Origin: an uncultured Myxococcales bacterium
GTDB taxonomy: Bacteria; UBA10199; 2-02-FULL-44-16; JAAZCA01
Assembly: GCA_964458295.1 (NCBI GenBank)
Contig: CAYWIG010000001.1
Span: forward strand, 1-27,865
Direction: 5' to 3'
Length of the DNA: 27,865 nucleotides
In this document: piece after piece, positions 1-27,865 of the stretch
Numbering within the stretch: the first letter of the stretch is position 1
Layout: the number at the start of each line of letters is the position of its first letter
Made by a program: the position numbers and the translations under genes
Notes under the pieces: generated by a model
What the model saw: only the letters and a program-made list of their open reading frames with translations
What the model was told of the DNA's origin: nothing
Databases searched by the model: none

Positions 1-955
1 TCGTTTCGAGCTGTGGGCGAGGATGTTCGCTGAGATGATATTCGAGCCTTCGTATCGTGAGTTCTATATCGAACGCGATGTCGTTGCGGATGAGAGGAGA
101 TCGCTTACAGAGAATAATCCAGATCGTGAGATGGGTGAAAAACTTTTGGCCGCGTCATTTAAGAGTGGTCCCTACCATTGGTCTACGATCGGATATATGG
201 AAGACATTCATAACCTCACTATCGACGATGCCAGGAAATTTCACGAAAAGTATTATGTCGCATCGAATATGGTTGGCGTCGTGGTTGGTGATTTGGAAGT
301 TGGTGAGGTGGAGAAGATCGCCAAAAAGGTCTTCGGCAAATACCCGAAAAAGCCGGTACCACCTTCACCTACCTCCGGAGGTGTACACAATAGAGGAATC
401 GTCGAGAAGTTTTATTTTGATGCCGAGCCATCATTGACGATTTCATATCATAAACCAACCCTTCCAAATCCGGATGAATACGTCTTCGATGTAATTACAT
501 CACTTCTCTGTCAGGGGAGATCCAGCAGGATAGAGAGGGATCTCATATTCAAGAAGCGCATATTGAAGGATATCTATTGTACCGATAGTTTTCCAGGTTC
601 CAGGTTGGACAACCTCATGCTCTTTTGGATCGAACCGATGAAGGGACAGCCTCTGAATAAGGCGCTGGATGCTGTAGGCGAGGAGATCATTAAGCTGGCG
701 GAAAAGCCCGTCTCGAAAAGTGAGTTGGAACGAGTTCAAAAACAGGTGACGGCGGGTATCCTGTTTTCATTGGACGATAGCATGTCACTCGCCTTGGCGC
801 TCGCTCGTTTTCAGACGACCTTCGGCGATTGGAAACTCCTTGCCACCTATCCTGAGAAGATTGCGGAAGTGAAGCAGAGCGATGTGATGAGGGTTGCGAA
901 AGAATATATGAAGGCCAGCGATAGGGTAGTTGTCGAAAGGCTTAAGGGTAAATGA
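1..955 (+). CDS. M16 family (pitrilysin/PqqL-like) zinc peptidase, 5' partial
   Basis: Frame is open to the window edge (RFELWAR precedes the track's Met). M16-like segments ERDVVADERR, HPY-like GPYHWSTIGYMEDI, FHEKYYVASNMVGVVVGD and GRSSR. The HxxEH motif lies outside the window. Confidence 0.85.
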   Translation, partial: RFELWARMFAEMIFEPSYREFYIERDVVADERRSLTENNPDREMGEKLLAASFKSGPYHWSTIGYMEDIHNLTIDDARKFHEKYYVASNMVGVVVGDLEVGEVEKIAKKVFGKYPKKPVPPSPTSGGVHNRGIVEKFYFDAEPSLTISYHKPTLPNPDEYVFDVITSLLCQGRSSRIERDLIFKKRILKDIYCTDSFPGSRLDNLMLFWIEPMKGQPLNKALDAVGEEIIKLAEKPVSKSELERVQKQVTAGILFSLDDSMSLALALARFQTTFGDWKLLATYPEKIAEVKQSDVMRVAKEYMKASDRVVVERLKGK

Positions 956-2313
956 TGAAGCGTATATTTATAATATCGATCGCATTTCTTGCGTTACTTT
1001 TCGTGTCGTCTGCATATGCAGAACCGAATTTTGTAAAGAAGTTCAATGACCTTGATTTTCCAAAACTCAAAAATCCTGATGTGACAGTTGAAAAGTTGCC
1101 AAATGGAATGATCTGCTTCCTGATGGAGGATCATACTCTTCCAGTCGTCAAGATGAAGATATTCAATAAGGTCGGAAGCGTTTATGAGCCTAAGGATAAA
1201 TTGGGCCTTGCACAGTTGACTGGTATGTTGATGAGAAGCGGCGGTGCCGCCAAGAGGGGACCTGAGGAGTTTGATAAGGCCGTCGATGATATCGGTGCGA
1301 TGTTGGGTTCCGCGATAGGTCGTGAGAAGGGCGCTTGGACGTTGGCGGTCTTATCGGAGGATCTTGAGAAGGGGATGGAACTGTTCACCGACATGATCTT
1401 CAGGCCGAGCTTTGATGAGAGAAGGCTCGAGGCGGAACAGAGGAAGCTGGCTGAGTCCTTGAGAAGGGAGTTCGACGATCCAAATTCAAAAGCGAGCATA
1501 CTTTATACACAACTGGTTTACGGGAAGGAGAGCCCGTGGGCAAGGCGGCCAGATCCTGATAAATTATCATCAATAACGAAGGATGATATAGACAAATTCC
1601 ATAAGCGTTATTTTAAAACAAACAATATGCTGCTCACGGCCGCCGGTAATTTTAAGATCAAGAAATTGTTAAAGCTATTACGAAAGCATATGAAGGGTGC
1701 GGCCTATGGCGAGGTGGAGTTTCCTGAACTCCCTACGACTGAGCTTCAATTCAGGGCGGAGACTGAGAAGGTGGTTGGTCCCAAGAGTCAAACATATGTC
1801 AGAATGGGACACTACGGGGTGAGGAGACACAATCCCGATTGGTTTTCCATATATGTGCTGAGCAGGGTCTTCGGTGCGGGGAATTTTAAAAGCCGTCTGA
1901 TGGAGGATATTCGAACGAAGAGGGGGCTGGCGTACAGCGTCTGGGGCAGGATTACACAGGGAACCGACTACGGACTATTTGCAGTAGGTATGAGTACGAG
2001 TGCTGTGAAATCTGAAAAGGCGATTGAACTTGTGAAGGATCATATCGTCAGGTTGGCCGAAGGTAAGGATGTTACGGCGGAAGAGGTGGATTTTGCGAAG
2101 AGGGGAATTTTATCCTCCGCTATATTTGAGTTGGACAGTCCATTCAAGATAGTCAATGATAGGGCGAAGTTTCATTTCTACGGATATCCACCGAACTACT
2201 GGTTGGTCGCATACGATGGTGTGGCTGCTGTAACAAAGGATAGTGTAAACGAGGCGGCTGAGAAATATATGCATCCCGATGGGCTTAAGATTTTGCTGCT
2301 GGGTCCTAAGTGA
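952..2313 (+). CDS. M16 family peptidase, second subunit, with N-terminal signal peptide
   Basis: Signal-like N-terminus ending SAYA. Motifs EKLPNGM, KLGLAQLTGMLMRSG (degenerate HxxEH), FKSRLMEDIRTKRGLAYSV. Overlaps the upstream gene, as is typical of M16 pairs. Confidence 0.85.
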   Translation: MMKRIFIISIAFLALLFVSSAYAEPNFVKKFNDLDFPKLKNPDVTVEKLPNGMICFLMEDHTLPVVKMKIFNKVGSVYEPKDKLGLAQLTGMLMRSGGAAKRGPEEFDKAVDDIGAMLGSAIGREKGAWTLAVLSEDLEKGMELFTDMIFRPSFDERRLEAEQRKLAESLRREFDDPNSKASILYTQLVYGKESPWARRPDPDKLSSITKDDIDKFHKRYFKTNNMLLTAAGNFKIKKLLKLLRKHMKGAAYGEVEFPELPTTELQFRAETEKVVGPKSQTYVRMGHYGVRRHNPDWFSIYVLSRVFGAGNFKSRLMEDIRTKRGLAYSVWGRITQGTDYGLFAVGMSTSAVKSEKAIELVKDHIVRLAEGKDVTAEEVDFAKRGILSSAIFELDSPFKIVNDRAKFHFYGYPPNYWLVAYDGVAAVTKDSVNEAAEKYMHPDGLKILLLGPK

Positions 2314-2324
2314 GAGGTGTTTAG

Positions 2325-4034
2325 ATGATAGAGAAGAGAATACAACAGTTGATAAAGGAAGCTATCGAAGCCGCTGCCTCCGATGGAGTTTTGGAGATAG
2401 TTGATGTTCCCGAAATCGAGGTCAGCATTCCTCGTATTGAGGCTCATGGGGATCTCTCTACGAATGTAGCACTTGTGATTGCTAGCGCTTCGAAATGTAA
2501 ACCACGGGATGTGGCGGAGATTATAGTTGAAAGAATTTCAATCGGCGAAAATGAAATCGAGAAGGTCTCGATCGCAGGTCCTGGTTTTATAAATTTCATG
2601 GTCAAACAGAATTCGTATTTGGAGATTCTCCACGAGATATTCAAGAAGGGTGAGGATTTTGGAAAGACCGATTTCGGGGAGGGAAAGAAACTCCAGGTTG
2701 AGTTCGTCAGTGCCAACCCGACGGGACCACTTCACATAGGACATGGCAGGGGGGCTGTTTATGGCGATGTCCTTGCCTCCGTCCTAGAGGCGGCGGGATA
2801 TGATGTAACGAGGGAATACTATGTAAATGATGCTGGCGGACAGATGTTGACGCTCGGACGTTCAGTTTACATGCGATATCAGGAGTTGCTGGATCAGAAG
2901 ATCGAATATCCCGAGGAGTGCTATCAAGGACATTACATCGTGGACATTGCGAGGGAGATAGAAAAGTCATTCGGGAAGAAGTTGGCTGGCATGGCGGAGC
3001 CCGAGGCGATTGAATTTTGCAGCGAGTATGCCTCGAAAAAGATCCTCAATCAGATAAAACAGGATTTAGCTGAAACGGGCGTCATTCATGATACATATTT
3101 TCACGAGTTGAACCTGCATACCGATGCGGCGATCGAAGCCTCGATTCGTTTTCTGAAGAAGAAGGGGCATCTCGAGGAGAGGGATGGCGCGCTCTGGTTT
3201 AAATCGACAGAATTAGGGGATGATAAGGATAGGGTCCTTCGTAAGGCCGATGAAGCTCTAACTTATTTTGCAGCCGATATCGCGTATCATAAGAATAAGT
3301 TCGATCGAGGCTTTTCCAGGGTGATCGATATCTGGGGAGCGGATCACGGGGGATATGTTGCACGGATGAAGGCAGCTATCGAAGCTATGGGATATGATCC
3401 GAAGGGCTTTGATGTAGTCTTGATACAACTCGTAAATCTCATGAGGGGCGGACAGGCCGTCTCGATGTCGACGCGAGCCGCAACCTACGAGACGCTTGAA
3501 GATGTCAGGAACGAGGTGGGCAAGGACGCCTGCCGATATTTTTTCCTTATGAGATCGCATAACGCGCAGCTCGATTTCGATCTGGATCTTGCGAAGAAGG
3601 AGACTCCGGATAATCCCGTCTTCTATATTCAGTATGCACACGCCAGAATTTGCAGCGTGTTCAAAAAAGCAGAGGAGCAGGGCATAAAACTACCTAAATC
3701 CAGTAAGATAGATATCAACCTCTTGAATTTACCTGAAGAACAGAAGATAGCTAGAATGCTCTCTACACTTCCGGAGATAATTAATGAATGTGCAAAGACT
3801 TTAGAGCCTCATAAGCTCTCATTCTACCTACTCGAGCTTTCGCGGATGTTTCAGTCGTATTATAGCCAGGGCAAGCGTGATGAGAGGTATAGGATCTTGG
3901 GGCAAGAGAGGGAGATTGCGGAGGCCAAGCTCTATCTCTTGAAAAATATACAGATTGTGTTACAAAACTCCTTGAGAATTTTAGGGATTTCGGCACCCAC
4001 GAAGATGGAGAAGGAGGAAGAGCCGAATGACTGA
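2325..4034 (+). CDS. argS: Arginine--tRNA ligase
   Basis: VEFVSANPTGPLHIGHGRG (HIGH), EYYVNDAGGQ, WGADHGGY, MSTR, NPVFYIQYAHARICS. Confidence 0.98.
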   Translation: MIEKRIQQLIKEAIEAAASDGVLEIVDVPEIEVSIPRIEAHGDLSTNVALVIASASKCKPRDVAEIIVERISIGENEIEKVSIAGPGFINFMVKQNSYLEILHEIFKKGEDFGKTDFGEGKKLQVEFVSANPTGPLHIGHGRGAVYGDVLASVLEAAGYDVTREYYVNDAGGQMLTLGRSVYMRYQELLDQKIEYPEECYQGHYIVDIAREIEKSFGKKLAGMAEPEAIEFCSEYASKKILNQIKQDLAETGVIHDTYFHELNLHTDAAIEASIRFLKKKGHLEERDGALWFKSTELGDDKDRVLRKADEALTYFAADIAYHKNKFDRGFSRVIDIWGADHGGYVARMKAAIEAMGYDPKGFDVVLIQLVNLMRGGQAVSMSTRAATYETLEDVRNEVGKDACRYFFLMRSHNAQLDFDLDLAKKETPDNPVFYIQYAHARICSVFKKAEEQGIKLPKSSKIDINLLNLPEEQKIARMLSTLPEIINECAKTLEPHKLSFYLLELSRMFQSYYSQGKRDERYRILGQEREIAEAKLYLLKNIQIVLQNSLRILGISAPTKMEKEEEPND

Positions 4035-4788
4035 ATATATGCGCAGCCGCCGAAGGGATGAGGGTGGAGATGGCTTCTTTTGCCGCTTCACCTTTGGCCA
4101 GTTCTTCGCCTTGTTGGTGCTGGAGGTCTTTACCCTCTTTTTCGTCTTCTATCTGGGGGCGCGTTATGGCCAAGAGTTTCTAGGTCTCGACAGATCCCGT
4201 GAGATGGCCGTTGCAGAGGAGTTAATCGAGGAGGCTGGAGGTGAGGGTAAGGTATTGAATACTTCGGATCCTGAGGCGAGGGAGATTGCGAAGAGGTTAA
4301 TCGCTGAAGCGAAGACACCGGAGCTCAAGGACAGAATAAGAAAGATGATCGACAATGCGCAGAAGAAGGATGAGGTTCATCGTCCGGAGGTCGTCGAGAA
4401 GAAGACGGTTGTGGAGGAGGAAATAAAGGAGACCCGCCCGGTGGAAAGACGGGTTGAGAGAAGTGACGCGGATAAGAAATCTCTCTCCTCCGACGAACTA
4501 GCATCGACGACCGACTCGAGCGTTATCAGGGTGAAGTCATCCGATAATGCGAGATATTCGGTTCAGGTCGGTTCATATCCAAATATGAAGGAGGCAACCC
4601 GGGTCATCGAAAAATGGAAGGGCAAGGGCTATCCTGCCTACATGATGATCGCGGATATACCGGATAGAGGAAGATGGTACAGGGTGCGCCTCGGTGGATT
4701 TGAGACCAGGAATGATGCCTCCAGGTACATGAAGGAACTCAAGTCGAGGGAGAGTGTTGAAGCCCTCGTTGTGTTGAACGAGCAGTAA
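4027..4788 (+). CDS. SPOR-domain membrane protein (FtsN/DedD-like)
   Basis: N-terminal transmembrane helix, charged linker, C-terminal SPOR motifs YSVQVGSY and WYRVRLGGF; directly follows argS. Confidence 0.85.
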   Translation: MTEYMRSRRRDEGGDGFFCRFTFGQFFALLVLEVFTLFFVFYLGARYGQEFLGLDRSREMAVAEELIEEAGGEGKVLNTSDPEAREIAKRLIAEAKTPELKDRIRKMIDNAQKKDEVHRPEVVEKKTVVEEEIKETRPVERRVERSDADKKSLSSDELASTTDSSVIRVKSSDNARYSVQVGSYPNMKEATRVIEKWKGKGYPAYMMIADIPDRGRWYRVRLGGFETRNDASRYMKELKSRESVEALVVLNEQ

Positions 4789-4807
4789 TTTTTCCTTATT
4801 AAAATTG

Positions 4808-4879
4808 AGGCAGGAAGCAAGAAACAGGAAGCAGGAAAACCCACTTCGTGCTTCATGTTTCATGTCTCCTGCTTCTTGT
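4808..4879. repeat. Heptamer-periodic imperfect palindrome (AAGCAGG-like units and their complement)
   Basis: aggcagg aagcaag aaacagg aagcagg, spacer, then cgtgctt catgttt catgtct cctgctt. Confidence 0.7.
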
Positions 4880-4884
4880 TTATT

Positions 4885-6681
4885 ATGACTCAATCACACA
4901 TCAGAAATTTTTGCATAATAGCACATATCGATCATGGCAAATCTACGATTGCAGATCGCATACTCGAATGCACCGGTGCAATTACCGAACGTGAACATAA
5001 AGATCAGTACCTCGACAAGATGGATTTGGAGAGGGAACGAGGTATTACTATCAAGGCACAGACAGTTCGCATTCCGTACAAGGCCAAGGATGGTAAATCC
5101 TACGAATTGAATCTGATAGATACCCCGGGGCATGTCGACTTTCACTATGAGGTCAGCAGGTCGCTCACGGCATGTGAGGGGGCGCTGCTCGTGATAGACG
5201 CTACACAGGGAGTCCAAGCGCAGACGATGGCGAATGCGCTGCTCGCTATGCACAACGATTTGGATATGGTCCCCATCATCAACAAGATAGATTTAGCAAG
5301 TGCAGACGTTGAAGGTACCAAAGAACAATGTGAGGAGATGCTCGCTGTTCCAACGGATGCTTCGGTGGCGGTTTCTGCAAAAACTGGCGAGGGGATAGCG
5401 GATATCCTTGAAGCGATAGTAAATCATCTACCTGCACCGAATGGGGATGAGGACAAGCCTCTCAGAGCCCTTATCTTCGACAGTTGGTTTGATAGTTACC
5501 AAGGTGCTGTAGCACTTGTCAGAATCTTCGATGGTTCCATCAAGGTGGGGCAGAATATCAGGCTTATGAATGTGGAGAAGAACTTCGAGGTTCAGAAGCT
5601 AGCTATTTTCAATCCCCATCCGCTAAACGTCGAAGAGCTCCAAAGCGGTGAGGTCGGCGTCGTGATAGCCGGCATAAAGGAAGTAGCCGATACAAAGGTT
5701 GGCGATACGATCACGGATGCGAAGGAACCCGCCGATAAACCACTTCCTGGATTCCAGGATGTCAAACCGATGGTCTTTGCTGGTTTGTATCCAACCGATC
5801 CCGGACAGTACGATGAACTGCGGGATGCGATGGAGAAGCTAAAGTTAAACGATGCCTCGTTCCATTATGAACCTGAAAGTTCCACTGCACTCGGTTTTGG
5901 TTTTCGCGCCGGTTTTTTGGGCTCGTTACATCTTGAGATCATCCAGGAGCGTCTTGAGCGTGAGTATGATCTTGAGCTCGTGTCGACGGCGCCGACTGTC
6001 GTGTATGAAGTCATAACGACAAAGGGTGAGAAGGTCGTCGTAGACAATCCAGCGAAGCTTCCCGAGCCGCAGTTGATCGAGGAAATTAAGGAGCCGTACG
6101 CGAAGGCATCGATACTCTGTCCGAACGATTCTTTGGGCGGGGTGATGAAGTTATGTCAGGAACGTCGCGGTGAGCAGCAGCACATGGAGTACTTCGGCCA
6201 CGATCGGGTGATGATTGAATATATGCTCCCATTTTCAGAAATGATGTTCGATTTCTTCGATAGGTTGAAGGCGGCTTCGAAGGGCTATGCTTCGCTCGAT
6301 TACGAGATCACGGGCTACCGAGCAGCAAAGCTGGTGAAACTCGCTGTCCTCATCAACGGCGATCCCGTCGATGCACTTTCGATAATATGTCATAGGGAGA
6401 ATGCACCATATAAGGGTAGGGATCTCGCACTGAAACTTAAAAGACTGATTCCAAGGCAGATGTATGATGTGGCTATCCAAGCGGCAGTGGGAGGTCGGAT
6501 AGTCGCGAGGGAGACTGTCAAAGCCTTGAGGAAGGACGTCACGGCGAAGTGCTATGGCGGCGATGTTACGAGAAAGAGAAAGCTCCTCGAACGTCAGAAG
6601 GAGGGTAAACGGCGCATGAAGAAAGTTGGAAGCGTCGATATCCCACAGGAGGCTTTTTTGAGTGTGTTGAAAGTGAAGTAG
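4885..6681 (+). CDS. lepA: Elongation factor 4 (LepA)
   Basis: [60 protein letters not shown]. Start set at MTQSHIR (4885) rather than the track's 4855. Confidence 0.98.
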
Positions 6682-6765
6682 ATACTGATCCCAGATCCCG
6701 GATACTAGATGCCAGATAAAACCTGCTTTATCCGGCATCCGGTATCTGGAATCCGGCATCAGGAT
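6682..6765. repeat. Heptamer-periodic imperfect palindrome (ATNCCRG / CYGGNAT)
   Basis: atcccag atcccgg atactag atgccag ataaa-acctgc-tttat ccggcat ccggtat ctggaat ccggcat. Confidence 0.75.
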
Positions 6766-6838
6766 ATGAAGTAAAATTTATTAAAGTAATCCTTTTATAG
6801 TAAATTATAGGTGTAAAAACTCATTGCTGGAGGGGAAG

Positions 6839-7585
6839 ATGGCCGACGAAACTAATTTAAAACCTCAAAAAAAGAAGAGTACATTTCGAGAATATGTTGA
6901 GGCGCTGGGTGTAGCCATTATAGTCGCCCTTATAATTCGAATGTTCGTATTTGAGGCTTTCAAGATTCCGTCAGGATCGATGATTCCAACGCTGTCGATC
7001 GGGGATCATATTTTCGTCAACAAGTTCATCTACGGGCTGAGGCTTCCCTTTACGAAGAACAGGTTCTTTCGATTTACCGATCCTGAGAGGGGTGATGTCG
7101 TCGTCTTCATATACCCTGAGGATGAGAGCAAGGATTTCATCAAGAGGGTGGTAGGCCTTCCTGGCGACAAGATTCATATAGATAACGACAACATCTGGAT
7201 AAACGAGGAGATGATCAGGAAGCATCCCCTTACGATCAAGGAGTATCCGGGCGATAAGAGAAGGTTGATCGCCAAGAATTCGAGCGAGGAGGCGATTCCG
7301 TTCGTCCGTGGGTGGCGTGATTTTGACTTTTATAGTGAGCTTGTAGGGAGTTCAGAGCATATAGTGCAGTACGAGAACTATATGGAGAGGCCTTCCTATG
7401 ATATCGTAGTTCCAGAGGGCTATTACTTCGTGATGGGGGATAATCGAGACAACTCAGCCGATAGTAGGGAGTGGGGATTTGTTCCGGATGGAGCTGTGAA
7501 GGGCAAGGCGATGTTCGTCTGGCTCTCGATCGACAAGGACCACGGCGGTATCCGCTGGAATGAGTTTGGAAGGTGGATTGATTAG
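6839..7585 (+). CDS. lepB: Signal peptidase I
   Basis: FKIPSGSMIPTL (catalytic Ser), FIKRVVGLPGD (Lys), GDNRDNSADSREWG; GGAGG upstream of ATG 6839; follows lepA. Confidence 0.97.
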   Translation: MADETNLKPQKKKSTFREYVEALGVAIIVALIIRMFVFEAFKIPSGSMIPTLSIGDHIFVNKFIYGLRLPFTKNRFFRFTDPERGDVVVFIYPEDESKDFIKRVVGLPGDKIHIDNDNIWINEEMIRKHPLTIKEYPGDKRRLIAKNSSEEAIPFVRGWRDFDFYSELVGSSEHIVQYENYMERPSYDIVVPEGYYFVMGDNRDNSADSREWGFVPDGAVKGKAMFVWLSIDKDHGGIRWNEFGRWID

Positions 7586-7623
7586 CCCAAGCAAGCGGTT
7601 TTGTTTGGGGATGACTTTCCTCC

Positions 7624-7652
7624 TTGACATTTGCGTGGTCACCCACTATAAG
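7624..7652 (+). promoter_or_regulatory. Sigma70-type promoter of the pyr operon
   Basis: TTGACA (7624-7629), 17 bp spacer, TATAAG (7647-7652). Confidence 0.7.
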
Positions 7653-7706
7653 CCCACGAAATTCAAGGGAAAATGATATGGACAGGGTTAAATAAAGCTA
7701 TGAAAC

Positions 7707-7742
7707 AAGCCTTCTTGCCACCGGCAGGAGGGCTTTTTTTTT
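7707..7742 (+). terminator. Intrinsic terminator / attenuator in the pyrR leader
   Basis: gccttcttgcc-acc-ggcaggagggc stem (11 bp including G-U pairs) followed by 9 T, between the promoter and the pyrR RBS. Confidence 0.8.
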
Positions 7743-7757
7743 GAGGAGATTAAAGCC

Positions 7758-8288
7758 ATGGAAATGAAAGTTAAGGATTTGATGAGTGAGGAGCAGATGG
7801 ATCGGGCTATCCTGGATGTCGCCAAGGAGATAGTCACCGATGGCACGAACAATGTGGCGCTGGTCGGCATCAAGACGAGGGGGGTTCCGCTCGCAAAGTG
7901 GCTCGCCAAGAAGATCGAGGCGGTGCAGCACAAGCCGATAGACATGGGATCGATCGACATCTCCCTGTATAGGGATGATCTATCGGAGATCGAGGATCAG
8001 GCGATCGTTAAGAAGTCGGAACTGCCTTTTTCGGTGACCGGGCGTGGAATCATCCTGGTAGACGATGTTCTCTATACAGGCAGGACGATCAGGGCTGCGA
8101 TGGATGCGATCATAGACCATGGCAGGCCTAAATTCATCAAGCTCATGGTGATGATCGACAGGGGATGGCGCGAGCTTCCGATCCAGGCTGACTATGTGGG
8201 CAAAAATCTCAAGACCAAGGCGAACGAGAACGTCAAGGTACGCTTCAACGAGACCGATGAGATTAATCAAATCGTGGTGAAGGGATAG
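7758..8288 (+). CDS. pyrR: PyrR, pyrimidine regulator / uracil phosphoribosyltransferase
   Basis: VGIKTRG, DISLYRDD, ILVDDVLYTGRTIRAA, DRGWRELPIQADYVG. Confidence 0.96.
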   Translation: MEMKVKDLMSEEQMDRAILDVAKEIVTDGTNNVALVGIKTRGVPLAKWLAKKIEAVQHKPIDMGSIDISLYRDDLSEIEDQAIVKKSELPFSVTGRGIILVDDVLYTGRTIRAAMDAIIDHGRPKFIKLMVMIDRGWRELPIQADYVGKNLKTKANENVKVRFNETDEINQIVVKG

Positions 8289-8291
8289 GAT

Positions 8292-9287
8292 ATGTCAAAA
8301 GAGATCTTTCATGTGCTCAGGTCAGACCAGTTCGACAGGAATTTTTTGGATGAGCTGTATGATATAACGAATAAGCTTAGAAAAATATCCCGCACGAAGC
8401 GGGGGAGCAATTATCTTCAGACACTTATCTCGGACAAGAGGGCGATGCTCTACTTTACGCAGCCCTCCACAAGAACCTTCCTTTCATTCCTAAATGCGTG
8501 TCAGATTCTGGGTATTCAGACTTCAGAGATCAGGGATCCGAATACGTCGTCGGAGATGAAGGGTGAGACCGCCGACGATGCGATTCGAACGTTCAGCAGC
8601 TATGTCGATCTGATCATCATGAGATCGCCGCAAGCGGGTTTGGCGGACAAGATTGCAAAGCTCCTCGATGAAACACCTAGGAGGGTTCCGATTATAAACG
8701 GCGGTTCAGGAAAGGATGAGCATCCGACGCAGGCGCTTCTTGATATCTATACTTTGAAAAGATCGTTCGGTAAGACGGGCGGCGACATCGACGGCAAGAA
8801 GATTGCGATGGTAGGTGATGTAAAGCGAGGAAGGACGGTGCGGTCGCTGAGTAGACTGATGAAACATTTCAAGGACACGGAGATTGTCTTCGTCTCTCCA
8901 GAAACCTTGAGGATCGCCGACGATCTTCGTGAAGATCTAAAGAAGAACAACGTTAAGTTCGAGGAGACCACGGACTTCGAGAAGGTTATCCCCGAGGTTG
9001 ATGCGATATATATGACGAGAATCCAAGACGAGTACGATGAGAAGGGGGAGTCTGACGAACTGGATTACACAAAGTATCATTTCAACTACGATCATCTGAA
9101 AATTCTGAAGAAGGAAGCGATCATAATGCATCCACTGCCTAGACGTATGGAGATCGACGTTGAGGTCGATGCCGATCCCAGAGCGAAGTACTGGAGGCAG
9201 GAGCGAAACGGCATGTGGACACGCGTCGCATTGATCGCCAAGGTCTTCGGTTTGGATAAGGATATTACTGAGCCGTATGGAATTTAG
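8292..9287 (+). CDS. pyrB: Aspartate carbamoyltransferase catalytic subunit
   Basis: PSTRT, EHPTQALLD, GRTVRSL, YMTRIQ, MHPLPR. Confidence 0.95.
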   Translation: MSKEIFHVLRSDQFDRNFLDELYDITNKLRKISRTKRGSNYLQTLISDKRAMLYFTQPSTRTFLSFLNACQILGIQTSEIRDPNTSSEMKGETADDAIRTFSSYVDLIIMRSPQAGLADKIAKLLDETPRRVPIINGGSGKDEHPTQALLDIYTLKRSFGKTGGDIDGKKIAMVGDVKRGRTVRSLSRLMKHFKDTEIVFVSPETLRIADDLREDLKKNNVKFEETTDFEKVIPEVDAIYMTRIQDEYDEKGESDELDYTKYHFNYDHLKILKKEAIIMHPLPRRMEIDVEVDADPRAKYWRQERNGMWTRVALIAKVFGLDKDITEPYGI

Positions 9288-9308
9288 CTAAAGCAGGAAA
9301 AAAATGGG

Positions 9309-9376
9309 ATGCCAGATACCTGATGCCAGAAAAAATAACTATTTCTGCTGGCATCTGGGATCCGGTATCCGGCATC
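9309..9376. repeat. Heptamer-periodic imperfect palindrome (ATGCCAG / CTGGCAT)
   Basis: atgccag atacctg atgccag, 18-bp spacer, ctggcat ctgggat ccggtat ccggcat; same family as 6682-6765. Confidence 0.75.
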
Positions 9377-9382
9377 AACTCT

Positions 9383-10660
9383 ATGAAAAAAGACAAATTG
9401 ATCACGGCCATCACAAACGGATCGATTGTTGATCCTTCTGGAAAACTCTCAGGTCAAACTAACATCTTCATCGAAAACGGTCTCATCTCCGAAATCAGCG
9501 ATAGAGCTCCGACCTCCTCTGAAGGAGTGCTGAATGCCGAAGGCCTATGCGTTTCTCCAGGATTTATCGACCTGCATGTTCACCTTCGGGAGCCCGGTTA
9601 TGAATATAAGGAGGATATTGAATCGGGGAGCAGGGCAGCCATCGCCGGTGGCTTTACGACGATAGTCTGTATGCCGAACACGAAACCGGTCAACGACTGC
9701 GCGGAGATTACGAAAAAAATCGTTTCACGGGCGAGGGAGGTTGGACTTGCTAACGTACTCCCCGTCGGAGCCATGACCGTCGGTCTCAAGGGTGAAAGGA
9801 TTCCTGATTACGACGCAATGGTGGAGGCAGGTATAGTTGCCATATCAGATGACGGTAGCTGTATTCAGGATGAGACTGTTGCGAGAGAGGTGTTTTCAAT
9901 AGCGGCGGAGAAGGGCATCTTGATAACGAGTCATCCTGAAATGCATTCTCTGAATAATAATGGCGTTATAAATGATGGGCAGTATTCTCGAGTAAATAAA
10001 ATTCCTGGTATTCCTCGTTCGGCCGAAAATGAAGCGATTGCAAGGGATGTTGAACTTGTGAGGGATACCGGTGCGAGGCTCCATATAGGACATGTGAGTA
10101 CGAAGGAGGGTATAGAATACGTAAGACAGGCGAAGGCGGAATCACTGCCTGTTACATGCGAGGTGACTCCGCATCATCTGTTACTTACGGAGAGTGATAT
10201 CGATGAGTATGGGGCGAATGCAAAGATGAATCCTCCACTTCGAAACGAGGAGGATCGACTTGCATTGATAGGAGGTTTGCAGGATGGAACGGTCGACGCA
10301 ATTGCAACCGATCATGCCCCGCATGCGAAGGATGAGAAGAAGGATCTCTTGAGCGCACCCTTTGGTGTGATCGGTATGGAGACGGCATTTTCGGTATGTA
10401 TGTTACTCGTGGATGAGGAGTACATCGACATCGAACGATTGATCGAGCTGTTCACGAAATCACCATCTAAAATATTCAGTTTGAATAGGGGCACGATCTC
10501 CGTGGGTGCCGTGGCAGATTTAGTCATATTCGAGAAAGACTCGCTGTTTAAGATCGATCCCTCCAAATTCCAGTCCAAGGCCAGAAATACCCCTTTCGAT
10601 GGTTGGGAGGTGCCGGTGCAGATTATGCATACCGTCGTGGGTGGTAAAGTAGTCCTTTAA
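9383..10660 (+). CDS. pyrC: Dihydroorotase (type I, multifunctional-complex type)
   Basis: PGFIDLHVHLREPG, GGFTT..CMPNT, CEVTPHHL, KMNPPLR, IATDHAPH. Start moved to MKKDK (9383) because the track's N-terminal extension is the translated repeat. Confidence 0.95.
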   Translation: MKKDKLITAITNGSIVDPSGKLSGQTNIFIENGLISEISDRAPTSSEGVLNAEGLCVSPGFIDLHVHLREPGYEYKEDIESGSRAAIAGGFTTIVCMPNTKPVNDCAEITKKIVSRAREVGLANVLPVGAMTVGLKGERIPDYDAMVEAGIVAISDDGSCIQDETVAREVFSIAAEKGILITSHPEMHSLNNNGVINDGQYSRVNKIPGIPRSAENEAIARDVELVRDTGARLHIGHVSTKEGIEYVRQAKAESLPVTCEVTPHHLLLTESDIDEYGANAKMNPPLRNEEDRLALIGGLQDGTVDAIATDHAPHAKDEKKDLLSAPFGVIGMETAFSVCMLLVDEEYIDIERLIELFTKSPSKIFSLNRGTISVGAVADLVIFEKDSLFKIDPSKFQSKARNTPFDGWEVPVQIMHTVVGGKVVL

Positions 10661-10753
10661 CCTTAAATATCTTTATATATCATGTAGATACAAGATAGTT
10701 ACTCACGTTGTTTTTTAGCAACTTTTTTTGCGGAATGACGATAAGAGTTCACT

Positions 10754-12217
10754 ATGAAAAAATCTATCTATTCCCTTATTTTGATCCTCTCAACGACACT
10801 TCTGATCGGCTGCGATATAACCCCTGAACCATCGGTTAAAGACGAAGCCTCGCCGCCGGAGCCATCGAAGACGCTTCCTGAATCTAACGACAAGGCTGCT
10901 GAACAAGTTCCATTCGAACTAGTAACAGATGGCGAGTATGAAGCTGGAAGCACGAGAACCTGGAGGGTCGATAGAGGTATAATATCGATCAACGCCGATG
11001 TGACAGGTGACGGCGTCATGGATCTTCTCGAGGTCGCTGTTCTCCTGACACCCGAAGCTGAGGAAGTAATTCTGGAGGGTGGTGGCGGAACGCCTTACAC
11101 ATTGAAATGGCCCTATGGCGAGGTCCGCGAAGTCCTAGTTGGTGACATCGATGATGACGGCGATGCTGATGTCATCCTCGATGAGGAGAGGGGTATCTTC
11201 CTCGTAAATCTCGACGAGGGCCGTTTCATGAAGCCTGTTAGCTCTGATCAGTTGGAACAGGTGATTCTGGAAGCGCGCAAGTATATTTCATCTGGAAATA
11301 TTTCGGATGCGTTCAAGGTTGTGGCGACACTCGCGCTTGGCACTCCGCACAGTTGGACGGTGCCGGGTGAGGGAGCGAACGGAAGGTATGATCGCGACAA
11401 CGAGTACGACATTGCCATAGGCAACTGTGTCACATGGGTCGAACAGATACTTGCGATCTTGGGCAGCGGTGGAACCTATGATGGATTTAGAGATCGATTG
11501 AAGAAGATTAGATATCTGGACGGAGTTCAGGAATATCCGATGAGGAATCATTTTCAATCTGTCGATTGGATTCCGAACAATATCGAGGCCGGTTTTATCA
11601 AAGAGAGCGAGATGAGTCTTTCGACTATAGATGTAGTGAAGGTACAAGGAACGATAAATAAGAAAAACTGGTATAAGGCGAAGTCATCACTCGAAGGTGA
11701 TTTTTCCGATCTTGGCGATGCCGAGTATGCTATCAGGTTGGTAGAATTCAAGAATCTTGGGCTGATCATGCCTGAGGAAAACGTATCCCTAAGCTATTTT
11801 CCATTCGAAAATATGGTGAATGGTCACAGCGGAAATTACACGCTCGATCCGGATTTTGTAGATTCCCTTCCAGAGATTTCGATCTTCAACCTCGTAAACA
11901 AGGACCTGAAGATTTCGATGCCGGAGGGGGAGGGCGCGATCGCTGGGGACCTCATACGCATGCATAAGGATTGGAAGGCTTTCGCCGTCGATAAAGACAA
12001 TTGGATGACGGATCTCCTGGTCACGCACGTGGGTTTTCTCGTGAAGAATGATGACGGAAGTGTGATCGTCTACAACTCAACACCGATGACCGATACAGCT
12101 CTATCGATCATGGCCGAGGAGGATCTCTTATCATTTCTCGTGAGCCGCAAATATATAGATAATTCCAAGACCTCAGGTGTAGGATTTCACCTCAGCGAAC
12201 CGATATTTCAAAAGTAG
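10754..12217 (+). CDS. Lipoprotein with DxDxDG Ca-binding motifs and a DUF1460 (NlpC/P60-like amidase) domain
   Basis: Lipobox LLIG-C20; DVTGDGVMD and DIDDDGDAD; DUF1460-like LGTP, NCVTWVEQILA, IRYLDG, RNHF..VDWIPNN, THVGF. Confidence 0.7.
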   Translation: MKKSIYSLILILSTTLLIGCDITPEPSVKDEASPPEPSKTLPESNDKAAEQVPFELVTDGEYEAGSTRTWRVDRGIISINADVTGDGVMDLLEVAVLLTPEAEEVILEGGGGTPYTLKWPYGEVREVLVGDIDDDGDADVILDEERGIFLVNLDEGRFMKPVSSDQLEQVILEARKYISSGNISDAFKVVATLALGTPHSWTVPGEGANGRYDRDNEYDIAIGNCVTWVEQILAILGSGGTYDGFRDRLKKIRYLDGVQEYPMRNHFQSVDWIPNNIEAGFIKESEMSLSTIDVVKVQGTINKKNWYKAKSSLEGDFSDLGDAEYAIRLVEFKNLGLIMPEENVSLSYFPFENMVNGHSGNYTLDPDFVDSLPEISIFNLVNKDLKISMPEGEGAIAGDLIRMHKDWKAFAVDKDNWMTDLLVTHVGFLVKNDDGSVIVYNSTPMTDTALSIMAEEDLLSFLVSRKYIDNSKTSGVGFHLSEPIFQK

Positions 12218-12237
12218 TCTATCTTTTGGATAGCTAC
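12214..12237. terminator. Hairpin between convergent genes (possible terminator)
   Basis: gtag-t-ctatc-tttt-g-gatag-ctac; no strong U-tract. Confidence 0.35.
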
Positions 12238-12256
12238 AACTTGATAAAATAATCAC

Positions 12257-12952
12257 TTAATCAAGACTGTGTGATATTGGTTTCTTCCACACAGATTTGA
12301 GTCCATCGATATGTTCAAAGAGCGTCTCATCGATATTCTGCCATAGCGGATCCAGTATGAAATCAATTCCCTCACGTCTAGCCACTTTCGCTGCCGGTAC
12401 AAAATCGCTATCACCCGAAACGAGGATAATTCTATCCACGAGATTTTTATAAGCGAGAGAAGCGATATCTATTCCTATGCGAAGATCTACACCTTTCTGT
12501 CTGATATCATATTTGAAATCTACGTCTTTGAGTTGACTGAACTCTGTTCTTCCCGAAAGTAGGTTTCTTAAAGACGCATTCTTTAAAGCCCACTTATTAT
12601 CGTCCTTTAGATGGCCTAATCGGAGCGCTACTTTTCTCTTTTTTTTCAATTCCTTTATGAATATAACTTTAAATGTATATAGATTGGATTTGGCAAAATT
12701 GGTGGCTTTCCTTGATATTGGAAGATGCGCCTTCTTCGTCAATGGTAAACAGTCATAATAAAAAATCCTGTACAGTTCGTTGAGACTTTTCAATTTGAGG
12801 TGATTCCTTCCGGTGTGCATCCCGACATGAGCGAGTGACATCCTGTATAATATATCCGCTACCTTCCTTGGGTCTTTTTCGAGTGGATTGCCGAAGAAAT
12901 GGGTATAACGATACAGAAAGAACGTGCCATCAATAAGGATTGCAACTTTCAT
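12257..12952 (-). CDS. NYN-domain (PIN-like, LabA/DUF88) putative ribonuclease
   Basis: VAILIDG, QKGVDLRIGIDIA, ILVSGDSDFVPA. Start at MKVAIL (12952) with GAGGGG 8 nt upstream. AT-rich relative to its neighbours. Confidence 0.85.
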   Translation of the reverse strand: MKVAILIDGTFFLYRYTHFFGNPLEKDPRKVADILYRMSLAHVGMHTGRNHLKLKSLNELYRIFYYDCLPLTKKAHLPISRKATNFAKSNLYTFKVIFIKELKKKRKVALRLGHLKDDNKWALKNASLRNLLSGRTEFSQLKDVDFKYDIRQKGVDLRIGIDIASLAYKNLVDRIILVSGDSDFVPAAKVARREGIDFILDPLWQNIDETLFEHIDGLKSVWKKPISHSLD

Positions 12953-12971
12953 CTTAAGAACCCTCAGAAAT

Positions 12972-13051
12972 AAAAAAAAGCCCCTGGGCTCGGCCACTCC
13001 GCTATTTCAGGAGGGGCGTACTGCCAGGGGCGGTATTTCTAATTTTTCCTA
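12972..13051 (-). ncRNA. Candidate structured leader/small RNA upstream of the NYN gene
   Basis: Minus strand: gcccctgg...ccaggggc (8-bp perfect stem) enclosing gcc-c-ctcc/ggag-t-ggc, followed by 8 T; TTGACA-16-TAATCT upstream (13085-13058). Confidence 0.5.
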
Positions 13052-13259
13052 TATTTAAGATTAGACGATTTTTTAATATTGTCAATATACTCATATTTTT
13101 AAAGATAAGAGCAATAGATATGCCAAGTTTCGAATCTTTAAATTCAACTACTTACGATTTTTAGATGTATCGATATGAACCGTGGTGCTTCAAAATGATG
13201 CAATCATTCCTATTATATGCTTGCCCAAGAAAGTCCTCTAATATAGAAATATCCGCTAA

Positions 13260-14168
13260 ATGACCGATAAGAATAAGCAAAATAAGAAGAGGGGGAGCAC
13301 TTCACGAGAACTCGTCCGCCGCGATCCTCTGCAGAGTTATATGCAGGAGGTGAAGAACTATCCGATGCTCTCATTGGAGGAGGAGCATGAGTTGGCGAAG
13401 AAATTTCATGATGAAGGTGATCTCGAAGCTGCGAAGAAGCTAGTAGCGACACACCTTCGTCTGGTTGCGAAGATTGCGATGGAGTATCGAAGCGCCTATC
13501 ACAATGTCCTGGATCTCATTCAGGAGGGCAATGTTGGTCTTCTGCAGGCGGTCAAAAACTATGATCCAAAGAAGGGTGCCAGACTCGCCCATTATGCGAC
13601 GTGGTGGATCAAATCCTACATCTTAAAGTATATTCTAGATAACTTTCGCCTGATAAAGATCGGAACCACCAAGGAGCAAAAGAAGCTCTTCTACAATCTC
13701 ATGCGCGAGAAGGAGAAGATCGAGGCGATGGGATACTATGCAACACCTGTAGAGCTATCGAAGCGCCTTGGCGTCAGCGAAAAGGCCGTAGAGGAGATGC
13801 AGAAAAGGCTTACAGAGCCGGAATATGCCCTTGAAGCCCCAATTAAAGGCGACTCTGGCGATGGTGGGGCCATTCTAAAGGACTTCCTGCCGATCGACGA
13901 GATGCCTGTCGATGATAGAATAGCTGAACAGCAGACGCAGGATATCCTGAAACAGAAGTTTAAGGAGTTTTCGAAGTCACTCGATGACAGGGAGCTCAAG
14001 ATCTTCCAGGAGCGACTCCTTTCAGAACTTCCTTTAACACTTCAGGAAATTGCAGGTGAATATGGAATATCGAAGGAGAGGGTGAGGCAATTGGAGGAGC
14101 GCCTTATTAAGCGACTTAAGAAGTTTTTTAAGGATAGTGGTATTGAGGTGGAAGCACTTAAGATGTGA
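13260..14168 (+). CDS. rpoH: RNA polymerase sigma-32 family factor
   Basis: LRLVAKIA, DLIQEGNVGL, YATWWIK, RpoH-box-like TTKEQKKLFYNL, ISKERVRQLE. Confidence 0.88.
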   Translation: MTDKNKQNKKRGSTSRELVRRDPLQSYMQEVKNYPMLSLEEEHELAKKFHDEGDLEAAKKLVATHLRLVAKIAMEYRSAYHNVLDLIQEGNVGLLQAVKNYDPKKGARLAHYATWWIKSYILKYILDNFRLIKIGTTKEQKKLFYNLMREKEKIEAMGYYATPVELSKRLGVSEKAVEEMQKRLTEPEYALEAPIKGDSGDGGAILKDFLPIDEMPVDDRIAEQQTQDILKQKFKEFSKSLDDRELKIFQERLLSELPLTLQEIAGEYGISKERVRQLEERLIKRLKKFFKDSGIEVEALKM

Positions 14169-14205
14169 TTACTATCATTATATAGATGGGGAGATAAAAC
14201 AATAA

Positions 14206-14233
14206 ACCGGACATAATCTACCTACTCAGACAT
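14206..14233. other. Left junction: hybrid dif-like site (ACCGGACATAA TCTACC TACTCAGACAT)
   Basis: The 11-bp arm reads TTATGTCCGGT on the minus strand (XerD-arm-like) and marks the exact start of the duplicated unit. Confidence 0.55.
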
Positions 14234-14277
14234 CAAACAATAAAACAGGAGTAGGGGGCGTGAGGGGCGATTTAAAC

Positions 14278-14550
14278 TCAGGCAGCTTTGCCCTTAAATA
14301 CCACTTTTTCTAATTCCTCAAGTCGCTGAAGGATCCCTTTCTTATCATCGAGAAGAATATCTCTGAGTATTTTGTTTAGCAGCGTTTGATATTTTCCGCC
14401 GCTTTTCTCAGCCATTTCACGCAGAACCTCAAGCACCTCTTCATCCAGGTAGGTCGTCACCTTGATCTTTGAGCCTTTGAGTTCTTTCTTAGAGAGTTTG
14501 GGACCCTTTATTTTCTTCATCTTATCTGGATCAGGAATTTTCTTTTTCAT
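14278..14550 (-). CDS. brnA: BrnA-type (ribbon-helix-helix) antitoxin
   Basis: KVTTYLDEEVL..GKYQTLLNKILR; GGAGG before MKKK at 14550; overlaps the toxin gene. Confidence 0.8.
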   Translation of the reverse strand: MKKKIPDPDKMKKIKGPKLSKKELKGSKIKVTTYLDEEVLEVLREMAEKSGGKYQTLLNKILRDILLDDKKGILQRLEELEKVVFKGKAA

Positions 14551-14812
14551 AATATTTCCTCCATTTCCGCCAGTTCGCCGCACCATAAATTCTTATAACC
14601 TTCTTGCGGAAGGTGTATCGTACGGTAATAATATTTCCTGAAGTAACCTTACCCACGGCATAGAATCGATCCTCTTCGGAAGAGTGCTCCTCATCTTCGA
14701 GATGTATGACCTTGGGATCAGCAAAAACCTCCATGGCCTCGCGGAAATTGACGCCGTGCTTGGCTATGTTATCCAGTTCTTTCCGCTCATCCCATTCAAA
14801 CGTATAGCTCAT
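14531..14812 (-). CDS. brnT: BrnT-type toxin
   Basis: FEWDERKELDNIAKHGVNF, HSSEEDRFYAVG, TVRYTFR..IRIYGA. Confidence 0.88.
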   Translation of the reverse strand: MSYTFEWDERKELDNIAKHGVNFREAMEVFADPKVIHLEDEEHSSEEDRFYAVGKVTSGNIITVRYTFRKKVIRIYGAANWRKWRKYYEKENS

Positions 14813-14818
14813 GATCAT

Positions 14819-14857
14819 ATTATACATATATTATATGTATATTGTCAATATATATGT
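14819..14857 (-). promoter_or_regulatory. brnTA promoter with palindromic operators
   Basis: Minus strand TTGACA (14848-14843), 18 bp, TATAAT (14824-14819); overlapping palindromes tacatat-att-atatgta and tattg-t-caata. Confidence 0.7.
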
Positions 14858-15027
14858 AGAGTGATATGAAAGGACAGTTTAATAACTACATGATATTACT
14901 TGTATAAACATAAATGTACCCATAAGGTGGTTCTAAGAAGTAATTTTGCATGTAACTTAAAAAACGAGCAACAAATTTATGGAATGTGCGATAAAGGATA
15001 CAAATGTATGAATAAGAGGAGATGATT

Positions 15028-16083
15028 ATGAGCGGAGCTACAATTAATCCAGGATTACAATTCATTAATACGGCGGGTGTACCAGGGCTTGTTAGTGGCA
15101 TACAAACCGGTATGATTCAGCCGGCACAAACACTAACTGCATTTCAAGCGGTGGGGAGTGCAATCGATACATATGCTAGTGCATTTCCGCAGGATACAAC
15201 GCTCATGGGTTTGCGTGGCAATATCAGTGGGTTGCCAGCCAATCCACCCATCACTGCCCAGGCACAGGAACAGATTCTTGGTCAGCTAACTCAACATAAG
15301 GATGATGTAGAACTGGCAGTACGCATGGCCGTCAAGATAGGGAATGTAGGTCAGGTTGCAGTTACCGGTGGTGCGGCGTTGATAAATACAGAAGCACCTT
15401 ACGATCTCGGAGCCGAGTGGAGATGGATTCCTGCCGGAACATTTCAATTTGGTTCTGCAGATGATGATCAATACGCATATGATGCTGAAAAGCCACTAAG
15501 ACAGGTGATCGTAGGTGGTTTTTTTATGCTGGATCATCCTGTGACGAATAGAGAATGGATTGCATTTCTCGAGGCTACAGGGGAAAGGGATGAGCGAGAC
15601 ATTTCAAAGAAGTTTTCGGGACTCGATCAACCGGCGGTTTTGATCAATCATCCAGAGGCAAGCCGATATGCAGAGTGGCTAGGTTCGCAAGTAAGCGCAC
15701 AGGTAGAACAAAGCGTCATCGGACGGCTCCCAACTGAGCAGGAGTGGGAGAGGGCTGCCAAGGGTCCGGACGGAAATGAATTTATAACTCCAGCAACGAG
15801 CAGGCAAGCTCACTTCGATTCGGATAGAACGAGGGCGGTTACAGATCCCGAAGCATATGTAAATGGATTTGGACTGAAGGATATGATCGGTAACGTATGG
15901 GAGTGGACATCGAGCCCATGGGCAGAGGGATCGAGTGCGTTTGTGCTTCGCGGCGCCTCTTGGGACGACTATAGTCCTCAGTCTCTGCGTGCCGCTTTTC
16001 GCAACTTCAACATTCCGGACGATCGTTTCAGCTTTATCGGCTTCCGTCCGGTGCTGGTTCCCCAGGACCCGAAAAAAAGCTGA
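15028..16083 (+). CDS. DGR target protein 1: unknown N-terminal domain plus FGE-sulfatase/C-type lectin fold with C-terminal VR
   Basis: WIPAGTFQFGS, HPVTNREW, RLPTEQEWERAA, DMIGNVWEW, RGASW..R..GFR; AGGAG before ATG 15028. Confidence 0.93.
   Translation: MSGATINPGLQFINTAGVPGLVSGIQTGMIQPAQTLTAFQAVGSAIDTYASAFPQDTTLMGLRGNISGLPANPPITAQAQEQILGQLTQHKDDVELAVRMAVKIGNVGQVAVTGGAALINTEAPYDLGAEWRWIPAGTFQFGSADDDQYAYDAEKPLRQVIVGGFFMLDHPVTNREWIAFLEATGERDERDISKKFSGLDQPAVLINHPEASRYAEWLGSQVSAQVEQSVIGRLPTEQEWERAAKGPDGNEFITPATSRQAHFDSDRTRAVTDPEAYVNGFGLKDMIGNVWEWTSSPWAEGSSAFVLRGASWDDYSPQSLRAAFRNFNIPDDRFSFIGFRPVLVPQDPKKS
15945..16065 (+). repeat. DGR variable repeat VR1
   Basis: 121-bp ungapped match to TR 19761-19881; 16 mismatches, all opposite TR adenines. 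Confidence 0.97.
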
Positions 16084-16169
16084 TGTAGCCTTTTACCCTT
16101 TGCCTTTTTACCCTTATCCGGATTTAGTATTCCCGAGAAACGATGAGTTTCACTAAGGAGCGTCGGTTT

Positions 16170-16226
16170 ATGAAGCAGGGTGCACCTCAGGTCGTAACAT
16201 CGAAGTATGATCTTCTATGTGAGTAA
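16170..16226 (+). pseudogene. avd: Truncated avd remnant
   Basis: Reads MKQGAPQVVTSKYDLLCE* versus intact MRQGAPQIITSMYDLLLY; same TAAGGAG RBS and upstream spacer as the intact avd. Confidence 0.85.
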
Positions 16227-16248
16227 TGATTGTGAGGGAATATATTAT

Positions 16249-16276
16249 ACCAGACATAATGCACCTACTCAGACAT
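16249..16276. other. Internal dif-like cassette boundary (ACCAGACATAA TGCACC TACTCAGACAT)
   Basis: Both arms identical to those of the site at 20115; the 6-bp spacer differs. Confidence 0.55.
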
Positions 16277-16319
16277 CTAGAAATATAATGGGAGTAGGGG
16301 GGCTGAGAAGCTATTTAAA

Positions 16320-16637
16320 TCAAGCCACCTTCTGTGCATCGATTTCAACTTTGAGTTTTAATCCGAGAGCTTCCAGAAGGGCAAACAGTCTGTCGAGACG
16401 TGGGTTTCCTTTTTCGGAAAGAATCCTATACGCGGTTACGCGGTTGATATGCGCGTCCTTCGCCACCTTGGACATGCTGTATGCCTCTGCTACATGCCGA
16501 AGCGCGATGAGAAGGGCAACGGGATCATCAGATTCCTCAAGCGCTGCGTTGATATAGGATGCTGCCTCGTCAGGATCCTTTAATGATTCTATTAGATATT
16601 CGTTATAATCACCGCTTCTTTTTTTTGCCTTTGCCAT
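16320..16637 (-). CDS. Addiction-module antidote protein (HTH; HigA-like, HI1420 type)
   Basis: EYLIESLKDP..YINAALE, ALRHVAEA..MSKVAKDAHINRVTAYRILSEKGNPRL. Confidence 0.88.
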   Translation of the reverse strand: MAKAKKRSGDYNEYLIESLKDPDEAASYINAALEESDDPVALLIALRHVAEAYSMSKVAKDAHINRVTAYRILSEKGNPRLDRLFALLEALGLKLKVEIDAQKVA

Positions 16638-16956
16638 AGTTTACCTCCAAATAATCGGCCCAATATTTCTTGGCCTTGTTTATATCGTTCTTTTGTGTCC
16701 GTTTCGATCCACCACATAGCAAAAGGACTATCTGTTTTCCATCCCTTCCAAAGTACACCCTGTAACCGGGACCAATATGAATTCTGAGTTCGTTTATACC
16801 TTCAGCAATTGCTTTCGCATCGCCAAATAAGCCCAGTAAAAGACGATCGATGCGTACCTTGATAACAGCGCGTGTACGTGGATCTTTCAAACCTTCCAAC
16901 CAACTCAAAAATGGACTCTTTCCACTTTCCGTTCTGTAATAACGAATATCGATCAC
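16609..16956 (-). CDS. Addiction-module killer protein (RelE/ParE/HigB family toxin)
   Basis: F..WL..LKD..RIDRL..G.FGDAK...GINELRIHIGPGYRVYF, LLLCGGSKRTQKNDI; toxin lies upstream of antitoxin; GTG start. Confidence 0.9.
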   Translation of the reverse strand: MIDIRYYRTESGKSPFLSWLEGLKDPRTRAVIKVRIDRLLLGLFGDAKAIAEGINELRIHIGPGYRVYFGRDGKQIVLLLCGGSKRTQKNDINKAKKYWADYLEVNYGKGKKKKR

Positions 16957-16963
16957 ATTAAGG

Positions 16964-17018
16964 AGTGTAGCATATATGCAACATGTGAGTCAATATGATA
17001 ATGTTGCATATAGGCAAC
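16964..17018 (-). promoter_or_regulatory. TA promoter with two palindromic operators
   Basis: Minus strand TTGACT (16993-16988), 18 bp, TGn-TACACT (16969-16964); near-palindromes GTAGCATATATGCAAC (16967-16982) and GTTGCATATAGGCAAC (17003-17018). Confidence 0.65.
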
Positions 17019-17215
17019 GAATAAGGGTGCTTGCTTGCATTCGTTTGAATTAAAAGCTATGTGACAGATAACTAGCCGATATTATAAGGTAATTTGTGCA
17101 ATTGTTCGTGCAGGATCGTGTAGGGATGATTTTTGAGGTAAATGTTGAAAAATCGAGAAACTTTTTTAGGGAATGTGCGATAAACAGATGTTATTGGAAT
17201 TATACGGAGGTAGTT

Positions 17216-18292
17216 ATGACGGGAACTTCAATTAATCCAGGATTCAATCAAGCGTTTCAATTTATTCAAGGTGTGGGTGTGCCAGGTCTTGTGAGCGGAG
17301 TGAATACGATAATGACTCCCGCACAAACGCTAACCGCATTTCAAGCAGTGGGAAGTGCGATTGATACGTACGTGACGGCGTTTCCGCAGGATGGAACATT
17401 AGTCGGTCTGCGAAGCAGCATCAGTACCTTACCTGCTACGCCGCCTATTTCGGAGCAAGCACAGGAACAAATACTTGGCCAGCTAACTCAGCATAGTGAT
17501 GATGTAGAGTTGGCGGTGCGTATGGCTATCAAGGTAAATACCGTCGGTCAAATTGCGGTCACAGGTGGAGCGGCGACAGTAAATGTCGAAGCACCATTCG
17601 ATCTCGGAGCCGAGTGGAGATGGATTCCAGAAGGATCGTTTATGTTCGGTTCGGCCGACGACGATCCGTATGCATTCAATGATGAGAAACCACAGAGGAT
17701 GATGACTGTGGGTGGCTTTTTTATGTTGGACCATCCTGTCACTAATAAAGACTGGATCGCATTTCTTGAAGCGACAGGTGGAAAGGATGCGCGAGACCTT
17801 TTAGAAAAGTTTGCGGGAATGGATCAGCCGGCGGTTCGGATTAATCATACAGAAGCGAATCAATATGCCCGATGGATCGGTGAACAATTGAGCACAAGTA
17901 AAGGTCAAGCAGTTGCAGGGCGACTTCCGACAGAGATGGAATGGGAAAGGGCGGCCAAGGGACCTGGCGGAGACGAGTTTATAATTCCTGCAACAAGAGA
18001 TCAGGCACATTTCAATGCGGATGGAAAAACGGATAGAACGAGGGCGGTTACGCATCCAGACGTATACAGAAACGGATTTGGACTGGGGGATATTGAAGGA
18101 AATGTATGGGAGTGGACATCAAGCCCATGGGCCAAAGGGTCAGGAACTTTTGTGCTTCGCGGCGCCTCTTGGATCATCTATGATCCTCGGGATCTGCGTG
18201 CCGCTTGTCGCGGCTACAGCAATCCGGGCGCTCGTGACTGCTATTTCGGCTTCCGTCCGGTGCTGGTTCCCCAGGACCCGAAAAAAAGCTGA
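17216..18292 (+). CDS. DGR target protein 2 (paralog of target 1)
   Basis: Same domain layout as target 1; GGAGG at 17206-17210 supports ATG 17216 over the track's 17096. Confidence 0.93.
   Translation: MTGTSINPGFNQAFQFIQGVGVPGLVSGVNTIMTPAQTLTAFQAVGSAIDTYVTAFPQDGTLVGLRSSISTLPATPPISEQAQEQILGQLTQHSDDVELAVRMAIKVNTVGQIAVTGGAATVNVEAPFDLGAEWRWIPEGSFMFGSADDDPYAFNDEKPQRMMTVGGFFMLDHPVTNKDWIAFLEATGGKDARDLLEKFAGMDQPAVRINHTEANQYARWIGEQLSTSKGQAVAGRLPTEMEWERAAKGPGGDEFIIPATRDQAHFNADGKTDRTRAVTHPDVYRNGFGLGDIEGNVWEWTSSPWAKGSGTFVLRGASWIIYDPRDLRAACRGYSNPGARDCYFGFRPVLVPQDPKKS
18154..18274 (+). repeat. DGR variable repeat VR2
   Basis: 121-bp ungapped match to TR; 19 mismatches, all opposite TR adenines. Confidence 0.97.
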
Positions 18293-18379
18293 TGTAAACT
18301 TTTATCCTTTGCTTTTTTACACTTATCCGGATTTTCTATTCTCCGAGAAACGATGAGCTTCACTAAGGAGCGTCGAGTC

Positions 18380-18727
18380 ATGAGGCAGGGTGCACCTCAA
18401 ATTATAACGTCGATGTATGATCTTCTCCTATATCTTGTTCCACAAGTTTCTAAATTTCCAAAATCCCAGCGTTACCTTCTCGGTGAACGGCTGGAATCCG
18501 CGTGCTTCGATGTTCTCGAACTTCTGATCTCCGCGACATATTCTCAAGAGAAGATGCAGGTACTGAATAAGGCCAACATCAGACTCGAACAGGCCCGGTA
18601 CTATGTGAGGCTATGCAAGGATCTGAAACTCTTAAGTCTCCATCGATATGAGGTTGTATCAAAAAAGGTAAACGATGTGGGTGTGCAACTCGGCGGTTGG
18701 CTGAAATCCCAGAGACGGCGCAAATGA
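18380..18727 (+). CDS. avd: DGR accessory variability determinant (bAvd-like four-helix bundle)
   Basis: KFPKSQRYLLGERL, LEQARYYVRLCKDL, VGVQLGGWLK; TAAGGAG RBS; ATGA overlap with the RT gene. Confidence 0.92.
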   Translation: MRQGAPQIITSMYDLLLYLVPQVSKFPKSQRYLLGERLESACFDVLELLISATYSQEKMQVLNKANIRLEQARYYVRLCKDLKLLSLHRYEVVSKKVNDVGVQLGGWLKSQRRRK

Positions 18728-19737
18728 GGCGACATAAAAACCTTTATAAAGAGATAGCATCGTTTAGCAACCTCCTGAAAGCTGCGCGCCTTGCCCAGCG
18801 TGGAAAGCGATATAAAACACCTACGGCACACTTCAATTACTACCTCGAAAATGAATTGTGGCGTCTACATGAAGAATTGGCCACAAAGAAATATAAACCG
18901 GGAAAATATCATCACTTTACAATATATGAGCCAAAGCAGCGCGTGATCAGCGCAGCACCATATAGAGATCGTGTTGTTCATCACGCATTGCACAACGTGC
19001 TAGAGCCGATCTTCGATCCGACTTTCATCTACGATTCGTATGCCACGAGAAAAGGGAAGGGGACGCATGCGGCTCTGGACCGCTTTCAGAGTTTTTCTCG
19101 TCGGTGTAGTTATGCACTGAAGTGCGATATTCAGAAATACTTTCCGAGCATAGATCGTCAGATTCTTATTTCTTTGATCAAAAGAAAGATTGCGTGTGAC
19201 GATACGCTTTGGCTTATGGGTCGGATACTCGAATTTCACGATGGACCGGAAGTTGCGGACAGAGGGATTCCTATAGGGAATTTGACGTCACAGTTTTTTG
19301 CGAACATCTATCTCAACGGACTGGATCACTTCATTAAGCAGGATCTTGTCTGTTCCCATTATCTTCGATACATGGATGATTTTGTGATTTTCGATAACGA
19401 TAAGGATCGCCTTTGGTATCTAAAACAGCTGATCACGGATTATGTTGAAAAACTCAGTCTTCGCCTGCATTCTGATAAATGCTGCGTTTATAAGACATCG
19501 GCAGGTGTTCCTTTTTTTGGTATGATAATCTTTCCGGAACGGCGTCGTCTCAAACGTCAGAATGTGATTAGATTTAAACGTCGATTGAGAAAGTTTCAGC
19601 GAGAATATGAAAATGGCGATGTTAGTTGGGCGCATATCAATCAATCCATTCAATCTTGGATAGGGCATGCTTTGCATGCTGAGACTGCACGTTTGAGAGG
19701 GGATATTTTGTCGAATACAGTCTTTAGAAAGGGGTGA
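18724..19737 (+). CDS. DGR reverse transcriptase
   Basis: KQRVISAAPYRDRVVHHAL, LKCDIQKYFPSI, GIPIGNLTSQFFANIYL (SQ motif typical of DGR RTs), YLRYMDDF; about 337 aa with no maturase or endonuclease domain. Confidence 0.96.
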   Translation: MRRHKNLYKEIASFSNLLKAARLAQRGKRYKTPTAHFNYYLENELWRLHEELATKKYKPGKYHHFTIYEPKQRVISAAPYRDRVVHHALHNVLEPIFDPTFIYDSYATRKGKGTHAALDRFQSFSRRCSYALKCDIQKYFPSIDRQILISLIKRKIACDDTLWLMGRILEFHDGPEVADRGIPIGNLTSQFFANIYLNGLDHFIKQDLVCSHYLRYMDDFVIFDNDKDRLWYLKQLITDYVEKLSLRLHSDKCCVYKTSAGVPFFGMIIFPERRRLKRQNVIRFKRRLRKFQREYENGDVSWAHINQSIQSWIGHALHAETARLRGDILSNTVFRKG

Positions 19738-19760
19738 TCGATCACAGTAAACGGGTTCCA

Positions 19761-19881
19761 GCTTCGCGGCGCCTCTTGGAACAACAATAATCCTCAGAAT
19801 CTGCGTGCCGCTTATCGCAACAACAACAATCCGGACGAACGTAACAACAATATCGGCTTCCGTCCGGTGCTGGTTCCCCAG
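19761..19881 (+). ncRNA. DGR template repeat (TR)
   Basis: Non-coding, 24 nt after the RT stop; 12 AAY codons in target frame; matches both VRs except at adenines. Confidence 0.96.
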
Positions 19882-20029
19882 CACCCCAAGGTGCAATCTT
19901 GCAGGCCAGAGTCCTTTTTTTTAAGGAAACGGGGAGAGTGTTCCGTAGAGTTTTCTGCGGGACGTGCCAGCGAGGGGTCCAGGTCGATCATCCCGGTTTG
20001 CCAAAATAGGTGGGCCAAAGATAGCGGGG

Positions 20030-20090
20030 CTCCATCCGTCACTCGTAACTGCATATCCAATGTAGCGAGCGTGATGGATGGGGATTTTTT
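20030..20090 (+). terminator. Long hairpin plus T-tract ending the putative DGR RNA
   Basis: ctccatccgtcac...ctgcat-atcca-atgtag...gtgatggatgggg followed by atttttt. Confidence 0.65.
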
Positions 20091-20114
20091 AAGGTTCGAC
20101 AATAGACATGTTAT

Positions 20115-20142
20115 ACCAGACATAATCTACCTACTCAGACAT
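20115..20142. other. Unit junction dif-like site (ACCAGACATAA TCTACC TACTCAGACAT)
   Basis: Sits exactly at the copy 1 / copy 2 junction. Confidence 0.55.
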
Positions 20143-20186
20143 CAAACAATAAAACAGGAGTAGGGGGCGTGAGGGGCGATTTAAAC

Positions 20187-20459
20187 TCAGGCAGCTTTGC
20201 CCTTAAATACCACTTTTTCTAATTCCTCAAGTCGCTGAAGGATCCCTTTCTTATCATCGAGAAGAATATCTCTGAGTATTTTGTTTAGCAGCGTTTGATA
20301 TTTTCCGCCGCTTTTCTCAGCCATTTCACGCAGAACCTCAAGCACCTCTTCATCCAGGTAGGTCGTCACCTTGATCTTTGAGCCTTTGAGTTCTTTCTTA
20401 GAGAGTTTGGGACCCTTTATTTTCTTCATCTTATCTGGATCAGGAATTTTCTTTTTCAT
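20187..20459 (-). CDS. brnA: BrnA-type antitoxin, copy 2
   Basis: Identical to 14278-14550. Confidence 0.8.
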   Translation of the reverse strand: MKKKIPDPDKMKKIKGPKLSKKELKGSKIKVTTYLDEEVLEVLREMAEKSGGKYQTLLNKILRDILLDDKKGILQRLEELEKVVFKGKAA

Positions 20460-20721
20460 AATATTTCCTCCATTTCCGCCAGTTCGCCGCACCATAAATT
20501 CTTATAACCTTCTTGCGGAAGGTGTATCGTACGGTAATAATATTTCCTGAAGTAACCTTACCCACGGCATAGAATCGATCCTCTTCGGAAGAGTGCTCCT
20601 CATCTTCGAGATGTATGACCTTGGGATCAGCAAAAACCTCCATGGCCTCGCGGAAATTGACGCCGTGCTTGGCTATGTTATCCAGTTCTTTCCGCTCATC
20701 CCATTCAAACGTATAGCTCAT
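20440..20721 (-). CDS. brnT: BrnT-type toxin, copy 2
   Basis: Identical to 14531-14812. Confidence 0.88.
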   Translation of the reverse strand: MSYTFEWDERKELDNIAKHGVNFREAMEVFADPKVIHLEDEEHSSEEDRFYAVGKVTSGNIITVRYTFRKKVIRIYGAANWRKWRKYYEKENS

Positions 20722-20936
20722 GATCATATTATACATATATTATATGTATATTGTCAATATATATGTAGAGTGATATGAAAGGACAGTTTAATAACTACAT
20801 GATATTACTTGTATAAACATAAATGTACCCATAAGGTGGTTCTAAGAAGTAATTTTGCATGTAACTTAAAAAACGAGCAACAAATTTATGGAATGTGCGA
20901 TAAAGGATACAAATGTATGAATAAGAGGAGATGATT

Positions 20937-21992
20937 ATGAGCGGAGCTACAATTAATCCAGGATTACAATTCATTAATACGGCGGGTGTACCAGGGCTTG
21001 TTAGTGGCATACAAACCGGTATGATTCAGCCGGCACAAACACTAACTGCATTTCAAGCGGTGGGGAGTGCAATCGATACATATGCTAGTGCATTTCCGCA
21101 GGATACAACGCTCATGGGTTTGCGTGGCAATATCAGTGGGTTGCCAGCCAATCCACCCATCACTGCCCAGGCACAGGAACAGATTCTTGGTCAGCTAACT
21201 CAACATAAGGATGATGTAGAACTGGCAGTACGCATGGCCGTCAAGATAGGGAATGTAGGTCAGGTTGCAGTTACCGGTGGTGCGGCGTTGATAAATACAG
21301 AAGCACCTTACGATCTCGGAGCCGAGTGGAGATGGATTCCTGCCGGAACATTTCAATTTGGTTCTGCAGATGATGATCAATACGCATATGATGCTGAAAA
21401 GCCACTAAGACAGGTGATCGTAGGTGGTTTTTTTATGCTGGATCATCCTGTGACGAATAGAGAATGGATTGCATTTCTCGAGGCTACAGGGGAAAGGGAT
21501 GAGCGAGACATTTCAAAGAAGTTTTCGGGACTCGATCAACCGGCGGTTTTGATCAATCATCCAGAGGCAAGCCGATATGCAGAGTGGCTAGGTTCGCAAG
21601 TAAGCGCACAGGTAGAACAAAGCGTCATCGGACGGCTCCCAACTGAGCAGGAGTGGGAGAGGGCTGCCAAGGGTCCGGACGGAAATGAATTTATAACTCC
21701 AGCAACGAGCAGGCAAGCTCACTTCGATTCGGATAGAACGAGGGCGGTTACAGATCCCGAAGCATATGTAAATGGATTTGGACTGAAGGATATGATCGGT
21801 AACGTATGGGAGTGGACATCGAGCCCATGGGCAGAGGGATCGAGTGCGTTTGTGCTTCGCGGCGCCTCTTGGGACGACTATAGTCCTCAGTCTCTGCGTG
21901 CCGCTTTTCGCAACTTCAACATTCCGGACGATCGTTTCAGCTTTATCGGCTTCCGTCCGGTGCTGGTTCCCCAGGACCCGAAAAAAAGCTGA
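20937..21992 (+). CDS. DGR target protein 1, copy 2
   Basis: Identical translation to 15028-16083. Confidence 0.93.
   Translation: MSGATINPGLQFINTAGVPGLVSGIQTGMIQPAQTLTAFQAVGSAIDTYASAFPQDTTLMGLRGNISGLPANPPITAQAQEQILGQLTQHKDDVELAVRMAVKIGNVGQVAVTGGAALINTEAPYDLGAEWRWIPAGTFQFGSADDDQYAYDAEKPLRQVIVGGFFMLDHPVTNREWIAFLEATGERDERDISKKFSGLDQPAVLINHPEASRYAEWLGSQVSAQVEQSVIGRLPTEQEWERAAKGPDGNEFITPATSRQAHFDSDRTRAVTDPEAYVNGFGLKDMIGNVWEWTSSPWAEGSSAFVLRGASWDDYSPQSLRAAFRNFNIPDDRFSFIGFRPVLVPQDPKKS
21854..21974 (+). repeat. VR1, copy 2
   Basis: Identical to 15945-16065. Confidence 0.95.
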
Positions 21993-22078
21993 TGTAGCCT
22001 TTTACCCTTTGCCTTTTTACCCTTATCCGGATTTAGTATTCCCGAGAAACGATGAGTTTCACTAAGGAGCGTCGGTTT

Positions 22079-22135
22079 ATGAAGCAGGGTGCACCTCAGG
22101 TCGTAACATCGAAGTATGATCTTCTATGTGAGTAA
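22079..22135 (+). pseudogene. avd: Truncated avd remnant, copy 2
   Basis: Identical to 16170-16226. Confidence 0.85.
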
Positions 22136-22157
22136 TGATTGTGAGGGAATATATTAT

Positions 22158-22185
22158 ACCAGACATAATGCACCTACTCAGACAT
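22158..22185. other. Internal dif-like cassette boundary, copy 2
   Basis: Identical to 16249-16276. Confidence 0.55.
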
Positions 22186-22228
22186 CTAGAAATATAATGG
22201 GAGTAGGGGGGCTGAGAAGCTATTTAAA

Positions 22229-22546
22229 TCAAGCCACCTTCTGTGCATCGATTTCAACTTTGAGTTTTAATCCGAGAGCTTCCAGAAGGGCAAACAGTCT
22301 GTCGAGACGTGGGTTTCCTTTTTCGGAAAGAATCCTATACGCGGTTACGCGGTTGATATGCGCGTCCTTCGCCACCTTGGACATGCTGTATGCCTCTGCT
22401 ACATGCCGAAGCGCGATGAGAAGGGCAACGGGATCATCAGATTCCTCAAGCGCTGCGTTGATATAGGATGCTGCCTCGTCAGGATCCTTTAATGATTCTA
22501 TTAGATATTCGTTATAATCACCGCTTCTTTTTTTTGCCTTTGCCAT
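22229..22546 (-). CDS. Addiction-module antidote protein, copy 2
   Basis: Identical to 16320-16637. Confidence 0.88.
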   Translation of the reverse strand: MAKAKKRSGDYNEYLIESLKDPDEAASYINAALEESDDPVALLIALRHVAEAYSMSKVAKDAHINRVTAYRILSEKGNPRLDRLFALLEALGLKLKVEIDAQKVA

Positions 22547-22865
22547 AGTTTACCTCCAAATAATCGGCCCAATATTTCTTGGCCTTGTTTATATCGTTCT
22601 TTTGTGTCCGTTTCGATCCACCACATAGCAAAAGGACTATCTGTTTTCCATCCCTTCCAAAGTACACCCTGTAACCGGGACCAATATGAATTCTGAGTTC
22701 GTTTATACCTTCAGCAATTGCTTTCGCATCGCCAAATAAGCCCAGTAAAAGACGATCGATGCGTACCTTGATAACAGCGCGTGTACGTGGATCTTTCAAA
22801 CCTTCCAACCAACTCAAAAATGGACTCTTTCCACTTTCCGTTCTGTAATAACGAATATCGATCAC
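22518..22865 (-). CDS. RelE/HigB-family toxin, copy 2
   Basis: Identical to 16609-16956. Confidence 0.9.
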   Translation of the reverse strand: MIDIRYYRTESGKSPFLSWLEGLKDPRTRAVIKVRIDRLLLGLFGDAKAIAEGINELRIHIGPGYRVYFGRDGKQIVLLLCGGSKRTQKNDINKAKKYWADYLEVNYGKGKKKKR

Positions 22866-23124
22866 ATTAAGGAGTGTAGCATATATGCAACATGTGAGTC
22901 AATATGATAATGTTGCATATAGGCAACGAATAAGGGTGCTTGCTTGCATTCGTTTGAATTAAAAGCTATGTGACAGATAACTAGCCGATATTATAAGGTA
23001 ATTTGTGCAATTGTTCGTGCAGGATCGTGTAGGGATGATTTTTGAGGTAAATGTTGAAAAATCGAGAAACTTTTTTAGGGAATGTGCGATAAACAGATGT
23101 TATTGGAATTATACGGAGGTAGTT

Positions 23125-24201
23125 ATGACGGGAACTTCAATTAATCCAGGATTCAATCAAGCGTTTCAATTTATTCAAGGTGTGGGTGTGCCAGGTCTTG
23201 TGAGCGGAGTGAATACGATAATGACTCCCGCACAAACGCTAACCGCATTTCAAGCAGTGGGAAGTGCGATTGATACGTACGTGACGGCGTTTCCGCAGGA
23301 TGGAACATTAGTCGGTCTGCGAAGCAGCATCAGTACCTTACCTGCTACGCCGCCTATTTCGGAGCAAGCACAGGAACAAATACTTGGCCAGCTAACTCAG
23401 CATAGTGATGATGTAGAGTTGGCGGTGCGTATGGCTATCAAGGTAAATACCGTCGGTCAAATTGCGGTCACAGGTGGAGCGGCGACAGTAAATGTCGAAG
23501 CACCATTCGATCTCGGAGCCGAGTGGAGATGGATTCCAGAAGGATCGTTTATGTTCGGTTCGGCCGACGACGATCCGTATGCATTCAATGATGAGAAACC
23601 ACAGAGGATGATGACTGTGGGTGGCTTTTTTATGTTGGACCATCCTGTCACTAATAAAGACTGGATCGCATTTCTTGAAGCGACAGGTGGAAAGGATGCG
23701 CGAGACCTTTTAGAAAAGTTTGCGGGAATGGATCAGCCGGCGGTTCGGATTAATCATACAGAAGCGAATCAATATGCCCGATGGATCGGTGAACAATTGA
23801 GCACAAGTAAAGGTCAAGCAGTTGCAGGGCGACTTCCGACAGAGATGGAATGGGAAAGGGCGGCCAAGGGACCTGGCGGAGACGAGTTTATAATTCCTGC
23901 AACAAGAGATCAGGCACATTTCAATGCGGATGGAAAAACGGATAGAACGAGGGCGGTTACGCATCCAGACGTATACAGAAACGGATTTGGACTGGGGGAT
24001 ATTGAAGGAAATGTATGGGAGTGGACATCAAGCCCATGGGCCAAAGGGTCAGGAACTTTTGTGCTTCGCGGCGCCTCTTGGATCATCTATGATCCTCGGG
24101 ATCTGCGTGCCGCTTGTCGCGGCTACAGCAATCCGGGCGCTCGTGACTGCTATTTCGGCTTCCGTCCGGTGCTGGTTCCCCAGGACCCGAAAAAAAGCTG
24201 A
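23125..24201 (+). CDS. DGR target protein 2, copy 2
   Basis: Identical translation to 17216-18292. Confidence 0.93.
   Translation: MTGTSINPGFNQAFQFIQGVGVPGLVSGVNTIMTPAQTLTAFQAVGSAIDTYVTAFPQDGTLVGLRSSISTLPATPPISEQAQEQILGQLTQHSDDVELAVRMAIKVNTVGQIAVTGGAATVNVEAPFDLGAEWRWIPEGSFMFGSADDDPYAFNDEKPQRMMTVGGFFMLDHPVTNKDWIAFLEATGGKDARDLLEKFAGMDQPAVRINHTEANQYARWIGEQLSTSKGQAVAGRLPTEMEWERAAKGPGGDEFIIPATRDQAHFNADGKTDRTRAVTHPDVYRNGFGLGDIEGNVWEWTSSPWAKGSGTFVLRGASWIIYDPRDLRAACRGYSNPGARDCYFGFRPVLVPQDPKKS
24063..24183 (+). repeat. VR2, copy 2
   Basis: Identical to 18154-18274. Confidence 0.95.
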
Positions 24202-24288
24202 TGTAAACTTTTATCCTTTGCTTTTTTACACTTATCCGGATTTTCTATTCTCCGAGAAACGATGAGCTTCACTAAGGAGCGTCGAGTC

Positions 24289-24636
24289 ATGAGGCAGGGT
24301 GCACCTCAAATTATAACGTCGATGTATGATCTTCTCCTATATCTTGTTCCACAAGTTTCTAAATTTCCAAAATCCCAGCGTTACCTTCTCGGTGAACGGC
24401 TGGAATCCGCGTGCTTCGATGTTCTCGAACTTCTGATCTCCGCGACATATTCTCAAGAGAAGATGCAGGTACTGAATAAGGCCAACATCAGACTCGAACA
24501 GGCCCGGTACTATGTGAGGCTATGCAAGGATCTGAAACTCTTAAGTCTCCATCGATATGAGGTTGTATCAAAAAAGGTAAACGATGTGGGTGTGCAACTC
24601 GGCGGTTGGCTGAAATCCCAGAGACGGCGCAAATGA
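24289..24636 (+). CDS. avd: Avd, copy 2
   Basis: Identical to 18380-18727. Confidence 0.92.
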   Translation: MRQGAPQIITSMYDLLLYLVPQVSKFPKSQRYLLGERLESACFDVLELLISATYSQEKMQVLNKANIRLEQARYYVRLCKDLKLLSLHRYEVVSKKVNDVGVQLGGWLKSQRRRK

Positions 24637-25646
24637 GGCGACATAAAAACCTTTATAAAGAGATAGCATCGTTTAGCAACCTCCTGAAAGCTGCGCGCCT
24701 TGCCCAGCGTGGAAAGCGATATAAAACACCTACGGCACACTTCAATTACTACCTCGAAAATGAATTGTGGCGTCTACATGAAGAATTGGCCACAAAGAAA
24801 TATAAACCGGGAAAATATCATCACTTTACAATATATGAGCCAAAGCAGCGCGTGATCAGCGCAGCACCATATAGAGATCGTGTTGTTCATCACGCATTGC
24901 ACAACGTGCTAGAGCCGATCTTCGATCCGACTTTCATCTACGATTCGTATGCCACGAGAAAAGGGAAGGGGACGCATGCGGCTCTGGACCGCTTTCAGAG
25001 TTTTTCTCGTCGGTGTAGTTATGCACTGAAGTGCGATATTCAGAAATACTTTCCGAGCATAGATCGTCAGATTCTTATTTCTTTGATCAAAAGAAAGATT
25101 GCGTGTGACGATACGCTTTGGCTTATGGGTCGGATACTCGAATTTCACGATGGACCGGAAGTTGCGGACAGAGGGATTCCTATAGGGAATTTGACGTCAC
25201 AGTTTTTTGCGAACATCTATCTCAACGGACTGGATCACTTCATTAAGCAGGATCTTGTCTGTTCCCATTATCTTCGATACATGGATGATTTTGTGATTTT
25301 CGATAACGATAAGGATCGCCTTTGGTATCTAAAACAGCTGATCACGGATTATGTTGAAAAACTCAGTCTTCGCCTGCATTCTGATAAATGCTGCGTTTAT
25401 AAGACATCGGCAGGTGTTCCTTTTTTTGGTATGATAATCTTTCCGGAACGGCGTCGTCTCAAACGTCAGAATGTGATTAGATTTAAACGTCGATTGAGAA
25501 AGTTTCAGCGAGAATATGAAAATGGCGATGTTAGTTGGGCGCATATCAATCAATCCATTCAATCTTGGATAGGGCATGCTTTGCATGCTGAGACTGCACG
25601 TTTGAGAGGGGATATTTTGTCGAATACAGTCTTTAGAAAGGGGTGA
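24633..25646 (+). CDS. DGR reverse transcriptase, copy 2
   Basis: Identical to 18724-19737. Confidence 0.96.
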   Translation: MRRHKNLYKEIASFSNLLKAARLAQRGKRYKTPTAHFNYYLENELWRLHEELATKKYKPGKYHHFTIYEPKQRVISAAPYRDRVVHHALHNVLEPIFDPTFIYDSYATRKGKGTHAALDRFQSFSRRCSYALKCDIQKYFPSIDRQILISLIKRKIACDDTLWLMGRILEFHDGPEVADRGIPIGNLTSQFFANIYLNGLDHFIKQDLVCSHYLRYMDDFVIFDNDKDRLWYLKQLITDYVEKLSLRLHSDKCCVYKTSAGVPFFGMIIFPERRRLKRQNVIRFKRRLRKFQREYENGDVSWAHINQSIQSWIGHALHAETARLRGDILSNTVFRKG

Positions 25647-25669
25647 TCGATCACAGTAAACGGGTTCCA

Positions 25670-25790
25670 GCTTCGCGGCGCCTCTTGGAACAACAATAAT
25701 CCTCAGAATCTGCGTGCCGCTTATCGCAACAACAACAATCCGGACGAACGTAACAACAATATCGGCTTCCGTCCGGTGCTGGTTCCCCAG
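25670..25790 (+). ncRNA. DGR template repeat, copy 2
   Basis: Identical to 19761-19881. Confidence 0.96.
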
Positions 25791-25938
25791 CACCCCAAGG
25801 TGCAATCTTGCAGGCCAGAGTCCTTTTTTTTAAGGAAACGGGGAGAGTGTTCCGTAGAGTTTTCTGCGGGACGTGCCAGCGAGGGGTCCAGGTCGATCAT
25901 CCCGGTTTGCCAAAATAGGTGGGCCAAAGATAGCGGGG

Positions 25939-25999
25939 CTCCATCCGTCACTCGTAACTGCATATCCAATGTAGCGAGCGTGATGGATGGGGATTTTTT
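25939..25999 (+). terminator. Hairpin plus T-tract, copy 2
   Basis: Identical to 20030-20090. Confidence 0.65.
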
Positions 26000-26023
26000 A
26001 AGGTTCGACAATAGACATGTTAT

Positions 26024-26051
26024 ACCAGACATAATATATCTTATACGTCTT
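26024..26051 (-). other. Complete dif-like XerC/XerD site (minus strand AAGACGTATAA GATATA TTATGTCTGGT)
   Basis: 11-6-11 layout with ATAA-n6-TTAT core; 17/28 identical to E. coli dif by my alignment; marks the island's right end. Confidence 0.65.
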
Positions 26052-26144
26052 ACTGTACATATCTCGTTTTTCAAATATCCCAAAAAAGTCTAGAATTCTT
26101 CATTATTATCCACTATTAAGGTCCGACCAACTGGAGGCATATAG

Positions 26145-27865
26145 ATGAGTAAGGCAGCAGCGACCGTGATTGATCTAAAAAAGCCTGATAATACAGGTGA
26201 TTATGATACATCGGGGCTCTCAAAGGAGCTAGCGAAGACGATCTCCCTTTTCATGTCACACCAGCGTTCAGACGGATATTGGTGGTACACCCTTGAGGCC
26301 AACGAGACGATCGGTACCGAATTTATCCTCCTGATGCACTATCTGGGCATGGTCGATAGTGAGATGTTGGAAGGCATCAAGAATCGAATACTCGATGTCC
26401 AACGCTCCAACGGCACCTGGGCGATCTATCATGACGGTCCGCCGGAGCTTTCGACAACTATAGAATGCTACTGGGCCCTTAGAATCGCTGGCGTCCCACC
26501 GGATGCTGAGAATATGGTCAAGGCACGTCATTACATCCTCGAACATGGCGGAATCGAAAAGGCACGCGTATTTACGAAGATCCATCTTGCGATGTTCGGC
26601 ATAGTACCCTGGAGCGCATGTCCAAACATGCCTAGCTGGTTTATCCACTTCCCACGATGGTTTTCTTTTAACATCTACGAATTCTCTAGTTGGGCGCGGG
26701 CTACGATCGTACCGCTCCTGATCTTCATGTCGGTCAAGAAGACGAAGAAAGCTCCGAAGAATATAATGCTGGAGGAGCTATTCTGTCATCCACCGGATCA
26801 TAGGTTCTACACATATCCGGCGGATCATGATCTATTCTCCTGGGAGAGCTTCTTCATCTATTCAGATAAAGCTTTAAAGATTTTTGATAAAATACCTTTA
26901 AAGCCACTACGTAAACTCTCGATAAATAAGTGTGCAAAGTGGACTTGGGAACATGTCGCAAAGACTGAGGACATATATCCGGCACTCGCTTACTGTGCGC
27001 TCGCATTCAAGGCCATGGATTACAGCAATGAATCTCCGCAGATCAAGAAACCCTTCGAGGCCTTAAAGATGTTCCAACAGCGTTATGCGACTTTAGATGT
27101 CCCCGCCTGTCCGGATGAAATCAAGGATGACACAAAGACCGTTCCATCAAAACTTCGTGAGATCGGAATCGACCCGCTTGTAAAACGAAGCGATGGTCAC
27201 AGGATCCATCAACAGTGTTGTATATCTCCACTCTGGGACACGCCTTGGATGGTCATGTCGCTTTTGGAAGCGGGTGTTCCGAAAGATGATCCCGCCCTAC
27301 TCCGTGCTGGACGTTGGCTGATCGGGAAGCAGATAAGGGAGACGCGCGGTGACTGGTCTATTAAAAATAGAAAGGCGAAACCTGGCGGTTGGGCGTTTGA
27401 ATTTGAAAATGACTACTTTCCAGACGTAGATGATACGATTGAAATCCTAAGCGTCATCGATCGCCTGGATATTCCCGAAGATGAGAAGAAGGAAACGGTT
27501 AAGCTCGGTTTGGACTGGCTGCTTTCGATGCAGAATTACGATGGTGGCTGGGGCGCTTTCGATACGGATCAAAAGCAGGAGCTGGTCATTCGAATCCCAT
27601 TCTCCGATCACAAGGCGTGTATGGATCCGTCGACTCCGGATATAACTGGTAGAATGATTGAGTACCTTTCAACCCAGGGTTACGACCGAAATCATCCCGT
27701 AATCAAACGTGCACTGAATTTTATATGGCAAACACAAGAGAAGTTCGGCGGATGGTTCGGTAGATGGGGAGTGAATTACCTCTATGGGACATGGAATGTT
27801 CTCATGGGACTTGGCGCACTCGGCTTCGATCCATCCGATGATAGAATATCCAGGGCGCTTAACTG
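26145..27865 (+). CDS. shc: Squalene-hopene cyclase, 3' partial (absent from the ORF track, probably because there is no stop in the window)
   Basis: GGAGG then ATG 26145; translates to QRSDGYWWYTLEANE, GGWAFEFENDYFPDVDDT (DXDD motif), QNYDGGWGAFD, WFGRWGVNYLYGTW. Confidence 0.93.
   Translation, partial: MSKAAATVIDLKKPDNTGDYDTSGLSKELAKTISLFMSHQRSDGYWWYTLEANETIGTEFILLMHYLGMVDSEMLEGIKNRILDVQRSNGTWAIYHDGPPELSTTIECYWALRIAGVPPDAENMVKARHYILEHGGIEKARVFTKIHLAMFGIVPWSACPNMPSWFIHFPRWFSFNIYEFSSWARATIVPLLIFMSVKKTKKAPKNIMLEELFCHPPDHRFYTYPADHDLFSWESFFIYSDKALKIFDKIPLKPLRKLSINKCAKWTWEHVAKTEDIYPALAYCALAFKAMDYSNESPQIKKPFEALKMFQQRYATLDVPACPDEIKDDTKTVPSKLREIGIDPLVKRSDGHRIHQQCCISPLWDTPWMVMSLLEAGVPKDDPALLRAGRWLIGKQIRETRGDWSIKNRKAKPGGWAFEFENDYFPDVDDTIEILSVIDRLDIPEDEKKETVKLGLDWLLSMQNYDGGWGAFDTDQKQELVIRIPFSDHKACMDPSTPDITGRMIEYLSTQGYDRNHPVIKRALNFIWQTQEKFGGWFGRWGVNYLYGTWNVLMGLGALGFDPSDDRISRALN

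Follow-up and report, generated by a model that had tools for sequence, protein, structure and literature searches.

A 28-bp site at 26024-26051 is probably the dif site of the lineage of an uncultured marine bacterium, and a DGR island appears to have been built inside it by Xer-type recombination. The relatives of this lineage are recorded as Deltaproteobacteria or Bdellovibrio-like MAGs. DGR and toxin-antitoxin (TA) cassettes lie exactly inside the site, so the host Xer recombinases probably load, duplicate and lose them. Cassettes of this type at a dif-like site had been suggested by the first-pass annotation; the suggestion is supported by the dif attributes of the 28-mer, by alternative fillings in relatives and by a junction present in read assemblies. 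The main features of the window, the whole stretch of 27,865 nt that we have analyzed, are the following:

13260-14168, plus strand: rpoH-like sigma factor, left chromosomal flank (Sigma70 r1.2, r2, r3 and r4 domains)
14203-14280, plus strand: cassette-start element of about 78 bp, the shared arm and a non-coding leader up to the antitoxin stop codon
14206-14233, plus strand: left hybrid site, arm ACCGGACATAA, spacer TCTACC, degenerate arm TACTCAGACAT
14278-14827, minus strand: BrnT toxin (14531-14827; Pfam BrnT_toxin, 71.8 bits) and BrnA antitoxin (14278-14586; BrnA_antitoxin, 31.1 bits)
15022-16083, plus strand: DGR target 1, FGE-sulfatase/C-type-lectin fold (PF03781, E 5e-41), with VR1 at 15945-16073
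16133-16216, plus strand: avd remnant, upstream region and first codons (87% identity to 18343-18426)
16249-16276, plus strand: internal hybrid site at the border of cassettes 1 and 2, ACCAGACATAA, TGCACC, TACTCAGACAT
16320-16956, minus strand: HI1419-type RelE/ParE toxin (16609-16956) and HI1420-type HTH antitoxin (16320-16637)
17096-18292, plus strand: DGR target 2 (PF03781, E 1e-34), with VR2 at 18154-18282
18353-18727, plus strand: bAvd accessory protein (PF22296, 72 bits)
18697-19737, plus strand: DGR reverse transcriptase, RT (PF00078, 80 bits)
19761-19889, plus strand: template repeat (TR), which aligns with VR1 and VR2
20112-26020, plus strand: second copy of the 5,909-bp unit, including the internal site at 22158
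20115-20142, plus strand: unit-to-unit junction, A-type arm with TTAT flank (right end) followed by TCTACC and the degenerate arm (left end)
26024-26051, minus strand: probable chromosomal dif, AAGACGTATAA (putative XerC arm), GATATA, TTATGTCTGGT (putative XerD arm)
26145-27863, plus strand: squalene-hopene cyclase (shc), right chromosomal flank (SQHop_cyclase_N and _C)

The arm ACCRGACATAA is found on the plus strand at 14206, 16249, 20115, 22158 and 26024, in all cases at a module boundary. When one mismatch is allowed there are 7 matches, while 0.79 are expected, and none of 100 shuffles reached 7. A whole-genome motif search did not find it in the rest of the 2.13-Mb genome. The regions 14203-20111 and 20112-26020 form an exact 5,909-bp tandem repeat, with differences only at 14205 and 14209. 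This repeat reduces the sites to three distinct ones (left junction, internal junction and dif) and one hybrid unit-to-unit junction. The five boundary sites first described are thus real, but they are not independent, since two of them are copies within the repeat.

Each unit contains a full DGR, with two FGE/C-type-lectin targets, bAvd, RT and TR, together with two TA pairs. Cassette 1 is formed by BrnA and BrnT on the reverse strand, target 1 and the 5' remnant of avd; intact avd, RT and TR are all absent from it, and the homology of the remnant stops about 30 bp short of the next site. Cassette 2 is formed by the HI1420 and HI1419 pair, also on the reverse strand, target 2, bAvd, RT and TR. 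The HI1419/HI1420 pair is above cut-off with TIGR02683 (123 bits) and TIGR02684 (61 bits), and also matches Pfam dnstrm_HI1420. The plan initially proposed for each cassette, a TA pair in reverse followed by DGR genes in forward orientation, matches this gene content, obtained by profile searches. Both cassettes are paralogous across the target gene and its leader, and the two targets are about 75% identical.

The DGR is active: differences between TR and VR are almost confined to TR adenines, and the reads contain a second VR2 allele. Of the 18 positions at which VR1 and TR disagree, 16 are TR adenines, as are 19 of the 21 for VR2. Read assemblies of runs X1 and X4 contain the alternative VR2 allele, which carries 21 changes between 18173 and 18245.

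The 28-mer at 26024-26051 is, to judge from its sequence and distribution, very probably the chromosome-dimer-resolution site dif. It has the 11-6-11 architecture of dif. Of the 22 genomes of the order, 9 have it, always as a single copy, and it hardly varies between two families. A search of 71 further genomes from the class found none, and controls with the pattern reversed gave 0 matches. Its arm ACCAGACATAA is invariant although the SHC proteins are only 56-70% identical. The GC skew switches from plus to minus at the 28-mer in G010, G005 and G013, and in G005 the switch persists within genes of both orientations. In the contigs of two relatives (71 kb and 108 kb), the maximum of the cumulative GC skew is 50 bp and 90 bp away from the 28-mer. 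A dif PWM trained on 12 published dif sites places it 4th among 4.2 million positions, with a score of 17.6, which is below that of the training sites (25-40). Of the three positions that rank higher, two fall within long ORFs, and the remaining one lacks both a skew switch and conservation, even in the congener; all three were rejected. The central hexamer and TTATGT are those of Geobacter and Syntrophus dif, and the published Geobacter dif agrees with the 28-mer at 21 of 28 bases. The putative XerD arm deviates in its outer half (CTGGT) from the proteobacterial consensus, which keeps A at position 25. The canonical dif core was not found in four near-complete relatives. A core of the same TTATGTCT type recurs in other phyla, in unrelated contexts. 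Taken together, these attributes make 26024-26051 the best dif candidate of the lineage, as anticipated, with no conserved rival.

All junctions follow one rule, known from IMEX arrays: the invariant arm plus T comes first, then a spacer specific to the element and a degenerate arm. The three differing junction types break at one identical nucleotide, the arm/spacer border within the 28-mer. Among the arm copies, a G at position 4 is confined to the left hybrid site (14206-14233). In the element sites, the second arm (ATGTCTGAGTA, minus strand) matches only about 5 of 11 positions of the XerC arm of dif and has lost the inner ATAA. The shared arm probably belongs to XerD rather than to XerC. 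The cassette-start element at 14203-14280 shows 79% identity to 16246-16322 despite the unrelated TA genes that adjoin them, and is also found in the congener G001 (L013:5757-5826).

Genomes of relatives provide both empty and differently filled sites, and in other genera the 28-mer is whole and free of insertions. In most relatives the shc orthologue adjoins the 28-mer; in G010, G009, G016, G018 and G020 an rpoH-like gene immediately precedes either the site or shc. The rpoH-shc interval of G010 holds the intact 28-mer alone; G016 and G018 have it intact just upstream of shc. The congener G001 has a single cassette, which contains a Fic-HTH gene, an orthologous target and an avd remnant, without TA pair or RT, and its VR is drifting. 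This cassette is bounded by the left element and by the right TTAT-arm-dif, both as in the source genome. As the first-pass annotation had asked of relatives, intervals are therefore either empty (G010) or differently filled (G001), with bounds exactly on the shared repeats. Cassettes are found only in the genus of the source genome and G001, and JGI metagenomes gave no cassette matches.

No tyrosine recombinase is encoded in the window, and all four PF00589 matches of the genome are on other contigs, which bears out the earlier remark that the island has no integrase. The genome does encode both expected Xer proteins, an XerC (343 bits, over cut-off) and an XerD-like ORF truncated by a contig end, and XerD and a paralogue are found in all 22 genomes. 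The other two recombinases are a third Xer-like paralogue (on C261) and a 356-aa integrase (on C166).

These data suggest the following model. Each module opens on the invariant arm of dif and one further base (ACCAGACATAA-T); this arm reads TTATGTCTGGT on the minus strand and is probably that of XerD. The module's own spacer and degenerate second arm come next, and the array ends on its shc side in a regenerated, intact dif. Such a layout is the mark of a single strand-pair exchange between dif and an element site (attP), in which the enzyme on the shared arm, presumably of the XerC/XerD pair, would act; replication would then resolve the Holliday junction, as it does for IMEX elements. Cassette 1, shared with G001, would be the older module, now served in trans; cassette 2 is nearer to dif, and its TR and RT would serve both targets. 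The TA pairs may penalise the loss of modules. The unit-to-unit junction, a tandem copy and/or a 5.9-kb circle, would come from an exchange of the left hybrid site with dif, be it between sister chromosomes or through excision and re-integration.

This junction is found in reads. A 1,515-nt contig from runs X1 and X4 (Logan, a separate assembler) joins 20118 back to 14210, 5909 positions back. The unit has about 1.5-2.5x the depth of the flanks, and about 2.5x in the two runs with the junction contig. Run X5 has the left and right junctions, and one of its contigs covers 13819-14239 without differences. The assembled runs contain neither an empty-site contig nor an unambiguous circle.

It is quite possible that the two-copy tandem arose in assembly, through a minimal passage of a de Bruijn-graph loop (flank, unit, junction, unit, flank). 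In that case the chromosome has one unit, and a minority form, either an excised circle or a tandem present in part of the cells, would have contributed the junction reads. The source genome is a short-read-type MAG of 371 contigs, its unit copies are 100% identical even in the hypervariable VRs, yet reads hold another VR2 allele, and runs X2 and X5 have no junction contig and a lower unit/flank depth ratio (about 1.3-1.8). Against this, a separate assembler (Logan) also gave a contig across the junction in two runs, in which the unit has about 2.5x the depth of the flanks. In either case the junction molecule is real, so the copy number would change but not the nature of the element; 20115-20142 would be attP or a tandem junction.

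A single ancient insertion beside dif, followed by ordinary local rearrangement, seems unlikely to us. The half-sites would then be inherited duplications, with no mobility and no role of Xer, produced by RecA-dependent unequal crossing-over or replication slippage on short repeats, by deletions and by gene replacement. Since cassettes are limited to one genus, vertical inheritance and local rearrangement could account for much of the pattern; the internal site could have been copied together with the paralogous parts of the cassettes, the GC content of the island resembles that of the host, and the drifting VR of G001 is expected after a simple deletion. However, the island lies exactly within the 28-mer, and all junction types break at the same arm/spacer nucleotide. 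The recent junction offers homologous exchange no more than 8 bp of perfect identity (GACATAAT; 12 bp if one mismatch is allowed), and RecA would need far more to act efficiently; the right ends of cassette 1 and of the unit have only TTAT and the arm in common, which fits a site-specific break and not a longer homologous block.

We consider it improbable that a dedicated recombinase encoded elsewhere, that of C261 or of C166, acts on a target which merely overlaps dif. The source genome does have these two enzymes besides XerC and XerD, and some insertion sequences target dif and pdif sites (PMC10132070). Nevertheless, neither gene is linked to the island, the motif is absent near both of them, and G001 has the same cassette bounds, yet its extra XerD-model matches reach only 86 and 38 bits, compared with 241 for the C261 paralogue. 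Finally, that the 28-mer is a promoter or operator of shc, or a terminator of rpoH, with the island landed by chance of position in an intergenic region, is hardly credible: it is 40-120 bp upstream of shc in most relatives, but 1.5 kb away in G013 and, in G003, among other genes on a contig without shc, with no shc or rpoH within 1.5 kb, and its coincidence with the skew maximum, its dif-like architecture and score, and its core in other phyla also argue against it.

If the Xer reading is true, the island represents new cargo and a new site design for a known kind of mobile element, similar to IMEX (integrative mobile elements exploiting Xer). These include CTXphi, VGJphi and TLCphi of Vibrio cholerae, the gonococcal genetic island and Legionella LME-1 (PMC9226527; PMC9765430). 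Like them, the island lies within chromosomal dif and encodes no recombinase; one end has a regenerated dif and the opposite end a hybrid site; the modules follow each other in direct orientation, so that their order reflects their history; and the element site has one good arm and the adjacent spacer base of dif (PMC9226527; PMC9765430). It differs from them in several ways. Its cargo is a DGR with TA pairs instead of a phage, a satellite or a secretion island; an XafT-like factor and genes for replication, morphogenesis or transfer are absent; modules of 2-4 kb make a 5.9-kb composite unit; and the well-kept arm is apparently that of XerD and the degenerate one that of XerC, the reverse of TLCphi. 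The island is known from sequence, and its Xer dependence is putative.

The pdif modules of Acinetobacter lie between two full XerC/XerD sites that are inverted relative to each other. They are also small, non-autonomous, bounded by Xer-like sites and often provided with TA pairs (PMC5790767; PMC7399989). On the other hand, they are plasmid-borne, whereas our array is at the chromosomal terminus, with all its sites direct and only one arm recognizable. Of the two analogies originally drawn, IMEX therefore fits, while pdif fails on orientation and arm quality. Sedentary chromosomal integrons with TA cassettes are similar in their one-orientation array of promoter-carrying or promoterless modules and in the interspersed TA pairs, which could stabilise the array, but the island has no IntI and its boundaries have no attC R'/R'' boxes. 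A hairpin proposed in the cassette-start element is not supported, being non-significant and not conserved in G001.

DGRs on prophages, plasmids and integrase-type islands have the same layout of target, bAvd, RT and TR, the same adenine-specific differences between TR and VR, and likewise two targets served by one TR. Here the carrier is different, since the cassettes are bounded by dif half-sites. We have detected metagenome loci with target, avd and RT, whose RTs are 73% and 65% identical to that of the island. The latter (L112) is part of an 11-kb island with 31-nt flanking repeats, placed at a tRNA-Gly gene.

The island between the rpoH-like gene and shc (squalene-hopene cyclase) is practically certain to be built from dif half-sites, as can be read directly in the sequence. 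The first-pass annotation described five sites sharing an 11-bp arm, ACCRGACATAA. All five are confirmed on the + strand (14206, 16249, 20115, 22158 and 26024), and no match is found in the rest of this genome, G000 (2.13 Mb in 371 contigs, the window being all of contig C1). With up to one mismatch, the window has 7 matches against 0.79 expected, a number which no shuffle reaches. But the five do not all count separately: a 5,909-bp exact tandem repeat covers 14203-20111 and 20112-26020, its copies differ solely at 14205 and 14209, and two of the five sites are copies within it. There are therefore three distinct sites, the left junction, the internal junction and the right-hand full site, plus one hybrid unit-to-unit junction. 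The main features are:

14206, + strand: left junction, a hybrid site
14206-16248: cassette 1, with BrnA and BrnT (reverse strand), an FGE-sulfatase/C-type-lectin target with the variable repeat VR1, and an avd leader/first-codon remnant
16249-20114: cassette 2, with a HI1419/HI1420 RelE/ParE-type toxin-antitoxin (TA) pair (reverse strand), target 2 with VR2, bAvd, the reverse transcriptase (RT) and the template repeat TR (19761-19889)
26024-26051: full 28-mer, the dif candidate

The 28-mer is very probably the dif of this lineage. Read on the minus strand, it is AAGACGTATAA GATATA TTATGTCTGGT, with the 11-6-11 layout of a 28-bp site. Its arms are in part inverted relative to each other (ATAA and TTAT on the inner side), with complementary bases at four of the six inner pairs. 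A comparison with the Geobacter dif gives 21 identical bases out of 28, among them the entire central hexamer and TTATGT, and the hexamer is also identical to that of the Syntrophus dif. The candidate is unique in G000. Its 24-nt core, allowing up to three mismatches, is found exactly once in 9 of the 22 genomes of the order, which belong to two families, and is absent from 71 genomes of the class outside the order; controls with the reversed pattern gave 0 matches. One arm, ACCAGACATAA, does not change among the nine genomes, whose SHC proteins have only 56-70% identity; in the other arm, the outer bases are variable. The invariant arm is probably the XerD arm, since this is the better conserved arm of dif (PMC2731167).

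GC skew switches from + to - at the site in three relatives, G010, G005 and G013, as seen at contig scale; the flank to the right of the site in G000 does not extend far enough for this comparison. The cumulative skew maximum lies 50 bp from the site in a 71-kb contig and 90 bp in a 108-kb stretch. In G010 the distance is 2.2 kb, which places the maximum at the distal end of shc. Within genes of both orientations in G005, the skew keeps its sign.

A position weight matrix trained solely on 12 dif sites taken from the paper of Carnoy and Roten (PMC2731167) places the site 4th among 4.2 million positions of G000, on the minus strand. Its score is 17.6, against 25-40 for the training sites, and its putative outer XerD arm (CTGGT) does not have the A25 of the proteobacterial consensus. 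The site is not the best hit in the genome, but two of the three positions which outscore it fall within ORFs 272-283 aa long. The remaining one, C12:1745, is in an intergenic region, but none of the 21 relatives has it and the skew does not switch there. The canonical proteobacterial core (ATAA-N6-TTATGT-N-AA) is absent from four of the five near-complete relatives, and its single match, in G003, is no more than the controls give by chance. The dif-like integration site proposed in the first-pass annotation is supported by its single copy, its invariant arm, the skew switch in relatives and its rank in the matrix search.

A reading of the 28-mer as a promoter or operator of shc was rejected: in G003 the site is on a contig other than that of shc, with neither rpoH nor shc nearby, and in G013 it is separated from shc by 1.5 kb, so it is not simply a control element of this gene.

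A search of relatives for empty or differently filled rpoH-shc intervals, as proposed in the first-pass annotation, finds both, with ends on the repeats. Other genera of the family have an uninterrupted interval: in G010 the order is rpoH, ACCAGACATAATATTTCTTATACGTC, shc. The same 28-mer adjoins shc in G005, G009, G016, G018 and G020, and the intact uninterrupted site is present in G010, G016 and G018. The congener G001, whose SHC is 88% identical to that of G000, has only one cassette between rpoH and shc, organized as follows:

Cassette start: ACCAGACATAAT, followed by the same leader element as in G000
L013:5827-6831, reverse strand: Fic/DOC protein of 334 aa with a C-terminal winged helix, in the slot occupied by TA pairs in the window
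Target: 79% identical to target 1, followed by an avd remnant shorter than in G000
Right end: TTAT-ACCAGACATAAT-ATATCTTATACG, an intact dif

The two species thus differ by whole modules whose ends are on half-sites. No RT or TR is detectable in G001, and its VR has two non-adenine changes; this cassette looks like an orphan. Among the relatives and JGI metagenomes searched, the cassette is known from one genus only, a scan of these metagenomes with the cassette-start pattern giving 0 matches. Two other genomes have particular features near the site. In G016, another half-site, in inverted orientation, is found 55 bp from dif (L021:1417-1526); it reads ACCAGACATAA TATAAA, its 6-bp flank is also the same, and it may have been left by a further Xer event. 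In G005, a methyltransferase-like ORF without a recognizable second half-site is found between rpoH and dif (L015:1960-2800).

All junctions follow the same rule: the invariant arm plus T is followed by an element spacer and a degenerate arm, TACTCAGACAT. G at arm position 4 is found at the left junction only. The unit-to-unit junction joins an A-type arm and TTAT flank, as in the right end, to the spacer of the left end. This mixed origin places the exchange between arm position 4 and the second base of the spacer, at the border between arm and spacer. This point is the cleavage position of a recombinase bound to the invariant arm, and the pattern is the one left in IMEX elements by a single strand-pair exchange resolved by replication. 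IMEX arrays likewise grow at the dif-proximal end (PMC9226527). For homologous exchange, the recent junction offers no more than 8 bp of perfect identity. We consider Xer the likely catalyst, with some reservation; that the cassettes are mobile at present is rather doubtful.

The enzymes are available in the host. G000 has an XerC equivalog (343 bits, cut-off 335) and an XerD-like ORF (311 bits over 235 aa) interrupted by a contig end; in G001 both genes are full-length. For A. baumannii, the two Xer proteins have been studied by expression in E. coli lacking xerC and xerD (PMC7399989). Over the whole order, XerD is above the cut-off in 19 of 22 genomes, and XerD together with a paralogue is present in all 22. 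As the first-pass annotation had noted, the window has no integrase: no tyrosine recombinase (PF00589) is found in it. Nor was any candidate for an XafT-like activator found. A third Xer-like tyrosine recombinase is encoded on contig C261 of G000 (L030:1453-2388; 244 bits to XerC, below the cut-off); no paralogue with a similar score was found in G001.

Among known systems, the IMEX class is the best fit, an analogy already drawn in the first-pass annotation. As in IMEX, the island is inserted in dif, which is regenerated, its sites are hybrid with one arm in common, its arrays are direct, and it does not contain its own recombinase. Unlike IMEX, its cargo is a diversity-generating retroelement (DGR) with TA pairs, and the 5.9-kb unit has no replication, transfer, phage, satellite, conjugative or Xer-activator genes. 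The site design also appears to be the reverse of that of TLCphi, with degeneration of the XerC arm and conservation of what is presumed to be the XerD arm. The likeness to Acinetobacter pdif modules proposed in the first-pass annotation does not hold. These modules are found on plasmids and are bounded by two complete inverted XerC/XerD sites, whereas all sites in the island are direct, on the + strand, with a single recognizable arm. An integron attC reading fails on every count, there being no core sites (R'' RYYYAAC, R' GTTRRRY), no fold and no IntI nearby, with TTAT-ACCAGACATAAT at the boundaries. A conserved hairpin in the cassette leader (CCTACTC/GAGTAGG) was also discarded: folding of either strand gives a z-score of about -1, and G001 has lost the stem. 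Taken as Xer/dif cassettes, the arrangement is supported as a hypothesis by all tests that were run.

The cargo is a DGR. RVT_1 and bAvd families are found in the unit, so that RT, accessory protein and an adenine-specific TR/VR pair are all present. TR and VR1 differ at 18 positions, 16 of them TR adenines; for VR2 there are 21 differences, 19 at TR adenines. The two non-adenine exceptions are common to VR1 and VR2, both at the 3' end. Otherwise, the non-adenine positions of both VRs match one TR perfectly although overall identity between the two target genes is only about 75%, so a single RT/TR serves both. The cassette starts have about 78 bp in common (79% identity) and the target region is also shared; the TA pairs are unrelated. 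The avd remnant of cassette 1 ends about 30 bp short of the next site. Every ORF of the island either belongs to a TA pair, a target, Avd or RT, or falls in no family; the latter is the case of 19812-20123 (-) and 16207-16557 (+), which match nothing in Pfam or NCBIfam and were treated as non-coding or overlapping. An exact-sequence look-up of the RT in public assemblies gave no record. In the left flank, otherwise co-oriented, the sole reverse-strand gene codes for an NYN-domain protein (12257-12997).

A 587-nt contig in two public read runs, X1 and X4, has 21 substitutions at 18173-18245, in VR2 only. The natural population thus contains another allele of VR2, and the DGR appears to be active in situ, with diversification ongoing in nature.

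The same runs, from two studies with possibly related samples, contain a 1,515-nt contig joining 20118 back to 14210. Present in two runs, it means that the junction molecule exists. The search of reads for excised circles proposed earlier has thus yielded a unit-to-unit junction, but a tandem copy explains it as well as a circle. Run X5 has the left junction, plus a loose end that continues into dif and shc; among the read contigs there was none with an empty site. The depth of the unit relative to the flanks is about 2.5x in X1 and X4, and about 1.3-1.8x in X2 and X5, at low depth, these values being depths and not copy numbers. The number of copies in the contig is not evidence either, since an assembler walking a simple loop once would be expected to give two identical copies.

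DGRs travel on phages, plasmids and integrase-type islands. Related DGRs were found at 80 metagenome loci, and the shared arm is absent from the seven examined, which include the closest ones (65-73% RT identity); two of them, L110 and L112, have no comparable flanking site. The DGR of L112 (2226-13334), whose RT is 65% identical, is in an 11-kb island bordered by exact direct repeats of 31 nt. One of these extends over the 3' end of a tRNA-Gly gene. This is a classical integrase-type island, in contrast with the dif arrangement of the window. No link of DGRs to dif, Xer or IMEX was found in the literature searched. Recombinase-free DGR cassettes at dif would add a route for the gain, duplication and loss of hypermutation systems, and the IMEX concept, beyond phages and large islands, would then include cargo modules of small size, here in a marine lineage that is uncultured. 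A site design opposite to that of TLCphi would be a natural test of how much of dif is needed for Xer recombination.

Taken as a whole, an undescribed "mini-IMEX" class is a tentative proposal, with the balance somewhat against it: very small non-replicative Xer cassettes, with a perfect XerD arm and a vestigial XerC arm, in which an XerD-first exchange at the division septum would load, amplify and shed DGR targets and RT at dif. If true, the terminus would be an expandable, TA-guarded platform for hypervariable binding proteins, with a copy number that varies between natural populations.

A by-product of this work is the definition of the dif of this lineage, whose TTATGTCT-type core is also found in Aminicenantes and Fidelibacterota. 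In these and other MAGs the same core occurs with a canonical-looking XerC arm (GTCGCATAA) and TTATGTCTACT. Six loci in Aminicenantes, Fidelibacterota and one Eubacteriales MAG (L054, L057, L059, L061, L065 and L069) read GTCGCATAA-GATATA-TTATGTCTACT on the minus strand. This is probably the dif of those MAGs, with the TTATGTCT arm type in common with this lineage, which suggests a widespread dif variant. The dif-like core AGACATAATATTTCTTATGCG is present six times in one Margulisiibacteriota MAG (L055, L056, L063, L067 and L068), with two kinds of conserved flanks. Two of the copies are inverted, 470 bp apart. They may be dif modules, or a repeat element which ends in a dif-like site.

Follow-up and report, generated by a model that had tools for sequence, protein, structure and literature searches.

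A 27,865-nt stretch of DNA from an uncultured marine Myxococcales bacterium (GCA_964458295.1 CAYWIG010000001.1:1-27865, hereafter the window) raises the question of whether its segment 15028-20090 is a working diversity-generating retroelement (DGR), and in what kind of genetic setting such an element is carried. The source MAG is 79% complete. The first part of the question has a plain answer: the element is a genuine and complete DGR. A DGR-type reverse transcriptase (RT), a bAvd protein, two FGE/CLec targets with C-terminal variable repeats (VR) and one template repeat (TR) were all found (Table 1), as an earlier note on this DNA had proposed. The same note took 15028-20090 to be the complete two-target system. 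This holds for the gene content, but those coordinates span just one copy of a tandem array of dif-bounded cassettes, the segment being one copy within an exact 5909-bp tandem repeat (14210-26035). Since 14210-20126 is repeated exactly, the window has four VRs, two TRs, two RT genes and two avd genes.

Table 1. Features of the DGR cassettes and their surroundings (positions in the window)
Feature	Position	Strand	Remarks
Left cassette-end element	14203..14288	+	dif-like core ACCGGACATAAT (14206-14217, G variant), then conserved ~70 nt
BrnA-type antitoxin	14278..14586	-	Pfam PF14384
BrnT-type toxin	14531..14827	-	Pfam PF04365, E = 6e-20
Sigma-70 consensus promoter of BrnT	14848-14819	-	upstream of toxin gene
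Target gene 1	15028..16083	+	Pfam PF03781, E = 5e-41; orphan helical N-domain and FGE-sulfatase/C-type-lectin domain
VR1	15945..16065	+	16 mismatches, each at an adenine of TR
IMH-like 3' flank of VR1	16066..16087	+	same in VR2; two C/G positions unlike TR
avd 5' stub	16143..16216	+	25 codons homologous to avd start, then stops
Cassette-end element, A/B boundary	16246..16322	+	core ACCAGACATAAT at 16249-16260
HigA-like HTH antidote (HI1420 family)	16320..16637	-	Pfam PF21716
Gp49/HigB-like toxin	16609..16956	-	Pfam PF05973, E = 9e-5, weak match
Target gene 2, paralog of target 1	17216..18292	+	Pfam PF03781, E = 1e-34
VR2	18154..18274	+	19 mismatches, each at an adenine of TR
avd accessory gene	18353..18727	+	Pfam bAvd PF22296, E = 5e-20
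DGR reverse transcriptase	18724..19737	+	RVT_1; GIPIGNLTSQ and YMDD motifs; without repeat tract
TR	19761..19881	+	121 nt; invariant across all independent contigs
Long hairpin, then T-run, after TR spacer	20032..20090	+	candidate terminator
dif-like site between the 5909-bp copies	20115..20142	+	junction
Second identical unit	20119..26035	+	exact repeat of 14210-20126
Second-unit VR1	21854-21974	+	
Second-unit VR2	24063-24183	+	
Second-unit avd	24262-24636	+	
Second-unit RT	24633-25646	+	
Second-unit TR	25670-25790	+	
Full 28-bp chromosomal dif	26024..26051	+	ACCAGACATAA-TATATC-TTATACGTCTT

Core genes and target proteins

The ATG of the RT gene overlaps the avd stop codon (ATGA). The RT exhibits 37-43% identity to phage DGR RTs, including 37% to a Bordetella phage RT over 96% of its length. 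Its best PDB match (E = 5e-57) is 8ub7, a 328-aa RT that we take to be bRT, and group II intron RTs are matched at 4e-23. A sequence search of the PDB with Avd returned no match.

Both target proteins exhibit a PF03781 domain reaching the C-terminus. The ATG of target 2 aligns with the start of target 1, while its longest ORF begins at 17096. The N-domain of the targets has no match in the Atlas. Its AlphaFold model is poor (pLDDT 46.6), with moderate confidence in the N-terminal helices only, and a fold search returned generic helical-bundle matches with Z up to 5.7. No export signal was seen in the target proteins.

The earlier note had described the gene order as target-avd-RT-TR and set it against that of BPP-1. 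The order itself is correct and not unusual: it is that of the published Architecture B2 (avd-RT-TR), and in the survey by Wu et al. (2018) two targets occur in 13% of DGRs and FGE-type targets in 19% (PMC5758913). TvpA of Treponema denticola is an example from the DGRs of this architecture with FGE-sulfatase targets (PMC5758913). Because avd-RT-TR is a published architecture and two targets are common, there is nothing out of the ordinary in the DGR core.

The hairpin and T-run downstream of the TR are likely the terminator of the avd-RT-TR transcript. The predicted RNA fold of the TR region has an indecisive z score of -2.2, and a search of 14000-20300 against Rfam (E up to 1) returned no match. 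A promoter/terminator pattern scan yielded counts not above those of shuffled sequences, the BrnT promoter alone matching at 12/12 positions. Pfam returned nothing on the ORFs 19812-20123 (minus), 19867-20163 (plus) and 19420-19896 (minus), nor on 16207-16557; the ORFs over the TR spacer and 16207-16557 are therefore probably not genes.

Adenine-specific variation and recent activity

Of the 121 nt of the TR, 31 are adenines, and reading in the target frame gives 12 AAY codons; the recount is identical to the earlier figures. The same is true of the mismatch counts, all of the TR/VR differences (35/35) falling at TR adenines and the alignment containing zero non-A mismatches. The probability that every mismatch lands by chance on the 31 adenines of 121 sites is 8e-12 for VR1 and 2e-14 for VR2. 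Codon positions 1 and 2 hold 30 of the 31 TR adenines, and no A-to-N change leads to a stop codon in the target frame, which confirms the earlier claim. The 18 variable codons allow about 7e17 protein variants. It had also been claimed that the two genes are divergent upstream of VRs that match perfectly at non-A sites. Indeed, upstream of the VRs the two target genes share only 71% identity (73% over the last 60 nt), whereas the non-A VR sites are identical at 90/90 positions. Non-A differences begin immediately 3' of the TR end, where the TR has C and both VRs have G at the positions corresponding to 19882 and 19887; judged by sequence, this pattern fits an IMH*/IMH-type distinction. DNA hairpins 3' of the VRs are weak (z = -1.4 and -2.1), none being strong. 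TR-like matches across the MAG, by which remote targets would be recognised, are confined to the CAYWIG010000001.1 contig.

VR alleles were compared among contigs only (Logan, ENA/JGI), not among raw reads, so that rare variants and true copy number are below the reach of the comparison. A second VR2 allele exhibits 21 differences from the window, 21/21 at TR adenines. It recurs across several marine samples, both in five independent contigs of ENA/JGI and in the Logan contigs of X1, X2 and X6. A third VR2 allele, in X4, has 13/14 of its variant sites at TR adenines, and a second VR1 allele 12/13. With all alternative alleles pooled, 46/48 variant sites lie on TR adenines; the remaining two are T>G changes at 15961 and 18184. 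Outside the VRs, we observed 0 differences across 19,358 bases of four contigs. Since the VR alleles differ almost only at TR adenines against an unchanged background, the DGR must have been active, by retrohoming, very recently. The proposal that both VRs were recently rewritten from one TR is thus supported at the contig level by alleles from other samples.

It is very improbable that the element is a fossil in which the TR/VR differences are old and retrohoming has ceased. Such a state would agree with the identity of the VRs between both assembled copies, and with a single VR2 allele dominating the five contigs from several samples. It is contradicted by the presence of at least three VR2 and at least two VR1 alleles on the unchanged background described above, and by the intact RT, avd and TR. 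Furthermore, non-A TR/VR mismatches amount to 18/118 in relatives with an out-of-frame RT and to none in the window (Fisher p = 0.008).

Those relatives belong to a set of RT orthologs, 57-73% identical to the window RT, that contain 4-, 7- or 8-nt repeat tracts at one codon position. The tracts lie at one site in all close relatives checked at the DNA level, and both in-frame (ON) and out-of-frame (OFF) lengths occur. No change of tract length within one population was seen in two pairs of independent contigs, lengths being equal within L125/L126 and within L196/L197. Metagenomes were also scanned for an (AGCC)4 tract beside the IPIG codons, with 0 matches. This single RT clade offers a natural comparison between a tract-free RT with adenine-only VRs and slippery-repeat RTs with more non-adenine VR drift.

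Cassettes at the dif site

The repeated unit consists of two cassettes. Cassette A (2.0 kb) contains BrnTA, target 1 and the avd stub; cassette B (3.9 kb) contains the HigBA-like pair, target 2, avd, RT and TR. The order of the array is dif*, A, dif*, B, A-B repeated, dif, so that the unit occurs in tandem at least two times and abuts the true dif. One arm of the chromosomal dif delimits each cassette, which also has a conserved element of about 80 nt at its end. The core ACC(A/G)GACATAAT is common to all five cassette boundaries. We identify 26024-26051 as dif because its 26-mer is mostly single-copy per genome and conserved over two families (11/23 relatives), and because GC skew and coding strand flip there in the relatives G013, G010 and G001. 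The relative G005 exhibits the empty arrangement sig70-dif-shc, and G001 carries one cassette (Fic and a target) between the same sites. Among 22 relatives the cassette-end element was found in G001 only; being confined to one genus, it lends no support to a wider mobility. Pfam revealed no recombinase within the cassettes. Four tyrosine recombinases are encoded elsewhere in the MAG, two of them Xer-sized (311-312 aa) and thus candidates for the host XerC/XerD.

These features suggest Xer-type recombination as the putative origin of the array. That the array arose instead through unequal recombination of the ordinary kind, whether homologous or microhomology-mediated, with the dif-like cores incidental, seems unlikely to us. 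The cassette-end repeats could serve homologous exchange, and the outer junctions share just 8-15 bp. However, all five boundaries (flank/A, A/B, B/A, A/B, B/dif) fall on the same 12-bp dif arm, as do both boundaries in G001. In addition, the leftmost core has a private G and the rightmost the element-type A, which fits a crossover inside the site.

There is likewise only a small probability that the duplication is not chromosomal, the true state being one integrated unit with an excised 5.9-kb circle, or an assembler loop, and the MAG contig having passed twice through the cycle. The MAG is a short-read assembly; the same VRs in both copies could reflect one graph path walked twice, and the unit was assembled elsewhere as a closed cycle (L015 and L018, 5909+55 and 5909+119 bp). 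A junction joining the ends of the unit does exist, the back-joint 20118>14210 being found in independently built contigs from two runs, which argues against an artefact, although its sequence would be the same in a circle and in a tandem. Other contigs end exactly at 14210, 14264 and 26035, as graph branch points predict. In one sample contigs break at both boundaries, so that flank-to-unit and unit-to-unit edges coexist. The depth of the cassettes is about 1.3 to 4 times that of the flanks, a rough figure that does not fix the copy number, and a plasmid replication gene is absent.

Two further candidates were discarded. The 5.9-kb cycle is ruled out as a plasmid by the missing replication gene and by its chromosomal flanks. 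The contig L017, a 2209-bp "cycle", is not a third circular form: target 2 is fused in it to the region downstream of target 1 via the shared VR 3' end, through either chimeric assembly or recombination.

Proposed mechanism and known systems

We consider it highly probable that an active canonical avd-RT-TR DGR resides here in dif-bounded cassettes, with service in trans, Xer stacking and stabilisation by toxin-antitoxin (TA) genes as the inferred parts of this joint explanation. The TR is presumably co-transcribed with avd and RT. An RT-Avd complex would reverse-transcribe the TR, inserting random bases opposite adenines, and the resulting cDNA would replace the 3' 121 nt of both paralogous targets, recoding 18 codons of a presumed ligand-binding surface. 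The target of cassette A may be served in trans by the RT and TR of cassette B. Stacking and exact duplication would result from site-specific recombination of the Xer type, acting on dif and dif-like sites, either through out-of-register exchange between sister chromosomes or through re-integration of an excised circle. TA pairs, a common cargo of Acinetobacter pdif modules, may stabilise the cassettes.

A more far-reaching reading, which we advance tentatively and hold to be somewhat less probable than its negation, makes the DGR a cargo of recombinase-less, Xer-stacked cassettes. In it, cassette B would act as a diversifier complete in itself and stabilised by its TA pair, cassette A would be a satellite served in trans, and Xer would change the copy number. 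The RT would be permanently ON and free of a tract, although derived from a clade whose other RTs are gated by slippery repeats. If so, out-of-register Xer exchange would alter the number of cassettes, and the extra VR copies would diversify independently. If Xer moves the units, a DGR could gain mobility and change its copy number without phage, plasmid or integrase.

As a DGR, the element is one more well-supported, naturally active member of a class of thousands, a useful and unsurprising addition. With the Bordetella phage BPP-1 DGR (mtd-avd-TR-brt) it shares Avd, RT and TR, a C-terminal VR in a protein of C-type-lectin fold, adenine-only mutagenesis, an AAY-rich TR and a 3' difference resembling that of IMH and IMH*. 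In contrast to BPP-1, the TR here comes after the RT, the locus is part of a chromosome and not of a phage, two targets combine a lectin domain of FGE type with an orphan N-domain, and no clear hairpin follows the VR. The likeness to simple-sequence contingency loci, which undergo slipped-strand phase variation, is limited to the ON/OFF tracts in the RT of relatives, the window's own RT being tract-free and intact. Architecture B2 DGRs share with the present one the core gene order, the target class, the two targets and the unrelated ORFs nested between components (PMC5758913). The survey by Wu et al. contains neither dif-like-bounded cassettes nor exact duplication of a whole DGR, both of which are found here (PMC5758913).

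It is the packaging that stands out: a hypermutation machine and an extra target are placed in TA-bearing dif-arm cassettes and duplicated at the replication terminus. We found no paper tying DGRs to Xer, dif or IMEX. IMEX, such as the Neisseria GGI and the Vibrio TLC, VGJ and CTX phages, are recombinase-less elements located at dif and flanked by dif and a degenerate one-arm dif, and their tandem stacking occurs (PMC5357621). With IMEX and pdif modules the present cassettes share the apparent lack of an own recombinase, the position at dif, the one-arm flank, the stacking and the TA genes. They differ in carrying a DGR and its targets as cargo, in their small size, in their end element and in their occurrence in one genus.

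Template and variable repeats

The template repeat (TR) is 121 nt long and contains 31 adenines and 12 AAY codons. The variable repeats of target genes 1 and 2 (VR1 and VR2) differ from it at 16 and 19 positions, all of which fall on TR adenines (16/16, chance 8e-12; 19/19, chance 2e-14). These counts had been put forward in an earlier note, which claimed from the sequence alone a complete two-target diversity-generating retroelement (DGR) with adenine-only variation, and they were reproduced exactly. Its claim that no substitution at a TR adenine can reach a stop codon was borne out by our recount. Adenines occupy codon position 1 or 2 in 30/31 cases, and the 18 variable codons allow about 7e17 possible protein variants. 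Upstream of the VRs the target genes share 71% identity, but within the VRs 90/90 non-A sites are identical, in agreement with the contrast noted earlier. Directly 3' of the mutagenised stretch, at 19882 and 19887, the TR has C where both VRs have G, a putative IMH/IMH* asymmetry.

Features of the locus
Feature	Position	Evidence or remark
Target genes 1 and 2		FGE-sulfatase/C-type-lectin domain extends to C-terminus in both (Pfam)
Target 1 N-domain	15028-15410	
VR1	15945-16065	
avd stub	16143-16216	cassette A
Target 2 N-domain	17216-17600	
VR2	18154-18274	
bAvd	18353-18727	Pfam
RVT_1 (RT ORF)	18697-19737	Pfam; start most likely ATG 18724, overlapping avd stop
TR	19761-19881	
Long hairpin and T-run	20032-20090	end of TR spacer
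Full 28-mer dif	26024-26051	rightmost boundary; 11-6-11 architecture

Activity was assessed on Logan contigs from four marine runs aligned to 13600-20200. A second VR2 allele, found in runs X1, X2 and X6 and also in five independent ENA/JGI contigs (L015-L019), differs from the window at 21 positions, 21/21 at TR adenines. Run X4 carries a third VR2 allele (13/14 differences at TR adenines), and a second VR1 allele occurs in X2 and in contig L016 (12/13 in the latter). The TR is invariant across the contigs compared, and non-VR bases show 0 differences in 19,358 (L015, L016, L018, L019). The alleles arose after the background became identical, whether they sit in different cells or in different copies of the array, which implies very recent mutagenic retrohoming. 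The recent VR rewriting proposed before is thereby supported, and the check suggested for it, on VR variation at TR adenines, came out in its favour at contig level.

The alternative alleles contain two non-A variant sites, 15961 and 18184, both T>G. The former, seen in L016 and X2, gives W311G at the conserved Trp of LRGASW. X4 additionally has a contig of a related but different DGR, aligning with skips and loose ends over the 3' part of the RT and the TR (near 18952-19833); some X4 VR variants may come from a sister strain.

Tandem cassettes between dif-like sites

Positions 14210-20126 and 20119-26035 are exactly identical, with a period of 5909 bp. As the source is a short-read metagenome-assembled genome (MAG; 371 contigs, 79% complete), the junction was checked in independent contigs. 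The back-joint 20118>14210 was found in contigs built separately from X1 and X2. L015 (5964 = 5909+55 bp) and L018 (6028 = 5909+119 bp) are self-closing with k-sized terminal overlaps, and contig ends coincide with the expected graph branch points: 14210 (start of L016), 26035 (end of L018) and 14264 (end of L020 and L021, both from the left flank). The unit-to-unit junction is thus real. The array may hold two or more copies, free circles being also possible, and the assembler itself may account for the VRs being identical in both assembled copies. An ENA scaffold (L017, SAMN11854489, 2264 bp) closes on itself as a "cycle" (2209+55 bp) that links target 2 and its VR to the sequence downstream of target 1 (179/179 identical). 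Either the assembly made a chimera through the 3' end that the VRs share, or the paralogs have truly recombined.

The array reads dif* - A - dif* - B - dif* - A - dif* - B - dif, where A comprises BrnTA, target 1 and the avd stub, B comprises a HigBA-like pair, target 2, avd, RT and TR, and dif* is a dif-like site sharing one arm with the chromosomal dif. The core ACC(A/G)GACATAAT is present at all cassette boundaries. The 26-mer of the rightmost, full site (<=3 mismatches) occurs in 11/23 relatives from two families, mostly once per genome, and both GC skew and coding-strand bias switch sign at it in three genomes (G013, G010, G001); such a sign change at the terminus defines dif (PMC5357621). 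The related genome G005 shows the empty arrangement, pyrC-sig70-dif-shc. Pfam searches of the ORFs found no recombinase gene within the cassettes; Xer-sized tyrosine recombinases are present elsewhere in the MAG. The leftmost core has a private G and all others have A, the pattern expected if a crossover fell within the site. The best-fitting mechanism would be stacking and out-of-register duplication mediated by Xer. Among 22 relatives searched, the cassette-end element (about 80 nt) turned up only within this genus. Upstream of BrnT, a 12/12 sigma-70 consensus promoter (TTGACA-18-TATAAT; 14848-14819, minus strand) points away from target 1.

A single cassette, consisting of a Fic/HTH gene and a target that shares 79% identity with target 1, lies between the same sites in G001, a genome of the same genus (L028/L185, C106 5760-8313). 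Its VR-like stretch has 24 mismatches to the window TR, 21/24 at adenines; at non-A sites the count is 3/90, compared with about 21% divergence across the remaining locus. This MAG (95% complete) yielded no RT, avd or TR.

Repeat tracts in the RT genes of relatives

RT orthologs 57-73% identical to the window RT carry a simple-sequence repeat of 4-, 7- or 8-nt units at one codon position, after a conserved TTGCA and immediately 5' of the GIPIGNLTSQ codons. The tract is present in every such ortholog checked at DNA level except the internally deleted L139 and L153, and in 0 of about 110 more distant RTs. The window RT and some full-length clade proteins have a short repeat-free loop there instead. 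Seven tract-bearing lineages are out of frame: (AGCC)9-10 in G002 (L010/L066) and G038 (L009/L054), (ATCC)15 in G004 (L012), (ATCC)6 in L127, (AATC)12 in L055, an 8-mer x4 in G015 (L011) and a 7-mer x3 in L125 and L126. Three are in frame: (CCAG)7 in G007 (L008), (ACCG)6 in L195 and (ATCC)7 in L196 and L197, encoding PASQ, PTDR and HPSI repeats, respectively, which also occur in many full-length database proteins. Non-A TR/VR mismatches number 18/118 with out-of-frame RTs versus 1/53 in the in-frame L195 and the window (Fisher p = 0.008). No within-lineage change of tract length was seen (L125/L126 equal; L196/L197 equal). To judge from these sequences, the tract resembles a slipped-strand ON/OFF switch acting on the DGR; our literature search found no paper on such RT repeat switches.

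L139 and L153, metagenome contigs of the same RT clade, have lost the catalytic region (internal deletion of about residues 179-300) and are decayed copies. In L195 (JGI 3300027835, 3459-9956), a related target-avd-RT DGR adjoins squalene/phytoene synthase and amine oxidase genes, just as the window DGR adjoins squalene-hopene cyclase; the neighbourhood may be conserved.

Comparison with known DGRs

The first ~130 residues of both targets form an orphan helical domain, represented by only 7 protein clusters among 5.8 billion and fused to an FGE domain in every one of them. Atlas, an AlphaFold model and a fold search gave nothing beyond a helical bundle. Rfam gave no match for the element (14000-20300, E up to 1), and our literature search found no paper linking DGRs to Xer, dif or IMEX.

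The RT contains the motifs GIPIGNLTSQ and YMDD, and its best solved relative in the PDB is 8ub7 (E = 5e-57), with group II intron RTs far behind (4e-23). Together with the Pfam domains and the TR/VR accounting, this supports the original DGR interpretation from avd, RT, TR and lectin/FGE targets. The RT is 37% identical to that of a Bordetella phage and 43% to that of Vibrio phage VP585. The avd-RT-TR order corresponds to Architecture B2 in the survey by Wu et al. (PMC5758913), where 13% of DGRs have two targets, 19% have FGE-type targets, and unrelated nested ORFs are also described. The DGR core is thus an ordinary member of its class. The novelty of the locus is its packaging in dif-bounded, TA-bearing, tandemly duplicated cassettes around a core of known type.

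Follow-up and report, generated by a model that had tools for sequence, protein, structure and literature searches.

An island that encodes no recombinase of its own lies between a sigma-32 gene (rpoH) and a squalene-hopene cyclase gene (shc) in a marine MAG, and the locus raises the question of how such an element reached this position and by which machinery. To our knowledge, IMEXs are understood almost wholly from Vibrio phages and a few pathogen islands, all of which exploit the XerC side of dif. The first-pass annotation of the locus had proposed that joining the two flanks of the island rebuilds an intact, empty dif-like site, and that one strand exchange next to non-homologous spacers had left a functional site at the right end. 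We examined this proposal in the window, i.e., the whole stretch of DNA that was analysed, which corresponds to the entire 27,865-bp contig of the MAG (2.13 Mb, 78.7% complete), and in related genomes and assemblies; the data consist throughout of MAGs and low-depth metagenome contigs. Judged from sequence comparison, an integrase-less modular element, composed of toxin-antitoxin pairs and a two-target diversity-generating retroelement (DGR) in a 5,909-bp unit, very probably entered dif by host Xer recombination, in the manner of an IMEX.

Organization of the Element

The element occupies positions 14217-26034 and reads as two copies of 5,909 bp (14217-20125 and 20126-26034), with 0 differences over 5,909 nt. 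Each copy is built of two modules, A and B, and the pair of copies is framed by the host genes:

13260-14168, + strand: rpoH-type sigma-32 gene, left host flank (Pfam Sigma70 r1.2/r2/r4, NCBIfam sigma-32); syntenic with the site and shc in relatives
14217-16259, + strand: module A, first copy (Pfam)
14278-14586, - strand: BrnA, module A (Pfam)
14531-14827, - strand: BrnT, module A (Pfam)
15022-16083, + strand: FGE-sulfatase-type DGR target 1, module A (Pfam), with VR1 at 15945-16073
16260-20125, + strand: module B, first copy (Pfam)
16320-16637, - strand: HigA-like antitoxin, module B (Pfam)
16609-16956, - strand: Gp49/HigB-like toxin, module B (Pfam)
17096-18292, + strand: DGR target 2 (FGE-type), module B (Pfam), with VR2 at 18154-18282
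18353-18727, + strand: Avd, module B (Pfam bAvd)
18697-19737, + strand: reverse transcriptase (RT), module B (Pfam RVT_1)
19761-19889, + strand: TR, module B
20126-26034, + strand: second copy, modules A and B, 100% identical to the first, with its own internal site at 22158-22185
26145-27863, running off the contig end, + strand: shc, right host flank (Pfam SQHop_cyclase N and C domains); syntenic in relatives

By Pfam and NCBIfam profile scans, the ORFs of the element fall into the BrnT/BrnA, HigBA-like, FGE-type target, Avd and RT families only; no recombinase, integrase or transposase was found among them, nor, unlike in filamentous-phage IMEXs, were any phage or replication genes found in the element. 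Outside the element, the interval from an AmiA-like amidase gene to rpoH holds a gene for an NYN-domain nuclease in the opposite orientation (12257-12997, - strand).

The element carries a two-target DGR, complete with RT, Avd, TR and two VRs, in which 16 of the 18 mismatches between VR1 and TR, and 19 of the 21 between VR2 and TR, fall at TR adenines. Within VR2, the stretch 18173-18218 varies between sequencing runs at many positions, one version being found in X1 and X2 and another in X3, and these differences suggest that in the natural population target 2 is being actively diversified by the DGR. Note also that 84 nt of module A, just before its boundary site (16133-16216), are 87% identical to the region of module B where avd starts (18343-18426). 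In view of this remnant, module A looks like a full DGR module that lost avd, RT and TR.

Dif-Like Sites in the Window

Five dif-like sites are present, one of them being the site that the first-pass annotation had placed at the right end of the island:

14206-14233, + strand: attL hybrid, with host-flank arm ACCGGACATAA, element spacer TCTACC and degenerate element arm TACTCAGACAT
14234-14290, + strand: candidate accessory sequence of ~55 nt beside the degenerate arm (alignment of module A, module B and the module of the relative G001; also in L163, a locus from a third host)
16249-16276, + strand: internal site at the boundary of modules A and B, ACCAGACATAA TGCACC TACTCAGACAT
20115-20142, + strand: element end-to-start junction (attP-like), ACCAGACATAA TCTACC TACTCAGACAT
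22158-22185, + strand: internal site of the second copy, ACCAGACATAA TGCACC TACTCAGACAT
26024-26051, + strand: attR, the present chromosomal dif, with XerD-type arm ACCAGACATAA, spacer TATATC and XerC-type arm TTATACGTCTT

Allowing up to one mismatch, the window contains 7 occurrences of the arm ACCRGACATAA where 0.79 are expected, and 0 of 100 shuffles reach this number; the exact copies of the arm, five in number, are all on the + strand, at module boundaries and in direct orientation. The ~55 nt that follow the degenerate arm are kept across four module types with unrelated neighbouring genes (14203-14290 and 16245-16331 in the window, L013 5760-5850, and L163). TTAT stands directly before each element-borne conserved arm and is not found before the host-flank copies. 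The 28-mer of attR is present in a single copy in the whole 2.13-Mb MAG, and its junction is backed by a contig reading from the end of the element into the shc flank. The sequences quoted by the first-pass annotation were all recovered at their coordinates, and splicing 14206-14217 to 26036-26051 does yield, as its author wrote, the 28-bp ACCGGACATAATATATCTTATACGTCTT in an 11-6-11 arrangement.

The Right-Hand Site Is the Chromosomal dif

At dif, XerC and XerD resolve chromosomes that have become joined to each other. If the island was inserted into dif, the same site should be recognizable in relatives. An arm-N6-arm search with up to 3 mismatches gave a single match per genome in 11 of 40 relatives, and likewise in the source genome (G000); relatives of other genera and families carry the site once per genome, with 1-4 differences. 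In G010, G016, G018 and G011, which represent other genera and two families, it lies directly between rpoH and shc. G005 has an empty site too, but with one extra coding stretch between rpoH and the site. The island is absent from all of these genomes. The first-pass annotation had named a different sequence between rpoH and shc in island-free relatives as the observation that would refute it; this was not observed, and what these relatives have there is a 28-bp site that differs from the spliced one at 2-4 positions. The empty site of G010, ACCAGACATAA TATTTC TTATACGTCTT, is 1 position apart from attR, and the spacer TATATC is also found in the empty sites of G005, G016 and G018.

As is typical of the replication terminus, the GC skew switches from positive to negative at the site (left/right +0.068/-0.074 in G010, +0.051/-0.025 in G005 and +0.113/-0.125 in G013) and has the values +0.135/-0.053 near the site in G001, as measured on the contigs G010:C13, G005:C76, G013:C1 and G001:C106, the window itself having only 1.8 kb to the right of the site. 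The source genome encodes a XerC (343 bits, for an NCBIfam cut-off of 335), a XerD-like protein (311 bits, the gene being truncated at a contig end) and an FtsK_gamma domain (111 bits), and the relatives have two Xer paralogues each. Taken together, the occurrence of one copy per genome, the synteny with rpoH and shc, the switch in GC skew and the presence of XerC, XerD-like and FtsK-gamma genes establish that 26024-26051 is the chromosomal dif of this lineage, of which natural empty sites exist.

Several observations were made around these sites. The 870 bp that separate rpoH from dif in G005 were considered as a possible element remnant and rejected as such: they contain no second dif-like site and look like a resident coding gene. 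In G016 (L004 1436-1446) and G011 (L009 ~1457-1467), which belong to different families, an inverted XerD-type arm plus TATA is found ~35-55 nt upstream of the empty dif, and could be left over from a past Xer event or provide XerD with an additional place to bind. Outside this lineage, at least nine Nitrospira loci among the matches listed (L043, L057, L061, L069, L085, L095, L098, L118 and L132) read ACCAGACATAA TGAAGA TTATGAGGCCA. This is probably the dif of the Nitrospira MAGs, with a conserved arm common to both lineages and a different second arm.

Geometry of the Crossover

The two ends of the island are linked differently to the site. At attL the spacer of the element is joined to the degenerate arm, and at attR the host-type spacer TATATC is joined to the host arm, in the source genome as well as in G001. 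The island of G001, a member of the same genus, is a different, 2.5-kb module that consists of a Fic/DOC-wHTH gene and an FGE-type gene, without RT; its attL is ACCAGACATAA TCATGC TACTAAGACAT and its attR ACCAGACATAA TATATC TTATACGTCCT. The third host, represented by L163 and by its attL side only, has ACCAGACATAA TCATCC TACCTCGACAT after rpoH. The geometry of the two complete islands indicates that strands were joined inside the shared ACCAGACATAAT, at the edge of the conserved arm. Two statements of the first-pass annotation are supported here: the hybrid junctions agree with a crossover inside the shared ACCRGACATAAT at the edge of the spacer, a geometry repeated by the G001 island, and the site left at the right end, attR, is a canonical dif. 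The arrays of IMEXs in V. cholerae build up by a similar regeneration of dif on one side (PMC9226527).

A single strand exchange and a full exchange followed by segregation account equally well for the hybrid junctions. Next to the conserved arm, spacer identity amounts to one base, a T (TCTACC/TGCACC vs TATATC), and strand swapping usually uses 2-3 nt of spacer identity, more than the single T available here. The second arm of the element agrees with its host counterpart in only 5 of 11 bases, which makes binding of XerC to the element doubtful. With respect to cargo, the Fic/DOC protein of G001, which has a C-terminal winged helix (L013 5827-6831, - strand), takes the slot of the BrnTA and HigBA-like pairs, and the module contains a DGR-type FGE target, RT, Avd and TR being absent from it.

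The first-pass annotation had singled out the left arm as the only one with G at position 4, and the G at 14209 is indeed the sole arm difference among the five sites. It had also described the right-hand arm ACCAGACATAA as element-type; the sequence is right, and the label is not, since the sites of 9 out of 10 relatives carry ACCAGACATAA, with A at this position. This arm is the canonical one of the lineage, and the G is consequently the unusual state. The G is real and fixed in the population sampled, as the attL junction that includes it was also found in L154, L155, L160, L161 and L166 and in Logan contigs of X1 and X2. It may be an ancestral host dif variant kept in attL, or a later mutation in an attL that is no longer under selection; it belongs to the outer part of the arm, where conservation is lower than further inside (PMC9226527). 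The preservation of an ancestral variant is the likely reading, by the logic applied in the recent reconstruction of the ancestral difI sites of V. cholerae.

The exact G-bearing empty 28-mer, which the first-pass annotation regarded as the decisive finding, was absent from JGI metagenome contigs and from the contigs of four runs. The search of the JGI contigs for the G-type arm (ACCGGACATAAT...) returned a single match, a chance one within a coding region, and the Logan contigs of the four runs over 13300-20160, at a depth of ~4-6, gave no empty-site contig and no explicit go-back joint, with branch-point breaks only. The placement of the crossover is independent of the G, because the two complete islands (G000 and G001) have identical linkage of spacer and arm.

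Which Side of dif Was Used

The polarity of the event depends on which arm is bound by XerD. Read on the minus strand, the conserved arm is TTATGTCTGGT; it starts with TTATGT, and its inner half matches the XerD motif of V. cholerae, TTATGTTAAAW (bioRxiv 10.64898/2026.06.12.731946). Among 10 relatives, 9 have it unchanged, and the other arm varies at its outer positions, which corresponds to the pattern of XerD vs XerC arms, the XerD arm being the more conserved in all phyla (PMC3025954). The Nitrospira MAGs combine the same conserved arm with a different partner. On the basis of motif and conservation the conserved arm is probably the XerD arm. The element would then represent a mirror-image variant, since it keeps a XerD-type arm perfect, whereas the known IMEXs, namely CTX, VGJ, TLC, GGI and EludIMEX-1, all keep homology on the XerC side and diverge on the XerD side (PMC5357621, PMC3025954).

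The best-surviving alternative is the same IMEX-type insertion with conventional polarity, where ACCAGACATAA would be the XerC arm and a XerC-first, VGJ-type exchange would be resolved by replication. It agrees with the homology pattern of all characterised IMEXs; moreover, once the arms are swapped, the geometry at this locus is exactly that of VGJ, and the XerD assignment made here is by analogy. Nevertheless, the TTATGT start, the invariance of the conserved arm beside a variable partner and the different partner in the Nitrospira MAGs all count against this polarity, which we consider unlikely. Should the XerD assignment be wrong, the locus would display ordinary VGJ-type geometry.

XerD normally needs FtsK or a Xaf-type activator. 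No DUF3653/Xaf-like protein was found in the element by the Pfam scans. A 103-aa ORF (19812-20123, - strand) was considered as a Xaf-like activator and discarded, since Pfam assigns it to no family, its span overlaps that of TR, and neither module A nor the module of G001 has an equivalent. Three features are not accounted for by the mirror-image reading: the lack of a Xaf-like activator in the element, a spacer identity of only one base (T) beside the conserved arm, and the ~55-nt stretch that all four module types keep next to the degenerate arm.

Source of the Recombinase

The absence of a recombinase from the element, together with the existence of the same site in an empty state in relatives, makes it most likely that the island borrowed the XerC/XerD of its host. 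Alternatively, a dedicated recombinase could be encoded elsewhere, with the 12-bp identity ACCAGACATAAT acting as the crossover core and dif merely serving as target. A candidate exists on contig C261 of the source genome (L018 1453-2388, - strand), where a third Xer-family recombinase of 311 aa is encoded, whose best match in 21 relatives is 40% identical, and the MAG is 78.7% complete. However, G001 carries an island of the same geometry with only two Xer paralogues and no orthologue of the C261 gene, no element-type site is present on the contigs of other recombinases, C261 included, and the sites keep the full 11-6-11 layout of dif. As G001 has an island without the orthologue and C261 lacks an element-type site, the C261 recombinase was rejected as the main explanation, and a dedicated enzyme of any kind appears quite improbable; the C261 protein may belong to another mobile element. 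An integron cassette array was also considered. Integron arrays consist of attC sites with an adjacent IntI integrase and attI. This possibility was rejected, as the window contains no recombinase gene, the sites have the 11-6-11 layout of dif and the recombinases of the genome score below the integron-integrase cut-off.

Mobility and the Circular or Tandem Form

The mobility of an IMEX shows in its presence or absence between hosts and in a form with joined ends. In L163, the start of module A is 96.4% identical to that in the window, and the adjacent rpoH shows 78% DNA and 85% protein identity. The end-to-start junction is spanned in at least five other assemblies (L157, L158, L159, L164 and L165), which are separate, although some may share source samples. 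Two of the contigs, L157 (6,028 nt, with a terminal overlap of 119 nt) and L158 (5,964 nt, with an overlap of 55 nt), can each be closed to a loop of 5,909 bp. Breaks in contigs fall exactly at positions 14210 and 20126, and the ENA scaffolds L154 and L155 end at 14264, the end of the first 55-mer past the G/A position, as expected if the assembly graph forks between attL and the end-to-start junction. The loop contigs and the junction-spanning contigs demonstrate that a circular or tandem form of the element is real.

The number of integrated copies is a separate matter. What is assembled as a tandem pair may instead consist of a single integrated copy and a circle, with the assembler making a single pass round the loop, as both arrangements lead to the same path in a short-read assembly. 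The ratio of element to flank depth, ~1.4-1.5, is ambiguous between tandem and circle. The junction 60-mer, a weak indicator with only two sampled words, was found with both words in X4 and X6 and with one in X1, X2 and X11. An assembly artefact is excluded for the junctions but may affect the copy number.

A search of 93 genomes of the class found element-type sites in this genus alone, and viral contigs gave no matches to the element-type site. According to another view, the island is ancestral at this locus, a resident array of cassettes in decay that relatives have lost through deletions between its repeated sites. This view draws on the direct arm repeats, which would permit deletions, and on the confinement of element-type sites to one genus, but is hardly credible: in a host that shows 78% identity in the flanking rpoH, the module reaches 96.4%; G001 has a different cargo in the same slot; the end-to-start junctions of other assemblies allow a 5,909-bp loop to be closed; and empty sites span several families.

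A Model for Insertion by Host Xer Recombination

Under the preferred reading, in which the element was inserted by the Xer system of its host, a circular element would carry ACCAGACATAA-TCTACC-TACTCAGACAT, in which the conserved dif arm is perfect, the spacer foreign and the second arm degenerate. The host XerC/XerD would presumably catalyze the joining of strands where the conserved arm meets the spacer. The attL site would thus receive the host arm, the element spacer and the degenerate arm, and the perfect arm of the element would become joined to the host spacer and the host second arm, rebuilding a canonical dif at the right end. With the conserved arm assigned to XerD, the exchange would take place at the XerD cleavage position, as a mirror image of the known IMEXs. 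The event would probably proceed by one strand exchange followed by resolution through replication, and the G at 14209 would correspond to the ancestral host variant.

We tentatively extend this model to a family of Xer-dependent cassettes, a generalization that is possible, if somewhat less likely than its opposite. Such cassettes would combine an addiction module and a DGR target, with or without Avd-RT-TR, and would integrate at the XerD side of dif through a site whose XerD arm is perfect and whose XerC arm is degenerate, with a private spacer between them and the conserved ~55-nt accessory sequence alongside. If so, a DGR and stripped target cassettes that it serves in trans would spread horizontally and stack at the terminus. 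A wider DGR-at-dif family was also looked for and rejected, as the contigs of RT relatives at 57-67% identity (L167, L169 and L170) have no dif-like flanking sites. Base-pair resolution has been reached for the attachment site, the empty site and the junctions, which makes in vitro recombination directly testable.

Comparison With Known Systems

Several of the features by which IMEXs are recognised were found at this locus: exact insertion at dif, flanks formed by directly oriented dif and dif-like sites, no integrase or transposase, presence or absence depending on the host, and a form with joined ends; dependence on XerC/XerD is presumed. The present picture of IMEXs would be widened by a DGR-carrying element that is not a phage and comes from an uncultured marine lineage. 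If the XerD-side reading is true, Xer hijacking works from either side of dif, which raises the question of how XerD is activated or XerC recruited.

With regard to its cargo, the element resembles DGRs with FGE-sulfatase/C-type-lectin-fold targets in its RT, Avd, TR, two VRs and adenine-specific mismatches. DGRs occur in phages, plasmids and chromosomes. Among the papers listed by a literature search, none linked a DGR to Xer/dif mobilisation, and DGRs would gain here a route of horizontal transfer that was not found in the literature searched.

Sites of pdif modules alternate in orientation and are mainly found on plasmids. The pdif modules of Acinetobacter are similar to the present element in their small cargo, often a toxin-antitoxin system, in being bounded by 28-bp Xer sites and in their varied contexts (PMC7399989, PMC12907356). 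Differently from these modules, the present array stands at the chromosomal dif and contains five direct repeats; neither alternating orientation nor a plasmid location was found, all five sites being on the + strand of a chromosomal contig.

GGI and EludIMEX-1 share with the element a non-phage cargo, the lack of an integrase, and flanks consisting of dif and a degenerate dif-like site in direct orientation (PMC5357621). They differ from it in having a homologous XerC side and a divergent XerD arm, in their size of 29-57 kb, and in showing no modular internal sites or circle/tandem junction of the kind described above.

The satellite phage TLCphi is a known case in which strand exchange is initiated on the XerD side, and it changes the arm variant of the ancestral dif (difA to dif1), in parallel with the G arm in attL and the A arm in dif at this locus (PMC9226527; bioRxiv 10.64898/2026.06.12.731946). 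Its attP has a good XerC arm, spacer homology and a degenerate XerD arm, and the phage encodes XafT, whereas the present element has a perfect XerD-type arm together with a divergent spacer and XerC-type arm. The combination that defines the TLC type, a degenerate XerD arm, a homologous spacer and XafT (DUF3653), is thus not found here.

Close parallels are also provided by VGJphi and CTXphi of Vibrio cholerae, which likewise lack an integrase, target the chromosomal dif, have a partly non-homologous spacer, regenerate dif on one side and can build arrays (PMC9226527, PMC5357621). These are filamentous phages that share with the host the XerC arm and the XerC-side part of the spacer and are exchanged at the XerC side, whereas the present element carries toxin-antitoxin pairs and a DGR, shares what is by analogy a XerD-type arm, and has its crossover at the edge of that arm; given this assignment by analogy, the shared XerC arm and XerC-side crossover of the CTX/VGJ type are not observed. 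In both cases, the non-homologous part of the spacer leads one to expect a single strand exchange that is completed by replication.
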